From assembly GCA_035697325.1 (NCBI GenBank), contig DASSDB010000002.1:91232-155231 (forward strand): a stretch of 64,000 bases of DNA. Direction: 5' to 3'. The notes beneath the pieces were generated by a model. It saw only the letters and a list, made by a program, of their open reading frames with translations. It was not told where the DNA came from and did not search any database. Made by a program: the position numbers and the translations under genes. Shown in pieces: positions 1 to 64,000 of the stretch (positions are counted from its first letter, which is position 1; each line of letters starts with the position of its first letter). The stretch comes from Candidatus Saccharimonadales bacterium (lineage in GTDB: Bacteria; Patescibacteriota; Saccharimonadia; Saccharimonadales; Saccharimonadaceae).

Positions 1-483
1 TGAATTAAGCCCCACATCGCTTTCCCTACGTGGAGCCCTACGTCGCCACCAAAATTTGCTCGGTACACTTCGGTACCAGCATGTTCGTACATTCTTCCCA
101 AAGCATCGCCCAGAAAAGTCTGGTACATGTGCCCTGTGTGAATCTCCTTAAAAGGGTTTGGGCAAGAATACTCAAGAAGGATACGTTTTACAGGGGATTC
201 AATCGATGTGTGAAGTGCTGCTCGAAAAATCTCCTCTGCCGAAAGACGAATATTTATAAACCCTGGACCGGCAACATTGACTTCGGCAAACGCTCTACTT
301 TCCTTCAGCTTTGCCGCGATTGTTTCGGCAATTTCCTTGGGATTCTTCCCTAATTTTCCGGCAAGTTGCAAGGCGACATTAGTGGCGTAGTCACCAAATT
401 GCGCATCGGGACGCGTTAAAACAACTTCTTGCTGTACACCAAAAAGTTCAAAGATAATCGTGCGGACTTTTTCTTCCATCATC
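1..483 (-). CDS. argS: Arginine--tRNA ligase, N-terminal ~160 codons (gene runs off the left edge)
   Basis: Absent from the ORF track because it is open at base 1. The minus-strand frame from ATG ATG (483/480) reads MMEEKVRTIIFELFGVQQEVVLTRPDAQFGDYATNVALQLAGK...GPGFINIRLS...LLEYSCPNPFKEIHTGHM...GGDVGLHVGKAMWG without a stop. This matches the ArgS N-terminal add-on domain plus a class I HIGH-type signature (HTGH). Confidence 0.8.
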
Positions 484-511
484 CCTATTATAACAGAGGC
501 GCTCTAGAAGC

Positions 512-557
512 ATAAAAAGAAGGGCCGATGCCATCAAACGGATGATGGCATCGGCCG
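512..557 (-). terminator. Intrinsic terminator downstream of the 570-851 ORF
   Basis: 13-bp stem GGCCGATGCCATC (524-536) / GATGGCATCGGCC (545-557). On the minus strand it is followed by CUUCUUUUUAUGC. Confidence 0.65.
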
Positions 558-569
558 AGATGAGACGGC

Positions 570-851
570 TCAGGAGTAACGGCGAGCGATGTCGAGCTCT
601 CGCCGTTCTCGCTCCGGAAGCTCTTCTTCCGGTACCTCTCGAAATGCCAGCCCTCGTTCTATCAGGGCTTGTCGAAGGTTTTCCATCAGCACCTCGTCAG
701 TACTGCCGTAGTAACGTGTACTTTCGGGGTCATGGCCCTTGAGGTGATAAATGCGATCCCCCCTCCCCGTTTGCATCGGCGGAAGCGCTATCAGGACAGG
801 CTTCAGTACGTGGTCCGGAGTTTCGCCGTGCTCAAAAGCAAAGAAAAGCAA
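570..851 (-). CDS. Hypothetical protein, 93 aa, in a GC-rich patch (TTG start)
   Basis: ORF in track; I recognise no family. It has its own terminator. Line 601-660 is 36/60 GC by hand count. Upstream lies a separate 40-codon ORF (1044-922: MTEEQNTTTNSDDLDALRILLHTVKGLSAVSNTESVDSES). The region may be a decayed remnant. Confidence 0.35.
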   Translation of the reverse strand: MLFFAFEHGETPDHVLKPVLIALPPMQTGRGDRIYHLKGHDPESTRYYGSTDEVLMENLRQALIERGLAFREVPEEELPERERRELDIARRYS

Positions 852-1094
852 CTGACTTTTCCTTTCTCTTCTCGCAACAGAATTGCCGCAAGGATATCAT
901 CGCATTTTTCCCTTAAGAATACTAGCTTTCGGAGTCGACAGACTCGGTGTTTGATACGGCGCTTAAGCCTTTTACCGTGTGAAGCAGGATACGTAACGCA
1001 TCGAGATCGTCGCTGTTGGTAGTGGTGTTTTGTTCTTCGGTCATGTTTGTCTTTGCTTATTGTGATTGTCATATTAACATTAGCATTTTTACCA

Positions 1095-2714
1095 CTATTT
1101 GTCAATTAATGCTGTTTGCGTGGGTTGAGCAATTTTGGACGAAGAAAGGCCTGCTGCGACCAGTCCCTTAAATAACGAGTGTGCATTCCCCGGACGACTA
1201 CGAAATTCCGGATGTGCCTGAGTCGCAACAAAGTAACTATTACCCGGCGCCTCAACGTACTCTACTAACTTGCCATCAGGTGAAGTTCCGGAAACGATCA
1301 AACCCCCTCTCTTAATTTCAGCTAGAAATGTCTGATTTACTTCATAACGATGCCTATGCCGTTCGATCACTGTAGTTTTGCCATAAGCCTGCGCTACCTT
1401 TGAATTTGGCTGAAGCTTAGCCTCGTAATTACCCAGTCGAAGAGTACCACCTGTTGACTCTTTTCCAGCCTGACCCTCCATAATATACACGACGTCATGA
1501 TTGGTTGAAGCAAATTCTGTGCTATGAGCCGTTCGGAGTCCCGCCTTCCTGGCAGCAGCGATGACGGCAACCTGAAGACCAAGGCAAATCCCCAAATAAG
1601 GAACGTCGTTATCGAGCGCGTAGCGTGCTGCGGCGATTTTGCCATCTATACCTCGCGCACCAAAACCACCAGGTACAAGCAGTGCGTCAACGACAGCAAA
1701 GTCATCATCTGTCGCCGTTTCGGCATTAATCCATGCCACCCGTACTCGTGCCCCTTCTGCCCATCCTGCCGCCCGTAAAGCCTCAACTACGGAGAGATAG
1801 GTATCTTCGTTATCCATATACTTCGCCACCAACCCTACGGTCACCGGAGGGGATTCAATAGATTGCGCTTGTATAATTTTTTGCCACGCCGAAAAGTCAG
1901 GTTCTTTAGTAAAGCCCGAAAACTCCGAAAGAATTGCGCTAAGACCGCTTTTAGCTATTGCCATTGGTATGCGATATACCGTGTCGACATTTGGCATCAA
2001 CAAGACATTCTCCTCAGGCACCCCACCGAATAAGCTTATTTTAGCGGCCACGCCGGCCGGCGCAGGATCATCCGTACGCACCACGACACAATCTGGTGTG
2101 ATACCAAACCCTCTCAAATCGTTGAGTGCGTTTTGCGCAGGCTTGGTTTTAAACTCTTTACTCGTACGAATAAAGGGCACATACACTACATGAACAAACA
2201 AACAGTTTTGCCTACTAACACGCTGAGAAAATTCACGAATAGCTTCAATATAACTCAAAGCCTCGTAGTCGCCCACCGTTCCACCAATTTCAACGATGTG
2301 GATGTCGCTTCCCTCGCCCGCCTCCAGGATCGCCCGCTGAATTGCTCCCGTTAGATGTGGTACAAGCTGCACTGTTTTGCCACCTAACTTCCCTGCTCGT
2401 TCTTCCTCAATAAGGTCAAGTAGAAGACGGCCGGAAAGCGTTGCGTTTTTCTGAGTCAACTCCAGATCCAAAAAGCGCTCATAGTGACCAAGGTCAAGAT
2501 CCGTTTCCGCACCATCTTTGGTCACAAAACACTCTCCATGCTCCGCAGGATTCAAAAGGCCCGCATCTACATTGAGATACGGGTCACACTTTTGAATCGA
2601 GACGCGGGCACCTTTAGCCTGCAAGACGGCACCTATGCTGGCTGCGGTTATCCCTTTACCTACCCCCGAGAGTACACCCCCAGTTACAAATATATATTTT
2701 TCTTTTTGCCCCAT
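1095..2714 (-). CDS. pyrG: CTP synthase
   Basis: YIFVTGGVLSGVGKGITAASIG N-terminus, C-terminal glutamine amidotransferase domain (GICLGLQ, HRHRYEVN). The ATG at 2714 has GGAGAA 10 nt upstream; the track start at 2732 has no SD. Confidence 0.97.
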   Translation of the reverse strand: MGQKEKYIFVTGGVLSGVGKGITAASIGAVLQAKGARVSIQKCDPYLNVDAGLLNPAEHGECFVTKDGAETDLDLGHYERFLDLELTQKNATLSGRLLLDLIEEERAGKLGGKTVQLVPHLTGAIQRAILEAGEGSDIHIVEIGGTVGDYEALSYIEAIREFSQRVSRQNCLFVHVVYVPFIRTSKEFKTKPAQNALNDLRGFGITPDCVVVRTDDPAPAGVAAKISLFGGVPEENVLLMPNVDTVYRIPMAIAKSGLSAILSEFSGFTKEPDFSAWQKIIQAQSIESPPVTVGLVAKYMDNEDTYLSVVEALRAAGWAEGARVRVAWINAETATDDDFAVVDALLVPGGFGARGIDGKIAAARYALDNDVPYLGICLGLQVAVIAAARKAGLRTAHSTEFASTNHDVVYIMEGQAGKESTGGTLRLGNYEAKLQPNSKVAQAYGKTTVIERHRHRYEVNQTFLAEIKRGGLIVSGTSPDGKLVEYVEAPGNSYFVATQAHPEFRSRPGNAHSLFKGLVAAGLSSSKIAQPTQTALIDK

Positions 2715-2764
2715 GTTGATTGTTTTCTCCATGGGATTTCATTATAACATTAAAAAGTGATTAA

Positions 2765-2813
2765 ACGCTATATGTAGTGCATTGTAATCTTCACTATACC
2801 CTACATATGGTAT
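2765..2813 (-). promoter_or_regulatory. Tandem NrdR-box-like palindromes upstream of pyrG
   Basis: ACGCTATATGTAGTGC (2765-2780) and ACCCTACATATGGTAT (2798-2813), centres 33 bp apart. Both resemble the NrdR box consensus acaCwAtATaTwGtgt. The same two-box module is seen upstream of nrdA. Confidence 0.5.
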
Positions 2814-2823
2814 GTGTAGTGAT

Positions 2824-3819
2824 TTAAAAAACTAGTCGGCCGTTTTCAACTTCTGGTGCGTCTTGAACTTTCAGCTGATTCTGCTGCTCTTGAGGCTTTG
2901 GTGCGCGATCACCTTCAAAACGGAGCATATCGCGGCCAAATGCCTGAAGTGATGTAGTCGCTTCATTGGTGATAGGCCCAGCAGGCTGCTCATAATTAGT
3001 GGTCATGAGAACATAGCGCAGCATATGACCAGTTTTCTTGTTTTCGATAATTCCGACATCATGGCGGTTATTCCCCTCAGGATCGTTAAGCTGGCCTTGT
3101 TTATCAATAACCAAGATGTTCTCTTTGTCTTTGACTTGGCTGCGCGGACCGTAATCGTCGAAGATATTCGTAGCCAAGGCATTTTTAACGAATGCCGTGT
3201 AAGAATCGTAATTGCTCGCAAGCTTTTGGATAATAAAGTCTATTTCTGAAGCCGTAGTGTAACCAAGCAAGAATTTATCCGTTCCTGCGACTGGCTCCAG
3301 CTTGGTCACTTTTAACTCAGGATACTCTGTGAGATAGCGCTGATTCACCGCTTCTGCTCCGCCCAAGGCCTTGTTAACGATGGCGCGGACCGCCGTGTTA
3401 CCGGAGCGGTTTAACATATCAAAAAGAGCATCTTGTACTGTTGCTGTTAGTGGCGAGCTGTCCGAATCGTATATACCGGCGCCTGCCCGGCGATCACTCG
3501 CCGTCCAACTAAGTTGCGTATTGAGTGTGATTTTACCCGCTCGAAGATCTTCAAGTAATAATGAGGTTACAAATAATTTGCTGTCGCTGGCAGCCCAGTG
3601 TACATAATCGGTATTATGCGAATAAACAGGCTTCTTATCAGTCATGTCATAGACGATCACGCTTGTATCGATGCCTTTTTGCTCGTTTTCTTTAACTTGC
3701 CGCGCAAGCTGTAGTTTTAATATCAGACGCTTCGCGTACCAAGAAGCATCTTGGTGGTGTCCTTGTGAATTGTAAGACGACGAATCGTCCGCCGTTATAG
3801 GTATTACTGGGGTGGTCAT
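2824..3819 (-). CDS. Serine hydrolase, class A beta-lactamase / DD-peptidase-like
   Basis: SxxK (SDSK in WAASDSKLFVTSLLLEDL) and SxN (SGNTAVRAI) motifs in the usual order and spacing. No obvious signal peptide. Confidence 0.7.
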   Translation of the reverse strand: MTTPVIPITADDSSSYNSQGHHQDASWYAKRLILKLQLARQVKENEQKGIDTSVIVYDMTDKKPVYSHNTDYVHWAASDSKLFVTSLLLEDLRAGKITLNTQLSWTASDRRAGAGIYDSDSSPLTATVQDALFDMLNRSGNTAVRAIVNKALGGAEAVNQRYLTEYPELKVTKLEPVAGTDKFLLGYTTASEIDFIIQKLASNYDSYTAFVKNALATNIFDDYGPRSQVKDKENILVIDKQGQLNDPEGNNRHDVGIIENKKTGHMLRYVLMTTNYEQPAGPITNEATTSLQAFGRDMLRFEGDRAPKPQEQQNQLKVQDAPEVENGRLVF

Positions 3820-3897
3820 CCGCTGCTCCTCCTATTGTGTTTTAAAGCGATCATGCCATTGCACATTTCTTAGCATAACAAGGATGAATGGCGGTTG

Positions 3898-5184
3898 TTA
3901 GCCTTGACTTTGGCTTAAAATAGCCGCTATAGAGGCCTCCTTAGGATAAACCAGAAGTGGTGTATTTTCCATTTCCCACGCATCCAAAACGGGTTGTAAA
4001 ACCTGCCAGCTCGCTAAAACCTCCCCGCTACTTGTGAACAAACTTTTATGAGAGCGGATGGCGTCAACAAGAACTTGTTCGTAGGCATCGGGCAAAATCG
4101 CATCTTTTGGATACGAAAAGGCGAGATGACGCGGTTCGAACTCGCGCTCATAGCCTGGTTTTTTAGCGGAAAGCTCGATCTCAACACCTTCATTCGGCTG
4201 AATCCGCAGCACAAGACGATTCGCTTGGGCATCGTGGGTCTTCTTAAAATTGATTCGAATTTCCGTTATCTTAGTTTCTAAAGCCTTGCCCGTTACGAGC
4301 CGTAAAGGTACCCCCCTCCAAAGAGGATTGTCCGAAGCTAATTCCACACTGACAAACGTTTCTGTAAGGCTACCCGGGTTATTTACCTCTTTGGCGTACC
4401 CCTCATATTGGGCGCGAACAGCAAGTGAGGGATTGGCGCCACGAAGCTGGCTCAGCGCTTCAAGGCGTTTTTTTGGAATATCATTCCAGTCGAGACTGCC
4501 GGGAATTTCCATCAATACCAGCGCCAGCAGCTGCATCAAGTGCCCCTGGAGTACGTCGCGAAGTGCTCCGGTTTGCTCGTAAAACTGCCCTCTTCCCTCA
4601 ATACCTATTTTCTCGCTGGCAATCACTTCAATGTCGGTAATCGCCTGGTTGTTCCATATATGACTAAACAACGCGTTTCCTGCCCTGAATGCTGCGATAT
4701 TTTGAGCCATTTCTTTAGCCAGATAGTGGTCGATCCGGTACACCCGGGCATCATCAAAATAACTATCCACGTGTTCTTTCATAGCCTTAGCCGAGGCCAA
4801 GTCAACACCGAAAGGCTTTTCAAGCAAGAGTTTCGTATTTGATGTATTCAACTCCGCTTCACCCAGTAGCGATACGATTTGGCGCGTAGCCACTGGTGGA
4901 ACAGAAAGATAAATAAGGAGTTGCTCTTCGGGCTTAAGTGCTATATGTTTGCGCAGGCGGTCATACTCGGTCAGTGTAGCCATATCCATAGAAAAAAGTG
5001 AGGTTCGCTCTTGTAACTCTGGCGTGTTCCCGAGTAACTCATCGAGATCAAGTCCGCCCCTGGAAACACCGATGATTTCCATATCCGAAAACTGATCGTG
5101 GCGAATGATCGATTGAAGCGCCGGAAGCAATTTGCGCCGCGAAAGGTCACCCGATATACCAAAAATCAACAGCTTCGTCTTCAT
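3898..5184 (-). CDS. zwf: Glucose-6-phosphate 1-dehydrogenase
   Basis: N-terminal GISGDLSRRKLLPAL dinucleotide-binding motif and RIDHYLAKEMAQNI active-site signature. Confidence 0.93.
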   Translation of the reverse strand: MKTKLLIFGISGDLSRRKLLPALQSIIRHDQFSDMEIIGVSRGGLDLDELLGNTPELQERTSLFSMDMATLTEYDRLRKHIALKPEEQLLIYLSVPPVATRQIVSLLGEAELNTSNTKLLLEKPFGVDLASAKAMKEHVDSYFDDARVYRIDHYLAKEMAQNIAAFRAGNALFSHIWNNQAITDIEVIASEKIGIEGRGQFYEQTGALRDVLQGHLMQLLALVLMEIPGSLDWNDIPKKRLEALSQLRGANPSLAVRAQYEGYAKEVNNPGSLTETFVSVELASDNPLWRGVPLRLVTGKALETKITEIRINFKKTHDAQANRLVLRIQPNEGVEIELSAKKPGYEREFEPRHLAFSYPKDAILPDAYEQVLVDAIRSHKSLFTSSGEVLASWQVLQPVLDAWEMENTPLLVYPKEASIAAILSQSQG

Positions 5185-5185
5185 T

Positions 5186-6487
5186 TTATAATCCTCCTAT
5201 AGCGTTTCTCACAAGCCACATATTTAATCCGGTAATTACAAAAGCAATCGAGAAAACGGTCGCTTTCATCCAGGGCTTATTCACAAAGCTTCCCATATAT
5301 TTTTTACTGCTCGTAAAGTAAATCAATGGCAGTACAGCAAATGGCAGCTGAATACTCAGAACGATCTGACTGAATATAAGAAGCTGGGATAAGCCAGATC
5401 CGCCGAATAAAATCGCAATACAGACCGCTGGAATGATCGCAAGTGACCGCGTGATCAAGCGGCGCAACCATGGCTTCAGTTTTACTTTTAAAAATCCTTC
5501 CAGAATAATCTGTCCGGCAAGCGTTGCGGTAACCGTTGAGTTTTGTCCCGAGGCAAGCAGTGCAACCGCAAAGAGGATACTGGCCGCTCCTACACCAAGT
5601 AGTGGCGCAAGTAACTGATAAGCTTGGTCGATCTCGGCTACGTCGTTATATCCCTTGGAATAAAATGTCGCGGCAGAAAGAATAAGAATCGCCGCGTTCA
5701 CAAAAAACGCGATTGAAAGCGCGATCGTCGAGTCGATTGTGCCAAACTTGATCGCCTCTCTCCTTCCTTTCTTATGGAGTCCGTGTGCCCGCGTTTGCAC
5801 AACGGCCGAATGCAAATATAAGTTGTGCGGCATAACCGTCGCACCTAATATTCCTACCGCAATAAAGAGCATTTCCTGATTAGTAAACAACTCTGTCGAT
5901 GGTACAAACCCTTGAAGCAGCGGTGCTATAGCCGGTTGCGAAAACAGCATCTCAAGCCCGAAGCAGACGACGACGGTGATAATGAGCGTAATAACCAACG
6001 CCTCAAGCCAGCGAAAGCCTTTCTTTTGCAAAAATAATAGCAGGAGGACATCGAGTGCCGTAATAATCACACCGATCGGAAGTGGAATATGAAAAAGAAG
6101 CTCTAACGCAATCGCTGTACCGATCACTTCTGCTAAATCACAAGCAATAATCATGATTTCGGCCATAGCCCACAAAAACTTTGTTACCCAGCTAGGAAGG
6201 TTCTCCCGGCAAATCTGCGCCAGGTCCTTGCCTGTCACCACACCGAGCTTTACGGTAAGATGCTGCAAAAACATCGCAAAAATACTTGAAATCAAAATAA
6301 CGAAGAGCAGCGCGTACCCGAACCGCGACCCACCAGCAAGATCGGTTGCCCAGTTGCCCGGATCCATATAACCAACGGCCACAAGATAGCCCGGCCCAGA
6401 AAACGCGAACATCTTTTTTAAAAACGAGGCCTTATCAGGAATTGTGATTGAACGATGGACCTCGCTTAAGCTTTTTGGTGCGCTCAC
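5186..6487 (-). CDS. mntH: Nramp-family divalent metal (Mn2+/Fe2+) transporter
   Basis: GPGYLVAVGYMDPGNWATDLAGGSRFGYALL signature; polytopic, 433 aa. Confidence 0.93.
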   Translation of the reverse strand: MSAPKSLSEVHRSITIPDKASFLKKMFAFSGPGYLVAVGYMDPGNWATDLAGGSRFGYALLFVILISSIFAMFLQHLTVKLGVVTGKDLAQICRENLPSWVTKFLWAMAEIMIIACDLAEVIGTAIALELLFHIPLPIGVIITALDVLLLLFLQKKGFRWLEALVITLIITVVVCFGLEMLFSQPAIAPLLQGFVPSTELFTNQEMLFIAVGILGATVMPHNLYLHSAVVQTRAHGLHKKGRREAIKFGTIDSTIALSIAFFVNAAILILSAATFYSKGYNDVAEIDQAYQLLAPLLGVGAASILFAVALLASGQNSTVTATLAGQIILEGFLKVKLKPWLRRLITRSLAIIPAVCIAILFGGSGLSQLLIFSQIVLSIQLPFAVLPLIYFTSSKKYMGSFVNKPWMKATVFSIAFVITGLNMWLVRNAIGGL

Positions 6488-7080
6488 TTTTTATTCTTTC
6501 CACTAATGATGTCCGGAACCGGCTCGCCAAACACGATGCGGGGAATATTTACTAATTGACGAGCTTCTCCATCAGGATACTGATGCTGATACGCAGCCGT
6601 CGTCGAACCGAATACAGCCTGCTCCCACTCAAAGCCAAGAAGATCCGCTATACGTTTTACCTCATGTTCGTTCGGACCTTCAATCTCGATATACGGGTCG
6701 AGCCACGGCCATTCATCCAGTACCACTTCAACATCGCCAAGTCGCCACGTTTCGCGGCGTGACTCCTGGAAAGATTTGTGAGTTAACCCGGCAAGCCGAA
6801 GGATTTCTACCATGCCATCAAAGTCGCTTACAGTAACCTCTAACTCTTCTACACCTGAAATTGCCGTGTGATCATGAAATTGTTTGTATGTCAGCGTCAC
6901 CTTGTCGCCTTCATCACGGACACGGATGAACGCATCTTTTGCCTCCAGTTCAGGAGGTTCGATAATCACACGGCGCATCAACCGCATAGGTTGTTCTAAT
7001 GTGGCACCAGCAGCCTTTAACCGTTCCCGGAGCTCGTCAAAATTAACGTTAAGGAATTTCACTTCGGTCTCGGTTTTCAT
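6484..7080 (-). CDS. CYTH-domain protein (CyaB-type class IV adenylyl cyclase / triphosphatase fold)
   Basis: N-terminal EVKF (ExExK) motif and acidic beta-strand pattern (EELEVTV, YIEIEG) typical of the CYTH tunnel fold. 4-nt overlap with mntH. Confidence 0.75.
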   Translation of the reverse strand: MKTETEVKFLNVNFDELRERLKAAGATLEQPMRLMRRVIIEPPELEAKDAFIRVRDEGDKVTLTYKQFHDHTAISGVEELEVTVSDFDGMVEILRLAGLTHKSFQESRRETWRLGDVEVVLDEWPWLDPYIEIEGPNEHEVKRIADLLGFEWEQAVFGSTTAAYQHQYPDGEARQLVNIPRIVFGEPVPDIISGKNKK

Positions 7081-7088
7081 GGTTACCT

Positions 7089-8141
7089 CTATTGGTTCAG
7101 GATACTATTACTTGGGTCGTTCTCGTCGCGATCGGCGCTCGGACTTTGACCCTTTTTCGTACTCGCACCACCAGCATTTACCTCATAGCTGGTATTCGTA
7201 CTTTCAAAGAAGTTTACGAGCTCAAGCGTATCGTTAGCCGCTGCCATCCACTTAGCAGGGTTACTTACCTTGTAGTGGGGGTCGAATCCAAGCTCTTCAA
7301 GGCGCCTATCTGCCAGATATTTCACGTACTGATTGATATAATCGCTGTTAAGCCCTAGTATGCCGTTTGGAAGAAGATCGCGGTTATACGCTTCTTCCAT
7401 CTCAACACCATCGAGGATCATCTGCTTGATTTCAGCCGCAAATTCCTCAGTTTGAAGATCTTCATTTTCTTCCAATACGGTGAGGATCAGGTTGATACCG
7501 AACTTGAGATGCAAACTCTCATCACGAACCACCCAGTCGATAAGTGAACCGAAGTTGCGGAGCAGGTTACGCTGACGGAACGAAAGTGCCACCATAAAAC
7601 CGGAGTAGAACCAAATTCCCTCAAGGATAATATTGTAGGCCACAAGGTTACGAACAAAGTCCTTTTTGCCTTCCGTTGTCGTGATATCGAGCGTGTCTTC
7701 GGTCATACGCTTGATAAACTTTGTTTCAAATTCTTCCTTGCGTGCCATAGATGGTGTTTCCACGTGAGCAGCGTAGGCTTCATCACGATTAATCGGAAAC
7801 GTCTCAAGCACATACTCGAAAGACATACAGTGGTTGGCCTCTTCCCACATTTGCTTGGCAAGATACAAGTGACATTCTGCGGCATTCACGTAGGGATACA
7901 CACCAAATGCAAGGGCTTTGTTAACAAGTAGCTCGTTCGGGTTGAAATAGCTCATGAGAAACGTCAGTGCGTGGCGCTCTTCATCACTCATCTTCTTCCA
8001 ATCTGCCAAATCTTGCCCTAATTGGATCTCATTTGGAAACCACGTGTTTGAAACTGCCTGATCATACAGATCCATCGCCCACTTGTAATGAATGGGCTTG
8101 AGCAGTAGCCCGTCCTGAATCCCGGTTCCTAAAATTGCCAT
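7089..8141 (-). CDS. nrdB: Ribonucleoside-diphosphate reductase beta subunit (class I)
   Basis: WFPNEIQLGQDLADW, EEANHCMSFEYV and VRDESLHLKFG di-iron ligand regions. Confidence 0.95.
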   Translation of the reverse strand: MAILGTGIQDGLLLKPIHYKWAMDLYDQAVSNTWFPNEIQLGQDLADWKKMSDEERHALTFLMSYFNPNELLVNKALAFGVYPYVNAAECHLYLAKQMWEEANHCMSFEYVLETFPINRDEAYAAHVETPSMARKEEFETKFIKRMTEDTLDITTTEGKKDFVRNLVAYNIILEGIWFYSGFMVALSFRQRNLLRNFGSLIDWVVRDESLHLKFGINLILTVLEENEDLQTEEFAAEIKQMILDGVEMEEAYNRDLLPNGILGLNSDYINQYVKYLADRRLEELGFDPHYKVSNPAKWMAAANDTLELVNFFESTNTSYEVNAGGASTKKGQSPSADRDENDPSNSILNQ

Positions 8142-8160
8142 ATTTCCTCCTTATACCTTC

Positions 8161-8340
8161 TTACTGACAGCCTTCACACATCGTCAGGTCGGCTGGATCG
8201 AGCGGAGCGGCGACGGTGCCGTTTTGTGCCGCTTCCTCGTTTGCCTGCGCCTGCGCGTTTTTCATTGCGAGGTCAATTGCAGCCAGTTTTTCCTCGAGTG
8301 TCATATCGTCATTGATGATTGTACTTGCGTTCATGCCCAT
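8161..8340 (-). CDS. Unlisted small ORF (59 aa) between nrdA and nrdB, C-terminal CxxC
   Basis: Below the track cutoff. ATG at 8340 is preceded by AGGGGGA. It reads MGMNASTIINDDMTLEEKLAAIDLAMKNAQAQANEEAAQNGTVAAPLDPADLTMCEGCQ, stop TAA at 8161-8163. It fills almost the whole nrdA-nrdB spacer. Confidence 0.5.
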   Translation of the reverse strand: MGMNASTIINDDMTLEEKLAAIDLAMKNAQAQANEEAAQNGTVAAPLDPADLTMCEGCQ

Positions 8341-8359
8341 TGTTTTATCCCCCTAATTT

Positions 8360-10762
8360 CTATACCGTTTGTTTTGCTTTAGCGAATCCGAAACCTGTTT
8401 TTCGCGGACCACCGCCTAAGGCTTCTGCTTTGTTTACTTTGACCGTGCTCTGCTCAGCCTGGTGGCGTGGTTTTACGTGCAGATAGTAAGTCGTTTTAAG
8501 ACCCTTCTTCCAGGCAGTACTGTAAATATCAACATACTCATCAATATCGCGGGTCTCAAGGTACATATTGCGACTAATTGCTTGGTCGACCCATTTTTGT
8601 GCACGAGCAGCTACTTCGATAAAAGCATACGGACTCAGCTGGAAGCTCGTTTTGTATACATCTTTAAGATGTTTTGGAATTGCATCAATTTGTTGTACAT
8701 CACCTTGCAAACGAAGCACGTCTTCTTTTACATCATCCCAAATACCGAGTTCTTTCAGGTCGTTTACAAGGTTGACATTTACTTCAAGAAATTTACCGTT
8801 CAGTGTCGCACGAGAGAAAATTTGCGCAAATTGCGGGTCAAGCCCAGGTGTCGTTCCGGCAATATGTGCGATATTGGCAGTCGGTGCGATTGCCATCAAC
8901 GTTGCATTGCGCATACCCTTCTTCACCTTCTTGCGGAGCGCTTCCCAGTCAAGGCGGGTCTTGCGATTGACGTCTACTTTCACGTGGCGGTCCTTAGCAA
9001 GCTCATCGAGCGTATCAATAGGGAAGATTCCCTTGCTCCAGCCGCTTCCCTTGAAGGTTTCATAGGTACCACGGGTCTTGGCCATTTCAGCCGATTCATC
9101 GATCGCGTGGTAGCTAATGAACTCGGCGATTTGGTCAACAAGGTCATAGGCTTCTTCAGATTCGTAGCTGTAGCCAAGCTTCTCAGTCACATCTGTGAAT
9201 CCCATAAAGCCGAGGCCAAGTGCGCGGTTCTTAAGATTAGAGTTCATAGCCTCAGGAATTGGCGTGTTGGTGATATCACAAAGGTTATCAAGCTGACGGA
9301 TCGCACTGCGGGTTGAGGCAGCCAGGCGGTCCCAATCCCACGTTTTATCTTCCTTAAGGTGCGCAGCAAGGTTAATACTTACGAGATTACATACGGCCGT
9401 GTTGTCTTTATCCTGTGGCAGCGTAATTTCCGTACAGAGGTTTGAAAGGTGAATCGTACTCGTATTATTGTTGAGCGCACGAACATTAATCGTGTCCTTC
9501 CAAGTAAGCCATGGGTGACTAGTTGCTTGAAGTGTAATGAGGATTTGACGGAATTGCTCACGGGCTTTTACTTTAGAAAATTCACGCATCTGCCCTTTTT
9601 CAGCTCGCTTGATGTATTCAGCATAGCGCTTGGAGAATTCCTCACCGTAAAGTTCAGGGAGGTCTTCTACTTCGGCCGGGTCAAACATATACCAATCTTG
9701 GTCTTTTGAGACACGCTTCATAAATTCATCGCTGATGAAAACGGCTGTGTTGGCAAGACGAGTACGAAGATACGGGTCACCGGAGTTCTGCTTGAGGTCA
9801 AGGAACTGCGGAAAGTTGAGGTGCCAATTTTCCATGTAGAGCGCCGCCGCACCAGCCTTCTTGCCCTTGCGAGAAACAGCAAAAAGCGCAGTATCGACCA
9901 TTTTCATGAATGGAATTGGACCGGTCGATTCAGTGTTGGTCGTTTTAACAGGACTACCTGCGGCACGAAGTTTGTTGAGGCTGATGCCGATACCACCAGT
10001 ACCCTTCGCTATCCACATCACATCACGAACGCCCTTGGCGATCGATTCCATGTCATCTTGTACTTCGAGAAGAAAACAGTTTGAAAGCTGCGGGAACGAA
10101 CCACCAGCGTTTACACGGGTGCTTCCGCCCGGAACGTAGTCCAGATTACTCATATGACGATAGAAATCAAGCGCGGCTTCGGTTGGGTTTTCCTCATTAA
10201 AGCTAAGGCCCATCGCGATACGCATATGGGTAAACTGCGGCACTTCAATTGGTGCACCACTTTGCTTACGAAGCGCATAGCGGTTCTTATTGGTCACCAC
10301 CCCCAAATATTTGCTCAGTTGATCGCGGGTCGGATCAAGCGCTTTGGCAAGTTTTTTAATATTGAATACTTTATTGTTCATGCGAGTATCAAGCAGCCCA
10401 TCGCTAATACCTTGCTTGATAAACTCCGGAAATTTCTCTTCGTGAAGTTTTTTTAGCTCTGCTTCACTTTCGTAGTCACCTAAGATATTTTTGTAGATAT
10501 TCTTTAAAAGCAGACGTGCGGCGATCTTATCAAAATCGGGATCATCTTTGACGTTCTGAAGCGCCGTATGTATTACCGCTTCATCCAGTTGCTCCGTGGT
10601 AATACCGTCGAATAATGTCAGTTGCAGCTCTGTGGCTACTTGCACAACCTTGCTGATTTGGTCTGGCAAGCCCTCACTTGCGGCAACCAATGCGAGGTTG
10701 ATCTTGTTTGCGTCAAATGGTTCGCGGGTGCCATCGCGTTTTACCACGTGAATTCCACTCAT
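8360..10762 (-). CDS. nrdA: Ribonucleoside-diphosphate reductase alpha subunit (class I, with ATP-cone)
   Basis: N-terminal ATP-cone (VVKRDGTREPFDANKI), catalytic NLCTEI region, 800 aa. Confidence 0.97.
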   Translation of the reverse strand: MSGIHVVKRDGTREPFDANKINLALVAASEGLPDQISKVVQVATELQLTLFDGITTEQLDEAVIHTALQNVKDDPDFDKIAARLLLKNIYKNILGDYESEAELKKLHEEKFPEFIKQGISDGLLDTRMNNKVFNIKKLAKALDPTRDQLSKYLGVVTNKNRYALRKQSGAPIEVPQFTHMRIAMGLSFNEENPTEAALDFYRHMSNLDYVPGGSTRVNAGGSFPQLSNCFLLEVQDDMESIAKGVRDVMWIAKGTGGIGISLNKLRAAGSPVKTTNTESTGPIPFMKMVDTALFAVSRKGKKAGAAALYMENWHLNFPQFLDLKQNSGDPYLRTRLANTAVFISDEFMKRVSKDQDWYMFDPAEVEDLPELYGEEFSKRYAEYIKRAEKGQMREFSKVKAREQFRQILITLQATSHPWLTWKDTINVRALNNNTSTIHLSNLCTEITLPQDKDNTAVCNLVSINLAAHLKEDKTWDWDRLAASTRSAIRQLDNLCDITNTPIPEAMNSNLKNRALGLGFMGFTDVTEKLGYSYESEEAYDLVDQIAEFISYHAIDESAEMAKTRGTYETFKGSGWSKGIFPIDTLDELAKDRHVKVDVNRKTRLDWEALRKKVKKGMRNATLMAIAPTANIAHIAGTTPGLDPQFAQIFSRATLNGKFLEVNVNLVNDLKELGIWDDVKEDVLRLQGDVQQIDAIPKHLKDVYKTSFQLSPYAFIEVAARAQKWVDQAISRNMYLETRDIDEYVDIYSTAWKKGLKTTYYLHVKPRHQAEQSTVKVNKAEALGGGPRKTGFGFAKAKQTV

Positions 10763-10894
10763 GTTATACCCTCTATGCTACTTTATGTTCTACCCTAGTT
10801 CCACGCCCAAGTCTCTCAAAAATGGGTGCAAGAAAAATACCGCCGTAGCTGGTAACAGATACCCTCCTTGCCAAATGTGTGTTTTTATTGAACT

Positions 10895-10942
10895 ACTACA
10901 TATGTAGTGTCTGAATATGACTATAGACCCTACATGTATGGT
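10895..10942 (-). promoter_or_regulatory. Tandem NrdR-box-like palindromes upstream of nrdA
   Basis: ACTACATATGTAGTGT (10895-10910; ACTACATATGTAGT is a perfect palindrome) and ACCCTACATGTATGGT (10927-10942), centres 32 bp apart. Colinear with the pyrG module. Confidence 0.55.
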
Positions 10943-11016
10943 TTTCAAGTAGTTGGGCAGTGTTTTTATTACCACGAAAAAAATAACACCTTATAGCGTT
11001 ATGTTTGTTATTTACA

Positions 11017-11032
11017 ACACTATATGTAGCGT
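11017..11032. promoter_or_regulatory. Third, isolated NrdR-box-like site
   Basis: ACACTATATGTAGCGT, directly abutting the stop codon of the 11035-12165 ORF and about 255 bp upstream of the nrdA start. Confidence 0.4.
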
Positions 11033-11034
11033 AT

Positions 11035-12165
11035 TTATTCAGGTTGTGACGGCTCTCGGGCTGCTGCGTCCTTCTTTAGTTCTCTCATTTGGACGCCCAT
11101 TTCTTTAAATGCCCCCGAGTCGCCCCCTGCCTCAAATCCACGATCGGGGTGGAGTTTTGATTGCACCTTGCGCTCTACTTTACCTAGCTGAGCACTGTTA
11201 AGCGACTCTATGTCAGAAGTTTCGTAAAGGTTCTTGGCAACCGCTCGAATTTCCTCAGCGGCCTTTGTTACGTTTCGCTGCTCATACTCTTTATATGCGT
11301 CCTTTTCAGCCTCATCCCGTGTCACTTTCTCGCGGTAGGTGCGGACTTCGTCACTTTGAGGAGTGGCAGTCTGTTTTACTTCCTCGTAGGATTCAGTTTT
11401 CGGTTCGTAGAAGTCGTAGGTAGAACTCTCAGTACGAGGAGTACGCTTTGTATATTCATCTGCCTCATGTATGGTCGCATCAAAATAACTGGACCAATTA
11501 AAGGTACCGATGGGTTCGTCTAATATCTTCTGCGTACGAATTCGATCATAAGAGCCGAGATCTTTTATGGCGAACCCACCAAGATTGCGGCGATAGCTGA
11601 TATCTTGCCGCCCTTGTTCACGTTCCGCTTGTCCCACTTCATCAAGAAGACGATTAGTTTTACCGTCGATAAGCGGCACACCAGCCGGAAGCTTTTCGCG
11701 CAGTTCTTTGATTTGCAAGTCAGAAAGTTCTTCATGGACCAAGATTGCTGACGGAATTTGCGTCTCGCCGTCTACATCCAAGTGGCTGCCGTCGTACAGT
11801 AATGTAAGGTTTGGTGAAAGCTCATCCTTATTAATCGTTTGTCGCATATCCATATCGATAGATGACATGAGACTACCCATACCAAGCTTTCCGTAACCTC
11901 GCTCGCGTATATTGGACTTACTTTCTCCCTTTTCTTCTTGAGCTTCTCGAGCCAAATGCGAGAGTCCGGCAAAAGATTCTTGAGTAATTGAATTACTGTT
12001 CACCTCTACCATGACTGTGTCACGAGGAATAACGGCAAAATTACCTATGCCCTCAGATCCTGCTAAAAGCGAATGACGCAAAGTGCCCGAAGCAAAGGGG
12101 CTTTCCGTGTCGTAAAATTGGTAGGCTTCTCGATTGGATATGTTTATTTTTTCGCTGATGGGCAT
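11035..12165 (-). CDS. Hypothetical protein with C-terminal J-domain-like segment
   Basis: 376 aa. The C-terminus KVERKVQSKLHPDRGFEAGGDSGAFKEMGVQMRELKK has the helix II-HPD-helix III layout of DnaJ J domains. The N-terminal ~300 aa are unrecognised. Confidence 0.6.
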   Translation of the reverse strand: MPISEKINISNREAYQFYDTESPFASGTLRHSLLAGSEGIGNFAVIPRDTVMVEVNSNSITQESFAGLSHLAREAQEEKGESKSNIRERGYGKLGMGSLMSSIDMDMRQTINKDELSPNLTLLYDGSHLDVDGETQIPSAILVHEELSDLQIKELREKLPAGVPLIDGKTNRLLDEVGQAEREQGRQDISYRRNLGGFAIKDLGSYDRIRTQKILDEPIGTFNWSSYFDATIHEADEYTKRTPRTESSTYDFYEPKTESYEEVKQTATPQSDEVRTYREKVTRDEAEKDAYKEYEQRNVTKAAEEIRAVAKNLYETSDIESLNSAQLGKVERKVQSKLHPDRGFEAGGDSGAFKEMGVQMRELKKDAAAREPSQPE

Positions 12166-12223
12166 TTATAATAATATAATCACAAAATACCGCTTATGTC
12201 AATATACAGTTGGTTGTTGGTAG

Positions 12224-12270
12224 TTTGGGTCCGTCGTTCGCTGACAAAAATCACGAACGACGGACCCAAA
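12224..12270 (-). terminator. Perfect 17-bp hairpin downstream of the 12276-12449 micro-ORF
   Basis: TTTGGGTCCGTCGTTCG (12224-12240) / CGAACGACGGACCCAAA (12254-12270), 13-nt loop. No clear U-tract on either strand. Confidence 0.45.
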
Positions 12271-12275
12271 TGGCG

Positions 12276-12449
12276 TCAGAGCAAGTCACCTCCACCGTCG
12301 TATCCTCGGCAGCCGTCCTCGAAGACCTCACCCGGTGTTTCCGGGGCAAAGATCGCCCCGCCACACCCGTCGAATGAGGCACCGCCACCCAGCTCGCTAC
12401 CGAGCAGGGCATCGCCTGTCCTGGCAGCCTCATCATGCGTGGGTTGCAT
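12276..12449 (-). CDS. Unlisted 57-aa acidic Gly-rich micro-ORF in a GC-rich patch
   Basis: Below the track cutoff. AAGGGAG sits 7 nt upstream of the ATG at 12449. Candidate promoter TTGATC-17-TATTAT further upstream. Reads MQPTHDEAARTGDALLGSELGGGASFDGCGGAIFAPETPGEVFEDGCRGYDGGGDLL, stop TGA. Line 12281-12340 is 37/60 GC. Confidence 0.4.
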   Translation of the reverse strand: MQPTHDEAARTGDALLGSELGGGASFDGCGGAIFAPETPGEVFEDGCRGYDGGGDLL

Positions 12450-12532
12450 AGAGATACTCCCTTGTAGAGTTGATAGTCGGCCGACAAACCAAAGAGATAA
12501 TATACCGAATTACGGTTGTGATCAATACTCTG

Positions 12533-13579
12533 CTACTGTGTGCGAGCTTTAATAAAATCAACCACTTTGCTCATCGCCTCTTCGCCGTCCTCTGTATCAA
12601 GATTGAATTGGTACTCGTGCGGAAGCTTCGGTTGATGATCGTCGGCAAAGAACGAAGTAGTTACCGGTACATGCTTATCACTCAGTTCTTTTGCAAACGG
12701 TTTGGATTGGTCGTTGGTGAGTGGATCGTTGTTACCTCCGCTTATAAAGGTGGGCGGAAATTGAGACGTCACGTGATAATACGGAGACATCTGGCGAATG
12801 ATTGGATCTGAATAGTCCTTTGTGCCAGAGTATGCCCAGAGGGCCGTATCATCGCCCCATCCTATTATTTTGGGAAGTTCCGGCGCTGGTTGCGTAAGGC
12901 CGAACATTTTGTATATACCACAGAAAAGAATCACTCCTTTGAGCTGCGATGGTTTTAGTGTCGGTTCGATTCCTACCTCGGCTGCATAAAACGGATTGGT
13001 CACGATGGCTGCCATTTGACTAGAGATCTGGGCGCCGGCTGAATCACCAGCGAGAAATACCTTGTTCATATCTGCATGAAAACGGCCTTGATTTTTGTCA
13101 AGAAAATCGTATGCCTCATTTAGCTGTTTTAGCGGAGTGGGATAGGTTTTTTCGGGTGCAAGGGTGTAGTTAGGCGCGATAACAGTAAAGCCCTTGGCAG
13201 CCAAGATTTTAAAGTAGGTAGCCCAATCGTCTTTGCCGCCAGAAATCCAGGCACCACCATGGGTCCATATGACCACCGGTAGCTGTTTGTCCGTATTGCC
13301 TATATTTGATGGAAAGTAAACATCGAGAAGCATTCCGGTAGAATCGTATTTTTCATTGGCAAGCCGTGTTACGGGTTGTTGGGGAGTGTGCTTTTCGAGA
13401 GCCTGCTTAGACTTGGCGCTGTCTAAATCGAACACGGTTCGGATAAGCAATGCACCTGGCCATGGTGTTACCTTGAAAAGTGTCATTACAATAATAATGA
13501 CCGCAAGTATGCTACCCGTTATCCACAGCAGCTTCTTATGACGTTTATAGAAAGGAACGCGTTTTTTTGATTTTGCCAT
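12533..13579 (-). CDS. Alpha/beta hydrolase (HSL-type esterase/lipase), membrane-anchored
   Basis: HGGAW oxyanion motif (VIWTHGGAWISGG) and GDSAGA nucleophile elbow. N-terminal TM helix after MAKSKKRVPFYKRHKK. The ATG at 13579 is preferred over the track start at 13657. Confidence 0.85.
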   Translation of the reverse strand: MAKSKKRVPFYKRHKKLLWITGSILAVIIIVMTLFKVTPWPGALLIRTVFDLDSAKSKQALEKHTPQQPVTRLANEKYDSTGMLLDVYFPSNIGNTDKQLPVVIWTHGGAWISGGKDDWATYFKILAAKGFTVIAPNYTLAPEKTYPTPLKQLNEAYDFLDKNQGRFHADMNKVFLAGDSAGAQISSQMAAIVTNPFYAAEVGIEPTLKPSQLKGVILFCGIYKMFGLTQPAPELPKIIGWGDDTALWAYSGTKDYSDPIIRQMSPYYHVTSQFPPTFISGGNNDPLTNDQSKPFAKELSDKHVPVTTSFFADDHQPKLPHEYQFNLDTEDGEEAMSKVVDFIKARTQ

Positions 13580-13657
13580 ATACCCTCTTTTCCGTTTATG
13601 TTTATTGTAGAAAAAATAACGCGAAAAAACAAAACTTTGCCCTATATAGTTAATCAA

Positions 13658-13690
13658 AAGAAAAGAGCCCTAGTCTAGGACTCTTTTCTT
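13658..13690 (-). terminator. Hairpin terminator immediately 3' of tRNA-Ser(GGA)
   Basis: AAGAAAAGAG...CTCTTTTCTT stem. The minus-strand transcript then continues UUUUGAUU. Confidence 0.6.
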
Positions 13691-13779
13691 GGCGGAGAGA
13701 CAGGGATTCGAACCCTGGGTACCATTGCTGGCACACACGCGTTCCAGGCGTGCCAATTCAACCACTCTTGCACCTCTCC
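13690..13779 (-). tRNA. tRNA-Ser (anticodon GGA)
   Basis: Hand fold of GGAGAGGTGCAAGAGTGGTTGAATTGGCACGCCTGGAACGCGTG...GGTTCGAATCCCTGTCTCTCCGCCA. Long variable arm, anticodon loop CU-GGA-AC, encoded CCA. Confidence 0.9.
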
Positions 13780-13794
13780 ACAGGTTTTATAACC

Positions 13795-14583
13795 CTATTC
13801 TACCAGATTAAAATGACGTAGTGCATAGGTGAGGCCATCCGGCGTATCTGATACGGAAGGAACGACAAGATCCGCTTTGGCCTTAAGGAGCGGATCGGCA
13901 TTTCCCATGGCGACGGTTATGCCGCGCTGTCTCATAGCGTGGATGGCATCAAAGAGAGGGCCATCACCGGAGATATCATCTCCTATACCAACGGCCTTGC
14001 CATCGCTTAAACCGGCCAATTCAAACACTTTCGCAATTCCCGTTCCTTTATTAATTCCATTCACCGTTATTTGAAAACACCCCAAAGTCTCACTATTTTC
14101 ATAGCGCATAAAACGAGCCTGTACTTCGTTCATACTTTCAAACAACTCCTCGAGCCATGGCCCTTCTTCTAGAGGGTACACACCAAAGACAGAGGGCGAC
14201 TCCTCCGGATAATTAAAACGTGTATCGATACTGGCCGGATCTGTCTTGATGCGCGCCTCCAGAGTTGAAGTCGAAATTTCGATGCATTTTCTGCCGGCTT
14301 TACGCATGATTTCTGTTACTGTATCGCGCTCGAGCCAGTTTTTCCAGACTACTTCCTCGGTCGCAAGGTCAACGGCAGTTGCACCACTATCGAGGGAGCC
14401 AAGATCAACGAGACGGACACCATGCTGAGCAATTTTACGCATAAGGGGTAAGTTGCGAGCTGTCGCCGGAATAGACGGAACTTCGAGGGCATTTAGAGCC
14501 TCTTTTGAGGGAATCGTCTTTGTAAGATGGTCGTACGCCGTATTATCGACATCCCATGCTACCACATCAATACGCTCACTCAT
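13795..14583 (-). CDS. HAD-superfamily hydrolase (Cof/IIB-type phosphatase)
   Basis: DxD motif (VVAWDVDNTAYD) and C-terminal GIGDDISGDGPLF motif. Confidence 0.8.
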   Translation of the reverse strand: MSERIDVVAWDVDNTAYDHLTKTIPSKEALNALEVPSIPATARNLPLMRKIAQHGVRLVDLGSLDSGATAVDLATEEVVWKNWLERDTVTEIMRKAGRKCIEISTSTLEARIKTDPASIDTRFNYPEESPSVFGVYPLEEGPWLEELFESMNEVQARFMRYENSETLGCFQITVNGINKGTGIAKVFELAGLSDGKAVGIGDDISGDGPLFDAIHAMRQRGITVAMGNADPLLKAKADLVVPSVSDTPDGLTYALRHFNLVE

Positions 14584-15530
14584 TGCTCGCTACCCCGATA
14601 AACATTTGGAAGCAATCGGCGAACCACTTCGAGGTCTTTAGGGCGATGAAAACGAAGTTGTCCTTTATCTTCGGGGGCTTCTGAAAAAAGGCGATCGAGC
14701 GTCATTGGAAGACCTTTAGCATTTGTCACTTGCCTGTCGGCATCCGTAACATCAGGGGTGATGCGCCCCGTCGCCATATCGACGTACTGCGCGGCAGGGT
14801 GCTGCGTGTGCGCGCCAGCATCAGCGCGGAACACGGCATCAACATAGTGCTCGGCTCTATCTTTATACTGTTCAGGAAGCTCATTGCGAAGCATCGCAAG
14901 CTCACGCTCGGCATCGTACATTGCCTCTTCGAATGGCAGGTTTTTGTCGTGATATTTACGGATAGCCGTACCAACCATATCTCTTAAAGAAAGTTGCTCA
15001 ATAACTTGTTTTTCATCATCTGTTAGTACTTCGGTATGAGGTAGGATATTGCGTACAACTTGTAAATTGTACTTTTTTTGATTGCGACTATTACCGTCGA
15101 GAGCCACCCCATACGATTTGCCACCATCTTGAAATATAGTAGTGAACACACGAAGTATTCGATCGCGCGGTTCGGCCAGGTCTTGATCGAGCGTATGATT
15201 ATAAACATTTGTCACAGATTGATTATGCTCGCCAAGGCGGCGGGGGCGAGGTATTTTTATGTCACCAGCGAGCATCCATGCCATAAGAAGCGAGGTTGAG
15301 CCCAGCTTGATCATTTGGTTACCCGTTCTTTCGGCGGCTCGCTGTATATCGGCTTCGCGGGGCTGAGCCATATGCTCTTTAATAAAAGCATTGAATGTCT
15401 CCGGATCAACAAGCGGCTCGCCTTCACTAAGACGATGGCTGATTTCGCGAGTTATAGCCTCAGGAATTTCGCGCGGACCGGCCAGAATCTCTCTTGTCTG
15501 TTCCAAAGAGATGGAACGAGGTTTATTCAT
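14580..15530 (-). CDS. Hypothetical protein, 316 aa, GC-rich
   Basis: Long ORF with 4-nt overlap to the HAD gene and 8-nt overlap to the upstream ORF. No family recognised. Line 14761-14820 is 42/60 GC. Confidence 0.7.
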   Translation of the reverse strand: MNKPRSISLEQTREILAGPREIPEAITREISHRLSEGEPLVDPETFNAFIKEHMAQPREADIQRAAERTGNQMIKLGSTSLLMAWMLAGDIKIPRPRRLGEHNQSVTNVYNHTLDQDLAEPRDRILRVFTTIFQDGGKSYGVALDGNSRNQKKYNLQVVRNILPHTEVLTDDEKQVIEQLSLRDMVGTAIRKYHDKNLPFEEAMYDAERELAMLRNELPEQYKDRAEHYVDAVFRADAGAHTQHPAAQYVDMATGRITPDVTDADRQVTNAKGLPMTLDRLFSEAPEDKGQLRFHRPKDLEVVRRLLPNVYRGSEQ

Positions 15531-16182
15531 TGTTCACGCCCCTGTTATATACTTGCGTTCGTACGTTCGTAATAGAGGGAGCAAGCCGATCTTGATCCAT
15601 TTGCTCGGCAATGGCCAGGACATCCTCAAGGGCTCCATCGTTAAGTTCGGCAGCAGAGATATCAACAAACGTTCCTGGTTCATGATACATAACTGGATGT
15701 TTTGAATTTGGGAGATAGCGGATAGAAAAGAGGTCGGCTGCGGTTAAGCGAAGTGCTTGGCGCCCTGATTGCCTGAATAATGCCTCCACCTCTTCCATGG
15801 TGAATTCTTCGTTAGATTCATCATATTCACGACGACGACCAAGCGGGACTCGCGCTGCCGGGACATCTTCGGACCGGGGTACCCATAGTTCGGTCCGGCC
15901 AATACGATCAACGAGCTCCCCGTAGTCGTCCGCTTCAGGCGTGCCCCATGATTTACTTGGATCGAGACCAAATACCACTTCTTTTCGCGGTCCGAACCTC
16001 CCCTCACCTACAACTCCACCGATTATGGGCAGGTGTGGATCGGCAGTCTTTAACGCATGTCGAACAAGCCGGTCAAGCACTTTACCCCGATTAAGCTCTT
16101 GCCCCTCTGGTATTTCCAGTCGTGCTGAAAAAGTGTAATCAACCCCTTCACCAAGCGTATAAGAATGCTTTTCTGCCATCAA
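15523..16182 (-). CDS. Hypothetical protein, 219 aa, GC-rich
   Basis: First gene of the three-gene minus-strand operon. No family recognised. Line 15841-15900 is 41/60 GC. Confidence 0.7.
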   Translation of the reverse strand: MMAEKHSYTLGEGVDYTFSARLEIPEGQELNRGKVLDRLVRHALKTADPHLPIIGGVVGEGRFGPRKEVVFGLDPSKSWGTPEADDYGELVDRIGRTELWVPRSEDVPAARVPLGRRREYDESNEEFTMEEVEALFRQSGRQALRLTAADLFSIRYLPNSKHPVMYHEPGTFVDISAAELNDGALEDVLAIAEQMDQDRLAPSITNVRTQVYNRGVNNE

Positions 16183-16289
16183 ATTCCCCCTTTAGCTTTC
16201 ATCAAATGTATACTGAATACACTTATCATACACATAAGCATTTTGTCAAAGAGCCGCCCTGAGTTGTATAATTTACGCTACCTGGACGG

Positions 16290-16319
16290 TTGCTTTTCAA
16301 GAGAAGACGCTCCTATAAT
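16290..16319 (+). promoter_or_regulatory. Candidate promoter of the ABC operon (near-leaderless)
   Basis: TTGCTT-18 nt-TATAAT (16314-19), with the ATG at 16328 only 8 nt after the -10 and no SD. A second candidate, TTGTCA-16-TGTATAAT, lies about 45 nt upstream. Confidence 0.35.
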
Positions 16320-16327
16320 GGGATAGT

Positions 16328-17173
16328 ATGTCACACACCGACGTTTCTTCACCAGTTATTGAACTCCGCGGCCTTACGAAAACATATGGCCTGGGTGATG
16401 CTGAGCATCGGGCGCTAGACGGTGTCGACCTTACAATTGAGCGTGGTGAGTTTATCACTATCATGGGGCCAAGCGGATGCGGTAAGACAACGCTACTCAA
16501 TATTCTCGGCCTTCTAGACCGTGGCACCGAAGGAGATTACCTGCTTGATGGTGGCTCTATGGAAAAAATTGGGAGCGCCAGGCGCGCCCGGATCCGAAGT
16601 CAGCAAATTGGTATCGTGTTTCAGAATTTCAACCTTATTAATCGTCTCTCTGTTATCGAAAATGTCGCGCTGCCGCTTACGTATCGCGGTATGCTTCGGA
16701 CCAAACGGCTCCAGCAAGCAAGCGATATCTTGAAGAACTTTCACCTCTCGGAGCGTGAATATTACATGCCTTGGCAGCTATCTGGCGGACAGATGCAACG
16801 CGTTGCAATTGCAAGGGCGCTTGTGAGTAACCCTTCGATCATCCTTGCGGATGAACCGACAGGTAATCTTGATAGCAAATCGAGCCATATTATTATGGAA
16901 GAGCTCTCAGACATCCACAAGCGTGGCAATACTATTATTATGGTCACGCACAATCCCGCACTCACAACCTATGCCAGCCGCGTTATCCACATGCTGGACG
17001 GGAAAATCGACAGCGATACGAAGATCCCGATCCAGACTGAAACTTCAGCCGAGAAGGTTCCCTTAGGAGCCAAGCGAATCGTAAAAGAAAAAGCTGAGAA
17101 GAAGCCAGCGAAAAAACGCAAGACCAAAGCCAAGGCAAAGGCAAAGCCAAAGACGAAAGCGAAGAAAGCATGA
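16328..17173 (+). CDS. ABC transporter ATP-binding protein (MacB/LolD-like) with Lys/Ala-rich tail
   Basis: Walker A GPSGCGKTT, signature LSGGQMQRV, Walker B ILADEPT. C-terminal KEKAEKKPAKKRKTKAKAKAKPKTKAKKA. The TGA stop overlaps the next ATG (ATGA). Confidence 0.93.
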   Translation: MSHTDVSSPVIELRGLTKTYGLGDAEHRALDGVDLTIERGEFITIMGPSGCGKTTLLNILGLLDRGTEGDYLLDGGSMEKIGSARRARIRSQQIGIVFQNFNLINRLSVIENVALPLTYRGMLRTKRLQQASDILKNFHLSEREYYMPWQLSGGQMQRVAIARALVSNPSIILADEPTGNLDSKSSHIIMEELSDIHKRGNTIIMVTHNPALTTYASRVIHMLDGKIDSDTKIPIQTETSAEKVPLGAKRIVKEKAEKKPAKKRKTKAKAKAKPKTKAKKA

Positions 17174-18402
17174 GCAAACTCCTTATCGTTGATCATATAC
17201 AAGGTGCGATCCATTCACTAAAAACCACTCGCACTCGCACTTTTTTGACAACACTTGGCGTGGCAATCGGTGTAGCAAGCATCACGACTATTCTTTCGCT
17301 CAGTGGTGGCGTGAGTCAAATGGTTAATCGTCAGATAGATGGACTTGGCGGCAACATCGGCGTTATCCGCCCTGGAAGCCCGGAAAAAACAACGGATATT
17401 CTCAGCAATCCTACAATTGATAGATCTTATACAGCCAGTACCCTTACCGAAAAGGACCTAGATGACATAGGAAAGGTTGATGGAATTGATGCGGCCGCTC
17501 CTATCATGGTAGTAAACGGTACAATGAAAGCCGGAGATACGACCGTCTCAAATGGGACGGTGGTCGCCACCACCCCCGATCTAAAGGATATTGCCGGCTT
17601 ACCTATTCGTGATGGCCAGTTTATCGATAGCGTTACGAATCGTGACACTGTTGTTATCGGTAGTCAGCTTTCGGTTGATTTATTCGGTACTGACCAGTCT
17701 ATTGGACAAACGTTCAAGATCCGCGGGCAGACGTTTACGGTGATTGGGATATTGAAGCGGATAAACAATCCTATTAACTTTAATAATGTCGACTTTGACC
17801 GGACGGCCATTATTAGCCTTGAAAGCGGAAAGAGCTTTCATCAAGGTGTCGCCGAAATCCAGCAAATCGATCTTCGCGCAAGTGAGCCTAGCAAGCTGGC
17901 GGCATCGTTAAAAACCGTTGAGGAGCGACTTCAAAAAAATCATGGTGGTGAAAAAGATTTTTCCGTACTCTCCAACACGCAAATTGCTGAACCATCCAAC
18001 CGCTTCTTTGTCGCTCTTACGAGCATTATGACTATCATCGCAGCAATTTCACTTTTAGTAGGCGGCATTGGCATTATGAACATCATGTTAGTAGGAGTAG
18101 CAGAGCGAACACGTGAGATCGGGTTGCGTAAAGCGGTTGGCGCCAGCAATGGCAATATTATCTGGCAGTTTCTTATAGAAGCGCTGATCATCAGCTTGCT
18201 CGGCGGCATCATCGGGTACGGAGCAGGATATGTGTTTGCCTTTGCTATTAGCACCTTCTTTACCTTCAGCCCAGCCTTTACGTGGCAGATTGCGCTTTGC
18301 GCCTTTCTTCTCTCGGTTGGTGTCGGTACGATTTTTGGCATTTATCCTGCAATACGAGCCGCCCAGAAAGACCCTATCGAATCGCTGCGGCACTATCGAT
18401 AA
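17170..18402 (+). CDS. ABC transporter permease (FtsX/MacB-type)
   Basis: N-terminal TM helix, large extracytoplasmic domain, C-terminal FtsX-like three-TM bundle (REIGLRKAVGAS). Confidence 0.9.
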   Translation: MSKLLIVDHIQGAIHSLKTTRTRTFLTTLGVAIGVASITTILSLSGGVSQMVNRQIDGLGGNIGVIRPGSPEKTTDILSNPTIDRSYTASTLTEKDLDDIGKVDGIDAAAPIMVVNGTMKAGDTTVSNGTVVATTPDLKDIAGLPIRDGQFIDSVTNRDTVVIGSQLSVDLFGTDQSIGQTFKIRGQTFTVIGILKRINNPINFNNVDFDRTAIISLESGKSFHQGVAEIQQIDLRASEPSKLAASLKTVEERLQKNHGGEKDFSVLSNTQIAEPSNRFFVALTSIMTIIAAISLLVGGIGIMNIMLVGVAERTREIGLRKAVGASNGNIIWQFLIEALIISLLGGIIGYGAGYVFAFAISTFFTFSPAFTWQIALCAFLLSVGVGTIFGIYPAIRAAQKDPIESLRHYR

Positions 18403-18405
18403 GCG

Positions 18406-18438
18406 AAAGAGGCTCAGGAACCCGGGCCTCTTTGTTTT
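18406..18438 (+). terminator. Intrinsic terminator between the ABC permease and the isomerase gene
   Basis: AAAGAGGC / GCCTCTTT stem followed by GTTTT. Confidence 0.7.
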
Positions 18439-18444
18439 AACAAG

Positions 18445-19497
18445 CTACTTGGCTTTAGCTAATTCACTCTTTAGTTTTTCTACGAGATCAACAGGCGTCG
18501 GATCGACCCCATTAAGAATGGCAACGTAAATACTGGTGAAATCAGCTAAAATACTTGCCCAGAGATGTTGTTTTATGGCCGTATCACCTTCCAACTTAAT
18601 TGTGTGCGCCTTGGGACGCAGCCCGGAGAGAAGTCTATCGGTAACTTCGAACCGCTTTAAAATCCGCGGATTCTCTAAATGGCTTACGAGATCAAATACC
18701 ACGAATGGTTTTTCTACTGGATGCGATGACCAGCCAATGAACTCATTGTGATTAAATTCTGGCAGTTCGTTACAAAATGCTACATTTTTAGCGTTTTCGT
18801 TCCAACTGATCTTCCACTTGTACGCCGAGGGAAACATCAGGCTACCAGCGTAAATCACAGGGGTTTTTCCTACCGCAAGCAAAGCAAGTTGCTTGGCATA
18901 GTTTTTAGCTACCGTCACATCCGACTCCCACTGGCGGGTTTGTTCGTGTAGCCAATCGGCTGTTTCGGCGATTTCGTCAAACCGGGTCTGGTCGACAACA
19001 CCAAAGTGAACAAGTATTTTAACCAGTGCCCTTAAGTTGTAGATGGCTGCCATACGAGGTTGAATGTTTGCCGGTAAAATAATTGAGGTTATACCGCCCT
19101 CAAGCGCCGCTTCCTTCAGCCTGCCTCCCGAGGCGATTATGGCAAGCTGGGCGCCAGCTTTTTTAGCTTCTTCAAGGCCGCTTATCGTTTCTTCGGTGTT
19201 ACCAGAGTAGCTGCTCGCAATAACGAGTGTATTTTCGTCAACATATCCGGGCAAATCATACGTTCGCACTACCTCGAACGGTACTTTCAAATCGCTTTTT
19301 AGCCACGCTTTCGCAAGTACCGCGGCCAATGCCGACCCACCCATACCTGCTACGACTACCTGTTTGATCTCGCGACCGTCGTGCTCTTCGTTAGTAATTT
19401 CCGCGATAAATTGCGCTTGGGTATATTGGCTGGCTGCCACCGCAAGTGCACCGGAAGGATCGCGTTGTTTTAGGACATTGTCATCATCTAACATCAA
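18445..19497 (-). CDS. SIS-domain bifunctional phosphoglucose/phosphomannose isomerase-like protein
   Basis: VVAGMGGSALAA and SYSGNTEET SIS motifs; two SIS halves; 350 aa. Confidence 0.8.
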   Translation of the reverse strand: MMLDDDNVLKQRDPSGALAVAASQYTQAQFIAEITNEEHDGREIKQVVVAGMGGSALAAVLAKAWLKSDLKVPFEVVRTYDLPGYVDENTLVIASSYSGNTEETISGLEEAKKAGAQLAIIASGGRLKEAALEGGITSIILPANIQPRMAAIYNLRALVKILVHFGVVDQTRFDEIAETADWLHEQTRQWESDVTVAKNYAKQLALLAVGKTPVIYAGSLMFPSAYKWKISWNENAKNVAFCNELPEFNHNEFIGWSSHPVEKPFVVFDLVSHLENPRILKRFEVTDRLLSGLRPKAHTIKLEGDTAIKQHLWASILADFTSIYVAILNGVDPTPVDLVEKLKSELAKAK

Positions 19498-19583
19498 ACT
19501 TCTCCTATGTTATAGATAGCCTTGCAGGCTTCACTCTTTCTATGATACAGTATTTACAAAAGAAGCATAAGTAATAACCAGAG

Positions 19584-20078
19584 GTGGGCATGGATATTCA
19601 ACCAACAAATCAGCAACCAATCAGTGATGACCAAGAGCTGGCCAAAGTACTTGCCGGTGTAACACAACAAGCCGATGAGGCAGCGACAACGCCTGCCCCT
19701 GATCCCGTGCCGGCGACCGAACCTCAGGAAGCTGATCAAGAAGTAGCGGAGACGCCCGCCCCAGCTGTGGCTCCAGAACCAGCCGCAGTGTCCTCTGCGC
19801 CTGCCGTAAGCCCCCTCCCTGCCGCGACAGGGCTGGACTCAATCAAACAAGATGCTTTAAGCGAGCTCCGACCGCTGGTCGACAAGCTTAATGTTGCTCC
19901 TGAAGAAAAGTTTGACACATATCTTCTTCTGATTCGCTCTACGGATGACCAATCTCTTATTGGTCCCGCCCACGAAGCCGCTCGAGCCATAACCGACGAG
20001 GCACGCCGCGCCCAAGCCCTGCTTGATATCATTAAAGAAATTGACTACCTGGCAGGCCCACAACAATCAGCCGCTTAA
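19584..20078 (+). CDS. Hypothetical Pro/Ala-rich protein
   Basis: GTG at 19584 or ATG at 19590, after GAGGTG. Low-complexity TPAPDPVPATEPQEADQEVAETPAPAVAPEPAAVSSAPAVSPLPAA followed by a helical C-terminus. Line 19741-19800 is 41/60 GC. Confidence 0.55.
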   Translation: MGMDIQPTNQQPISDDQELAKVLAGVTQQADEAATTPAPDPVPATEPQEADQEVAETPAPAVAPEPAAVSSAPAVSPLPAATGLDSIKQDALSELRPLVDKLNVAPEEKFDTYLLLIRSTDDQSLIGPAHEAARAITDEARRAQALLDIIKEIDYLAGPQQSAA

Positions 20079-20208
20079 GCTTCCTGAAGATAAAATGGCG
20101 TAGCAAAAAGGCCACATGAAAATCATATGGCCACCCCGGACGATCCGAGGATTTAGGGTGTTGCCCCCTTGGTATTGCTGCTAGCCTAGTTGCACGAGCT
20201 TTCGCCTA

Positions 20209-21267
20209 CTACGAGGTCACGCGACCCGGGCCAAATTTGGCGATGAGCGCGTCAGCCTTGGAGTCGGCGGTGCTTCGCTGAGCGAGTTGCTCCCTAAGCT
20301 GACTAATCTGCCCCTGCAACCGGTTAACCTCGCTCTGATGGGCGGCTTCGTTCTCGTGGATCTGCCGCTTCAGCTTTTCCTTGTCGCCGGCGAGTTCCTC
20401 GACGATCGCCACCAAAGACGCGATACGATCATTCGCAGGCGTGTCCGGCGCTGCCGCACTTGTCGGATTGTTGGTGGTCTCCTGGCGCGACGGAACTGGT
20501 GTCGGCACCGGTGCCTTGGCGCTTCCCTCGGTCAGCGATGCCGGTTTCGAGTCAACCTTCCTTGTCTCCACCGGACCGGCTTGAGTCGACCGGTACTCAC
20601 CGGCATCGTCGCAGGGGTGCTCCTCGATCACGCGCTTCAGCGCATCGACATCCAGCTCACGCGTTTCGACCGTCCACCACCAGAGGTGATTATCCTCATC
20701 CACTTTCATGTGGGAGCGAATGAGGCCCAGTCGCTTCAAGTAGTAGCGAACCTGCTTCTGCTCCACCCCAAGCATCCCCGTAGCTTTGAGAATGCCCTTG
20801 ACGTTGAGAGCGACCATGTTGCCCATACGACGAACCGTCGGCTTGGCCGCATACGTCTGAAGTTCCAGATACGCCAGCTGGCAGGTCTCGATCAGTGACT
20901 CCATTTCCGACTTGTCGTCCTTCACCACCGACGAGACAGTGAACAACAGCTTACGAACCTCTTCGACGCTCAGGAGAGTCGCCACCTCATCAGGAGTCAA
21001 ATCTCGAGAAAGCGAAATCGAGTAGGTTCTGGTGCGCTGTTCGTTCATGTCGCGGTTGATGCTGCCGTCCTTCTCCATCAGGAGGAGGGTGTTGCTGACG
21101 CAGGCACCGATCGCTTTGGTGTCCGGCAGCCCACAGAGCTCACGTAGCCGCGAAGCTATGCGACCTGTGGAATCCGATAGAACACCTCCTTTACGGTGCA
21201 ATGCGAGCTTGATCAGGTCGCAGAGTGCGGCCTGTTTCACCGAGTAGGAGTTGCTACCTTCGGTCAT
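20209..21267 (-). CDS. Hypothetical protein, 352 aa, GC-rich, C-terminal coiled coil
   Basis: Long ORF, SD GGAAGGAGAGGA upstream of the ATG. C-terminal heptad-like EKLKRQIHENEAAHQSEVNRLQGQISQLREQLAQ. No family recognised. Line 20461-20520 is 39/60 GC. Confidence 0.65.
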   Translation of the reverse strand: MTEGSNSYSVKQAALCDLIKLALHRKGGVLSDSTGRIASRLRELCGLPDTKAIGACVSNTLLLMEKDGSINRDMNEQRTRTYSISLSRDLTPDEVATLLSVEEVRKLLFTVSSVVKDDKSEMESLIETCQLAYLELQTYAAKPTVRRMGNMVALNVKGILKATGMLGVEQKQVRYYLKRLGLIRSHMKVDEDNHLWWWTVETRELDVDALKRVIEEHPCDDAGEYRSTQAGPVETRKVDSKPASLTEGSAKAPVPTPVPSRQETTNNPTSAAAPDTPANDRIASLVAIVEELAGDKEKLKRQIHENEAAHQSEVNRLQGQISQLREQLAQRSTADSKADALIAKFGPGRVTS

Positions 21268-21355
21268 GGTCCTCTCCTTCCTCTAGGGATCTGAACCAGT
21301 TAATATTATAACATCTAGGTGAACATCTGTAAATGTATGCTTTTATGCAGCATAT

Positions 21356-21388
21356 AAAAATACTTCGGCAATATCCCGAAGTATTTTT
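21356..21388 (-). terminator. groEL intrinsic terminator
   Basis: AAAAATACTTCGG / CCGAAGTATTTTT stem; U-tract on the minus strand. Confidence 0.7.
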
Positions 21389-21405
21389 CTACATTTTACA
21401 ACTTG

Positions 21406-23049
21406 TTACATCATCCCCATACCAGGCATGCCACCGCCTGGAGCAGCAGCTTCCTTTTCAGGAATTTCAACCACGAGTGCCCCCATGGTCGCAGCTGTTG
21501 ATGCGATAGAAACGGCGTTCTGTACGGCTTCTTTGGTAACTTTTACAGGATCGATAACACCGGCTTTCTTTACGTCGACCAAGCCTGCTGTAGGTTTCAT
21601 TACATTAACACCAAAACCTGGCTTGCCAGCTTCAACTTGAGCCAGAAGCGCTTCACTATTGAGACCGGCATTCGCAGTAATCTGAAGGAACGGCTGCTTC
21701 AAAGCGTTCTTTAAGATCTGACGACCTGCGGTCACACTGTCTGCTCCGTCAGCGGTAATACCAGTAGAGAGATTGACTAGCGTTACGCCACCTCCGGCAA
21801 CGATACCTTCGGCAAGCGCCGCCTTGGTTGCCGCCACTGCATCATCAACGCGAAACTTCTTTTCATCAATTTCAGTCTCGGTCGCGCCGCCCACCTTAAT
21901 AACGGCAACTTTGCCACTGAGGGCCGCTGCGCGCTTTTCAAGCTGCTCTTTATCGTATTCGCTCGAAGCGTTGTCGGCTTGAGTATGAATTTGAGTAATA
22001 CGTGCTTTTACATCGCTTTGCTTACCGGCACCTTCAATAATGGTCGACTCGTCTTTTGTCACGATAACCTTGCGTGCTGTTCCAAGCACATCCAGATCCA
22101 CATTTTCGAACGTCATACCCTGATCGTCACTAATGACAGTCGCACCAGTAAGGATGGCGATGTCTTCAAGGATTTCTTTGCGACGGTCACCGAACGCAGG
22201 TGCCTTAATGGCGACGGTATTAAAGACGCCCTTTAATTTATTAAGGACAAGGATGCTGAGCGCCTCTCCCTCAACCTCATCGGCAATCAAAACAACGTCT
22301 TTTTTGCCGGCTTGGGCCAGTTTTTCAAGCATTGGAAGGAACTCTTGGACACTGGATATCTTCTTATCGGTAATAACGATGGCCGGCTTTTCGTATACAG
22401 CCTCTTGACGATTCACATCAGTTACAAAGAAGGTACTGACAAATCCACGGTCAAGCGAGAAACCTTCTACTACTTCTGATTCCATCTCCAAGCCCTGCCC
22501 GGCCTCTACCGTAACGACACCTTCCTTACCAACCTTCTCTATAACATTGGCAATAAGCTTCCCGATGCTTTGATCACCGGCGCTAATTGTGGCTACTTCG
22601 GCAACACGATCTTTCTTGCCTTCAATGCTTTCAGCAAGCTTGTCAAGTTGGTTTATGACTTCGGCGCCCGCTTCTTCAATACCTTTACGGAGTTCCTGAG
22701 GATTATGGCCGGCCGCAATAAGACGGTGAGCCTCCTTCAGAACATTGTAAGTAAGCACAGTTACTGTCGTCGTGCCGTCTCCGGCTGCTTTATTAAGATT
22801 TTTGGCAGCTTGCTTAATGAGCTCGGCGCCTTCTTTCTGGCCAAGAAGTGCGTCATCGTCATCTGGTAGTTCAATGCTTTCAGCAACCGTCACACCATCA
22901 TGCGTTACTGTCGGACCGCCGAAACCCTTGGCAATAACCACGTTACGGCCCTTTGGTCCATAGGTTACCTTTACTGCGTCGTAGAGGGCTTTCGCCCCTG
23001 TTAGCACACGCTCGCGTGCGTCGTCATCATAAAATACTTTTTTTGCCAT
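21406..23049 (-). CDS. groL: Chaperonin GroEL
   Basis: [15 protein letters not shown]..., [11 protein letters not shown]-terminal GGMPGMGMM. The ATG at 23049 has GAGGAG upstream and is preferred over the track start at 23064. Confidence 0.98.
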
Positions 23050-23063
23050 TTGCGTACTCCTCA

Positions 23064-23327
23064 CTAAACGGTCGCTAAAATGTCTTCTTCTTTAATAATG
23101 AGGTATTCAGTACCATCAATAGTAAGTTCGGTCGTTGAATACTCTTTATAGATGATTTTATCGCCCTTTTTGATCCCTTTTACTTCAGGACCAGTAGCGA
23201 CAACTTCAGCTAAAACAGGCTTTTCTTTTGCATTGTCTGGCAAATAGATACCGCTCGCGGTCTGAGTTTTTACAGCTTCTCGTACCGCAACAACTCGGTC
23301 CGCCAGAGGCTTGATAGGTGTACTCAT
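23064..23327 (-). CDS. groS: Co-chaperonin GroES
   Basis: 87 aa, IKPLADRVVAVRE...ASGIYLPD mobile-loop region. Immediately upstream of groEL. Confidence 0.97.
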   Translation of the reverse strand: MSTPIKPLADRVVAVREAVKTQTASGIYLPDNAKEKPVLAEVVATGPEVKGIKKGDKIIYKEYSTTELTIDGTEYLIIKEEDILATV

Positions 23328-23376
23328 AGAATTCCTCCGTTTGTTTTATTTGTGTTTTCCATTGTAGATAAAAAAA

Positions 23377-23403
23377 TTAGCACTTGCAAGTCACGAGTGC
23401 TAA
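23377..23403 (-). promoter_or_regulatory. CIRCE operator (HrcA binding site) upstream of groES
   Basis: TTAGCACTT-GCAAGTCAC-GAGTGCTAA against the consensus TTAGCACTC-N9-GAGTGCTAA (17/18 arm positions). Confidence 0.85.
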
Positions 23404-23417
23404 TTTAGAAAAAATAC

Positions 23418-23855
23418 TTAGGCAGATTGAAGGAGTTCACCCTTTACGGCTGCTGGGACGAAGTTTCCCGCTTGCACAAGCTCGTGGATCTCACGAAGAC
23501 CCGTATCGCTACCAAGTAGTTTACCATCTTCGCCATAAAGCTCGATGGTTGCCGTCTTCTCAAGGTCATCAAATCCCACTACGACACCCCCGGCAAGCTT
23601 ACTCGTAGAAATACGAGACCCCACAGCATCTTTGTCGCCATGACCGCCATCGATGACGTCCCTTCCCTGCAACCGTAGACCTTCGATGATAGCGTTGGCA
23701 ATATGATGATGCGTCGGCACATACACCACTGCTACGGCTCCGCCCATAGGCAGCCAATCGGCAAGCGCTTTACCGACATTCCACGCGACATCCACAGTTA
23801 AATCGGCATCTCCTTTGCCACGAATATCAAATGCGCCAATTAATTCTTCGCTCAT
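23418..23855 (-). CDS. PGM/PMM domain-I-like protein lacking the catalytic phosphoserine motif
   Basis: From the internal ATG (MSEELIGAFDIRGKG...), 145 aa. It resembles alpha-D-phosphohexomutase domain I (FGTDGIRG-like AFDIRGK). VGFDDLEKTATIELYGEDG sits where the SHNP motif is expected, and domains II-IV are absent. Confidence 0.55.
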   Translation of the reverse strand: MSEELIGAFDIRGKGDADLTVDVAWNVGKALADWLPMGGAVAVVYVPTHHHIANAIIEGLRLQGRDVIDGGHGDKDAVGSRISTSKLAGGVVVGFDDLEKTATIELYGEDGKLLGSDTGLREIHELVQAGNFVPAAVKGELLQSA

Positions 23856-23922
23856 TGTTTCAATTGTAGCACTTATGGTTTTTGAGAGCGAAGAATCCCG
23901 GTTATCTTGTACAATAATGATT

Positions 23923-24954
23923 ATGAATGTACGCTTTGCCGACGATACTGAAATAAAAAACTGGAATAAGCATATTCTTCTCAATCCAGATGGAGGAAAT
24001 GTCGTTCAGGGATACGAGTTTGCCCAACAAAAAAAAGCGGCCGGCTGGACGATTCGTTATATCATGCTTGATTCGCTTGCTATGACCATTATGGAAAAAC
24101 GCATTCCCTACCTTGGTAAGGTGTGGTACGCACCCAAAGGTCCTGGCGTGTCCACTTTGGCACAGTTGAAACAACTAAGAGAACCGCTGATCGAGTTCGC
24201 CCGAAAAGAGGGTGTTTTTACCATAAAAATCGAACCGGAACTTCCTCATACTGCATCGCTTGATGCACTTGACTTTACAAAAACTCGTCCTGTCCAGCAA
24301 AATTACGCAACTGTGCTCGTTGACATATCGCCTGATCTTGAAACCATAATAAAAAACTTTCCGCAAAAAGGCCGTCACGCCATTCGTCGGGCCGAACGCG
24401 ATGGAGTAACAGTCAAAAAAGTACCAGCAACAGATGAAAACTGTCTTACTATGTACATGCTTTTAAAAGAAACTGCTACCGATGCACAGTTTGGTATCCG
24501 CCCATCCGAGTACTATAAAACATTCTATCAACGCTATGAAGCCGCCAACTTAGGCCAACTTTTCTTTGCCGAATATGAGGGTCAGGTAGTAGCCGGTGCC
24601 TTCGCAATTCATTTTGGCAAAAAAAGTATGTACAAAGACGGGGCTTCGATTCGCAAACGAACCGCCTATGGCGCAAGCCATCTCCTTCAGTGGCATGTTA
24701 TTACCTGGGCTAAAGAGCACGGTGCTAAAATCCATGATCTTTGCGGTGCGCCGCCAATCGCGCGCAGCAAAGACCCGAGCCACCCCTATTATGGTATTGG
24801 CCTTTTCAAAACGAGTTTCAATAAGGAAATTACCGAGTATGTAGGTGCTTACGAAATTCCTGTCCAACATGCAAAATCAAAATTATGGACAAAATACATC
24901 GAGAAGATTATCCGACGCCTATACTATAAAAAACATCATGAGTCATATTATTAA
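23923..24954 (+). CDS. FemAB-family peptidoglycan interpeptide-bridge aminoacyltransferase
   Basis: MNVRFADDTEIKNWNKHIL..., GRHAIRRAERDGV, YEGQVVAGAFAIHFGKKSMYKDGAS, ASHLLQWHVITWAKEHGA. The start at 23923 avoids overlap with the divergent gene. Confidence 0.85.
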   Translation: MNVRFADDTEIKNWNKHILLNPDGGNVVQGYEFAQQKKAAGWTIRYIMLDSLAMTIMEKRIPYLGKVWYAPKGPGVSTLAQLKQLREPLIEFARKEGVFTIKIEPELPHTASLDALDFTKTRPVQQNYATVLVDISPDLETIIKNFPQKGRHAIRRAERDGVTVKKVPATDENCLTMYMLLKETATDAQFGIRPSEYYKTFYQRYEAANLGQLFFAEYEGQVVAGAFAIHFGKKSMYKDGASIRKRTAYGASHLLQWHVITWAKEHGAKIHDLCGAPPIARSKDPSHPYYGIGLFKTSFNKEITEYVGAYEIPVQHAKSKLWTKYIEKIIRRLYYKKHHESYY

Positions 24955-25829
24955 TGAATACATTCAACCGTACCGTGCTGATGTCAGACGCTCAGCACTT
25001 TAGCACGAAGCAGCCCATTAACCCCTACTATAGCGATGACGATCTCAATAATAGCGGTGCGATCCACGAGCACGAAACCATCGCGGCCATGTTCGAATCT
25101 GCCGACATCAACGTTCTACGAGTTCCCTCCCCTGTCAGCTCACAAGACGGCGTTTATACGGCAAACTGGGCACTCGTACGTGGGGATATAGCTATCCTCG
25201 CACGTCTTCCCAATGTCCGAAAAGCAGAGGAAGATCATGCTGAAAAAATCCTCACTCAGCTTGGCAAAAAAGTTATCCGAGTACCAGAATCGTATCGTTT
25301 CAGCGGCCAAGGCGATGCACTTCCCTTTGGCGATTATCTCTTTTGCGGCACAGGATATCGCTCAGATGTCGAAGCACAGGAATTCGCCGCCCAGAAGTTG
25401 GGTTATACACGCATTCAACTACAAACCATTCCTGAATTGGATAGTAAAAACAAGCCAGTTGTCAATAAAATTACTGGTTGGCCAGACAGTTTCTTTTATG
25501 ATATCGATCTTGCTCTCTCTATTATCCGACCTCCCGAAGCGGGTAAAAAGGGGCTCATTGCATACTGCGAAGAAGCCTTTACCCCTGAAAGCCAAGCTCT
25601 CCTGGCAACATTCGATGCTGCTGAAAAAATCAAAATATCGCTTGAGGAAGCGACCGTGGGGTTCGCTGCTAACCTCGTTTCTACCGGCAAAACGGTCATT
25701 ATGAGTGACAAAGCGCCCAAACTTGCAGCTGCCTTAAGGAAGTATGGTCTTAAAATCATGACGCCTCATATCAAAGAGCTTGTAAAAGGCGGTGGCTATA
25801 TCCGTTGCACCAGCCTTAGCTTTAATTAA
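24954..25829 (+). CDS. Amidinotransferase-fold enzyme (DDAH / arginine deiminase superfamily)
   Basis: C-terminal GGGYIRCTSLSF with the catalytic Cys typical of the guanidino-modifying superfamily. The start overlaps the FemAB stop (TAATG). Confidence 0.7.
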   Translation: MNTFNRTVLMSDAQHFSTKQPINPYYSDDDLNNSGAIHEHETIAAMFESADINVLRVPSPVSSQDGVYTANWALVRGDIAILARLPNVRKAEEDHAEKILTQLGKKVIRVPESYRFSGQGDALPFGDYLFCGTGYRSDVEAQEFAAQKLGYTRIQLQTIPELDSKNKPVVNKITGWPDSFFYDIDLALSIIRPPEAGKKGLIAYCEEAFTPESQALLATFDAAEKIKISLEEATVGFAANLVSTGKTVIMSDKAPKLAAALRKYGLKIMTPHIKELVKGGGYIRCTSLSFN

Positions 25830-25940
25830 AAACACGCACTAGTGAAAAGATTGCCCCTAGACGATAGTCGTTGTATAGTCTCCAAAAAGATGATTAAATA
25901 CTTTCGTTCACGTGCCGCATCCTACATTTAGGAGAGTAGA

Positions 25941-26432
25941 GTGACTAGTAAGCGGAAATTAAGGAACGAGGCCATCGAGGCAATGGCGAATCTGGCCAAA
26001 AGACGTCCCAATCTTACCTCACAGGCGATAGCTCTCGGAGAGGTTGTCTGGTTCATTCTCCGGCAAAACGGTTTCCAGCGTGAAAGCTCACTGAGACCGG
26101 AGGGAGGCTTCAGGCTCTGGCTCGATCGAAGTGACACATTTGCCCCAAACCTAGCCTTGCTGGAATATTACATCAGGGTGAACAAGGATCGTGAGGACGC
26201 ACAGAAGGAGAAACTTCGAATTGAAGCCATAGAAAGAGAGACTCTTCGGCTTCATGCCTGTCTCGTTCACGCCTTCCTCCCCATACTCGGCGCAAGCAAT
26301 ACCGAGCTGTGCCTCCATCTCAAGCGATCCAGCTGGAGCTCAGAGGACAAGAATTCGCCTGTGGAGTCAATCCACATCACCTTTCCGCCGGAGAACCTGC
26401 TTCGGCAGCTGCGTGAAGCCGTGCTACCGTAA
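25941..26432 (+). CDS. Hypothetical protein, 163 aa, GC-rich cassette
   Basis: GTG start 6 nt after AGGAGAG, own terminator. No family recognised. Line 26281-26340 is 35/60 GC. Confidence 0.55.
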   Translation: MTSKRKLRNEAIEAMANLAKRRPNLTSQAIALGEVVWFILRQNGFQRESSLRPEGGFRLWLDRSDTFAPNLALLEYYIRVNKDREDAQKEKLRIEAIERETLRLHACLVHAFLPILGASNTELCLHLKRSSWSSEDKNSPVESIHITFPPENLLRQLREAVLP

Positions 26433-26476
26433 CCGCGTGCAATCAGCACCGCCCATTGTCTTTTCGAAGCCGGCAT

Positions 26477-26524
26477 AAATCCCGAACCTTCTCTCTCAAA
26501 AGAGTGAAGGCTCGGGATTTTTAC
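26477..26524. terminator. Bidirectional hairpin between the 25941 ORF and murE
   Basis: AAATCCCGAACCTTC / GAAGGCTCGGGATTT (one mismatch) followed by TTTTAC. Confidence 0.6.
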
Positions 26525-27876
26525 TTGGCTAATGCCTGTAACGCCTTTCGTGCTTCTTCTGCTTCGCTCCATGGCACAGATATAACTCGCTCCGGGTCAC
26601 CATCATCCTGCTTCAAGTGGCGAAGTTCAGCCGCGCGTGGTCCGGGGCGAAGGATATCTTTCTCGTGACCCTTACCTAAAAGAATAACTGTGTCTTCTTT
26701 TTTCGATACTCGCGAAAATGCAAAGATGATTGCTTCTCTGCGATCATGTACCAAAAATAAATCTCTTTCGCGCGTTTTTCCCACTTTTTCCGCACCCAAA
26801 GCGATTTCATCCATAATTTCCTGACCATCGATGTCACGATCATCTTCTTCAGTTAGGACCACCTCGTCGGCATACTTAGCCGCAATCTCTCCTTGGACGG
26901 CTCTTTTTTCTTCATCCCTTCGGCCAGCCGAACCAAATACCACAACCAGCTTGCCCTTAACAACCGGCCGCAGATCATGCAGTAACTTTTCAAAGCTATC
27001 GGGCGTATGGGCGTAGTCGATAATAACACCGAACGGCTGCCCTTCATCTATCACCGTCATGCGACCCTCCACTCCTTCAAGACTTTTGATGCCATCCTCA
27101 ATTTGCTGCTTTGAAAGACCAATTTTACGACCTACGGCTACCGCGGCGAGGCTATTATATACATTAAATTCTCCAGGAATCCGGCAACGAATCGCATACG
27201 AATCTCCACCGACTTCCGCAGTATACTCACTCCCTTCGGCGGTTAATGAAATATCGTTTGCGGTTAGTTCGCCCGTTTTTATGCCATAGGCCAGCGAGTT
27301 AGGCGTAGCGGAAAGAAAGGTAGCCGCATGTTCGTCATCCGCATTTACGATTCCGAGTCGCATTCCGTGCCGTGCGGCAATTTGGAAAAGTCGTCGCTTT
27401 GCCGCAACATATCTCGCGAAAGTCTTGTGATAATCAAGATGCTCATGAGTAATATTCGTCATGACGGCAATTTCATACGGAACCCCCCATACACGGTGCT
27501 GCACAAGGGCATGGCTGGTGGTTTCAAGCACAACCCACTCTACCCCTTGAGCCTTAAACTCCGCCAAGCGTTTTTGCAATAATGGTGCCGACACGGTCGT
27601 CATATGAGCGATCTGCGGGTGGATATCGTCATTTACTCCATAGGCTACCGTCGTCAATAGCCCTACCTTCAGCCCAGCCTTTGAAAGCATCTTATGGATC
27701 ATAAACGAGGTAGTCGTTTTGCCATTCGTGCCAGTTACCCCAATAACATGCATCGATTTTGACGGAAATCCATAACGAATATTCGCTGCGATCGCCTCAA
27801 TAAGATGACCCATAGGCTCAATTCGTTCAAACAGGCCGATCGGTATTGCTTTTTTTACAATGCTACGAAAAGACAT
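26521..27876 (-). CDS. murE: UDP-N-acetylmuramoyl-tripeptide synthetase (MurE-type Mur ligase)
   Basis: VIGVTGTNGKTTTSFMI P-loop, DYAHTPDS motif, 451 aa. Confidence 0.9.
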   Translation of the reverse strand: MSFRSIVKKAIPIGLFERIEPMGHLIEAIAANIRYGFPSKSMHVIGVTGTNGKTTTSFMIHKMLSKAGLKVGLLTTVAYGVNDDIHPQIAHMTTVSAPLLQKRLAEFKAQGVEWVVLETTSHALVQHRVWGVPYEIAVMTNITHEHLDYHKTFARYVAAKRRLFQIAARHGMRLGIVNADDEHAATFLSATPNSLAYGIKTGELTANDISLTAEGSEYTAEVGGDSYAIRCRIPGEFNVYNSLAAVAVGRKIGLSKQQIEDGIKSLEGVEGRMTVIDEGQPFGVIIDYAHTPDSFEKLLHDLRPVVKGKLVVVFGSAGRRDEEKRAVQGEIAAKYADEVVLTEEDDRDIDGQEIMDEIALGAEKVGKTRERDLFLVHDRREAIIFAFSRVSKKEDTVILLGKGHEKDILRPGPRAAELRHLKQDDGDPERVISVPWSEAEEARKALQALAK

Positions 27877-28965
27877 CTATTGATTCTCTTTTTCACCTAA
27901 AATGCCCAACTGATCTTTTTGTGAGGCGAACTCTTTTCCAATAAGCAACACTGTATCATCAAGCTTAGCTGCCCGGCCCACAATACGCCACGCTTCTTCA
28001 GGAGAAGCTACTACTTCCGCTCCTGGGAGCGCTCTCTCGTCGGCTAAGACCAATACGAGTCGATCGGCAACTTTTTTAACATACCGGATAGTTGCGTCAT
28101 CACACTTAGCTGCTTCGAGAGCAACAAGAAGTCGGCGCTTACTGAGTTCTGCCGCAGAATCAACTACCATTTTTATCGAAACATCGGTGCTAGCTTTATC
28201 TACTACAACCGAATAAGGACGATCTCCCTTCAAATATTCGTAGTTATCTTCTACCGCCTCTACCGCAGCTGCGCCTTCTTCGACGGTATTAAAAGGGATG
28301 CCCAAAACATACGCCGACGCAATTGCTGCGGTTAGATTGTAAGCATTAGCCTTCCCCACCAAATGTGTTGCTGCCGTGAGGGAAGTATGATGGTCAATGG
28401 TCAAATCGACCTCTGTGCCCTTACGATATAATGTCAATTTATTAATGCGGGCTTCGGCTGTTTCTTGCTCACCATACGTAATCACCTGATGGTCAGCTAT
28501 TTCCAGCAAACCCGCCTGATACGTATCTGGAATGACCGCATAATTCAGGTCTCCCGCCAGAAGTTCATCAGCCTCAGGCGATTTGCTTGTCGCTATTACT
28601 GTATCGATACCCAGAGCCATCAGCCCCCCCGACCCCATAAGCTCAGGAGTCACCTCAACGATAAAAAACTCAGCCGCGTTACGCTTTGCATCTTTCAATT
28701 GTCGTTGTAAATCCGATACTACATCCTCTGAACCTGGCACGTAGGTGACAACCACTCGTCCAGTCTCTTTTAAAATAGCCAGGAGCAATTGTGTCGTGGA
28801 CGTCTTACCGTACTCGCCTACCACTACGATGACTCGCACTGTACTTGCCGGGTTTCCGTAGCGGGCACTTACCAGCTTCGCCCTTCCCTTACGGTAAAGC
28901 CCGAGTACTCGGCCGGCTAGTCCACCGGAAGCCGTCTTCTCCATATCCCCCAAAAATTCTTTCAT
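27877..28965 (-). CDS. Mur ligase family protein, short (362 aa), specificity unclear
   Basis: VIVVVGEYGKTSTTQLL P-loop and central-domain layout. Abuts murE with no gap. Confidence 0.65.
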   Translation of the reverse strand: MKEFLGDMEKTASGGLAGRVLGLYRKGRAKLVSARYGNPASTVRVIVVVGEYGKTSTTQLLLAILKETGRVVVTYVPGSEDVVSDLQRQLKDAKRNAAEFFIVEVTPELMGSGGLMALGIDTVIATSKSPEADELLAGDLNYAVIPDTYQAGLLEIADHQVITYGEQETAEARINKLTLYRKGTEVDLTIDHHTSLTAATHLVGKANAYNLTAAIASAYVLGIPFNTVEEGAAAVEAVEDNYEYLKGDRPYSVVVDKASTDVSIKMVVDSAAELSKRRLLVALEAAKCDDATIRYVKKVADRLVLVLADERALPGAEVVASPEEAWRIVGRAAKLDDTVLLIGKEFASQKDQLGILGEKENQ

Positions 28966-29614
28966 GTCCCTATTTTACCACTCTGATCATCACTACAAAA
29001 TACAGCCTATTAATGATATGATAACGGGCATTATGCACCACAAATCATTTCAAACAATATCCAGGGAAGAAGTAGTCGATCACCTTCTTAGAGGTGAGGT
29101 AGGTGTCATGCCAACCGATACGGTATACGGACTTGTCGCACGCGCCTCAGACCCGAAGGCAGTAGCCAAGTTATACGCCTTAAAAAACCGGGACCATAAA
29201 CCGGGTACGGTTATCGCGGCCTCAACAGACCAACTTCTTGCACTTGGTGTCAATAAACACCATATCGACCGCGTTAAGCAGTGGTGGCCTAATCCTCTTA
29301 GCGTTGAGACCCCGCTTGGTCCCGAGCTCAATTACATGCACCAAGAGACCGGCCGACAAGGATTTCGAGTGGTGGCAGACGAAGCCGTAAGAGCCATCCT
29401 TGAAAAAACAGGGCCGCTTGTTACCTCAAGCGCTAATCATCCGGGAGCCCCAGGTTCTACCAATGTAGACGAAGCATGGGAATATTTTGGAGATCGTGTT
29501 GATTTTTATGTTGATGGCGGCGACCTCTCAAACAGACCCCCATCAACTATCGTTAAGCTTCACCAAAATGGCACGATAGAGGTCATTCGTGAAGGTGCGG
29601 TAAAACTCTCTTAG
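28964..29614 (+). CDS. tsaC: L-threonylcarbamoyladenylate synthase (TsaC/YwlC/Sua5 family)
   Basis: GVMPTDTVYGLVARASDPKAVAKLYALKNRDHKPGTV, SSANHPG. The true start may be an internal ATG (about 29018). Confidence 0.88.
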   Translation: MSLFYHSDHHYKIQPINDMITGIMHHKSFQTISREEVVDHLLRGEVGVMPTDTVYGLVARASDPKAVAKLYALKNRDHKPGTVIAASTDQLLALGVNKHHIDRVKQWWPNPLSVETPLGPELNYMHQETGRQGFRVVADEAVRAILEKTGPLVTSSANHPGAPGSTNVDEAWEYFGDRVDFYVDGGDLSNRPPSTIVKLHQNGTIEVIREGAVKLS

Positions 29615-29695
29615 CTCCAAAAACTTTTCCATAATATTGTTACTAAAGCAATGTTATGTTTAAATTAGGCAGTACTCTCTCCCCTAGGAGGAACT

Positions 29696-30382
29696 GTGAG
29701 AAAAATACTCTGGTTCGTTGTACTGGGCGCAGCGGCCTTGGCACTTCTTGTATCGGGGTGTAGCGGCTCGCCCGTGCATCAATCACGCGCCGAGTACCAG
29801 GCCAAGCTCGATGCCAGTCCCATCCGTTTCGACGCCAGCACGCAGGTTATCGGTAAAGGTGGCCGGCTGTACATCAAGAAGGGCGCTTCAGCCACACAGA
29901 GCTGCCTGAAGCTCTGTGGCACAATCGAACCCAAGGATTCGGCCGATCCGCAGAGTGGGTTCAAAGTAGCGCTCCCCATCGGATTCAGAGTGGCAATGAA
30001 CACACCGCAAACCCTGGCCGACGGCCTAGTCACCGAACTGACGTACTGGAATCCACTCACCCAAGCGGAAGAAGGTGTTCCTTACGAGCGCGACCGGGCT
30101 ATCGAGGTGCCTTCGTCGCTCATCAGCAAGACAGTCAATGACCTGGCAGAGGTGAAGGAAGGCTTCATCCAAGGAGCCTATGTTCACCCCACGCACGATG
30201 GCAGCTGGGTAGTCGACCGCGATATCCCGCTCTGGCGTGAACCGTTAGGACTTGACTACGGCATGACCGTCACGGTGAGAATCACCGAGAACGATGGCAA
30301 GCCTTCCGTCTGTGTCCCTTCGGGTACAGTACTGAGTTCGACCGTGACGGATGACGGGATCCAGGTTTCGAGATCCTGCTAG
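29696..30382 (+). CDS. Putative lipoprotein, GC-rich cassette
   Basis: GTG start after GGAGG. Signal peptide with lipobox LLVSGC. No family recognised. Line 29761-29820 is 39/60 GC. Confidence 0.7.
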   Translation: MRKILWFVVLGAAALALLVSGCSGSPVHQSRAEYQAKLDASPIRFDASTQVIGKGGRLYIKKGASATQSCLKLCGTIEPKDSADPQSGFKVALPIGFRVAMNTPQTLADGLVTELTYWNPLTQAEEGVPYERDRAIEVPSSLISKTVNDLAEVKEGFIQGAYVHPTHDGSWVVDRDIPLWREPLGLDYGMTVTVRITENDGKPSVCVPSGTVLSSTVTDDGIQVSRSC

Positions 30383-30392
30383 CAGGGAGTAC

Positions 30393-30417
30393 GGGGCAGC
30401 GGTTCGTTCGCTGCCCC
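30393..30417. terminator. Hairpin between the lipoprotein gene and the convergent membrane-protein gene
   Basis: GGGGCAGCG / CGCTGCCCC, 7-nt loop, no strong U-tract. Confidence 0.5.
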
Positions 30418-30428
30418 ACTCTCAAAAC

Positions 30429-31073
30429 TTATGCATTCTTTTTTGCTATCCACATGCACCAGTACAAAGTTACGAGTACCGCAAAGTAGCTTAACGTCAC
30501 CGAGATTAACCCAGGGTGCGCAGAAGGGTGAGCCACTATCGACCAAACGTCTCCAAAGAGACCAACCGGGTTACTCACCACATCCCAGCTATTCCACCTC
30601 AATTCTCTACCCAAATAAATTGCAAAGCTGCTCAGCAATAGCACCACCCCTACAAGTGGTGTTATTATTTTTGCCCTCAAGTGGCGTAGGTAGGCCGTAT
30701 GAAGAAGCCACAGACTCGCGAAGCCCATCACAAACCCGACGATACTAAACTGCGCCAGCATTATCACATCCTGTACAATATCCACACGTTGCACCTCCGG
30801 CAAGTGAATGTAATCTGTAAAAATATAAAAACTATTTGGCAAAAACAGAAGCCAAATAATCAAAAGAGCCACCGTACGCCAGTTCTTCCAGTTATAGGTA
30901 TTAAGCAGCTTCCGCAAGCCTACAGCAAGAGCAAGCGGAATTGCACCGAGAAAAAGATTGTATGGCAAATACCAATAGTCGAACGTGTGATTCCGCAGTG
31001 CGCCTACCGCAAATAAACCTATTGCTACTATACTCGCAACGATTAAACTTATGGTAAAAAGTCGGAAATTCAT
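30429..31073 (-). CDS. Polytopic membrane protein (DUF1361-like)
   Basis: Six or so hydrophobic helices. The YNLFLGAIPLALA motif resembles DUF1361 proteins; this family call is from memory only. Confidence 0.7.
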   Translation of the reverse strand: MNFRLFTISLIVASIVAIGLFAVGALRNHTFDYWYLPYNLFLGAIPLALAVGLRKLLNTYNWKNWRTVALLIIWLLFLPNSFYIFTDYIHLPEVQRVDIVQDVIMLAQFSIVGFVMGFASLWLLHTAYLRHLRAKIITPLVGVVLLLSSFAIYLGRELRWNSWDVVSNPVGLFGDVWSIVAHPSAHPGLISVTLSYFAVLVTLYWCMWIAKKNA

Positions 31074-31128
31074 TACCTCTAGTATACTCCGAGAGCCCTT
31101 CTGTATTAAAGAGGTGTAATCTGCTAAA

Positions 31129-32217
31129 ATGAGGGCAATGAAAATTTTGGGAATAGAAAGCAGTTGTGACGAAACCGCGGCCGCCGTCGTTGAAGATGGT
31201 CACCGCCTTCTCAGTAATGTCGTTAATTCTCAGATTGATATCCATGCCGCGTATGGAGGAGTCATCCCAGAGGTAGCTGCTCGAAGCCATATCGAGGTAA
31301 TAGAGCCTGTTATCACCCAAGCCCTCCAAAACGCCCACGCCACGTGGGACGACATTTACGCCATTGCCGTCACTTATGCGCCGGGACTTATCGGGTCGCT
31401 TTTGGTGGGTACGCTCGCCGCTCGAACGCTTGCTATCTTAAAAAACAAACCCCTATACCCCGTTCATCACGTCGAAGGTCATGTTTACGCAAACTTTATT
31501 ACTGAGCAATCGACCGATCTTTCTTTTGCGCTTCCCTCAAAACAGCCTGAATTTCCTATGCTGGCCCTTATTGTGAGTGGAGGCCACTCGCAACTAGTCC
31601 TCTTCCGCGATCATGGCGACTACACGCTCCTGGGCCAAACTCAGGATGATGCGGTAGGAGAGGCGTACGATAAGGTGGCAAAAATTATCGGCCTCCCCTA
31701 TCCAGGCGGTCCCGCTGTAGATACACTCGCTCTTCAAGGTGACCCCTATAAGTATCCTCTGCCAAAAGCCAAGCTTAAAAACCCTTACGACTTTAGCTTT
31801 TCAGGCCTCAAAACAGCTGTTTTACGGGCAGTACAGCGCGAAGTGGGTGTTGACTTCACTTTTCCATCTTATGGCCTTCCAGCACGCTTAAACGACGTTC
31901 AACGGGCAGATTTTGCTGCCAGCTTCCAGCGCATTGCCAACGAAACGCTTGTCGACACGGCCTTTCGCGCCTTTTCGGCCTACGCACCCAAATCCGTTGT
32001 TATTGCAGGCGGTGTTGCCGCGAGCCAAGCCCTTCGTAAAATGCTTGCAGATCGACTCCCTATCGCCATCGAATATGCGCCTATCAAACTATGTACTGAT
32101 AACGCAGCCATGATCGCAGCACTTGGCTACTACTACGCTCAAGCTAAGGAGCCTACGAGTCCTTATGATCTTGAAGTTATCCCAAGTCTCTCAATGACTA
32201 AAACAGCCTGGAAATAG
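31129..32217 (+). CDS. tsaD: tRNA N6-adenosine threonylcarbamoyltransferase
   Basis: ILGIESSCDETAAAVV, HVEGHVYANF, SGGHSQL motifs of Kae1/TsaD. Confidence 0.95.
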   Translation: MRAMKILGIESSCDETAAAVVEDGHRLLSNVVNSQIDIHAAYGGVIPEVAARSHIEVIEPVITQALQNAHATWDDIYAIAVTYAPGLIGSLLVGTLAARTLAILKNKPLYPVHHVEGHVYANFITEQSTDLSFALPSKQPEFPMLALIVSGGHSQLVLFRDHGDYTLLGQTQDDAVGEAYDKVAKIIGLPYPGGPAVDTLALQGDPYKYPLPKAKLKNPYDFSFSGLKTAVLRAVQREVGVDFTFPSYGLPARLNDVQRADFAASFQRIANETLVDTAFRAFSAYAPKSVVIAGGVAASQALRKMLADRLPIAIEYAPIKLCTDNAAMIAALGYYYAQAKEPTSPYDLEVIPSLSMTKTAWK

Positions 32218-33189
32218 CTATCGTTTTATTGCCCGAATAATCTTCTTGGCCGCCGGAAGACCGTACGTCCATGCATGGTAAAATGGCGAAAGCGGAAAAT
32301 CGAATGTACCAACCATGTTGTTCTCATGATCAGCAAAACCTTGTTTAAATGCGCTGATCCCATCGTTGATCAAGCCATTGAGGTCATACTGGGAGATTCC
32401 CCACTTCTTCATCATGGTAATAGCCTGCCATTTTAAGGTGTAGTTGGCCCTCGCCTCCTGCCCTTCATCCGTCACACCCCCGTATAGTTCAAACGCGGTA
32501 AAATTACTGATAGCCAACCACAAGAAGGCAACCATTTTTTCACCATGAAATGCGGCAAATACCGGCGAATGATCACCTAATTCCTTAAAAATATCTTCAT
32601 AATAGTCATCACCATGAAGTGCAAATCCGGCGCGCCGAGCTGTTTGCTTATATATAGCCAAACACTCCTGTAATTCTGTCGCTGTTTTTATCTGGCGAAC
32701 AGTCACTTCTGCCGCAGATTTTCGAATATACTGTCGTGTTTTTTTTGCCATAACGGCAAGCAATTCTTCTTCAGATCGCTCCAGATCAAGAATAAGAGTC
32801 CGAGGCGCCAAGATAGTGTTTGATGACTGGCGCCACCCCTCCGGCAGGTCTGCCTTCTCCCAATTCGGTTCGATCGTTAAGACTGTCGCAGGATGATGTT
32901 CTCTAACATAGGTAACCAGTGCATTCAAAACCACCCCCCTCTTACTCTCAACACACACAGGCCCTCTCGGTATATACACCAATGCCTTAAATGGCTTTGG
33001 TAAATGGCGGATCAAAAGTTGCGCGGCTCCCGCTATCTCGCTTCCCTCTCTCGCAACAACCCTCTCAGCACGCCAACCATGCGTTGCTTTTACTTCTCCC
33101 CAACCCCAAAGTTGGAGCGGGTGCCCACCATTATCGAGTACAATCTCATCCCATTCTTCCCTGTCGTTACAAGCCCTAACCTCTGTCAT
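32218..33189 (-). CDS. FemAB-family peptidoglycan bridge aminoacyltransferase (second paralog)
   Basis: GGHPLQLWGWGEVKATHGWRAERV, TRQYIRKS, ANYTLKWQAITMMKKWGISQYDLNG. Confidence 0.85.
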   Translation of the reverse strand: MTEVRACNDREEWDEIVLDNGGHPLQLWGWGEVKATHGWRAERVVAREGSEIAGAAQLLIRHLPKPFKALVYIPRGPVCVESKRGVVLNALVTYVREHHPATVLTIEPNWEKADLPEGWRQSSNTILAPRTLILDLERSEEELLAVMAKKTRQYIRKSAAEVTVRQIKTATELQECLAIYKQTARRAGFALHGDDYYEDIFKELGDHSPVFAAFHGEKMVAFLWLAISNFTAFELYGGVTDEGQEARANYTLKWQAITMMKKWGISQYDLNGLINDGISAFKQGFADHENNMVGTFDFPLSPFYHAWTYGLPAAKKIIRAIKR

Positions 33190-33277
33190 ATCTTCCTATT
33201 ATACACCTCCGTCATGTGGTATAATTAAAGAGGAAAATAAACACGTGGTGAAACATACTGGAGGATTTGTCAAACTT

Positions 33278-33323
33278 TTCACGTGAAACGTTTGTTATCT
33301 TCGCTGTGCTTTTTTCACGTGAA
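33278..33323 (+). promoter_or_regulatory. Two identical TTCACGTGAA palindromes in the valS leader
   Basis: TTTTCACGTGAAA at 33276-33288 and 33312-33324 (cores 33278-87 and 33314-23, 36 bp apart), plus a degenerate third copy CACGTGGTGAAA at 33242-53. All lie downstream of a TGGTATAAT extended -10 (33223-31). Confidence 0.45.
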
Positions 33324-33346
33324 AATTACAACAGAGAGCGACCTCT

Positions 33347-35902
33347 ATGAAACTAGCTAAAACGTACGACCCTAATCAATACGAGCCAACTATTTATGCC
33401 CTTTGGGAGCGCTCAGATGCCTTTAGTCCAAGCGGAGAAGGGGAGCCTTATAGTGTCGTAATGCCACCCGCAAACGCAAACGGCAACCTTCACTTAGGTC
33501 ACGCACTCACCATCGGCCTTGAGGATATCCTTACCCGCTATTACAGAATGAAGGGAAGGGACGTCATCTACATTCCAGGTGAAGATCATGCTGGTCTAGA
33601 GACATGGGTTGTATATGAACGCGAACTTGAGAAAAAAGGCCAAAGCCGATTTGATTTTAGCCGTGAGCAAGTATACAGCCAGGTATGGGACTTTGTTGCT
33701 ATGCATAGGGGTAATACCGAATTGCAGATCCGTGCCTTAGGCGCAAGCACTTCTTGGAAAGATCTCGTATTTACTCTTGACGATAAGGTTATTGATCGTG
33801 TTTATAAAACATTCAAAAAAATGTGGGACGAAGGCCTTGTTTATCGAGGCGAAAGAATTGTTAACTATAGTACGAAATACCAAACGGGCTACGCCGATAT
33901 AGAGGTCGATCACAAGTTAGAGAAGGGGACTCTCTGGAAAATTGCCTACCCAACACTCGATAAAATCGGTGAAATTGTCATCGCTACCACCCGTCCCGAA
34001 ACACTTCTTGGAGACGTTGCTGTTGCCGTCCACCCTAATGATGAACGATATAAGCATCTCGTAGGCACACATGTATTGCTACCTCTTACTAATCGCGAAA
34101 TTCCGGTAATTGCTGATGAATATGTTGACCCCGAGTTTGGTACCGGAGCGGTTAAAATTACTCCGGCTCACGATCCTAACGATTTTGAAGTGGGGGAGCG
34201 TCATAACCTTGAGCGTATTCAGGTTATCGACTTCGACGGCAAGATGATAAACGTGCCACAACAATTCGCGGGACTTGAGGTAGAAGAAGCTCGCAAAAAA
34301 GTTCTCGCAGCCTTAAAAGCTGGGGAGTTCCTGCGCGGAGAAGAAACGATCGAACACAGCGTGGGATACGACTATAAGAGCGGACTTCCAATTCAGCCCC
34401 TTATAAAAGAGCAATGGTTCCTCAACATGAAACCGCTTGCCGAGCGTGCTATTAAAGCTATTGAAAACGGGGATATCGCATTTACGCCAACAAGTAAAAA
34501 ATCGGCGTTGGTTAATTATCTCAAAAACATCCGAGACTGGAACCTTAGTCGACAGATTCCTTGGGGGATTCCTATTCCTGCCTTCCAAAACGAAAATAAC
34601 CCCGAAGATTGGATATTTGATACACGAGTCGACGAAAAAGCAATCGTTGTTAATGGTACTACATATAAGAGATCGGAAGAGACGTTCGATACGTGGTTTT
34701 CAAGCGGTCAGTGGCCGTTTGTTACAACAGACTATCTTGATGGCGGAGAGCTCAAACGCTTTTATCCTCTCAACGTAATGGAGACCGGAGCAGATATTCT
34801 CTATGCCTGGGTGGCACGCATGATCATGTTCGGACTATACGCGACGGATACCGTGCCGTTCAAAGACGTCTATCTCCACGGGCTCGTTCTAGATGAACAC
34901 GGCCAAAAAATGAGCAAAAGCAAAGGAAATGTCATCAATCCGATGGAACTCGTTGCCGAATACGGCTCTGACGCTCTTCGTCTCGGCATTATCGCTTCTC
35001 GCAGCGCCGGCCAAAATCAGGCATTTTCAACTAGTAAAGTGATTGCCGGACGCAACTTCTGTAATAAGCTGTGGAATATTGCTCGCTTCATAGAAGGGAA
35101 GTTGGGAGACTCCTACACACCTGAATCACCCCAGCCTCAAACTCTTGCCGACCACTGGATTATCAAAGAGCTTACCGATGCCGCTAGCTCGATCGAGAAA
35201 TATCTTGAAAGCTATCGTTTTGCCGAAGCAAGCGAAGTAGTTTACCACGCCGTTTGGGATAGTGTTGCCGATTGGTATATCGAAGCCAGTAAAACTACCG
35301 AAAACCCTGCCATGCTGGCCTGGGTACTCGATACGAGCCTCAAGCTTGCTCATCCGTTTGCGCCATTTGTTACCGAAACCATTTGGCAATCGCTCAGCTG
35401 GCACAACGATAAAGAGCTTCTTATTGCCGCTTCATGGCCCTCTGAGACCGCGTATAACGATATAGCCGCTGCCGAGTTCGAACAGCTCCAAACACTCATC
35501 GTAGAGGCCCGTTACGTGATGTCTGAGCTGCCTGGTAATGAGAGATATCCTCTTGTTTACCAAAACGACGCGCTTGTTGGCGATAACGCCGACCTTATCC
35601 AGCACCTCAGTCGCGTAAAAGAAGTCCGGGAAGAAGCTCAGCCAAAAGGCCTGCGGCTTGCAAGTAGCAACCGCGAAGCTTGGCTGGAGATCAGCGAAGA
35701 AACAATGTACGAACACCAAAGCAATCTTGAAGTACGCCTCGCCGAAACCAAGCAGTTTATCAAAACTCTTGAAGCACGCCTAAGTAACGAAAGTTACACC
35801 GCAAAAGCGCCCGCTCATCTTGTAGAAGAGTCTCGTAAGCAACTCGAAGAGAAAAAGACGTTGCTGCAACGCCTTGAGACCGAGCTGGCAGTTTTAAAGT
35901 AA
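33347..35902 (+). CDS. valS: Valine--tRNA ligase
   Basis: PPANANGNLHLGHAL (HIGH), KMSKSKGN (KMSKS), C-terminal coiled coil, 851 aa. Confidence 0.98.
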   Translation: MKLAKTYDPNQYEPTIYALWERSDAFSPSGEGEPYSVVMPPANANGNLHLGHALTIGLEDILTRYYRMKGRDVIYIPGEDHAGLETWVVYERELEKKGQSRFDFSREQVYSQVWDFVAMHRGNTELQIRALGASTSWKDLVFTLDDKVIDRVYKTFKKMWDEGLVYRGERIVNYSTKYQTGYADIEVDHKLEKGTLWKIAYPTLDKIGEIVIATTRPETLLGDVAVAVHPNDERYKHLVGTHVLLPLTNREIPVIADEYVDPEFGTGAVKITPAHDPNDFEVGERHNLERIQVIDFDGKMINVPQQFAGLEVEEARKKVLAALKAGEFLRGEETIEHSVGYDYKSGLPIQPLIKEQWFLNMKPLAERAIKAIENGDIAFTPTSKKSALVNYLKNIRDWNLSRQIPWGIPIPAFQNENNPEDWIFDTRVDEKAIVVNGTTYKRSEETFDTWFSSGQWPFVTTDYLDGGELKRFYPLNVMETGADILYAWVARMIMFGLYATDTVPFKDVYLHGLVLDEHGQKMSKSKGNVINPMELVAEYGSDALRLGIIASRSAGQNQAFSTSKVIAGRNFCNKLWNIARFIEGKLGDSYTPESPQPQTLADHWIIKELTDAASSIEKYLESYRFAEASEVVYHAVWDSVADWYIEASKTTENPAMLAWVLDTSLKLAHPFAPFVTETIWQSLSWHNDKELLIAASWPSETAYNDIAAAEFEQLQTLIVEARYVMSELPGNERYPLVYQNDALVGDNADLIQHLSRVKEVREEAQPKGLRLASSNREAWLEISEETMYEHQSNLEVRLAETKQFIKTLEARLSNESYTAKAPAHLVEESRKQLEEKKTLLQRLETELAVLK

Positions 35903-35928
35903 GCGTCATCCGCTTCTTAATAGACCAA

Positions 35929-36036
35929 GGCTGACACACCATCTCTCGAACAATGGACTCCGCGCCAAGAATTTCACGAATCAGCGATGTAAATTCTTGG
36001 GCTCTCGTATGTTGTTCTCAAGAGATGCGTCAGCCT
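35929..36036. terminator. 108-nt nested inverted repeat between convergent valS and the 36037 ORF
   Basis: Outer arms AGGCTGAC...CATCTCTCGAACAA / TTGTTCTCAAGAGATG...GTCAGCCT. Inner arms GCCAAGAATTTCAC / GTAAATTCTTGGGC. Confidence 0.45.
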
Positions 36037-36363
36037 CTACACGAGCGGTAAATTATAATTATCAAAAGCATGATGACCTTTAGGCGCATACTTTTGAAGA
36101 AGATGCCTTCGATCTTCGCTACGAGGCTGGATACCTGGCGTTGACGTCTGATACGATCGCATCGCCTGCGAAAACGACGTTCGCTCCGCATGGGGGTGAG
36201 TATCGTTCGTTATTACTGGTTTACCCGAAAGATCATATTGCACAGTAGGAGCTGTCAAAAACGTCGCCGTTGCTTTATCGAGTTTCGTATCATGAATAAA
36301 AATACCCGATGCCGTGCCTATGCTAAGTAAGAAAGTAAAAATGCTAATAAGTGATGGTGTCAT
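36037..36363 (-). CDS. Hypothetical small membrane-anchored protein
   Basis: 108 aa with an N-terminal TM helix. Candidate promoter TTGACA-17-TAATTT (36418-36390 on the minus strand). No SD. Confidence 0.5.
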   Translation of the reverse strand: MTPSLISIFTFLLSIGTASGIFIHDTKLDKATATFLTAPTVQYDLSGKPVITNDTHPHAERTSFSQAMRSYQTSTPGIQPRSEDRRHLLQKYAPKGHHAFDNYNLPLV

Positions 36364-36653
36364 GTTTATTTTCGTAAGGTTACTTTATTAAATTAGCATA
36401 AGTTTTATATATTGTCAATTAGGTGTCTTCGATTACCTTATCCATTTACACTCTCCATACTGAAAAACGATCCCTTGGATATGGCTTCTACCAAGGAAGG
36501 GGTGAGGCATGTCCCAGCCGGAAATCTACGCCAAGCATATTCGAAGCGGATTCATCTTTTGGCATAACAACAAACACCACAGAGCCCGCCTAGACGCAAA
36601 GAAGTGCAGTCATCCCCAAGAGATCCCGCTAAAACTACTTTGGCGGGTTTTCT

Positions 36654-37112
36654 CTATTCATGGTGATACAGACCGCCGTGTGAGATTTCTTGCGCCCGAT
36701 AAAGCTGCTCTACAAGAAGCAGACGAACAAGTTGATGAGGGAAAACAAGAGGTGACAGTGACCACACGCTGTCCGCCCTCGCATGAACTGATGCATCAAC
36801 GCCATACGCGCCCCCTATAATGCACACGATTCGGCGAGAGGACTCCAAAGGCGCAAGAAGTAACCTGGAAAAGGCGACTGAATCAAGTAGTTTTCCTCGC
36901 TCATCTAATAGAATCACAAAATCATCGCCTTTAAGTGCTTCTAAGATCCTTGCCGATTCTTCACGGCGAGCTTCGTCTTTTTGGCGTGAGGAGTGGGGCA
37001 AGAGCAGCCACGAAGCCATGAAAGGTTTTCGCAACCGCGCCTCATATTTCTCAATACCATCTGCCACCCAGGCTTCGTGTTTTTTACCGATTGCAATGAT
37101 TTGAATGGGCAT
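36654..37112 (-). CDS. rlmH: 23S rRNA (pseudouridine1915-N3)-methyltransferase
   Basis: SPOUT-fold RlmH pattern: IQIIAIGKK...YEARL...IIGGAYGV. The start overlaps the HIT gene stop (TAATG). Confidence 0.9.
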   Translation of the reverse strand: MPIQIIAIGKKHEAWVADGIEKYEARLRKPFMASWLLLPHSSRQKDEARREESARILEALKGDDFVILLDERGKLLDSVAFSRLLLAPLESSRRIVCIIGGAYGVDASVHARADSVWSLSPLVFPHQLVRLLLVEQLYRAQEISHGGLYHHE

Positions 37113-37504
37113 TAGATTCGGAGCTTCTCGGCTACGGTCGCTAATGCAGTGTGATCGGGCTCCGCGTTCATATCTTGAGGTGCCTTAAACTCTTCTACAA
37201 TATTAAAGGGTATGAGCTGAACATGAGCATGCGGAACGTCGACGCCAATAATTTTTTCGCCTACATAGCGAACACCCAGCGTCTTGCGCAAATGAAGGGC
37301 AAGCTTTTTTGTCACATCCATCACCGCGCGGTAATCTTCATCTGTAAGATCCCATACAAACTCAACTTGCACTTTAGGAATTACCAGCACATGACCGGGC
37401 TGGACAGGGTGGATATCGAGAAAAGCAAGTACTCGCTCGTCTTCATAGATTTTATGAGCCGGAATCTCACCATTTATAATCCTAGTAAAAATAGACGCTT
37501 CCAT
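37112..37504 (-). CDS. HIT-family nucleotide hydrolase/transferase
   Basis: Histidine triad VPHAHVQLIP. N-terminal FTRIINGEIPAHKIYEDERVLAFLDI. Confidence 0.9.
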   Translation of the reverse strand: MEASIFTRIINGEIPAHKIYEDERVLAFLDIHPVQPGHVLVIPKVQVEFVWDLTDEDYRAVMDVTKKLALHLRKTLGVRYVGEKIIGVDVPHAHVQLIPFNIVEEFKAPQDMNAEPDHTALATVAEKLRI

Positions 37505-37545
37505 AGAGGTATTGTAGCATTTTTGCTACAATGACAGATAGGTAA

Positions 37546-37634
37546 GGAGAGGTGCAGGAGTGGTTGAACTGGCCGCTCTCGAAAAGCGGTGAATCGCTAA
37601 GGTTCCGAGGGTTCGAATCCCTCTCTCTCCGCCA
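37546..37634 (+). tRNA. tRNA-Ser (anticodon CGA)
   Basis: Hand fold: GGAGAGG acceptor, anticodon loop CU-CGA-AA, long variable arm, GGTTCGAATCC T-loop, encoded CCA. Confidence 0.9.
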
Positions 37635-37648
37635 AGAAAGGTATTATT

Positions 37649-38014
37649 ATGGCAACTAAAGAAACAAAGCAACAAATAGTGCAAGCCGAAGCTCAAGCAC
37701 CTCAGCCGAGTGACAACTCACTTTCAATTATCTCTGTCGTTCTCGGAACGGTATCACTTATAGGACCGGGGCTCCTTTTAGGTATCCCGGCAATTATCGT
37801 TGGTGCGATAGCGCTCAAAAAACAGCAAGGCGAAAAAGGTGTTAGCATCACCGGTATCGTTACTGGTGCGATCAGTACAGTTTTCTCCGTTATTATTCTC
37901 GCTCTTGTCATTTGGGGATTTGTATGGGGAATGAATCACCCAGAAGAAATGCGTGACAAGCGCCGCATACCGACTCAAGAACAACGAGAACGATTCGATT
38001 TGCAGCGATCATAG
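37649..38014 (+). CDS. Small membrane protein (DUF4190-like)
   Basis: Two Gly-rich TM helices (LSIISVVLGTVSLIGPGLLLGIPAIIVGAIALKK; GIVTGAISTVFSVIILALVIWGF). Confidence 0.6.
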   Translation: MATKETKQQIVQAEAQAPQPSDNSLSIISVVLGTVSLIGPGLLLGIPAIIVGAIALKKQQGEKGVSITGIVTGAISTVFSVIILALVIWGFVWGMNHPEEMRDKRRIPTQEQRERFDLQRS

Positions 38015-38119
38015 AAACCCGACAGGATATCGCTTCGCTCCTTCGTTCATTTACGAAAAATGTAAACACTTTTTCGTTTCACTCACTACGCCGAACCTTA
38101 CGGTTCTTGCAGAATACTA

Positions 38120-38161
38120 CCAAGAAAATAACCTCACATAAAAGTGAGGTTATTTTCTTGG
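38120..38161. terminator. 18-bp perfect hairpin abutting the tRNA-Arg 3' end
   Basis: CCAAGAAAATAACCTCAC-ATAAAA-GTGAGGTTATTTTCTTGG. The last TGG is the complement of the tRNA CCA. Confidence 0.7.
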
Positions 38162-38235
38162 TACACCCGACAGGATTCGAACCTATGGCCTTCGGCTCCG
38201 CAAGCCGACGCTCTATCCAGCTGAGCTACGGGTGC
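38159..38235 (-). tRNA. tRNA-Arg (anticodon GCG by hand fold)
   Basis: GCACCCGTAGCTCAGCTGGATAGAGCGTCGGCTTGCGGAGCCGAAGGCCATAGGTTCGAATCCTGTCGGGTGTACCA. Anticodon stem TCGGC/GCCGA, loop UU-GCG-GA. Confidence 0.85.
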
Positions 38236-38365
38236 AAATACGGCGCTGAGCTAAAAGTCCAGCGCCGCGTTTCGTGTAACTAGAAGGTACTTTCAGCTAC
38301 CAATTTGCAGCGAACATGGGTTATTGTACCACGTATATGTATGTTGCGGCAAGAGATGACGTGCG

Positions 38366-38995
38366 TTAGATTCGCAGTTTTCGAATGACCTTATCAACAA
38401 AATCAAGATGAAGTGTCAACATGGGGAGCCTAGCACCGAGGCTATCAACGATGGCTTCGCCCGCATCTTCAGGGAAGTACACCACAATTCCTGGGCGAAA
38501 ACGTTTCACAGGAATAAGCATAACTGAATACTCTTCGCCGTCCCGGATAACCCCGAATCCTTTGAATTCGGAAAAAGAATAGAGATGATCATTCACGTGG
38601 AGGCCTTGCTTACCAAGAGAGTAGTCGATTACACGCGGTGGTCTATGGATGTAAACCAGGAGGGCCGCCGCCATGACAGGTACAAGGATCGCAAAAGAAA
38701 GCGAATCCATTAAAAAGATAGCCGCCGCCACAAGTATGGCGATCACAACACCAAAAATAACGAACCAAAGAACGTTCTTCTCTCGATGGATATACTCTTT
38801 TGCCTGCCAATGCACCGGCTCACTTAATGCGTTTTTAGATGGAGGCACTTCCGGTTGTTGGTTTGGGGCTGGTTGCTCAGGACTGAGGGATACAACAGGG
38901 GCCGGTTTTTGCGTATCTGAATCAGCAGCATACGGTGCTTGCGACGGCTGCGTTGGAGGCTCTTGCCATGTATCATCTTCGTGATTTGGCTGCAT
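38366..38995 (-). CDS. Hypothetical membrane protein (Pro/Gln-rich N-terminus, two TM helices, C-terminal globular domain)
   Basis: 209 aa. Topology inferred from hydrophobic stretches WFVIFGVVIAILVAAAIFL and FAILVPVMAAALLVYI. Confidence 0.6.
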   Translation of the reverse strand: MQPNHEDDTWQEPPTQPSQAPYAADSDTQKPAPVVSLSPEQPAPNQQPEVPPSKNALSEPVHWQAKEYIHREKNVLWFVIFGVVIAILVAAAIFLMDSLSFAILVPVMAAALLVYIHRPPRVIDYSLGKQGLHVNDHLYSFSEFKGFGVIRDGEEYSVMLIPVKRFRPGIVVYFPEDAGEAIVDSLGARLPMLTLHLDFVDKVIRKLRI

Positions 38996-39039
38996 ATTTT
39001 CAGTATAACATGAGTGGAATAAGAGAAAAGTGACAAATA

Positions 39040-39507
39040 TTACCCGTGGGTAACTCCCATACGCGCAGCAACACTCTCGGGGCCGTTAAAGAGTGAATTG
39101 CCACGGCTGACAGCATCTTGGATTATGCCAAACATCGTCGTTCTATCTTCGCAAATCTTCTCGACAAGTGCGCGGGGCGCTTCTGAAAGGGGATCGGTCT
39201 CCGAGCTCCACCGGGACATTTCAAGCAACATAGGAATAAGCTCTAAGCCTTTTTCAGTCAACACGTACAAGTCTTTGCGCTTATCGTCTTCGCAGCGCTT
39301 TTTTTCAATGATGCCACGCTGCTCCAGATGAGCCAACCGTGAAGCAAGAATATTAGTAGAAATACCTTCTCTCGAAGCCAAAAATTCCCCATAGGTGTGC
39401 TTGCCCCAAAACACAATGTCCCGCACAATAAGAAGTGACCATGGATCGCCAAACGATTCGAGTGCAAAATTGACCGGACAATGTGATTTTATATCTGTTC
39501 GCTTCAT
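39040..39507 (-). CDS. HxlR-family winged-helix transcriptional regulator
   Basis: CPVNFALESFGDPWSLLIVRDIVFWGKHTYGEFLASREGISTNILASRLAHLEQRGIIEKK. Confidence 0.9.
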   Translation of the reverse strand: MKRTDIKSHCPVNFALESFGDPWSLLIVRDIVFWGKHTYGEFLASREGISTNILASRLAHLEQRGIIEKKRCEDDKRKDLYVLTEKGLELIPMLLEMSRWSSETDPLSEAPRALVEKICEDRTTMFGIIQDAVSRGNSLFNGPESVAARMGVTHG

Positions 39508-39680
39508 ACGAACAATGTATCACACTTGCATAATAAAAGTAAATACGATGTCTCAAAAAACTGAGGAAGATTGCAGCGGAAGTTATACTGCGGATGAAAG
39601 CAAGATATACTTCTTACTATTAGCCCTGAGATAAGATGACCCAAACAAAAACACCATGTTTATCACATGGTGCCTATGCT

Positions 39681-39773
39681 TGGCGGAGGAGAGGAGATTC
39701 GAACTCCTGCTACAGGTCTCCCCGTACTAACGATTTAGCAAACCGTCCCCTTCAGCCACTTGGGTACTCCTCC
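39681..39773 (-). tRNA. tRNA-Ser (anticodon GCT)
   Basis: Hand fold: GGAGGAG acceptor, loop UU-GCU-AA, long variable arm, encoded CCA. A terminator hairpin CACCATGT...ACATGGTG lies 3' of it. Confidence 0.88.
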
Positions 39774-39820
39774 GTAGATTTACGGCTTGGTTTATTGTAA
39801 CACAAAACAGAGGCGAGAGG

Positions 39821-39848
39821 TAGACTTTACCTCATTTTTTGCTATAAT
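39821..39848 (+). promoter_or_regulatory. Candidate promoter of pilin paralog P1 (leaderless)
   Basis: TAGACT-16 nt-TATAAT (39843-48). The ATG at 39856 is 7 nt after the -10 and has no SD. Confidence 0.4.
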
Positions 39849-39855
39849 TAAGACT

Positions 39856-40284
39856 ATGTGGTCTAAGCGCATAAAAACAATTCGCTTTTTGTTTTTGCTT
39901 GGCAGTCTCTTCCTTGCTATTGCTCTTTTGGCGGCTATTCCTAGCACTACTTTTGCTACTGGTTTTGACATGGGCATGCTTGATGGTGCTAACTCCGCCA
40001 GGGGCATCGACCAAGCCACGACACTGTTTGGCTCTACGGGTATTTTTACGACCATTAGCAATGTCATGCTATTTCTCGTAGGCGCCATTAGTGTGATCAT
40101 GGTTGTCATTGGTGGTATGCGCTATGTTATTTCCGGAGGAAATACAGCGAACGTCGGTGCAGCTAAAAACACCATTCTTTATGCTATTGTAGGGCTCGTG
40201 ATCTCTATTCTTGCCTATGCAGTTATTAATTTTGTTATCGGTAGTTTTGTTCCTGGTGGAGAAGTGAGCGGGACAAACGTATAG
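39856..40284 (+). CDS. VirB2/TrbC-like T4SS pilin-type protein, paralog P1
   Basis: Signal peptide (cleavage near TFA-TG), then two TM helices with the family motif AISVIMVVIGGMRYVISGGNTANVGAAKNTILYAIVGLVISILAYAVINFV. The internal ATG is preferred over the track start at 39787. Confidence 0.8.
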   Translation: MWSKRIKTIRFLFLLGSLFLAIALLAAIPSTTFATGFDMGMLDGANSARGIDQATTLFGSTGIFTTISNVMLFLVGAISVIMVVIGGMRYVISGGNTANVGAAKNTILYAIVGLVISILAYAVINFVIGSFVPGGEVSGTNV

Positions 40285-40301
40285 GGAAGTAGCGAGAAAC
40301 T

Positions 40302-40332
40302 TGTATCGGATCCACGATACATTTGTTTTTTT
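40302..40332 (+). terminator. Intrinsic terminator after P1
   Basis: TGTATCG-GATCCA-CGATACA followed by TTTGTTTTTTT. Confidence 0.75.
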
Positions 40333-40384
40333 ATAGTATTATGTTATTATATATACTGACCTAACCTACGTCACGGGAGACGGT

Positions 40385-40801
40385 ATGTCTTTGGATCTGA
40401 GAGTAGCCCCGTTCGAGTCCAACCCTCTCATGCAGTGGGCGCTCAAAACGGTAAAGGCGGCCATTCCGAGAGGATATGAAGCCGTATCACTCGTGGCCTA
40501 TCAAGATGATTTGCCGCGAGTCGACGCCACTGCTTATGCCCTCGACAGGGAGGGCAATGAAGTGGGTCGTTGCGCCCTCGTCCTTGAGGGCGAGGTATGG
40601 CAAGCTGCTTTCTTGCTGCTTTCCACTCAACTCATCATCGACAGGGTACTCAGGGATCGGTACGAGGACAGAAAGGTGGAGTACGAGGCTTACCAGGCTG
40701 AAGTGAGGCTCGCAAATGAGCCCTGGCAGGCAGCGAACGTCGACGTCAACTACATGCCAGATCGGGACCGGATAGGTATCGACTTGGTAATCTCGAGATA
40801 G
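40385..40801 (+). CDS. Hypothetical protein, 138 aa, GC-rich cassette
   Basis: ATG 4 nt after GGGAGACGG, own terminator. No family recognised. Line 40561-40620 is 36/60 GC. Confidence 0.55.
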   Translation: MSLDLRVAPFESNPLMQWALKTVKAAIPRGYEAVSLVAYQDDLPRVDATAYALDREGNEVGRCALVLEGEVWQAAFLLLSTQLIIDRVLRDRYEDRKVEYEAYQAEVRLANEPWQAANVDVNYMPDRDRIGIDLVISR

Positions 40802-40821
40802 CCCGAGAGTAGTACGGTCAC

Positions 40822-40868
40822 CCCTCGACGAAATGAACTGCTCTTTTAGTTCTTTCGTCGAGGGTTTC
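40822..40868 (+). terminator. Terminator of the 40385 cassette
   Basis: CCCTCGACGAAA / TTTCGTCGAGGG stem followed by TTTCAC. Confidence 0.6.
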
Positions 40869-40887
40869 ACCATATTTAGATGATGCA

Positions 40888-40930
40888 CCAAGAAAATAAG
40901 ATGATCCAAAAGATCATCTTATTTTCTTGG
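40888..40930. terminator. 19-bp perfect hairpin abutting the tRNA-Ser(TGA) 3' end
   Basis: CCAAGAAAATAAGATGATC-CAAAA-GATCATCTTATTTTCTTGG. It shares the outer 12 nt with the hairpin at 38120. Confidence 0.7.
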
Positions 40931-41017
40931 CGGAGAGAGTGGGATTCGAACCCACGGTGCCGTTGCCGGCACGACGGTTTTCAAGACCGTTACCTTCAAC
41001 CACTCGGTCATCTCTCC
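40928..41017 (-). tRNA. tRNA-Ser (anticodon TGA)
   Basis: Hand fold: GGAGAGA acceptor, loop CU-UGA-AA, long variable arm, encoded CCA. Confidence 0.9.
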
Positions 41018-41052
41018 AGGTTGCTTGGCCCATAATAACAGATACGGCCTTT

Positions 41053-41763
41053 TTAGTCGAGAGGCTGGCGAGCGATCGCTGCCACCCACACGTCAGTCGC
41101 GCCTGCTTCCCGAAGTAAACGAGCGGCTGCTTTTATTGTCGCACCCGTCGTTACAATGTCGTCAACGATCAAAATCGTTTTATTTTCACAGCTGCCCCGC
41201 GCCGCAAAAGCAAGTGCGGCCTGTTCTGATCGCTTTCGCTTTGTTTTTCCTGTTTGCACCGAGTGTGTTCGTCGTTCTAAAAGTCGCTCAGGTTTTCGAT
41301 TGTTCAGCTTGGCAAGCTGCCGGGCAATTAAGTATGTATGGTCATAGCCACGCTGGCGAATATGCGCAGGATTGCTAGGGATAGGGACAACGCTACATGC
41401 TTCGGGTAAAATACCAATCCTCTGGAACAGTAGGTCCGCAAGCACCCGGGAGGCCGCTCGTTTCCTTTGGAACTTGTAATCATTGGTGAGAAGAAGGAGC
41501 TCATCGGCACGCTCGCCGACATACCAGGCCCTCGAAAAGGGAGGTTGACACTCTTTGCAAACACCTTCACTAGAGCACACGCATCCGCATAGTATACAGG
41601 TGCTAAAATCCTCACTTATGATGTTATATTTACAATTATCGCATAAAAGCGCACCCGTTTTTCCGCAAGAATAACAGAGGTGTGGAGCGAGTGTGGAGAG
41701 AAGCATATCAATCATTGTGTTTTTTACGTTTTGCACATTCGTTTTATTGATTATACCGTACAT
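41053..41763 (-). CDS. comFC: ComF family protein (ComFC-type phosphoribosyltransferase with N-terminal zinc finger)
   Basis: CYSCGKTGALLCDNCKYN and CILCG...CKEC Cys clusters. PRTase motif ILIVDDIVTTGATI. Confidence 0.85.
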   Translation of the reverse strand: MYGIINKTNVQNVKNTMIDMLLSTLAPHLCYSCGKTGALLCDNCKYNIISEDFSTCILCGCVCSSEGVCKECQPPFSRAWYVGERADELLLLTNDYKFQRKRAASRVLADLLFQRIGILPEACSVVPIPSNPAHIRQRGYDHTYLIARQLAKLNNRKPERLLERRTHSVQTGKTKRKRSEQAALAFAARGSCENKTILIVDDIVTTGATIKAAARLLREAGATDVWVAAIARQPLD

Positions 41764-41823
41764 GTTAGTTATAATTGAAGGGACTATTTGTCAATAGAGC
41801 CTAGAGAAAAAGTGGAGGATATC

Positions 41824-42297
41824 ATGGCACGCAAACAAAATGACGATCTGTTGATCGAAGATGAACTGGCCGCCGCGTTCCTAAATGACGACGAGCTCAG
41901 CGAGCAGCAACAAGCGGCCGCTCCAGCAGCAGTAAACGATAACGCGGCATGGGAAGAGTCAGAAGAAGACTTCCCAGGACAACTTGCCGTTGATGTATAT
42001 GAAACCGACGAGAAACTCATTGTTAAAGCCCGCACCGCAGGTGTTAACAAAGAAGATCTCGACGTCAGTATCAGCGACGGAATTCTTACAATTAGCGGTA
42101 CGCTCTCAAGCGGAGACGACACTGAAGCGACCAACTGGCATATCCAGGAATGTTACTGGGGTGAATTTAGCCGTACGCTTGCGCTTCCAGTTCCTGTAAA
42201 GGAAGACGAGGTTGAAGCAGTTCTTAAAGATGGTGTACTTACCATCAGCTTCACCAAAGTCAAACAAGAACAAGCCAAAAAGATTACTATCCAGTAG
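41824..42297 (+). CDS. Hsp20/alpha-crystallin small heat-shock protein
   Basis: ACD pattern LAVDVYETDEKLIVKARTAGVNKEDLDVSISDGILTISG...FSRTLALPVPVKEDEVEAVLKDGVLTISF. The ATG at 41824 follows GGAGGA. Confidence 0.9.
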   Translation: MARKQNDDLLIEDELAAAFLNDDELSEQQQAAAPAAVNDNAAWEESEEDFPGQLAVDVYETDEKLIVKARTAGVNKEDLDVSISDGILTISGTLSSGDDTEATNWHIQECYWGEFSRTLALPVPVKEDEVEAVLKDGVLTISFTKVKQEQAKKITIQ

Positions 42298-42376
42298 TAA
42301 GAAAAAGTTTTCCCTATGTAAAAGCACCCCAATTGCGAGGAGAGGGGTGTTTTTATTTTATCGCCTCCCAGCACCT

Positions 42377-42413
42377 AATAAAATAGCCACTCTTTGTAAG
42401 TGGCTATTTTATT
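42377..42413. terminator. Bidirectional terminator between hsp20 and the pilin array
   Basis: AATAAAATAGCCACT-CTTTGTA-AGTGGCTATTTTATT. Confidence 0.7.
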
Positions 42414-42427
42414 AATTTAGCTAGAAC

Positions 42428-42847
42428 CTAGGCGCCTGAACCGCTAGCCGAGAAGCTTGATACGACGAAATTGACCAACGCGTAAGCAAGAATTGATACG
42501 ACAATACCGATAACAGCGTAGAGAATCGTGTTCTTCGCGCTTGTTACCGCCGCCGAGTCACCATTTGACACGGTGTAGCGGATACCACCGATGATCAGCA
42601 TGATGACTGAAATCGCACCAATGATAAAGAGGAGCACGTTAGTAATGGTCTTAAAAATACCCTGGTCGCCGAATAGCTCGGCCTGCTGATCTTTACCTTT
42701 AGATGAATCTGCGCCATCCTGAAGACCTTTGTCGAATGCCGCATTTGCAGGGGTAGCCTGAAATACTGGGGCAACAAAGCTCACACCAAGCGCAAGTGCT
42801 GGTACGATCAATAAGCTTTGCAAACCTTTTTTGATTATACGTTTCAT
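42428..42847 (-). CDS. VirB2/TrbC-like pilin-type protein, paralog P2
   Basis: Signal peptide (ANA-AF) plus AISVIMLIIGGIRYTVSNGDSAAVTSAKNTILYAVIGIVVSILAYALVNFV. Confidence 0.8.
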   Translation of the reverse strand: MKRIIKKGLQSLLIVPALALGVSFVAPVFQATPANAAFDKGLQDGADSSKGKDQQAELFGDQGIFKTITNVLLFIIGAISVIMLIIGGIRYTVSNGDSAAVTSAKNTILYAVIGIVVSILAYALVNFVVSSFSASGSGA

Positions 42848-42920
42848 TGTTTATTCCTTTCTTAGGATTACTCTACCTTATGTTATATCAAACAGCCGTC
42901 GTTTTGTTAAGGCTTTAACC

Positions 42921-43283
42921 CTACTTAAATGATGTGACGACAAAGTTAACGATGGCATATGCCAAAATAGCAACGATCAGACCAATGACGGAATAAAGAA
43001 TGGTATCTTTGGCACCTTTAACTGCGCTTGTATCACCGTTTGAAGTCGCATAACGAATACCACCGATGACGATCATTATAACTGCGATTGCTCCGAGGAT
43101 GAAGAGAAGGATATTAACAACAGTCTTAAGGTTATCTTCTAGAGAAGTGCCGCCGTTACCACCCACGGCATTAACGCCACCCTGGATTTCGGATGCCGGG
43201 TCCGCATAGGTAAGCGATGGCATTAATACGATCGCACTGAGTGCCATAAATACCGTTACTATCGCGAGTTTGATTTTTTTCAT
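42921..43283 (-). CDS. VirB2/TrbC-like pilin-type protein, paralog P3
   Basis: Signal peptide (TYA-DP) plus AIAVIMIVIGGIRYATSNGDTSAVKGAKDTILYSVIGLIVAILAYAIVNFV. Confidence 0.8.
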   Translation of the reverse strand: MKKIKLAIVTVFMALSAIVLMPSLTYADPASEIQGGVNAVGGNGGTSLEDNLKTVVNILLFILGAIAVIMIVIGGIRYATSNGDTSAVKGAKDTILYSVIGLIVAILAYAIVNFVVTSFK

Positions 43284-43295
43284 AGTACCTCCTTT

Positions 43296-43676
43296 TTAAG
43301 CTCCGATAAATCTTCCTAATACGAAGTTGACAATAGCATACGACATAATTGCAATTACCAATCCGATAACCGAATAAAGAATCGTATCCTTTGCTTCCTT
43401 AACCTGGCTAGCATTTCCATTCGAAAGCGTGTAACGGATACCGCCCACGATAATCATAATCACCGCAATGATACCAACCACGAACAAAAGAATATTAATA
43501 ACAATGGTGATCATGTTCGTGGCGTTGTCGCCCTGAGCCTTACATACGGCAGCATCCGCATTTGAGGCACATTGGTCAAATACGTTTACCGCAGACGCCG
43601 AAGGGGTAAAAATAAATAATCCTCCGAGCCCTAGCGCCACCACGAATGCGCTTATAAGTTGTTTCCACTTTTTCAT
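43296..43676 (-). CDS. VirB2/TrbC-like pilin-type protein, paralog P4
   Basis: Signal peptide (ASA-VN), Cys pair in the mature N-terminus, IIAVIMIIVGGIRYTLSNGNASQVKEAKDTILYSVIGLVIAIMSYAIVNFV. Confidence 0.8.
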   Translation of the reverse strand: MKKWKQLISAFVVALGLGGLFIFTPSASAVNVFDQCASNADAAVCKAQGDNATNMITIVINILLFVVGIIAVIMIIVGGIRYTLSNGNASQVKEAKDTILYSVIGLVIAIMSYAIVNFVLGRFIGA

Positions 43677-43970
43677 TTAAAACCTCCCCAAGATAAATTG
43701 CGTAATAACGAATGCCATAATAATAACAACGAGTCCAACTACGGCATAAATGATCGCCTCACGAGCCCGCTTTGTATGTGATGGATTTGCCGTTGACGTC
43801 GTATAAAACAAGCCGGCGATAATAATAGCCAGCACACAAATAATACCCGCCCAGGTATATACCGTGGTTAGCACGGCACTCAGTGTCGCGTTCGGATCTG
43901 TCGCAGGGTTTTTAAGCCCAATTTCATCGGGTGTGATCTTATCGATTGCAAAAAGAAGAAATTGATTCAT
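43677..43970 (-). CDS. Divergent pilin-type paralog P5 without a recognisable signal peptide
   Basis: 97 aa. Keeps the two-TM core (GIICVLAIIIAGLFYTTSTANPSHTKRAREAIIYAVVGLVVIIMAFVITQF) but starts MNQFLLFAIDKITPDE. Abuts P4 and overlaps P6 by 1 nt. Confidence 0.7.
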   Translation of the reverse strand: MNQFLLFAIDKITPDEIGLKNPATDPNATLSAVLTTVYTWAGIICVLAIIIAGLFYTTSTANPSHTKRAREAIIYAVVGLVVIIMAFVITQFILGRF

Positions 43971-44392
43971 TACACAGCTCCCGCCACAATATTAACGATA
44001 GCTATTGAAAATATAGAGATTATCAAACCAATAACCGCGTTAAGAATGGTCTTGCGTGCCTTTACGATATCGTCGGGGCTACCCGTACTCGTAAGATACT
44101 TAAAACCACCCGCAATGATATAACCTACGGCGATATATCCGACAAGCTGGAGCATTACCTCAATAATATTAAGACCTATTTTTGCGATAAACGTCGGCAA
44201 TCCACCCACATCATTTGGATTTTTAATATCACAGCTATCGTTAATGATACCGCGATACCATGCCGGAAAGGTAAGAAGGCGATCGTTACAAGCTGCCATG
44301 GCCGGTTGTGGCGCAGCAATAGTAAGTGCTGTGCCCCCAAGACTTGCGGTAAATATAATTGCGGCTATCCAGTTACGAATTATCTTCTTCAT
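43970..44392 (-). CDS. Divergent pilin-type paralog P6
   Basis: Signal peptide (AMA-AC), Cys pair, core YIAVGYIIAGGFKYLTSTGSPDDIVKARKTILNAVIGLIISIFSIAIVNIV. Confidence 0.75.
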   Translation of the reverse strand: MKKIIRNWIAAIIFTASLGGTALTIAAPQPAMAACNDRLLTFPAWYRGIINDSCDIKNPNDVGGLPTFIAKIGLNIIEVMLQLVGYIAVGYIIAGGFKYLTSTGSPDDIVKARKTILNAVIGLIISIFSIAIVNIVAGAV

Positions 44393-44401
44393 ATATTCTC
44401 C

Positions 44402-44794
44402 TTATGCAAAAATGCCGCCAGGAATTAGGTAGTTCAGCACCAAATACATCAGGCCATAGGCGATTAACCCAATGACAACATTTCGAATAATCTCGATAGC
44501 TTTTTTGGTCTGTTCAGAGCTATCGCCGGCACTTGTGTAGAGGATAGAACCATATACAATACCGCCTACCGCAGCGATTCCTACGCCCGCCGTCATAATA
44601 TTAAGAACAATGAGCAAAACACCCCACACACCGTTTTCTTTAGCATTTGGCCCCGAGCTCGATTGGGGACAAGAAATGATAGCAGTTTGCGCACCGCCAC
44701 AACTCTCGGCCAATACAGCAGGTGCAGCAACGCCAGCCCCTACGAACGACGCGACAACGACAGCCAAACCAATGATTTTTTGTTTTATATTCAT
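44402..44794 (-). CDS. Divergent pilin-type paralog P7 (first gene of the array)
   Basis: Signal peptide (LAE-SC), Cys pair (SCGGAQTAIISC), core GIAAVGGIVYGSILYTSAGDSSEQTKKAIEIIRNVVIGLIAYGLMYLVLNYL. Confidence 0.7.
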   Translation of the reverse strand: MNIKQKIIGLAVVVASFVGAGVAAPAVLAESCGGAQTAIISCPQSSSGPNAKENGVWGVLLIVLNIMTAGVGIAAVGGIVYGSILYTSAGDSSEQTKKAIEIIRNVVIGLIAYGLMYLVLNYLIPGGIFA

Positions 44795-44891
44795 ACCTAC
44801 CTATAAAATACGATAAAAGCTCTGTAGGCGCAAGCAGAAACCACCGCGATTAACAGTATACTCACACCCTGTGTAAATGCAGTCCATTTGA

Positions 44892-44920
44892 TTGACTTTT
44901 TTGCCATAAAGTGGTAGCAT
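44892..44920 (+). promoter_or_regulatory. Candidate promoter of the VirB6-like gene
   Basis: TTGACT-17 nt-TAGCAT. ATG at 44931, 10 nt after the -10, no SD. Lies in the divergent spacer shared with the pilin array. Confidence 0.3.
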
Positions 44921-44930
44921 TAGCACTGAT

Positions 44931-47651
44931 ATGGTGGAATTGCGAAAAGCCTTTCTGCCCGGTAGTATATCGGGACGGAAAATTCTTTTGTTCGCCACAA
45001 GTATGCTCGTGGCCGTCTTCGCATTGCTTGGCATTTCTCCCACTGCCTACGCAGCCGACGCTACCTGGCAGGGCAATTCTATAACCTATGCCCAAAAGCA
45101 ATATATTAAAACCGGAAATGCCGGCAGCAATGACCCTCGCGGTTTTGCCAAAGACACTCAAATATATGCCTACGTGGAGCCCATTGTATCGGGTTCTTCA
45201 AACCCAACCCAAAAAGCTCACCTAATCTATTTTGCTCCAGGTACAGACCCTACCAAGGCAACGACGGCATCGTATGTCGTGTACGATTACACGCCGCCAG
45301 ACAGCTACACCAATCCCTCAGGGGCGACGCAGATCACCCTTGATCCTCAACCGGCAAATGCCAACGAAAACACTACCTCTTGTGCGCTAGAAGGTATTGG
45401 CTGGATTGTGTGTCCAGTCACTAAATTTTTGGCCGGGGCCATGGACTGGATGTATGGCATTCTCGCCAGCTTCCTTACCGTGCGTCCAGTACAAACGAGC
45501 CAAGATAATTCACTTTTCCGCATTTGGGCCGTTATGCGAAACTTTGCTAACATCGTCTTCGTTATCGGCTTCCTCGTTATTATTTATTCGCAAATAACCA
45601 ACGCCGGTATCTCTAATTATGGTATAAAACGTTTGCTCCCGCGCCTTATCGCGGCGGCAATTTTGGTGAATTTATCATACTGGATATGCGCCATCGCGAT
45701 CGACGTCTCAAATATCTTAGGTAATTCCATACAGGAATTGTTTATCAGCCTGCGTAATGTATTGGTGGGCCGAGAAGGGAACAACTGGGACATTATCAGC
45801 TGGGAGAGTATCTCCAGTTTCATTCTTTCTGGCGGAACAGCGGCCGTACTTGCGGGTATCGGAGCAAATATTTTACTCGGCGGTACGATTACCGGTTCGA
45901 TCTTCATGCTCGTGCCGGTACTAGTAACGGTGCTCGTAGCCGTGTTGGTGGCACTGCTGGTTATGGCGCTTCGCCAAGCGCTTATTACTATACTAGTGAT
46001 CGTATCGCCGCTGGCATTCGTAGCGTACTTGCTACCAAATACCGAGAAATACTTTGAAAAGTGGCGCGAGCTCTTCATGACAATGCTGCTGCTTTTTCCG
46101 ATCTTTTCGGTTATTTTTGGTGGATCACAGCTGGCGGGTATGGCAATTATACAAAATGCCAATTCGATCAACCTCATTCTCCTTGGTATGGCCGTACAAG
46201 TTGCTCCAATTATTATTACGCCTTTACTTATTAAGTTCAGCGGATCACTACTTGGCCGCTTTGCCGGCATGGTCAACAACCCAAACAAGGGACTTATCGA
46301 CCGCACTCGCAACTGGGCAAAGGATCGTGCCGAAAACCAAAAAGCTCGCGTACTTGCTGGCACACCGCGTGCCGGCTGGCGTGGAGCCGCCACCAGGCGC
46401 TCGCAAAACATTGAAACCAAGCGCCGCAAGCGCGAGGGCTGGCGCGCAGCCAATACCGCGCTGGCTGATGCTGCGTGGGCTAATAGCGAAGAATACTCAA
46501 AAATTCACCAGGCCAACCAACGTGCCGCACTTTCTAAAGAAGCAGGTGAAACAGCCGCGCAAGTACGCTTTGAAACCGCCAAAACAACCAATGCCGCGTT
46601 GCAGCACATGGACGTTGAGGCGCGAGCTGCTAAATTGAATTTGGATGTTACCAAGGCTAAAGTAGACGCCAATTGGCAAGAATTGATGGCGGGTAAGAGA
46701 ACTAATGAAAACCTCCTCGACTTAGAGGCGCTGAATCCGGCAGAAGTTTCTCGTCGAGGTATTGGCAACTACCAGGCCTATCGCAACAATATGGTTGAAG
46801 CTATCAAACAAGCCTCGATCGATAATAACCTTGAAAAGCGCCGTGCCCACTCCGCTGAACATGTACGTCAAGAAGATATGACGAAGCTCATGCTTTCAGA
46901 CAACTTAATACGTGAACGTGCTAAGGGTATTGATCCACACGGTGCCGATACAGCCCTAGCAAACGCCGTTGCCGAAGATCGAACTGCCTTTGGTAAATCT
47001 GTGGAAGAAGCAAAGCATGTATTGAAGCACTTTAACGTCAGCGCCGAAAAGCGAGCTGACCTCTTAAGAGGTGAGACTATTCACGTAACCGATAGCTCGG
47101 GACACCCGCGTGACTTCAGCCTTAAGGATACGTTCATTACCGAGGCTGCAATTGAAATCCAGATGAAGGAAGGAAGCTTTAGACAGAGGGAAGATATTAT
47201 TGCCGAATCTGGTAAAGGCGGCAAGCTATATGCTCACCGAACCACTATTGGTGATGAAGCTAAGGCGAACAAGATCGGCGAAATGGCCGCTTACTTTGGT
47301 GGTTCCGCTATCGACCGTATTAAACAGGGTGAAATTAAGGGTAATGCTGGAATCGACCTGAACATTGCGCACACCATCCGTAGCGGTAAGCTCAAGGCCG
47401 CCCACCTTGCCGATATGGATTGGGAAGCCGTCCAGCGAGTGGTTAAGGTTGCACGAGCTAATGCACCTGCTGAATTCAATGCTGCACAGGTGGCCGAATA
47501 CGAGCGAAACCGCGCTCAACTGGGCACACTGGCGAAGGAAGCACTCACGAACACCAGCCTTCGTGGCCGCGTGGCAAGGAACTCTCTAGAACACTTACAA
47601 AACCTTATACAAGACTTTCCTCCACCTCCAACACCGCCTAATAACCCTTAG
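44931..47651 (+). CDS. VirB6/TrbL-like polytopic T4SS channel protein with ~430-aa hydrophilic C-terminal tail (paralog 1)
   Basis: Signal peptide, ectodomain of about 120 aa ending in CALEGIGWIVCPV, then six or more TM helices (LFRIWAVMRNFANIVFVIGFLVIIYSQ..., RLLPRLIAAAILVNLSYWICAIAIDVSN...). A charged helical tail ends in PPPPTPPNNP. Confidence 0.75.
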   Translation: MVELRKAFLPGSISGRKILLFATSMLVAVFALLGISPTAYAADATWQGNSITYAQKQYIKTGNAGSNDPRGFAKDTQIYAYVEPIVSGSSNPTQKAHLIYFAPGTDPTKATTASYVVYDYTPPDSYTNPSGATQITLDPQPANANENTTSCALEGIGWIVCPVTKFLAGAMDWMYGILASFLTVRPVQTSQDNSLFRIWAVMRNFANIVFVIGFLVIIYSQITNAGISNYGIKRLLPRLIAAAILVNLSYWICAIAIDVSNILGNSIQELFISLRNVLVGREGNNWDIISWESISSFILSGGTAAVLAGIGANILLGGTITGSIFMLVPVLVTVLVAVLVALLVMALRQALITILVIVSPLAFVAYLLPNTEKYFEKWRELFMTMLLLFPIFSVIFGGSQLAGMAIIQNANSINLILLGMAVQVAPIIITPLLIKFSGSLLGRFAGMVNNPNKGLIDRTRNWAKDRAENQKARVLAGTPRAGWRGAATRRSQNIETKRRKREGWRAANTALADAAWANSEEYSKIHQANQRAALSKEAGETAAQVRFETAKTTNAALQHMDVEARAAKLNLDVTKAKVDANWQELMAGKRTNENLLDLEALNPAEVSRRGIGNYQAYRNNMVEAIKQASIDNNLEKRRAHSAEHVRQEDMTKLMLSDNLIRERAKGIDPHGADTALANAVAEDRTAFGKSVEEAKHVLKHFNVSAEKRADLLRGETIHVTDSSGHPRDFSLKDTFITEAAIEIQMKEGSFRQREDIIAESGKGGKLYAHRTTIGDEAKANKIGEMAAYFGGSAIDRIKQGEIKGNAGIDLNIAHTIRSGKLKAAHLADMDWEAVQRVVKVARANAPAEFNAAQVAEYERNRAQLGTLAKEALTNTSLRGRVARNSLEHLQNLIQDFPPPPTPPNNP

Positions 47652-47665
47652 TGCAACTTAGTTTT

Positions 47666-47697
47666 ACGCCCCGGTCTGTTTTTACAGACCGGGGCGT
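47666..47697. terminator. Bidirectional terminator after VirB6-like paralog 1
   Basis: ACGCCCCGGTCTG-TTTTTA-CAGACCGGGGCGT, 13-bp perfect stem. Confidence 0.75.
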
Positions 47698-47701
47698 TTA
47701 C

Positions 47702-47959
47702 TTACTCGGAGGAGACGATAATAATCACTACGATCACGACAAGCGTGAGAATGATTCCCGCAACTCCGAGACCCTGAAAAACCTGGCCTGGGTCCATCGA
47801 GACCGCATCGTCATCCATAGCCGCACTGCCCAAAATCAGTGAGAGGACAGACAAGCCACCAAGGACAACGAGGGTCAGCAGAATCCAGATGAAAGCTCCT
47901 TCCTTTCGCCGCTTCGCCCGGTGAGGCGGGTCCGGCAAGTCAAACGGGTCGTCAGTCAC
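47702..47959 (-). CDS. Hypothetical two-TM membrane protein, GC-rich
   Basis: The GTG at 47959 is preceded by GGGAG (the track lists a TTG start at 48019). Reads TDDPFDLPDPPHRAKRRKEGAFIWILLTLVVLGGLSVLSLILG...GVAGIILTLVVIVVIIIVSSE. Confidence 0.45.
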   Translation of the reverse strand: MTDDPFDLPDPPHRAKRRKEGAFIWILLTLVVLGGLSVLSLILGSAAMDDDAVSMDPGQVFQGLGVAGIILTLVVIVVIIIVSSE

Positions 47960-48105
47960 AGGTCTTAGCTCCCTAGTGAATATAGGCACCTTCACCCTAA
48001 CATAATAAACTAGAGTCAAAATAAAAAACTAATTAAACTTGCATTTCACCCGATAAAGTATATAATTACTCTGTCCAATCAGATACGCAACAGAGGCGGT
48101 GAAGT

Positions 48106-48624
48106 ATGAGTTCTCTGGACGATTACTACGCGCGGCAAGATGGCGGTAAACAGGAGCGGGCCGACGATCTGCACATCCGGCAGTACAACCGCTGGGTCGA
48201 CATCGTGCTCGAGGCCGTGCGGGAGTTCGCCCGTGCGGCCCAGACCCGCCCGCCCGCAACCTGCGAGTGGGTGTACGAAAATGGGCAGCGCACGGCTTCG
48301 TGGGAGCTCCTCAAGGAATACGACGACACCTACCGCATCAACTTGATGCAGGACGGCCGACTCGTGTACGTCAAGGGGTCGTACTACTCACTGAAGCCGC
48401 CCCCAGAGGGTCACGTCACCAATGTGATCCATCTGCGCCACATCTCCCACCAGTCGGAAGAGCAGGCAGTGGGGGTGGGATGGAGTACGCTGAGCGATCT
48501 GTGCAGCAACATCGTCACCAGCGGTTACCTGCGATTCCACATGCCGTCGCCCAGCCATTTGCACGACGATCTCCTCACGCACTGGTCTCGTACTCACCCG
48601 GCCGACGATCAGTCGAAGCGGTAG
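48106..48624 (+). CDS. Hypothetical protein, 172 aa, GC-rich
   Basis: ATG after GAGGCGGTGAAG; followed by hairpin CCCGTCGCG/CGCGGCGGG (48643-48669). No family recognised. Line 48241-48300 is 41/60 GC. Confidence 0.55.
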   Translation: MSSLDDYYARQDGGKQERADDLHIRQYNRWVDIVLEAVREFARAAQTRPPATCEWVYENGQRTASWELLKEYDDTYRINLMQDGRLVYVKGSYYSLKPPPEGHVTNVIHLRHISHQSEEQAVGVGWSTLSDLCSNIVTSGYLRFHMPSPSHLHDDLLTHWSRTHPADDQSKR

Positions 48625-48722
48625 CACCCTGAATTGGACACCCGTCGCGTAGAAAAAACGCGGCGGGATTGTCCCTGAAGTTATTTCTCACCCCTGTATA
48701 CACTTTTGATGTTAATATACAT

Positions 48723-48738
48723 ACGCTATATGTAGTGT
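48723..48738 (+). promoter_or_regulatory. NrdR-box-like palindrome inside the T4SS-like locus
   Basis: ACGCTATATGTAGTGT; 15 of 16 nt are identical to the pyrG-proximal box. It lies 22 nt upstream of the -35 of the 48840 gene promoter. Confidence 0.35.
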
Positions 48739-48759
48739 ATTAAAAGTATTTAAAACCCC

Positions 48760-48788
48760 TTGCGTTTTTAAGGGTATTAATGTATAAT
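48760..48788 (+). promoter_or_regulatory. Candidate sigma-70-type promoter of the 48840 gene
   Basis: TTGCGT-17 nt-TATAAT. Confidence 0.5.
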
Positions 48789-48839
48789 ACAAAGGCAATA
48801 GGTTACTTATGCTGCGCGTTTCGCGCTAAGGAGCACAAA

Positions 48840-49778
48840 ATGACTATTGAAAACCCCCATGCAAATCGTCTTAACGAACAAGGGGGTGTCATGCCTCCTG
48901 AAGAAGTAGACCAATCTCGTGGTACTGGAGAGATTCCTTACCAACAAACTGTCCATAACAACCCCGACACTTATCATATTCCTCAAACAGAAGAGGAAGA
49001 GCCAGGATTCCTCAAACGCCATTGGGGTAAAGTAGCTCTTGCTACCGCTGGTGTTGTCGCAGCAGGTGCCTACTACTTAGGCAACGCCACCGCTAACGAT
49101 TCCGAACCCAAAAATATCCCAGACACCGGGTCACAGCCGGTTGCCACTGCTGAACAACACCCTGGTGGAAGCGCTCCAGCTACTTCAGCAGAAGCACCCG
49201 CCTCCAGCCCTGAAGCCAACCCTGCTGACACCGGAGTATCATTCGGCTCGCAGCACATGACCGTTGAAACAGCCAAAGCGACACTTTTTGAAGTTTCCGG
49301 AGCTAAAGCACCCTCGCCTAATGAAGCAGCTAAGCAATGGGCTGTCGCTCTTCAAAACGGTATGAAAATGAACGCAAGCCGCGAAGCGGTATCGCAAAAC
49401 GGTGGTGTTGAAGCAACCGAAAAAGCCAACCTCGATCTTCTTACCGGTGCAGATGGAATTCTGCTTGGTCTTGGAAAGGATCATAACAGTGTTACTGATG
49501 CCGGAGCCGACTTTATGCAGCCAGCAACGCTTGTATATGAAGCTAATAAGGCGAACGTTGAAAACGAAACATTCTCACGTGTATATCTCACCAACATGCG
49601 CGTTACTGGAAGCGAAAGTGGTGGCTACACCGTGCTTGGCGACCTTACTGTCACGACAATGCGCGGAGAAGAGCCGCTGAGCAGTAGGGGATACAAGGCT
49701 GAGATCCACCAAAAGCTCGACCCCCAGACCAACAAGTGGGATTACACAGGTTCTCACGTTCTCAAAGATAACGGCTAA
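48840..49778 (+). CDS. Bitopic membrane protein (cytoplasmic N-terminus, one TM helix, ~230-aa external domain)
   Basis: ATG at 48840 follows AAGGAG (the track start at 48780 lies inside the promoter). TM helix WGKVALATAGVVAAGAYYLG. The beta-rich C-terminus is a possible VirB8-type candidate (speculative). Confidence 0.65.
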   Translation: MTIENPHANRLNEQGGVMPPEEVDQSRGTGEIPYQQTVHNNPDTYHIPQTEEEEPGFLKRHWGKVALATAGVVAAGAYYLGNATANDSEPKNIPDTGSQPVATAEQHPGGSAPATSAEAPASSPEANPADTGVSFGSQHMTVETAKATLFEVSGAKAPSPNEAAKQWAVALQNGMKMNASREAVSQNGGVEATEKANLDLLTGADGILLGLGKDHNSVTDAGADFMQPATLVYEANKANVENETFSRVYLTNMRVTGSESGGYTVLGDLTVTTMRGEEPLSSRGYKAEIHQKLDPQTNKWDYTGSHVLKDNG

Positions 49779-49794
49779 GCCTCTTACTTAACTA

Positions 49795-51798
49795 TTGTTT
49801 CAAACTGCTATCGGTTTTATACTGATAGCAGTTATGTTTATGTGGCGTGATTTATTTTCTAACATAAGACGTCGAGTTCTTGTTTTAGCTGCCGTGCCGC
49901 TTTTGTCGCTCCTTAGCCTTTACACGCCATTTTTTGCAAATTCCGCCTATGCCGTTACGGCAGATGATGTCCTTAACCGCGCTCGTGCGTGGTCAATTTT
50001 GCAGGCGGTGATTGATAAGGCAAGTCTTCTTGATTCAAGTATTAGTAACGAAGACGCCAGCAACTGTCATATTTTTGGTGGTTCAGACAATGATGCGGTG
50101 TATGTTGGCCACTGGGCGACAGGTGATAACGATGATAACGGCACCGTTTACTCCAACGGAGGATCGTGGGACGCACTCGAAAACAGAGTGGATCTTGCTA
50201 ATAATGCACTGGCTTCTGTGGGAATTCAGGGTGGCTGCCGAGGTTTGCTTGAAAAACTAGGCTACACCTCTAGCGGCGGCGACATGAATCAGCCAAAGGA
50301 TTATAGTAATGGCGATGGCGAGGTCCGCGATAAACTCCAAGCTGCTCTTAAGGCTGATGCATTTTTTGGCAGACGGCTAAGCGATGGTTCACCTGGTGAC
50401 GCAATTTCTTATGCAATGCTTTATTATGCGCTCACTAACGTATGCGGTTGGGCATATCGAAATCCTTTTGTACCCAACGATACATCACCGGGAGACGACG
50501 GAAGTAGAAACCGCGAAGCTCAAAACAACGGCTGGAGCGGTGATAGCCGTAACAGTCATTTTCATACATATACATATGAAAACGGTAAGGCAGGCGAGAA
50601 TACATACTACAAAGGCGGAGGCCGCGAAGATGATATCCGTGTCGGCTCAAAAACCGGGTTTGCCAACTCTGGGAATAACGATGCTATCACCGACTGTGGC
50701 GACAATAACGCCGATACAATTGGAGCAAAGCTAGGAGATAACCCCCGTTTTGCAGATGCGTACGCGGCGCTTTTGAAGCCAGGCGGTCAATATACTCCAG
50801 GAACGTGTGGTGAAAAGTATCCGGCAGCCGGTACAGACGCAGAAGTCCAGCGAGCAAACGCTCTTCGAGCGGCTTGTGACGACGGTTTCAAAAATAAAAC
50901 GGCTGGATATTGTGACAAATATAATAGCGATAAAGGCCTAAAAGACGCCTGTTTATACGGGCAACAGACCGCCACGGGTCTCTCCACAGATACGACGCCT
51001 GCCCAAGAAAAAGATCCTACTAAAAAAGAAGATAAAACCACGTGTGCCATCCCCGGTATCGGCTGGATCGTCTGCCCAATACTGAATTTGCTTGCGCAAT
51101 TGGTAGATGGCGCATATAGTTTTGTTGCGGCTCTGCTTAAGGTACAGCCAGTTGTGATGGATACTAACTCCGGATTGTTCAAGGCGTGGTCGGTTATGCG
51201 AAACTTCGCCAATATTGCCTTTGTTATTGCCTTCTTGTTTATTATCTTTTCACAGGTGACCAGCTTTGGTATATCTAATTATGGTATTAAACGAATGCTG
51301 CCGCGGCTTATTATTGCGGCGATATTGGTCAATGTATCTTTCTGGATATGTTCGCTTGCTGTCGACCTTTCGAACATTGGTGGCGCATCGCTTAAATCTC
51401 TCTTTGATGGCATCGGGCAGGGATTAAGTCTTCCGAATACCGACAATGGATTCAACTCCGGTACTCAATGGCAGGGAATCGTTGGTGGACTACTTGGTGG
51501 TACCGTCCTTGTTGGAGCGGCTCTGTATATTGGGCTTTCGGCACTTATTCCGGTGATACTCGCTTGTCTTATCGCTATTTTGGCTGTATTCCTCGTATTA
51601 GTTATTCGCCAGGCATTGATTGTGCTATTAATCGTTATATCACCACTGGCGTTCGTGGCGTACTTACTACCTAATACCGAATCATTATTTACAAGATGGC
51701 GGAAACTATTTACGACTCTCCTTATCCTTTATCCTGTGGTATCGATCATATTTGGCGCTTCGGCTCTGGCGTCTAAAATCGTCATGGGAGGAAGCTAG
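49795..51798 (+). CDS. VirB6/TrbL-like polytopic protein, paralog 2, TM part (ends at an in-frame TAG)
   Basis: Signal peptide, a roughly 370-aa Cys/Gly/Asp/Asn-rich ectodomain ending in CAIPGIGWIVCPI, then TM helices colinear with paralog 1 (LFKAWSVMRNFANIAFVIAFLFIIFSQ..., RMLPRLIIAAILVNVSFWICSLAVDLSN...). Alternative start ATG at 49834. Confidence 0.75.
   Translation: MFQTAIGFILIAVMFMWRDLFSNIRRRVLVLAAVPLLSLLSLYTPFFANSAYAVTADDVLNRARAWSILQAVIDKASLLDSSISNEDASNCHIFGGSDNDAVYVGHWATGDNDDNGTVYSNGGSWDALENRVDLANNALASVGIQGGCRGLLEKLGYTSSGGDMNQPKDYSNGDGEVRDKLQAALKADAFFGRRLSDGSPGDAISYAMLYYALTNVCGWAYRNPFVPNDTSPGDDGSRNREAQNNGWSGDSRNSHFHTYTYENGKAGENTYYKGGGREDDIRVGSKTGFANSGNNDAITDCGDNNADTIGAKLGDNPRFADAYAALLKPGGQYTPGTCGEKYPAAGTDAEVQRANALRAACDDGFKNKTAGYCDKYNSDKGLKDACLYGQQTATGLSTDTTPAQEKDPTKKEDKTTCAIPGIGWIVCPILNLLAQLVDGAYSFVAALLKVQPVVMDTNSGLFKAWSVMRNFANIAFVIAFLFIIFSQVTSFGISNYGIKRMLPRLIIAAILVNVSFWICSLAVDLSNIGGASLKSLFDGIGQGLSLPNTDNGFNSGTQWQGIVGGLLGGTVLVGAALYIGLSALIPVILACLIAILAVFLVLVIRQALIVLLIVISPLAFVAYLLPNTESLFTRWRKLFTTLLILYPVVSIIFGASALASKIVMGGS
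49803..49833 (+). other. 12-bp hairpin ending at the first ATG of VirB6-like paralog 2
   Basis: AACTGCTATCGG-TTTTATA-CTGATAGCAGTT (one G-U pair); ATG at 49834. Confidence 0.5.
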
Positions 51799-51801
51799 CA
51801 T

Positions 51802-52869
51802 ATGAATGGTGTCGTAAAATGGGTACAAACGGTGATGGGCGCCGGTATTGGTATTATTCCTTTGTTTTTAACCTACATGCTTGTCATGGCTACTTTAAAG
51901 GGCCTGGGAGCTATTGGTGGCGCGGTTTTAAGCGCTAGCGACAGAAGCCAAAAGGCAGGAAAGAATTTTGCGCAGGGTATTCGTGATGACCGCAAGAACA
52001 TACGTCGCCGCAATGAACTTGAGGGTAGGGGGATGGTAGGTCGTCGCGCTATTACACAATGGGGTGCGAGGCGCGCTGCCAAACGGGCTAGTAATGAAAC
52101 AGGTGCTAAGCGTGCTGAAACAGAATACGTTGCCGATACAGCCGTAAGTAATGATGCATTTGCAAGTGCGCTGGCTGGTGGCGACGAAGCTCGTAAAGCA
52201 GGTGTGGTGGCTGCCGCTGTTAACCAGCAAAAGAAGGCTTTTCAGGAAGATGTCAGTGACATGGAAGCACTTATTAAAATCAAGTTCGACAATGACCCGG
52301 AGAAGGCTCTTAAGGACGCCATAGAGAGCGGCAACAAGGCACAGGCTGTTGCTGCCCAAAATATGCTGTTTGCTAAGGGCGGTTCGGGTGTTAGTAAATT
52401 CCGTGAAATTGTAGAAGAAAGTGAGAAAACCACAGAAGGTCAGCAAAAGCTCGACAATGTTTCAGGTAGTTTGCGCGAAAACCTTCAGGAACGCCATGGT
52501 AAGCAGGCCAAAGACAAAGGCGCCGACCTCGTTACATGGGCAGGTAAAGGCGGCAAGCTCACTGACGCAAAGGCGGGAGCAATGTCCGACAACGATTTGG
52601 CCGGTCAGCATGCTGCGAGTATCGAAAAGATGGTCAATCAAGGAGGTGTTATTTCTGGCGATCAAGCGCGACGCGTCCTCTCTGATCCACGAGTGAGTGC
52701 CAACCTTAACGATGACCAGAAAAAACAACTTGTTCGTGCAGCCGGCGGAGACCTTCGCCCAGCACCGACCGATAAGGAGCTTACTATCGCTCATGAAGAA
52801 GCTGATGTTCAAAATAAACTCCATGACATGGAGAACAACAATCCGTCGGAACCACGGCAAGGTCCATAA
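51802..52869 (+). CDS. Continuation of VirB6-like paralog 2: last TM segments plus hydrophilic tail
   Basis: Same reading frame as 49795-51798, separated only by TAG-CAT. Aligns with the last TM region and the tail start of paralog 1. GGAGG lies 10 nt upstream of its ATG. Confidence 0.7.
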   Translation: MNGVVKWVQTVMGAGIGIIPLFLTYMLVMATLKGLGAIGGAVLSASDRSQKAGKNFAQGIRDDRKNIRRRNELEGRGMVGRRAITQWGARRAAKRASNETGAKRAETEYVADTAVSNDAFASALAGGDEARKAGVVAAAVNQQKKAFQEDVSDMEALIKIKFDNDPEKALKDAIESGNKAQAVAAQNMLFAKGGSGVSKFREIVEESEKTTEGQQKLDNVSGSLRENLQERHGKQAKDKGADLVTWAGKGGKLTDAKAGAMSDNDLAGQHAASIEKMVNQGGVISGDQARRVLSDPRVSANLNDDQKKQLVRAAGGDLRPAPTDKELTIAHEEADVQNKLHDMENNNPSEPRQGP

Positions 52870-52890
52870 ACTTTGCTATACTAAACCTAC

Positions 52891-53916
52891 ATGGCAGTAT
52901 ACAAAGTACCTCAGGATGTTGAAGCCGATGACAAGTTGATCGGTCCATTTAGCTTTCGCCAGTTTATCTATATTATTATTGCGATTATTGCTATCGGTCT
53001 TGCCTGGGGACTTGCTCAAATATTTGTAGGGCTAGCCTTAATACCACTACCTTTAGTAGTACTTTTTGGTGCGCTCGCGCTGCCGCTTCGTAAAGACCAG
53101 CCCATGGAAATATATCTCGCAGCGGTAGTGTCATTTCACTTAAAACCCCGCAAACGCCTTTGGCTCCCGGATGGGATTCAATCACTGGTAGAGATTACGG
53201 CACCTAAAGTTGTTGAAATTCAACGTACAAAGGATTTATCTCAGTCTGAAGCCGAACAAAGGCTCTCTTACCTTGCAAATATCGTTGACACTGGCGGCTG
53301 GGCTGTGAGGGGAGTAAGTACCCCAACTCCTGATAGCGCTATGCAAAACGACGTTTACTACGCCGCTCAGCAAACAGAAGATGTTCTCGATACGAATAGT
53401 GGCGTCGCCCAGTCTTTCAATACAATGATCAACCAAGCGGAAGTTGAGCGGAGAGAAGAAATGATTGCCCACATGAAAGAGGAGCCAAAGACGACAGCTA
53501 TCGTCCCTCAGGTGCCTGATCCATATGCAAGCCTGGCGCCCTCGGCACCTTCCCAACAGACAATGCCAACCGCCTCAACGCCTGTGACGGATGATCCGCA
53601 CCTTACGTATAATCCGTATCCAAATAGTATTCACCAGACGGTTATCAACCCCCTAGGAAGCACTCCTCGGTCCGTGCAAGCACCAATATCCGCTCCATCG
53701 ACAGCTGCCGCTCCACCGTCTGTGCCGACGGCAGTACCCGCGCCCGTGCAAACTGCGCAAACAAACACTAGCGAAGCGGTAGTGTCACCTGATATAATAA
53801 ACCTTGCAAATAACTCTGATTTATCTATCGAGACGATTGCGCACGAAGCCAACCGTATTCACGAGAAGGAAGAGCAAAAACTTCCCGACGATGAAGTGGT
53901 CATTTCATTGCGATAA
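52891..53916 (+). CDS. PrgI/VirB3-like protein with a long Pro/Ser/Thr/Ala-rich C-terminal extension
   Basis: N-terminus MAVYKVPQDVEADDKLIGPFSFRQFIYIIIAIIAIGLAWG plus a second TM helix matches the PrgI-family layout of Gram-positive T4SSs. About 240 further residues are partly low complexity. Confidence 0.65.
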   Translation: MAVYKVPQDVEADDKLIGPFSFRQFIYIIIAIIAIGLAWGLAQIFVGLALIPLPLVVLFGALALPLRKDQPMEIYLAAVVSFHLKPRKRLWLPDGIQSLVEITAPKVVEIQRTKDLSQSEAEQRLSYLANIVDTGGWAVRGVSTPTPDSAMQNDVYYAAQQTEDVLDTNSGVAQSFNTMINQAEVERREEMIAHMKEEPKTTAIVPQVPDPYASLAPSAPSQQTMPTASTPVTDDPHLTYNPYPNSIHQTVINPLGSTPRSVQAPISAPSTAAAPPSVPTAVPAPVQTAQTNTSEAVVSPDIINLANNSDLSIETIAHEANRIHEKEEQKLPDDEVVISLR

Positions 53917-53950
53917 CAGATAGATAGTCGGCCGAGGAGAAGAGTGGGAC

Positions 53951-54835
53951 GTGCCGCCAAATAATCAACAACCTCTACAACCAACCCCAGGGTCTGCTCC
54001 GAATATTCAGCAGCCTGTTCCTGCCGCCCCTCAAGTCCCCCTGCCACCCCAGCCTCAACAGCAGCCAAACGCCGTTGGGTCGGGTCAACAAGCTCAGCAG
54101 GCTAAAAAACCAGCAAACCCTAATACAACCCAAAATAGTCTTTTGATTTCTGAAATACGGGAAGGGATGGCGATTATGAGCGACGGCAGTTTTCGTGCGG
54201 TCGTGGCCTGTAAATCTATTAACTTCGACCTTATGAGCTCTCGCGAGCGGGAAGGTGTTGAGTATAGCTACCAGAACTTCCTTAACGCACTGTATTTTCC
54301 AGTACAGATCTTCATTCGCTCACAGCGTGTCGATATTGGTCCGTATCTTGATCGGCTTGCCAATATCCGCCGATCTCAAGATAATATGCTTCTGAATGTA
54401 CTAATGGATGATTATATCAATTTCATCGATGTGCTTTCGCAGGAAGCAAATATTATGGATAAGAGCTTTTTTATTGTTATTCCATACTATCCGACGGGCG
54501 ATCTTAATAATGTTGTTGAACAAAGTAAAGGCTTCTTTAGTAAGATCTTCGCCAAGGCTCCTACAACTGCGACCAAAATTGATAAGGTCGCCTACGACAA
54601 GGCGAAGGATGAGATCAAAAACCGTGTTGATTCTGTAATGAGCGGTTTGTTCCAGATTGGCATTAAGAGCGTTCAACTTAATACCAAGGAACTCGGTGAA
54701 CTTTATTACAATATGTACAACCCCGATACAGCCGTACGGGAACCACTTGGTGATTTTGAGAACGTAACAAGCATGTACGTTGCCAAGGGCCAGGGAGAAG
54801 CTCCTCGTCCACACCTGCAAGAAGGGGGTATGTAG
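53951..54835 (+). CDS. VirB4 N-terminal domain-like protein (separate ORF) with Pro/Gln-rich N-terminus
   Basis: LLISEIREGMAIMSDGSFRAVVACKSINFDLMSSREREGVEYSYQNFLNAL...ELGELYYNMYNP resembles the extreme N-terminal region of Gram-positive VirB4 ATPases (Orf16/TcpF/PrgJ type). Assignment from memory. Confidence 0.55.
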   Translation: MPPNNQQPLQPTPGSAPNIQQPVPAAPQVPLPPQPQQQPNAVGSGQQAQQAKKPANPNTTQNSLLISEIREGMAIMSDGSFRAVVACKSINFDLMSSREREGVEYSYQNFLNALYFPVQIFIRSQRVDIGPYLDRLANIRRSQDNMLLNVLMDDYINFIDVLSQEANIMDKSFFIVIPYYPTGDLNNVVEQSKGFFSKIFAKAPTTATKIDKVAYDKAKDEIKNRVDSVMSGLFQIGIKSVQLNTKELGELYYNMYNPDTAVREPLGDFENVTSMYVAKGQGEAPRPHLQEGGM

Positions 54836-54837
54836 AA

Positions 54838-56739
54838 ATGGCCAAGAAAAAACTTGATCCAATTGACATTGCTGCTCAGCAGCGCGCCCGCGAACAAGCC
54901 GAGGTAGAACAAGCGTTCTTAAAAGGAATGACGACGCTTCGTGACCTCATTGCGCCAAGTAGCATTGAAATTCACTCCAGTCACTTTAGGCTCGGGACGA
55001 AATATGGTCGTACGCTATATATTTATGGGTATCCGCGCCAGATCTACACGGGTTGGCTGAGCTCACTTATTAATATCGATGAAGTACTCGACATCAGTAT
55101 GTTTATTTATCCGGTTGAAAGCCAGGTGGTACTTAATAATCTTCGCAAAAAGGTGACTCAGCTTGAAGCAACCATGTCCATCAACAGTGAAAAGGGAAGA
55201 ACTCGTGATCCAGGGCTTGAGGCAGCCTTGCAAGATGCCGAGGAACTACGCGATCAGTTACAAGTGGGTGCCGAACGCTTTTTCCGCTATGGCCTGTATG
55301 TCACCTTATACGCCGATAGCATGGACGAGCTGAGCTTTGTACAGCACAAAATTGAAACGATATTCGGTCAGCAGTTGATCTTCAGCAAAGTCGCTTCCTC
55401 ACAGCAGGAGCAAGGGTTAAATAGTACGATTCCTCAGATGACCGACCAATTGCAAATTCGGCGCAATATGAACACCGGCGCAATCAGTACTAGCTTCCCA
55501 TTCACAAGTGCTGATCTAACCCAAGAAAAGGGCGTATTATACGGTATAAACATGCACAACAACGGATTGGTTATTTTTGATCGGTTCTCTCTTGAAAATG
55601 CCAATATGGTAGTGTTTGCAAAATCTGGTGCCGGTAAGTCGTTCACTGTAAAGCTTGAGGCACTTCGCAGCATGATGGTTGGCTGCGACGTGATTATCAT
55701 CGACCCTGAAAACGAATATCAAAAGCTCTCTGATGCGGTAGGGGGAAGTTATATTCGTCTTAGCCTTAGCGCGGATACACGTATTAATCCATTTGATCTT
55801 CCTAGGGTTATCGACAGTGATGAAGCAGATGATGCGCTTCGCGCCAACCTTGTGACACTTCACGGCTTGTTCCGGCTGATGCTGGGAGGAACGCAATCAA
55901 CCGCGAATGGGCAGATTATGTCTGCCCTCACGCCAGCCGAAGAGGCCGACCTTGATCAAGCTCTTATCGATACGTACGCGCGTGCCGGTATTACCAGTGA
56001 CCCGCTTACGCATCACTCAAAGCCCCCTACAATCGCCGACTTATACGACACACTGCTCCATATGGGCGGCACTGGCCCAGCGCTGGCGCAACGCTTGCGC
56101 AAGTATACCAGTGGAACCTTCGCCGGTATTTTCAGCCAGCAGTCAAACATCGACATCAACAACAATATGGTCGTCTTCAACATCCGTGACCTTGAAGATG
56201 AACTTCGTCCAGTAGCTATGTATATCGTACTATCGCACATTTGGAATATTACCAGGACCGACCAGCGAAAGCGCATGCTTATCGTGGACGAGGCGTGGCA
56301 GCTCATGAAATACGATGACTCTGCAAACTTCCTCTTTAGCCTCGCTAAGCGTGCTCGTAAATATTACCTTGGACTTACAACTATTACGCAGGACGTTGAG
56401 GACTTTATGGGAAGTAAAATGGGACGTGCGATTGTCGCCAACTCCTCTATGCAACTTCTCTTGAAGCAATCATCGAGTGCCGTTGATGTGCTTTCCGACG
56501 TCTTTAAGTTAACAGAGGAAGAGCGCAAACGTCTCGCTAACTTTCCGGTTGGACAAGGTTTATTCTTTGCCGGTCAAAACCATGTTCACATTCAAATCGT
56601 CGCCAGCCAAACCGAGACGGGACTTATTACCACTAATCCAGCGGCGGCGCAGCCTCAGGCGCCACAACCCCCACAGCAGAATCCCGGTGAGCCGATGGCA
56701 ACCAACGGCTACATGAATCCTGGCGAATTCAGCGTATAA
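54838..56739 (+). CDS. virB4: VirB4-family T4SS ATPase (main body)
   Basis: LRDLIAPSSIEIHSSHFRLGTKYGRTLYIYGYPRQIYTGWLSSL, Walker A FAKSGAGKSF, Walker B RMLIVDEAWQL. ATG 9 nt after AGGGGG. Confidence 0.88.
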   Translation: MAKKKLDPIDIAAQQRAREQAEVEQAFLKGMTTLRDLIAPSSIEIHSSHFRLGTKYGRTLYIYGYPRQIYTGWLSSLINIDEVLDISMFIYPVESQVVLNNLRKKVTQLEATMSINSEKGRTRDPGLEAALQDAEELRDQLQVGAERFFRYGLYVTLYADSMDELSFVQHKIETIFGQQLIFSKVASSQQEQGLNSTIPQMTDQLQIRRNMNTGAISTSFPFTSADLTQEKGVLYGINMHNNGLVIFDRFSLENANMVVFAKSGAGKSFTVKLEALRSMMVGCDVIIIDPENEYQKLSDAVGGSYIRLSLSADTRINPFDLPRVIDSDEADDALRANLVTLHGLFRLMLGGTQSTANGQIMSALTPAEEADLDQALIDTYARAGITSDPLTHHSKPPTIADLYDTLLHMGGTGPALAQRLRKYTSGTFAGIFSQQSNIDINNNMVVFNIRDLEDELRPVAMYIVLSHIWNITRTDQRKRMLIVDEAWQLMKYDDSANFLFSLAKRARKYYLGLTTITQDVEDFMGSKMGRAIVANSSMQLLLKQSSSAVDVLSDVFKLTEEERKRLANFPVGQGLFFAGQNHVHIQIVASQTETGLITTNPAAAQPQAPQPPQQNPGEPMATNGYMNPGEFSV

Positions 56740-56751
56740 TAGAGCATAATC

Positions 56752-59304
56752 ATGGAAACCAAGACTCCAAATACTAGGGAAGAACAGGATCAAGCCCACA
56801 ACCCTTCTCAAAGGAATATTGATCGTGAGTTCCAGCATATCGCCGACAACAATACGTTCGACGACATGATGAATAGCAATGGTCTTGGTCAAGAGCTCAA
56901 GGATATGGAGCAGCGTGTCGGCAAAGAAGCGGGGAATGCTGACAATGGAAGTTCGAATAACGCTCCAGACGCATCGAAAAACATCAGCAATGCGAAATCC
57001 AGCGAACAAGCCTGGAATACGGACGTATCTGCGGGCAATAAATCCGCTAAACAGAAGCAGGGATTTGGGTCACGCGTAAAGGGCATTTTCAAGAAACAGC
57101 TTCCTACGGCACTCGTTGGAGGTGGATTACTGACCGGTGGTGGGTTGCTTGGCTTCTTTGGCCTTACGCTTATGCCGGTTACTATAGCCGAACACTTCAC
57201 CAATGACACGAACGATGTCAATGACTCAAGCCAGCACAAGTCACTCAACCTTATTGGTAAACAGCTTGGCGGTGACGCGCGCAAAAAGCTAAGTATTTGC
57301 AATAAAGCTATTTCAATCCGCTGCAAATTTAATTCGATGGATAAAGACCTGGTAGCCAAGTACGAAGAGAAGGGCTTTAAATTTGGCGAAAAGCAGGTAA
57401 GCACAGACGGCAAGCGCGTAATGTTTACGTCCATCGAATTTCCGACAGGGGAAGTTGCCCATAACGTACAAGAACTCACGGCCATTTTAAAGAACTCAGC
57501 AGTTGCCAACGCCGCTTTTAACGCCGTGTACAGCCTTAAGAATTCTCTATTCTTGGTGGGAAATTTCTTTAAGGGAGTTTTAACAAGCTTGAATCTTACT
57601 AAACAGAAAAAAATTGAAGGAAAAAACAAGGAGGAAGCGGACAAATCGTTCGAGGACTCGGCAAAAGGCGAAAAGGGGACCGTCAGTACGGAGTCCGTCG
57701 CAAAACAAGCCGGCGATAACGCGAGTGAGGAGGCTAAGAAGGATGCCCAGGCGGCCACAGACGCCGGGAATGATACGTCGAGACAAATAAATGAGGCGAT
57801 CGCCAAAGGCTCCAAGCTAAAGTCGTTATCCTTGAAGATTACGAATGCTTTGGCAATACCTCAGCTGGCGTGTCTTACCTATAATATGTCGAGCTTCATA
57901 GCCACCATGGCAAAAATCAAAAAAGCTATGCGCTTTGCGGCATTTGCCATGATATTTCTCACGATGGCAAGTGCAATAAAAGCCAATGCCTCTACTGATG
58001 CCGAGGTGACGAAGGGAATGAGTATTCTTGCGCCATCGACCTACCCTCAAAAAGTTGAAGATCCTGAAACGGGAGAAATGATAGATAATCCTAATATCGG
58101 CAAAAATGCGCTGGATGCCGAGGCCTATAAAGTGGTGGCCTACGGTGATCAGATAAATCTTACAGGACTCGCTACCCGATTCTTTATCGCTAGCGGATTC
58201 CTTGGTGTTCTCGAAAAAATTGTCACGTGGCTTAACGACAATATTGGAAAAGAAACGATTAAGCTCACCTGTAAAGCGGTAAATAATAAGGTCGTCCAGA
58301 TCATTAGCTTTTTGGCCGCACCAATTTTCAGTGCAGTTATCCTTGGTATTACCAGCGTGCTACCTATTGAAGAGTGGGCAGCCGAACTTGTAAACGTAGC
58401 GATTGATGCCGCGGCAGGTGTCGATCTTACGACAGGCGTTACTGGAGTGGACGCAGGAAACGTCATATTTATCGGTGCCGCTGTTATTTTGGGAACGACG
58501 GCTATGAAATTCGGGCTAAAACCAGGAAAGCTTGCTGCTATTAAAGCAAACATCGCGGCAAACAACGAGCTTAATCAGCAGGACATAGCCATGAAAACAT
58601 ACGAAGCTTCAAAAACACCTTTTGATATTAATAATCGCTACTCATTCTTAGGTGCCATGGCGACATCACTCGCAGACTACATGCCTTCTATTCAGCAGCC
58701 GTTCATATCGACAATTGGGAAGACCTTTGCAGCCATTCCAAATTCGCTAACCATGCTGACAAATAACACTAAAGCAGCATACAGTATGCCCACGGCAAAC
58801 TATAGCGAGACTCGGTTTAGCCAGTGTAAAGATGAGGTGTACGCGACATTGAAGGATAAAATGGACCCTGATATGTTTTGCGCCGTACGATACGTACCTC
58901 ATGAATACGTTGATTCGGACGTCGTTCTTGATTATATGGAAAGCAATAATCAAATTGATGAAGTCTCGGGTAGTCCTAAGCCAGATACATACCTTGATAA
59001 ATACATGAAATACTGTGTCAATCGCGAAGATCCGTGGGGTAGTACAAGTGTCGCAGCCGAAGAACAAACGGATGAAGCAACGTGGTATACCGGCGAAAAA
59101 TGCATGGACGACACAACCGAGAATAAAATGTCGAGCGAATACAATGGCTATCTCATTTCTCAGACAAACCAAGATGAAGCAGGCTCAGGATCAACGGCCA
59201 CCTCAGCCTACTCCGACGACCCAGGCAAAGCCATGGCAGATCTTTCTACACCACAGGCACTTTCACTAGGAATGGCATATGCAATGGGAGGACTCAGCCA
59301 GTGA
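56752..59304 (+). CDS. 850-aa polytopic membrane protein of unknown function
   Basis: Hydrophilic N-terminus, at least six hydrophobic helices and large loops. The TGA stop overlaps the GTG start of the hydrolase gene (GTGA). No family recognised. Confidence 0.7.
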   Translation: METKTPNTREEQDQAHNPSQRNIDREFQHIADNNTFDDMMNSNGLGQELKDMEQRVGKEAGNADNGSSNNAPDASKNISNAKSSEQAWNTDVSAGNKSAKQKQGFGSRVKGIFKKQLPTALVGGGLLTGGGLLGFFGLTLMPVTIAEHFTNDTNDVNDSSQHKSLNLIGKQLGGDARKKLSICNKAISIRCKFNSMDKDLVAKYEEKGFKFGEKQVSTDGKRVMFTSIEFPTGEVAHNVQELTAILKNSAVANAAFNAVYSLKNSLFLVGNFFKGVLTSLNLTKQKKIEGKNKEEADKSFEDSAKGEKGTVSTESVAKQAGDNASEEAKKDAQAATDAGNDTSRQINEAIAKGSKLKSLSLKITNALAIPQLACLTYNMSSFIATMAKIKKAMRFAAFAMIFLTMASAIKANASTDAEVTKGMSILAPSTYPQKVEDPETGEMIDNPNIGKNALDAEAYKVVAYGDQINLTGLATRFFIASGFLGVLEKIVTWLNDNIGKETIKLTCKAVNNKVVQIISFLAAPIFSAVILGITSVLPIEEWAAELVNVAIDAAAGVDLTTGVTGVDAGNVIFIGAAVILGTTAMKFGLKPGKLAAIKANIAANNELNQQDIAMKTYEASKTPFDINNRYSFLGAMATSLADYMPSIQQPFISTIGKTFAAIPNSLTMLTNNTKAAYSMPTANYSETRFSQCKDEVYATLKDKMDPDMFCAVRYVPHEYVDSDVVLDYMESNNQIDEVSGSPKPDTYLDKYMKYCVNREDPWGSTSVAAEEQTDEATWYTGEKCMDDTTENKMSSEYNGYLISQTNQDEAGSGSTATSAYSDDPGKAMADLSTPQALSLGMAYAMGGLSQ

Positions 59305-60491
59305 TAAAATTATCAAAAAAAATAACGTCGATCGTGCTTGCATCCTTAATTGTCAGTTCCATCTTTACGGGATGGGCGCATGCTGAAGGAATCGACCAGC
59401 AATTTTACTCTGGTAATGATATTCTTTTTTATGATCCTAGCGCGACATGCGTTCCTGGTACAAGCGGCTCCGTTACGCCTGGCAGTGCGGCAAATCCGGC
59501 TCCAGCGGACTTTCCTAAAACGGTTTGGTCATTCCTCCTTGGCAAAGGCCTTACCGCAGAGCAAGCTGCTGGAGTTATGGGAAACATCCAGCAAGAATCT
59601 ACTTACAAGGGCTATCCTTTCAATCCTGAAGCAGAAGAAAAGCCAGGCACTGGCACAGGTGGTTATGGTATTGTGCAATGGACAGGTCCGCGCCGCCAGA
59701 GCCTTAACGCCGCTGCCGCAAAGCAAGGTGTTCCCGTGTCGAGTCTCGCATTTCAGCTTGAGTATCTTTACCAAGAAAGCAACGCTCGAACCGCTAAAGC
59801 ATCGTATGGTGGCGGTAATGAATGGGACGGACTAAAAAAGCAAGCGACGATTATCCAGGCGACAGTATACTGGCATGATAATTTTGAGCGATCAGCAGAT
59901 TCGCCCGAAGCCGTCCGAACCGTTCGTGGCGGCTATGCCCAAAAGTGGTATAACGAGTTTAATGGCAAGGTTGGACCAGGAAGCTCCGCCGGCTGCGGTG
60001 TCGCCGATACGTCATCACTGACCGCAACTGCGAAATCGTATGCTTGGCCCGACTATCGAGGTCTTACCATCGTCGCCAAGCCCGAGTATGTGACGGCACT
60101 CAATAAAGCACGGTCGGAAAGACGCTATATTGGAGGAATCAGTTACCCGGGAATCGACTGTGGTGGTTTTGTAACAACCGTCATGTACGACTCTGGTTTC
60201 GAAAAAGCCTACAATTCAAATGCTCGCGGCGGAGCAACTCCCGCGCAAAAAGCATGGCTTGATAAAAACTGGACTAACCTTGGGAATGGCGCTTCTATAA
60301 ACGTCGGCGACCTTCGGGCGGGAGACGTTGCAATGCTTCCTGGCCACACATATGTCTATGTTGGAGACAAAGGCAAAAAGCCGGAAGGATTTGATAGCGT
60401 CATCGCCTCAGCATCGCTTGACGAGCGCGCTCCAATGGCTGGACGTGAGAAAATTACCGCATCCGACACGACATGGTATCGAAAGAAATAG
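59301..60491 (+). CDS. Secreted two-domain peptidoglycan hydrolase (lysozyme-like N-domain + NlpC/P60-type C-domain)
   Basis: Signal peptide (AHA-EG). GLTAEQAAGVMGNIQQES...GYGIVQWTGPRR resembles the phage-tail-tip-lysozyme-type domain. GIDCGGFVTTVMY...LPGHTYVYVG provides a Cys/His papain-like dyad. Confidence 0.75.
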   Translation: MIKLSKKITSIVLASLIVSSIFTGWAHAEGIDQQFYSGNDILFYDPSATCVPGTSGSVTPGSAANPAPADFPKTVWSFLLGKGLTAEQAAGVMGNIQQESTYKGYPFNPEAEEKPGTGTGGYGIVQWTGPRRQSLNAAAAKQGVPVSSLAFQLEYLYQESNARTAKASYGGGNEWDGLKKQATIIQATVYWHDNFERSADSPEAVRTVRGGYAQKWYNEFNGKVGPGSSAGCGVADTSSLTATAKSYAWPDYRGLTIVAKPEYVTALNKARSERRYIGGISYPGIDCGGFVTTVMYDSGFEKAYNSNARGGATPAQKAWLDKNWTNLGNGASINVGDLRAGDVAMLPGHTYVYVGDKGKKPEGFDSVIASASLDERAPMAGREKITASDTTWYRKK

Positions 60492-60498
60492 GAGGAAT

Positions 60499-61128
60499 AT
60501 GACACCGACATTGTTTACACGACACAGAATACTCATTATCAGCCTTCTGGTTATAGCTGTCATCGTCATACCTGTTTTCTACTTTGTTTACACATCGATC
60601 GAGAGGGCTGGAAAAACCCAAGTGACGCTTATCGCGCTTCCGGAAGACGCTTCACTTACTATCGATGGCAAACCGACAGGTCCAGGAACGCTCTACCTTA
60701 AGCCCGGCTCTTATACCATCAAAGGCGAGAAGAATGGTTTTACAACCTACGAGCACAGAGAAGTCATCGAAAACGATAACCGAACGATCACCGTAGTCCT
60801 CAACCCTGTTTCAGATGAAGCAAAAAAATGGACACAGCAGAATCAGACCAAATACCTTGAAATAGAAGGAAAAGCCGGCTTAGCCGCCAACCAAGAGGGC
60901 GAGGCATTCCGCAAGGAAAACCCTATTGTGAACGACCTCCCTTACAGTAATTATTTATATACGATTGGATACCAAAACGATAATTCAGACCCTTCCGGAA
61001 ATTCCATTATCGTCACAATTGACGCCCCAAGCGGCTATCGAAATGCCGCCGTACGACAGATACGCGCACTTGGCTATGACCCCGCCACATTAAAAATAGA
61101 ATTTAGAAACTACGAAAGCCCATTCTAA
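60499..61128 (+). CDS. PEGA-domain membrane-anchored protein
   Basis: ATG after GGAGGAA. TM helix ILIISLLVIAVIVIPVFYFVY. PEGA-like LPEDASLTIDGKPTGPGTLYLKPGSYTIKGEKNGFTTYEHREV. Confidence 0.7.
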   Translation: MTPTLFTRHRILIISLLVIAVIVIPVFYFVYTSIERAGKTQVTLIALPEDASLTIDGKPTGPGTLYLKPGSYTIKGEKNGFTTYEHREVIENDNRTITVVLNPVSDEAKKWTQQNQTKYLEIEGKAGLAANQEGEAFRKENPIVNDLPYSNYLYTIGYQNDNSDPSGNSIIVTIDAPSGYRNAAVRQIRALGYDPATLKIEFRNYESPF

Positions 61129-61129
61129 T

Positions 61130-61759
61130 ATGAACAAAAGAATTATCATCACAATAGTAATCGTCGTGGCACTTCTTATTGCTGCTGCCAGTGTCACTTT
61201 TTATCTGCTTTCTTTTCGAAACGTGACCTTCACATTCAAAAAAACGGACCTTACGGCGAATATTTATCGTTCGGACGATACGGATAAAAAAAATAAGCTC
61301 GCCGATGTAAAAAATAATGAAACCATACGGCTCCAAGAAGGTAATTACGCAGCCTTCGCTTCGGGCGATAATTACGACCGAGCAGCGGTTTACTTTTCCG
61401 TTAACAAGGGAGATGCAACCGTCACTATTGACCCGAGCTATTCGGATACGTATCTGAAACGCGCACTTACGGGAGAACTGCCGGCCATAAAGGCCGCACT
61501 CATCAAAGCATTTCCTTTTGTTGCGACATCATTCGATATAAATGATGGCAAGCTCTACAAGGAAGGGGAGTGGTATGCCACAGCCCTCACGCAACGTCCT
61601 GCCGACCCACGCGACGAAGGCGACGTTTACTACACAATACTAAAAAAAGAAAACGATACGTGGACAGTCATCGGAAAGCCTAGCCTTGTGCTTACAACTG
61701 TCGACTTCAAAGATGTCCCTGCCGACATCATCAAGGACGCCAATCATATTGGTGAATAG
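61130..61759 (+). CDS. Bitopic membrane protein, unknown function
   Basis: N-terminal TM helix IIITIVIVVALLIAAASVTFYLL plus a roughly 180-aa external domain. Last gene of the plus-strand block. Confidence 0.65.
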   Translation: MNKRIIITIVIVVALLIAAASVTFYLLSFRNVTFTFKKTDLTANIYRSDDTDKKNKLADVKNNETIRLQEGNYAAFASGDNYDRAAVYFSVNKGDATVTIDPSYSDTYLKRALTGELPAIKAALIKAFPFVATSFDINDGKLYKEGEWYATALTQRPADPRDEGDVYYTILKKENDTWTVIGKPSLVLTTVDFKDVPADIIKDANHIGE

Positions 61760-61760
61760 C

Positions 61761-62804
61761 CTACTCTAATTTGGTAATAATACTCGCAGGAATACGGCTG
61801 CCACTCGTGGCGGAGGTAATGATAATTTGATGAGATTTCGTGAGCGTAGTTAGCTGTTTTTGGCGCTCTTCGTCAAGCTCGCTAAAAACATCATCAAGAA
61901 GTACGACTGGCTTTTCGCTTGTTACCTGCTCGATAATATCGATTTCGAGAAACTTAAGTGCCAGCACGATACTCCGCACCTCACCTCGTGAGGCCACCGA
62001 AAGAGCAGGGGAACCATTAAATTCAAAGAGAACATCATGACGATGCGGTCCAACTGACGTGAATCCCAGCACAAGATCCTTCTGAGTTGCATGGTGAAGC
62101 TCGCTCAGTAACTTCTGCTGAATTGAATCACCTGCTGAAAATGAATAGCGCATCGAGACCGTATCCGGCTTGTGTGCAATTGCATGATAGGTTTCATTCA
62201 AACGCTCGTTGAGTTGTTCAATAAAATGGATTCTTTTTTCAATAATCGTTGCGCCATATTCGCTCAAGGTAAGGTTCCATGCAAAAAAATCATCGCTTGA
62301 TGCCTGCTTTTTAAGAAGAGCGTTGCGCTGCCTTAAAGAGCGCTCGTAGCGGCGCAGTACTGATGCGTAAGAAACATCGATTTGTGATATGAACTGGTCT
62401 ATAAAGCGTCGCCGTCGCTCTGGCGAACCATTGAGCAAACGAAGATCATCGGGCTCAAATAAAACAACCGGGTAACGGAGTGCGGGCGGAAGACGATACT
62501 GATTTTTGTCATTAATATTGAATTGCTTTCGCCCAGTCTGTTTTCGGCTATCAAATTTAACCGTGCGCACGGTACCATCATCAAACCCCACATCGATTCG
62601 ATACCACTCCTTAGTACGCTCGACGATATCTTTATCCGATCCCTTAAATGAAGAGCCTTGAAGCGCCACATAAAGCGCCTCAAGAAGTGAAGTCTTGCCG
62701 CTTCCATTCGCTCCAGTAATGACGGTAACGTCCGGGGCAAGCTTCAATGTGAAATCGGGGTGGGCCCTTACGTGCCGAACATGCAATGATTGGATCCGGG
62801 GCAT
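61761..62804 (-). CDS. recF: DNA replication and repair protein RecF
   Basis: ITGANGSGKTSLLEALY Walker A; C-terminal VVLLDDVFSELDEERQ. Confidence 0.93.
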   Translation of the reverse strand: MPRIQSLHVRHVRAHPDFTLKLAPDVTVITGANGSGKTSLLEALYVALQGSSFKGSDKDIVERTKEWYRIDVGFDDGTVRTVKFDSRKQTGRKQFNINDKNQYRLPPALRYPVVLFEPDDLRLLNGSPERRRRFIDQFISQIDVSYASVLRRYERSLRQRNALLKKQASSDDFFAWNLTLSEYGATIIEKRIHFIEQLNERLNETYHAIAHKPDTVSMRYSFSAGDSIQQKLLSELHHATQKDLVLGFTSVGPHRHDVLFEFNGSPALSVASRGEVRSIVLALKFLEIDIIEQVTSEKPVVLLDDVFSELDEERQKQLTTLTKSHQIIITSATSGSRIPASIITKLE

Positions 62805-62805
62805 T

Positions 62806-63909
62806 CTAGCTCTTCAGCGGCATAATAATATGCCTATAGTTCACATTATCGCCCTTGGCGGCTAACACGCATGCCGCAAGCTTACCACTAAAGCGGAAGG
62901 TAACTACGTCACCCTCAATCACAGCAAGCGCATCGCTAAGGTAGCGCGAATTAAGCGTTACTTGGCCATCATCAGAAATCTCGGCATCTGCGCTTGATGT
63001 ATTCTCACCCAATTCAGATGCTATAGAGTGAATAGACAGCTGTTGGTTTTCCTTATCGGCCGTCAGCGTCACACTTCCACCGGATTCACGTGCAAATAGT
63101 CCGGCAATTTTTGTTACTCGTACGAATTCACTCGCGTTCAGTGTTGTATTCGTATCCGATTTTTCAGGGATAAGCTGGCGATAATCCGGATAGTTTCCGT
63201 CGATCAATCGGCTGGTTACCTCGCTTTCGCCAACACGGAATCGCACCTGTGTCTCATCAAACAGGATATCCACTTCCGAGACATCATCGGTCAGTGTTCG
63301 AAGTACCTCTTGGAGCGTCGTTGTTGGAATAATCGCCGCCACCTCGCTGGTCGTCTCAACCAACCTTCGCTCCGCAAGACGATATCCGTCCGTAGCCGCC
63401 AGATACAGACTTCCCTCAAAAGAGTGCCAATACACGCCCGTAAGCACTGGGCGCGTGCTATCATTGCTTGCTGTAATAATAGTTTGAGAAACTGCCTGCT
63501 TGAAATCTGTGGTACTGATGCTGTATTGAATCGAAGACGTCTCGTCGATTGTAGGGAGCTCGGGAAATTCGTCTGCCACCACACCGTTGATAACGGATTT
63601 GAAACTTCCTGATGAAATATGGAGGTGGCTATCATCGGTTACTTTTAATTCGACTGTACCTTTAGGAAGGCTCGACACAAACTCACTCACTAAGCGGGCG
63701 GGGATGGTAATTGCTCCTGGAGTCGCTATTTTAGCGCCGATATGCTGAGTAGAAGCAACTTCAAGGTTTGTCGCTGCTATGAGTAACCGGTTGCTATCTG
63801 TTCTTAGTAAGATGTTACTGAGTATGGGGAGTCCTGTCTTACTGCTTGCTACTCGTCCCACGTTACTGAGTGCTTTGGCGAGATTTTCTTGGGTAACGGT
63901 GAGTTCCAT
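62806..63909 (-). CDS. dnaN: DNA polymerase III beta sliding clamp
   Basis: MELTVTQENLAKALSNVGRVASSKTGLPILSNILL..., three-domain length (367 aa), directly upstream of recF. Confidence 0.95.
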   Translation of the reverse strand: MELTVTQENLAKALSNVGRVASSKTGLPILSNILLRTDSNRLLIAATNLEVASTQHIGAKIATPGAITIPARLVSEFVSSLPKGTVELKVTDDSHLHISSGSFKSVINGVVADEFPELPTIDETSSIQYSISTTDFKQAVSQTIITASNDSTRPVLTGVYWHSFEGSLYLAATDGYRLAERRLVETTSEVAAIIPTTTLQEVLRTLTDDVSEVDILFDETQVRFRVGESEVTSRLIDGNYPDYRQLIPEKSDTNTTLNASEFVRVTKIAGLFARESGGSVTLTADKENQQLSIHSIASELGENTSSADAEISDDGQVTLNSRYLSDALAVIEGDVVTFRFSGKLAACVLAAKGDNVNYRHIIMPLKS

Positions 63910-64000
63910 TATTATATACTGCCTTTCTTTCTTTTTCCTTTGGTAAAGGTAATAGTAGGTGCTGTGGAAACTGGGTAAAAATAGTGTTCACCCAGAGGTA

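Follow-up and report, generated by a model that had tools for sequence, protein, structure and literature searches.

Why would a bacterium keep seven strongly diverged pilin-type genes beside a T4SS? The question is raised by a 64,000-nucleotide stretch of DNA (the window) from a Candidatus Saccharimonadales MAG, in which six such genes (P7 to P2) form a tandem array and a seventh (P1) stands apart. The first-pass annotation started from the premise that T4SSs encode one pilin and proposed either subunits of one filament or alternative surfaces. The premise has known exceptions. Bartonella species and Anaplasma phagocytophilum likewise carry tandem, diverged VirB2 genes beside the T4SS of a host-dependent bacterium (cited in PMC12102498), and a survey of Patescibacteria lists 441 such pilin arrays (Quinonero-Coronel et al. 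2025; PMC12102498). The surveyed arrays hold 2 to 11 diverged pilin genes, are most abundant in Saccharimonadia, and have a within-array identity of about 25% on average and 54% at most (PMC12102498). The array of the window, whose members are 22 to 52% identical to P1, is of the same kind. For Saccharibacteria, few machines have been shown to be essential to life as epibionts, and the T4SS is among them (PMC11665869).

All seven ORFs proposed by the first-pass annotation were found (Table 1), and a profile built from them, run against every window ORF of 50 aa or more, recovered these seven and no others. The tight packing from P7 to P3 was also as described, with gaps of 9, -1, 0, and 12 nt, followed by 73 nt before P2. 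P1 is 52% identical to P2 and matches its database protein at 100%; P7 has 582 homologs. All seven proteins matched PF18895 (T4SS_pilin; gathering score, 26.6 bits), P1 to P6 above the gathering score and P7 0.5 bit short of it, and a database protein identical to P7 carries a precomputed PF18895.6 match. They have the architecture of this family, namely, a usual signal peptide, two hydrophobic helices, and a short polar loop, with P5 lacking the signal peptide.

Table 1. Features of the pilin array, its predicted signals, and the neighboring T4SS genes (window coordinates)
Feature	Position	Strand	Details
P1 promoter-like site	39821..39848	+	TAGACT, 16 nt, TATAAT with TG; motif kept in many related loci
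P1 (VFH06_01095), separate monocistronic P2-like paralog	39856..40284	+	142 aa; PF18895 31.8 bits
P1 terminator-like hairpin, then T run	40302..40321	+	downstream of P1
Terminator hairpin closing the array 3' of P2	42375..42415	-	MFE -24.5 kcal/mol, z = -5.36, then U-rich tail
P2, last array gene	42428..42847	-	139 aa; PF18895 37.1 bits
Internal P2 promoter (predicted)	42882..42910	-	-35 TTAACA (42910-42905), 17-nt spacer, TGn (42890-42888), -10 TATAAC (42887-42882)
P3	42921..43283	-	120 aa; PF18895 47.0 bits; orthologs in 26 loci
P4, N-terminal Cys pair	43296..43676	-	126 aa; PF18895 37.7 bits
P5, minimal pilin-like hairpin without signal peptide	43677..43970	-	97 aa; PF18895 37.5 bits
P6 (VFH06_01140), Cys pair and conserved PAWY segment	43970..44392	-	140 aa; PF18895 29.9 bits
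P7 (VFH06_01145), first array gene, most diverged paralog	44402..44794	-	130 aa; PF18895 26.1 bits
P7 promoter-like site	44805..44833	-	TTGCGC, 17 nt, TATTTT; ends 10 nt before ATG
Divergent promoter-like site for VirB6-like gene	44892..44920	+	TTGACT, 17 nt, TAGCAT with TG; block conserved in alignment
VirB6-like polytopic membrane protein (VFH06_01150)	44931..47651	+	906 aa; divergent from array
PrgI family (VirB3-like) protein	52891..53916	+	PF12666 E = 1.4e-12
VirB4-like ATPase	54838..56739	+	PF19044 E = 1.7e-27, plus AAA_10, DUF87
Cell-wall hydrolase, VirB1-like role	59301..60491	+	PF18013 Phage_lysozyme2 E = 3.2e-31

None of the seven reached the gathering score of PF04956 (TrbC/VirB2; 27.9 bits). 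P3 (26.5 bits; E = 7.6e-6), P4 (25.2 bits), and P5 (20.7 bits) came closest, with E values that are significant though the matches fall below the curated cutoff, and P1, P2, P6, and P7 gave no match at all. The hhalign comparison of A3 or A1 with authentic VirB2 returned probabilities of 0.4 to 2.9%, in a weak test with a narrow profile (5 sequences verified from annotated Ti/Ri-type plasmids). A sequence-profile search of the PDB gave 0 matches, and Foldseek found none in the PDB at E ≤ 0.001, the best (E = 2.8) being to generic helical hairpins. These comparisons gave no statistical support for a direct similarity to canonical VirB2. The 80-residue NF045849 model (Mbov_0395 family pilin-like conjugal transfer protein; cutoff, 40 bits) was passed by P5 only (53.5 bits), with P4 (39.3), P3 (35.6), P6 (30.4), P2 (23.9), P1 (18.3), and P7 (16.4 bits) below the cutoff; the match of P5 recurred at E ≤ 0.001 in 18 of 18 tested orthologs, which are 94 to 99 aa long. 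Like the members of that family, P5 comprises a minimal hairpin and lacks a signal peptide, but they occur as single copies in a mobile element, whereas P5 belongs to a chromosomal six-gene set.

Topology prediction yielded a hairpin in all seven proteins, preceded in six of them by a signal peptide (three hydrophobic segments). For P5, hydropathy gave two hydrophobic segments only, in line with the signal peptide already reported missing, and 18 of 18 aligned P5 orthologs also lack one. Every copy has two helices of high hydrophobicity (H = 2.0 to 3.3) after the signal peptide, and AF2 modeled them as long helices with pLDDT values of 82 to 96 across P2 (residues 64 to 92 and 98 to 136, pLDDT > 90) and P7 (residues 55 to 88 and 93 to 123). 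Behind their predicted cleavable signal peptides, P1 and five arrayed proteins would expose N-terminal segments of 23 to 38 residues, which are less conserved than the core (24 to 48% versus 51 to 73% identity); the N-terminal motif is nearly identical in P1 and P2. In the alignment, the loop GG(I/M)RY...AK(N/D)TILY was indeed seen in P1 to P4 and its divergence in P5 (AGLFY), P6 (GGFKY), and P7 (GSILY). The VNFV ending, claimed for all seven, is literal in P2 to P4 only and reads INFV in P1, TQFI in P5, VNIV in P6, and LNYL in P7. The Cys pair announced for the N-terminal mature segments of P4, P6, and P7, and its absence from P1 to P3, proved correct, P5 having a single Cys within helix 1. 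These pairs are conserved across orthologs, with at least two Cys in 26/26 P4 and 26/26 P6 orthologs.

The array is divergent from a VirB6-like gene and lies beside an origin-proximal T4SS of the Gram-positive type, whose PrgI/VirB3-like, VirB4-like, and lysozyme genes are found within 16 kb on the opposite strand. The VirB6-like protein is 100% identical to an NCBI MAG protein and has 3940 homologs; PF19590 is present as a precomputed annotation on homologs and was not reproduced by hmmscan of the window protein. Among the scanned cluster ORFs, none matched Pfam families of coupling proteins or relaxases. Hsp20, ComFC, tRNA-Ser, and the seventh pilin flank the array on one side, and the T4SS, recF, and dnaN on the other. 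This layout is clade-specific, since 50 of 80 VirB6-like loci had no array within 10 kb.

We then compared the window with 26 related Saccharimonadales species (loci) that retain the complete six-gene array. The order P7-P6-P5-P4-P3-P2 was fixed in all 26, and 175 of 176 best matches in other genomes fell in the same positional group. Orthologs of each paralog were present in 20 to 26 species, those of P1 in 20 of the 26 loci, and the VirB6-like proteins of these species share 33 to 77% identity. The ORFs were intact in all 26 loci, and no lineage-specific turnover or expansion of paralogs was seen across the 26 species. P2 is the most conserved paralog, with the highest within-orthogroup identity (62%; 92% to its ortholog in locus L001). 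Invariant residues are specific to each paralog, as in P7, where C32, C42, W57, G77-G78, and the C-terminal P125-G126-G127-x-F129 are unchanged in 92 sequences. The dN/dS check proposed by the first-pass annotation revealed purifying selection in seven of seven paralogs, with a pN of 0.055 to 0.17 and a pS of 0.61 to 0.78 between the window and L001. The Patescibacteria survey stresses variability and proposes host-range versatility (PMC12102498), whereas within this clade we found stable one-to-one orthologs in a fixed order.

In agreement with the first-pass annotation, P1 has a promoter-like site and a terminator-like hairpin of its own. The -10 hexamer of its promoter-like site ends 7 nt 5' of the ATG, so the P1 mRNA is probably leaderless. 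As for P2, the 73-nt gap in front of it had been measured correctly but is more than a mere gap, because it contains a conserved predicted promoter. The extended -10 motif TTAACA, 17 nt, TGnTATAA[AC] occurs there in 25 of 26 related loci, always with the exact 17-nt spacing; the sequence of the spacer varies between loci. The P3-P2 gap measures 58 to 90 nt in 26/26 loci, versus median gaps of -1 to +12 nt at the other four junctions. Upstream of P7, a block CTTGC[GAT], 17 nt, GTA[TC]TTT is present in 16 of 26 loci, the window included. The P7 site lies below the threshold of the consensus scan, and it may act as a promoter.

The array itself is not new but a further case, in another genome, of a published system. 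It is the counterpart of SEML1_0014 to SEML1_0019 plus SEML1_0024 in Southlakia epibionticum ML1, a cultured relative, whereas the window comes from another Saccharimonadales species that is uncultured. The novelty implied by the first-pass annotation is therefore lost, as the literature already contains the array, the evidence that it is essential, and each of the two speculations about it (PMC10633639, PMC12102498, PMC12857230). Southlakia has the same layout (SEML1_0013 to SEML1_0024), with six tandem PF18895 genes divergent from a VirB6-like gene, a T4SS near recF and dnaN, then Hsp20, ComFC, and tRNA-Ser after the array, and a separate seventh pilin (435 bp in Southlakia). By position, P2 corresponds to SEML1_0019, the VirB6-like protein to SEML1_0013 (whose fold matched TrbL/VirB6; PMC10633639 Table S2), the VirB4-like ATPase to SEML1_0008 (KEGG K12063), and the hydrolase to SEML1_0006; P1 corresponds to SEML1_0024 by synteny. 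The arrayed Southlakia genes measure 399, 558, 312, 381, 384, and 417 bp, lengths similar to those in the window except that the P6 equivalent is longer (558 versus 423 bp), and the gap before the last array gene is 83 nt versus 73 nt in the window. A hypothetical gene lies between tRNA-Ser and the seventh pilin in Southlakia, and the one at this place in the window has another size and strand. This correspondence rests on layout, position, and gene length; protein orthology was established against the 26 other Saccharimonadales loci.

In Southlakia, the six arrayed pilins are essential by Tn-seq in co-culture with a single host (Wang et al. 2023, Cell; PMC10633639). Each of them had 11 to 15 insertions in the input and 0 to 2 after outgrowth (PMC10633639 Table S1), with 0 left in SEML1_0019, and the seventh, SEML1_0024, is non-essential, retaining 22 to 23 insertions (PMC10633639). 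Part of the depletion in the equivalents of P7 to P4 could reflect polarity on downstream genes. The requirement of the array for epibiotic growth is known only in Southlakia (PMC10633639). Together, the ancient origin of the paralogs, their fixed order, and the transposon depletion of all six in Southlakia favor the view that the six form a fixed, non-redundant subunit set.

This view competes with the proposal that the paralogs provide alternative surfaces, deployed singly or according to host, for antigenic variation or host range (PMC12102498). Such a role has precedents (cited in PMC12102498) in Bartonella species and Anaplasma phagocytophilum, whose VirB2 paralogs are read as variable or differentially expressed surface variants, and it would suit both the poor conservation of the exposed N-terminal segments and the dispensability of the P1 equivalent in Southlakia. 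We nonetheless consider it improbable, since the orthologs remain one-to-one and in order although the VirB6-like proteins have diverged considerably, since every copy is under purifying selection, and since all six arrayed genes are depleted with a single host. Moreover, the tight, coupled junctions show no sign of independent switching, and P1, the equivalent of the dispensable copy, is not distinct from P2 in its N-terminal motif. In contrast to the antigenically variable families of the Bartonella/Anaplasma type, the array is ancient, fixed in order, under purifying selection, and, in Southlakia, jointly required. Of the earlier interpretation, the identification of T4SS pilin-family (VirB2-like) hairpins beside a T4SS stands and the co-working set is favored, whereas alternative surfaces fit poorly. 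That a single copy functions and the others are decaying duplicates is refuted, leaving that idea a negligible probability: no point was found in its support, in each of the seven, pS exceeds pN by a wide margin, one-to-one orthologs persist in 20 to 26 species with intact ORFs and invariant paralog-specific residues, and the Southlakia Tn-seq data argue against it as well.

Two further readings concern the nature of the proteins. The TM7x array was first labeled "putative effector genes," and the signal peptides on six of the seven proteins, like the treatment of neighboring small genes as putative effectors in TM7x papers (PMC10768705), would fit small Sec-secreted effectors delivered to the host. 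Two strongly hydrophobic helices after the signal peptide, membership in a pilin family by HMM, and a conserved core with a variable N terminus make this very unlikely. The hairpins might instead never form a filament and be membrane-embedded parts of the T4SS channel or platform, such as a short stalk or a lining around VirB6, "pilin" denoting a distant resemblance. Indeed, a filament has never been observed for any Patescibacteria T4SS and reviews treat a pilus as a possibility (PMC12857230), neither structure nor sequence searches gave a significant match to solved pilins, every copy is very hydrophobic, and the minimal, signal-peptide-free P5 has its nearest family among membrane proteins of a Mycoplasma ICE. 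Against this stand the cleavable signal peptides and exposed segments of P1 and five arrayed proteins and the conserved Cys pairs in three of these segments, which suggest extracytoplasmic, structured, exposed parts. A further argument comes from PrgF, a VirB2-like protein of Enterococcus pCF10, which behaved as a lumen-forming pilus subunit in labeling experiments (bioRxiv 10.64898/2025.12.18.695078). We judge the membrane-part possibility rather unlikely. PrgF and its counterparts on Gram-positive conjugative plasmids are likewise small two-helix proteins close to virB6 in a monoderm-type T4SS, and the VirB2-like protein beside virB6 is essential in a Gram-positive T4SS, where a model has it form a pilus seated on a VirB6 pentamer (bioRxiv 10.64898/2025.12.18.695078). 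Those systems have one functional copy and a role in DNA conjugation, whereas the array type has six required copies (Southlakia Tn-seq).

Taken as a whole, the locus is best explained, with moderate confidence, as a chromosomal Saccharimonadales T4SS pilin array whose six subunits act together in one pilus or conduit with P2 as the major component. One operon, divergent from the VirB6-like gene, would produce six ancient, non-interchangeable VirB2-like hairpins. Five arrayed proteins would take the Sec route and lose their signal peptides by cleavage after AxA-type sites, and P5 would insert into the membrane without a signal peptide, all ending with the N terminus outside, a basic loop inside, and two membrane helices. 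Extraction from the membrane powered by VirB4, on the VirB6-like platform, would then build a single structure outside the cell, a pilus or a conduit, that crosses the wall in the direction of the host bacterium, the six working jointly rather than as alternatives. P2 is the probable major subunit, forming the bulk of the structure, because no other copy is as well conserved, a conserved promoter of its own precedes it, and a strong terminator lies behind it. P3 to P7 would be low-copy, specialized subunits for the base, initiation, or tip, with disulfide-stabilized exposed segments in P4, P6, and P7, and P1 would be a separately transcribed, dispensable P2-like spare. That a filament forms, that the subunits co-assemble, and what each paralog does are our inferences. 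A more specific version, in which the six are obligate co-subunits, P2 being a shaft boosted by its own promoter and P3 to P7 a base/initiation/tip complex that replaces the missing VirB5, is offered tentatively and may well be wrong.

Type IV pili and type II pseudopili combine an abundant shaft subunit with low-copy, individually required paralogs encoded together. The parallel is an analogy only, as their fold is unrelated and there is no homology; they assemble through PilB/PilC, whereas VirB4/VirB6 are proposed here. Our analysis adds to the published system the fixed gene order, one-to-one orthology, purifying selection, conserved Cys pairs, a P5 without signal peptide, and the P2 promoter. 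These findings narrow the hypotheses to a six-gene set that is fixed, ancient, and jointly maintained, with P2 under its own conserved promoter and P1 as a spare P2-like copy. They make P2 a candidate shaft subunit and the Cys-pair segments of P4, P6, and P7 candidate exposed or contact surfaces. To our knowledge, no T4SS is known to work with a major/minor division inside the VirB2 family; if the proposal is true, a division of labor between major and minor pilins would have evolved within that family.

The seven open reading frames (ORFs) called by us agreed exactly with the pilin-type paralogs P1 to P7 of the first-pass annotation, and a search with a profile built from the seven found no eighth copy in the 64-kb window. 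Successive genes of the P7-to-P2 array are separated by 9, -1, 0, 12, and 73 nt, and a strong hairpin follows P2; the separate P1, as had been proposed, is served by its own promoter-like and terminator-like sites. The assignment to a pilin family also held, since all seven proteins matched PF18895 (T4SS_pilin), six of them above the curated cutoff and P7 0.5 bit short of it. PF04956 (TrbC/VirB2) gave significant yet subthreshold matches to P3, P4, and P5, and P5 exceeded the cutoff of NF045849, the Mbov_0395 family of pilin-like conjugal transfer proteins, named from Mycoplasma ICE genes (NCBIfam). Alignment and hydropathy profiles upheld the common architecture of two helices joined by a loop, the lack of a signal peptide in P5, and the presence of a Cys pair in P4, P6, and P7; in the alignment, the loop motif was nearly intact in P1 to P4 and diverged in P5 to P7, as described.

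The interhelix loop carries positively charged residues, and P5 has an acidic N-terminal tail of just 30 residues. Because of these features and the positive-inside rule of membrane topology, all seven proteins should share one orientation, with the N terminus out, the loop in, and the C terminus out. For both P2 and P7, AF2 with family alignments modeled a helix for the signal peptide and two long ones for the hairpin (residues 64 to 92 and 98 to 136 in P2, 55 to 88 and 93 to 123 in P7), with pLDDT values of 82 to 96 across the hairpin and low values across the N-terminal segment. These models fit a VirB2-type hairpin, without specificity, because no comparison brought a specific match: Foldseek related the P2 model only to generic helical hairpins in the PDB (best E = 2.8), the seven-paralog alignment, run as a profile against PDB sequences, gave no match at E ≤ 10, and hhalign comparison with a verified Agrobacterium-type VirB2 alignment returned nonsignificant probabilities of 0.4 to 2.9%. 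The reference in that alignment is 100% identical over residues 1 to 120 to the "pilin major subunit VirB2" of NC_002377.1 and was accompanied by four annotated homologs. We accordingly place the paralogs in PF18895, and P5 in NF045849 too, and not as demonstrated VirB2 members; the subthreshold PF04956 matches, the published fold matches, and the type IV secretion system (T4SS) context justify "VirB2-like" as a name.

The protein encoded by the divergent VirB6-like gene is 100% identical to one on a 583-kb contig of a Candidatus Saccharimonadales MAG, whose proteins are also matched by P1, P6, and P7. It has ∼3,900 homologs carrying a precomputed VirB6-like Pfam match, and PF19590 is listed in the database annotation of the identical protein; our own hmmscan against Pfam gave no PF19590 match at E ≤ 1. 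Its C-terminal half is long and hydrophilic, with a proline-rich tail. The T4SS cluster is bordered directly by recF and dnaN, which makes the entire system origin-proximal, a location also noted for Patescibacteria (PMC12102498); the genes in and around it identify a monoderm-type T4SS residing on the chromosome rather than a mobile element. Scanning the remaining cluster ORFs against Pfam (E ≤ 1) yielded nothing usable, no coupling-protein or relaxase family of Pfam matched any of the scanned cluster ORFs, and P3 had no tblastn match among 72,556 plasmids.

With an alignment of VirB6-like homologs, we fetched 80 loci (L001 to L080) from one-genome-per-species assemblies. Pilin-profile matches occurred in 30 of them; 26 of these 30, plus the window, contain the complete six-gene run, and 19, plus the window, a single extra copy. 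In the other 50 loci (within L010 to L080), an iterated profile gave no pilin match, even at E ≤ 10, at distances up to 10 kb from the VirB6-like gene; on this evidence, the virB6-adjacent array is restricted to a single clade of Saccharimonadales. In L020, L060, L071, L073, L075, and L078, insertions intervene and the array lies 4 to 7 kb off the VirB6-like gene. For orthogroup and promoter tallies we used 26 loci, the window counted among them. The order P7-P6-P5-P4-P3-P2 was invariable wherever the array was complete, and 175 of 176 best matches in another genome stayed within the positional group of the query. Identity was 43 to 62% within positional groups, highest for P2 and P1, and 27 to 55% between them. 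N-terminal mature segments were 24 to 48% conserved versus 51 to 73% for the hairpin core, with segment lengths kept. All 18 aligned P5 orthologs (94 to 99 residues) lack a signal peptide and match NF045849, every ortholog of P4, P6, and P7 has at least two Cys, and 92 P7 homologs share invariant C32, C42, W57, G77-G78, and C-terminal P125-G126-G127-x-F129. Two Cys occur in about 40% of the orthologs of P2 and P3, and none in the copies of the window; the disulfide feature is gained or lost inside orthogroups. Between the window and L001, its closest fetched relative (VirB6-like protein 77% identical), the seven paralogs showed pN of 0.055 to 0.17 and pS of 0.61 to 0.78, used qualitatively and not as ratios, as synonymous sites are saturated. 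With pN far below pS even so, purifying selection acts on every one of the seven.

The P3-P2 gap measures 58 to 90 nt in 26/26 loci, and the other four junctions have medians of -1 to +12 nt. Its sequence is variable apart from a promoter and the conserved AAGAAAGGAA ribosome-binding site 3' of it. In 25 of the 26 loci the promoter consists of a -35 hexamer, exactly 17 nt, and TGnTATA[AT]N, summarized as TTAACA, 17 nt, TGnTATAA[AC]; 23 of the 25 have TTAACA as the hexamer. Behind it lies a conserved TCCT..AAGAAAGGAA, whose TCCT might base-pair with the ribosome-binding site. A fixed-rule consensus scan missed the P2 and P7 promoters, the former because its -10 hexamer ends in C, and both came out of the cross-species alignment only. 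At the promoter-like sites of P1 and P7, the -10 hexamer stops only 7 and 10 nt short of the start codon, respectively, which suggests that these mRNAs are leaderless or nearly so; in other loci, P1 has a longer leader with an AAAGGA ribosome-binding site. From its own promoter, P2 probably receives extra transcription and would be the most abundant subunit.

Features of the pilin locus and its surroundings in the window
Feature	Position	Strand	Remarks
P7-P6-P5-P4-P3-P2 array	44794-42428	-	
P1	39856-40284	+	
P1 promoter-like site	39821-39848		
P2 internal extended -10 promoter	42910-42882, inside spacer 42848-42920	-	Cross-species alignment, L001-L075
Promoter-like block before P7: CTTGC[GAT], 17 nt, GTA[TC]TTT	44794-44833 region		16/26 loci; cross-species alignment
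TTGACT, 17 nt, TAGCAT site			Facing VirB6-like gene
VirB6-like gene	44931-47651	+	Divergent from array
PrgI-family (VirB3-like) protein, VirB4-like ATPase, lysozyme-type hydrolase		+	Downstream of VirB6-like gene
Seven sizeable T4SS-cluster ORFs	48106-52869, 53951-54835, 56752-59304, 61130-61759		No Pfam match at E ≤ 0.1
recF (SMC_N/AAA_23) and dnaN (three DNA_pol3_beta domains)	61761-63909	-	Directly flank T4SS cluster
Hsp20, ComF-type phosphoribosyltransferase, tRNA-Ser genes, RlmH, ValRS			Other side of array
Four tRNA-Ser genes	13690-13779, 37546-37634, 39681-39773, 40928-41017		Anticodons all differ (GGA, CGA, GCT, TGA); three of four around P1, within 3.5 kb

The layout of the window is that of Southlakia epibionticum ML1, where Table S1 of Wang et al. 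(PMC10633639) lists the VirB6-like SEML1_0013, then SEML1_0014 to 0019, six small genes in divergent orientation (399, 558, 312, 381, 384, and 417 bp), and beyond them Hsp20, ComFC, tRNA-Ser, a hypothetical gene, and a seventh "pilin," SEML1_0024 (435 bp). Positions 30000 to 64000 show long-range synteny with SEML1_0001 to 0048 in the order TsaD, FemAB, ValRS, RlmH, tRNA-Ser, pilin, ComFC, Hsp20, pilin array, T4SS, recF, dnaN, and the Southlakia T4SS is likewise origin-proximal. The seven Pfam-less cluster ORFs are positional counterparts of SEML1_0005, 0007, 0009, 0011, and 0012. Table S2 assigns PF18895 to at least some of the Southlakia pilins and TrbC/VirB2-family fold matches to SEML1_0018 and 0019 (PMC10633639). 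In Tn-seq, each of SEML1_0014 to 0019 went from 11 to 15 insertions in input DNA to 0 to 2 after outgrowth (call GD/ES/ES), and SEML1_0024 had 19 in the input and 22 to 23 after outgrowth (∼1,200 to 1,400 normalized reads; call NE) (PMC10633639). The extra transcription proposed for P2 would weaken a purely polar account of the insertion loss in the gene immediately upstream of the P2 equivalent.

We propose that the six arrayed proteins would be required together in a single extracellular structure associated with the T4SS, which the VirB4-like ATPase would assemble on a platform of the VirB6-like protein. P2 would be the bulk subunit, P3 to P7 specialized low-copy subunits, and P1 a dispensable, P2-like spare, probably transcribed separately. 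A purely membrane-embedded role for the paralogs is unlikely. Antigenic variation or host adaptation has been proposed for pilin arrays, of which 441, with 2 to 11 pilin genes each, were catalogued in 383 assemblies, most commonly in Saccharimonadia and Microgenomatia and with a mean within-array identity of 25% (Quinonero-Coronel et al. 2025, PMC12102498). The first-pass annotation had offered both a filament of cooperating paralogs and alternative surfaces; one-to-one orthology, fixed order, and purifying selection favor the former, and we consider alternative surface variants quite improbable. The duplications are older than this clade, with every copy apparently retained for a role of its own, the opposite of the pattern left by recent antigenic diversification or decay. 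A recent antigenic-variation expansion was rejected on the old duplications, one-to-one orthologs, and fixed order. That the paralogs are decaying copies is barely conceivable, and this reading was also rejected, with pN far below pS in all seven and one-to-one orthologs retained. Secreted effectors, a highly improbable reading, were rejected too, given two strongly hydrophobic helices in every copy and the matches to pilin-family profiles.

A December 2025 preprint reports that PrgF of pCF10, VirB2-like and encoded near virB6, is essential, and models it as a pilus atop a VirB6 pentamer (bioRxiv 10.64898/2025.12.18.695078). The array, its essentiality, and both readings are already in print (PMC10633639, PMC12102498, PMC12857230), and novelty is low. 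Modestly new are the findings that the paralogs are strictly one-to-one orthologous and keep their order between species, that P2 has a conserved internal promoter, and that P5 is the signal-peptide-less copy nearest the monoderm ICE hairpin family.

Follow-up and report, generated by a model that had tools for sequence, protein, structure and literature searches.

A VirB6-like gene of a Saccharimonadales bacterium probably split into two translationally coupled genes

In the window, the 64,000-nucleotide stretch of DNA analysed here, an in-frame TAG interrupts the second of two VirB6-like paralogs. We put the probability at about 0.9 that this TAG functions as an ordinary stop at an old, maintained break, and that the locus represents a genuine gene fission into two back-to-back, translationally coupled genes. 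This reading follows from the conservation of the break among relatives, the variability of the stop codon, spacer and frame at that break, the signature of purifying selection on both sides of it, and the normal decoding of TAG in this genome.

The junction and the two genes

The junction reads ...ATG GGA GGA AGC TAG CAT ATG AAT..., with TAG at 51796..51798 (+ strand) and the next ATG at 51802. The upstream ORF (49795-51798, 667 aa from its first TTG) and the downstream ORF (51802-52869, 355 aa) share one frame, and the interruption of paralog 2 by TAG, CAT and ATG, as reported in a preliminary description, is confirmed by the sequence. An in-frame neighbour is not in itself beyond chance, since at least 150 in-frame sense codons follow 50 of the 791 long ORFs in the genome; the observation gains meaning only through homology to continuous proteins. 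Such homology exists here, as the two ORFs match successive stretches of a single uninterrupted protein in relatives.

Hydropathy, gene calls in relatives and a precomputed PF19590 (TrbL_3) match define the N-half gene as 49834..51798 (+), the match being to its 654-aa product, P0011. The true start is likely the ATG at 49834, as called in relatives, rather than the TTG at 49795 of the mechanical ORF. The protein comprises a signal or anchor helix, an exported domain (~370 aa) in which Cys, Gly, Asp and Asn are abundant, and a polytopic core of TM helices that ends in ...FGASALASKIVMGGS at the stop. By hydropathy, the N-half has 6-7 hydrophobic segments, with its TM segments at ~419-659, and the C-half has a single one. 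The C-half gene (51802..52869, +) encodes the last core TM helix, followed by a linker rich in K/R and a soluble all-alpha domain of ~300 aa. In its predicted model (pLDDT 84.8), the soluble domain folds confidently alone. Neither the ectodomain nor the C-terminal all-alpha domain has known relatives, as judged by PDB sequence profile search and, for the C-half, by Foldseek against the PDB. A related-loci search of genome contigs with the C-half gave no confirmed relative; relatives were gathered instead by genome searches and homologous-protein searches.

An AF2 model of the read-through chain, whose input was an artificial fused chain and which is no proof that separate chains associate, locates the break at a turn of 3 residues that joins two TM helices (218-258 and 262-297, pLDDT ~85). 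Long helices run throughout residues 12-297 of this model, and the core TM helix of the C-half packs as a hairpin with the last helix of the N-half. The C-half helix carries a family-invariant proline, Pro20 of the C-half (P278).

The codons preceding the stop had also been proposed to double as an SD for the downstream ATG, a claim that pairing energies bear out. The SD-like tract GGGAGGAAG (51786..51794, +) lies within the last N-half codons (Met-Gly-Gly-Ser) and, given the CCUCCU of the 16S tail, would serve the ATG at 51802. Its GGAGG core (51787-51791) ends 10 nt before that ATG. The 16S rRNA 3' end in the same genome is ...GGATTACCTCCTTTCT, and the duplex energy of GGGAGGAAG with this tail is -10.2 kcal/mol.

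Internal comparison identifies paralog 1 as an unsplit VirB6-like gene (44931..47651, +; 906 aa). Across the TM core, as far as ...FGGSQLA / ...FGASALA, the two paralogs share 48% identity, after which paralog 1 runs on without a stop; its continuity at this point had been recognized before, and it extends to most orthologs of paralog 2. Beyond the break, BLASTP finds no significant similarity to paralog 1. Orthologs of paralog 1, 880-920 aa long, are found in all members of the genus. Directly downstream of the C-half lies a PrgI/VirB3-like gene (52891..53916, +; PF12666, E 1.4e-12), which occupies the same position in G002, G003, G013 and metagenome loci and served as the synteny anchor for positional orthologs. 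The same T4SS operon includes a VirB4-type ATPase gene (54838..56739, +; PF19044 TraG P-loop, E 1.7e-27).

The break in relatives

The preliminary description had suggested a comparison of orthologous loci, and we find the same break, with TAG or TAA, in 11 lineages drawn from genomes and metagenomes, most other orthologs being continuous. A match is present in 183 of 201 family genomes, and the positional ortholog is continuous in most. Within the genus, G003 and G001 have continuous positional orthologs upstream of the PrgI gene; their fused proteins can be aligned over the junction, as can those of G013 and G014 and over 100 further fused orthologs.

Details of the junction vary. The stop is TAG at three of the 11 split junctions and TAA at the other eight (L022, L024, L026, L027, L055, L057, L058 and L059). 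Stop-start spacers are -1, -1, 1, 2, 3, 3, 3, 5, 7, 8 and 8 nt, with stop and start overlapping as TAATG in L027 and L058. Frame is kept at 3/11 junctions, where about one-third would be expected by chance. Every split lineage retains an ATG and an SD-like tract with which the downstream gene could be initiated independently. Mean SD duplex energy is -9.1 kcal/mol at the 11 split junctions (range -6.8 to -12.2) versus -3.8 kcal/mol in the equivalent loop of fused orthologs. Stop and start lie a few nucleotides apart throughout, and the SD falls inside or just after the upstream coding sequence, a configuration that suggests translational coupling of the two halves.

Substitution patterns indicate that both halves are under strong purifying selection. 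Between the window and L022, dN is 0.051 and dS 1.45 for the N-half (ratio 0.036), and dN is 0.12 for the C-half, with synonymous sites saturated. Across comparisons, dN/dS is 0.036-0.07 where dS is measurable; otherwise dN is 0.12-0.5 and dS is saturated. Extra stops were found in neither half of any split lineage.

The main split clade, with seven members separated by up to ~1.2 substitutions per site, is monophyletic (support 100/99). The remaining split forms cluster with fused orthologs, an AU test rejects a single split clade (p 0.003), and at least four state changes are required on the tree. These data indicate that the same loop broke, or re-fused, several times. A first small tree, in which the fused G003 joined L026/L027, was misleading; larger trees resolved the main split clade. 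One tentative extension is that the turn linking the final pair of core TM helices might be a natural module boundary, broken or re-joined repeatedly and independently. The C-module (one TM helix plus the ~300-aa all-alpha domain, without a solved relative) might then be an autonomous subunit, with a stoichiometry or assembly order separable from that of the channel core. If so, it might, for example, serve as an adaptor towards VirB4/TrsD.

Expression and decoding of the two genes

The preliminary description had left three readings side by side. Comparison with relatives strongly supports the first, a two-polypeptide split with coupling. With the break shared by at least 11 lineages, neither TAG readthrough nor the reading as a fresh nonsense mutation or an assembly error held up.

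A further possibility is that the split is real and the cistrons are expressed independently, for instance from an internal promoter or by uncoupled initiation, the C-half staying apart from the N-half and working as a factor in its own right. In favour of this, there is a weak promoter-like match (TTGGCG-16-TAAAAT, 51752-51779) just upstream, and the soluble domain is modelled with confidence by itself. However, such matches occur at chance level in the region (6 found versus 5.5 expected), and in all lineages the start lies -1 to 8 nt from the stop, as is typical of coupling. Moreover, the first element of the C-half is a core TM helix, which holds the invariant Pro and forms the modelled hairpin with the N-half, and this argues against a separate factor. 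We regard independent expression as improbable.

Still less probable is regulated or programmed readthrough or suppression of the TAG to give a functional fusion of ~1020 aa. In its favour, the ORFs are in frame with a single sense codon between stop and ATG in the window, in L022 and in G002, another species of the same genus (AGC TAG AAT ATG). But neither the stop codon nor the frame is conserved: the closest relative, L022, has TAA rather than TAG; L024 has a spacer 2 nt longer and is out of frame; and 8/11 junctions are out of frame altogether. The SD-like tract and ATG present in every split lineage likewise speak for independent initiation and against readthrough. The decoding apparatus points the same way. 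A search for a tRNA with a CUA anticodon, suggested earlier, was run and gave none among the 41 tRNAs of the genome; prfA (RF1) is intact, scoring 470 bits, above the cut-off; and TAG, far from being depleted, terminates 270 of 791 long ORFs (~34%). TAG recoding and a suppressor are both absent from this CPR genome, which removes a false lead. Because the frame is preserved in this genome and two close relatives, occasional readthrough may yield trace amounts of a fusion protein in these three.

The least credible explanation is that this genome carries a recent nonsense mutation (an incipient pseudogene) or that the TAG is an error of sequencing or assembly: although one base change could create a TAG and the genome is a nine-contig assembly, the break recurs in independent JGI, ENA, Logan and NCBI assemblies at 45-95% protein identity, and both halves remain intact with low dN where dS is saturated.

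For gene fission with coupling, the following course of events can be proposed. Originally, one gene would have encoded an extended VirB6-like membrane subunit of the T4SS; it would have occupied the prgH position, with prgI/virB3 and virB4 downstream. Fission in a Saccharibacterial lineage would have fallen within the short turn between two TM helices, leaving two cistrons on one mRNA. Ribosomes would terminate at the TAG, and the downstream gene would start 3 nt further on through GGGAGGAAG, which forms part of the upstream gene's final codons. The N-half would contribute the ectodomain and most TM helices, and the C-half the last core TM helix and the all-alpha tail; by the positive-inside rule, this tail is presumed to be cytoplasmic. 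Once in the membrane, the halves would presumably come together again in the fold of the fused orthologs; like the coupling itself, this reassembly and the topology are inferences.

The T4SS of Saccharibacteria is reported to be essential for epibiotic growth (PMC12102498, PMC12857230), and the organisation of large extended VirB6 proteins is stated to be unknown (PMC12857230). A long-maintained natural split marks where such a protein divides without loss of function and defines a separable C-terminal module. For annotation, both ORFs should be treated as one functional unit, not as a pseudogene.

Family identity and known systems

The VirB6-like label is supported by gene position and architecture, and weakly by profile and fold comparison. 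Paralog 2 encodes a polytopic inner-membrane protein with at least five TM helices (hydropathy, AF2) and lies in a T4SS operon, adjoining PrgI and VirB4 homologs. Neither Pfam nor NCBIfam assigned the two halves or paralog 1 to a family with significance. For window proteins and nine homologs, Pfam searched up to E = 1 gave at best PF04610 at E 0.47 (P0043). The PDB sequence profile search returned nothing relevant. Precomputed PF19590 (TrbL_3) matches, marked weak or faint at the loci, cover most of the best 120 homologs, including the N-half of the window. With the TM core plus C-half as query, Foldseek against the PDB gave no significant match (best E 0.45), and with the C-half alone none either. 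In the former search, TrwI/VirB6 chains (7o3v, 8rt9, 8rtd) appeared at ranks 2, 4, 6, 13 and 23, with probability 0.44-0.60, TMt 0.32-0.47 and all E > 0.4. Patescibacterial VirB6 has been reported to be detected with MPF_T VirB6 HMMs (PMC12102498).

Extended VirB6 proteins such as PrgH of pCF10 and TrwI of R388 are similarly polytopic, with at least five hydrophobic helices and large hydrophilic domains, and their gene lies directly upstream of PrgI/VirB3-like and VirB4 genes, as in prgH-prgI-prgJ (PMC12857230). Most homologs also have a precomputed PF19590 match, and R388 TrwI chains recur among the top fold matches, although at E values short of significance. In contrast to these proteins, the product here is two polypeptides, broken inside the TM core.

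The homologs are named Candidatus Saccharibacteria, Microsaccharimonas or TM7i, and the locus resembles the Saccharibacterial/Patescibacterial monoderm-type T4SS of Southlakia epibionticum ML1 (Wang et al. 2023, as cited in PMC12102498 and PMC12857230), with VirB2-like pilins, VirB6-like, PrgI/VirB3, TrsD-like and VirB4 proteins and a cell-wall hydrolase. In ML1, the one genetically tractable strain, virB6 is reported to be essential (PMC12102498, PMC12857230). Paralog 2 differs in comprising two genes here, whereas it is fused in most family members. The description in PMC12102498 includes no split VirB6 (the word 'split' does not occur), and a literature search for a described split VirB6 gave none, matches to 'split into two' concerning other genes. 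The split VirB6-like protein is a new architectural variant of a known T4SS component.

Gene fission with translational coupling is a general phenomenon of bacterial operons. As in other cases, stop and start are a few nucleotides apart or overlap, an SD lies in the upstream coding sequence, and the two products correspond by homology to adjoining portions of what is elsewhere a single protein. Two features set the present case apart: the break lies in a membrane-embedded helical hairpin of a conserved core rather than in a linker between soluble domains, and the same loop has apparently been broken or reverted several times.

The junction and its counterparts in relatives

Paralog 2 of the VirB6-like genes is a genuine, long-maintained gene fission: an extended type IV secretion system (T4SS) subunit is encoded by two genes, whose translational coupling we infer from Shine-Dalgarno (SD) pairing. 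At the junction (...AAA ATC GTC ATG GGA GGA AGC TAG CAT ATG AAT GGT...), the upstream ORF (49795-51798, + strand) ends at TAG 51796-51798 and the downstream ORF (51802-52869, +) starts at ATG 51802 in the same frame. Translation of the N-half likely begins at ATG 49834, yielding a product of 654 aa, as called in relatives. Over the transmembrane (TM) core, up to FGGSQLA/FGASALA, paralog 1 (44931-47651, +; 906 aa) shares 48% identity with paralog 2; beyond that point it stays open without a stop. The preliminary description of a TAG splitting paralog 2 in frame with the next ORF, with paralog 1 continuous, was accurate, since sequence, shared frame and stop-free paralog 1 agree. An in-frame neighbor alone is unremarkable in such a compact genome; at least 150 in-frame sense codons trail 50 of its 791 long ORFs.

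A perfect 13-bp inverted repeat, AACTGCTATCGGT-TTTAT-ACTGATAGCAGTT (49803-49833), folds at −19 kcal/mol, and its end abuts exactly the likely N-half start. It occurs once in the genome and recurs in three related loci (L007, ∼7271-7301; L022, ∼2002-2032; L024, ∼2006-2036). The surrounding ∼50 nt are nucleotide-identical across four species-level relatives, save one change in L024, despite saturation of synonymous sites in the adjoining gene. The repeat could serve as an operator, or it could form a hairpin in the RNA that masks the ribosome-binding region.

Orthologs were compared for a sense codon or TAG at the break. Among five species genomes of the genus, G002 has the same arrangement as the window (GGA GGA GGA AGC TAG AAT ATG), positional orthologs are continuous in G003 (958 aa) and G001 (1091 aa), and the G004 locus is interrupted by a contig end. 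G003 reads across the junction region as ...FGASALASKIIMASSDNTAVQVIGAGASVIPL.... A match is present in 183 of 201 family genomes; among the junction-spanning matches listed, all are open frames of ∼750-1350 aa except those of G002, G024 and the window's own genome (G000), with one in-frame stop each. In G024 (locus L041) the junction reads ...KILMAAAGQ TAA ACT ATG.

Database searches with each half separately, followed by contig retrieval, gave further split forms, and eleven junctions were compared. Three are in frame with 3-nt spacers: the window and G002 (both TAG) and L022 (TAA). The others are out of frame, with TAA and spacers of 5 nt (L024), 1 nt (L026), 8 nt (L055), 7 nt (L057) or 2 nt (L059; ...SSGAN TAA ag ATG), TAG and 8 nt (L056; ...IIMGS TAG ggaagagt ATG), or a TAATG overlap (−1 nt; L027 and L058). 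Stop identity, spacer and frame thus drift, with the 3/11 in frame matching chance expectation; what persists is the break, a start codon and an SD-like tract rich in purines. With this pattern, recoding specific to TAG is ruled out, a fusion product is not required, and the suggestion of regulated TAG readthrough falls too; the proposed assembly error or recent nonsense mutation is excluded by a break common to all eleven.

SD pairing, TAG decoding and the site of the cut

Decoding of TAG in the genome likewise gave readthrough no support: none of 41 tRNAs found by Aragorn genome-wide carries a CUA anticodon, prfA (RF1) is intact (470 bits, exceeding the curated cut-off), and TAG ends 270 of 791 long ORFs (∼34%). 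Aragorn reported no tmRNA gene in this genome, estimated to be 99.9% complete.

The 16S 3′ end is ...GGATTACCTCCTTTCT, and therefore classical SD pairing applies. GGGAGGAAG (51786-51794) pairs with this tail at −10.2 kcal/mol, and the split junctions average −9.1 kcal/mol (n = 11). For the equivalent loop of 21 fused orthologs, the mean is −3.8 kcal/mol, or −7.0 taking the best of 15 windows. In the window's subclade the N-half ends in Gly-Gly-Ser codons where fused orthologs have Ala/Ser/Thr-type residues, a replacement consistent with selection for the SD. No terminator was found at the junction, and promoter-like matches in the region were at chance level.

Across an alignment that includes 110 fused homologs, 15 to 31 residues separate the conserved Ser of ALAS from the Gly of MGAG. 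Downstream of the break lies the Pro that is invariant in the family (P278 in the aligned segment, C-half Pro20). With TAG translated as Q, the read-through chain was modelled by AF2 (613 aa, pLDDT 77.6), and the break falls in a 3-residue turn between helices 218-258 and 262-297 (local pLDDT ∼85). Modelled alone, the C-half (pLDDT 84.8) comprises one long TM helix and an all-alpha, repeat-like predicted domain (residues ∼45-345; many blocks with pLDDT >90). It has no significant PDB neighbor, and its soluble part no Pfam or NCBIfam family. Because a K/R-rich segment trails the TM helix, the positive-inside rule suggests a cytoplasmic tail.

Maintenance and origin of the two halves

For the N-half, comparison with L022 gave dN 0.051 and dS 1.45 (ratio 0.036), and with L024 a ratio of 0.072. 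For the C-half, dN against its three closest relatives is 0.12-0.22, with synonymous sites saturated. Neither half has further stops in any lineage, and both are maintained genes.

In trees built from the TM core and 200 C-terminal residues, the window, G002, L022, L024, L026, L027 and L055 form one clade (100/99), with fused G067 as sister. Outside this main split clade, L056 pairs with fused G003 within a clade of fused proteins supported at 100/100, G024 pairs with fused G214 (100/98), and L059 is unplaced. The tree requires no fewer than four state changes, and uniting all ten split forms in one clade is rejected by an AU test (delta lnL 97.4, p 0.003), which suggests that the same loop was broken, or re-fused, more than once. 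Such recurrence is not as well established as the main clade, as G024, L056 and L059 are single assemblies.

The T4SS locus

In the window (G000:C2:91232-155231, in a 1.03-Mb, 9-contig genome), the locus is a monoderm-type T4SS, with homologs named Candidatus Saccharibacteria, Microsaccharimonas or TM7i. Downstream lie PrgI/VirB3 (52891-53916; PF12666), a TrsD-like protein (53951-54835), a VirB4-type ATPase (54838-56739) and a lysozyme/NlpC-P60 hydrolase (59301-60491). Gene position and architecture both fit VirB6. Profile searches of Pfam and NCBIfam gave no significant family match; most homologs carry precomputed PF19590 (TrbL_3) matches, and R388 TrwI/VirB6 chains recur among the top Foldseek matches, none significant. 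The label 'VirB6-like' for paralog 2 is reasonable, not proven.

Directly 5′ of VirB4, the 294-aa TrsD-like ORF has an NCBIfam match to TrsD/TraD (NF041427; E 1e-4, residues 57-177) and a short one to the VirB4 model NF045975 (E 4e-6, residues 214-260); orthologous loci carry precomputed PF26593 (TraC-like). Because of these matches we take it to be the TrsD-type partner that PMC12102498 describes in Patescibacteria, related to VirB4 and not simply a severed VirB4 piece.

Patescibacterial T4SSs and their VirB6 homologs have been described, with virB6 reported as essential in Southlakia ML1 and no mention of a split VirB6 (PMC12102498). Architecturally, the split adds a new version of a known T4SS component and is of modest interest. 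The window's VirB6-like, PrgI, VirB4 order agrees with prgH-prgI-prgJ of pCF10 (PMC12857230).
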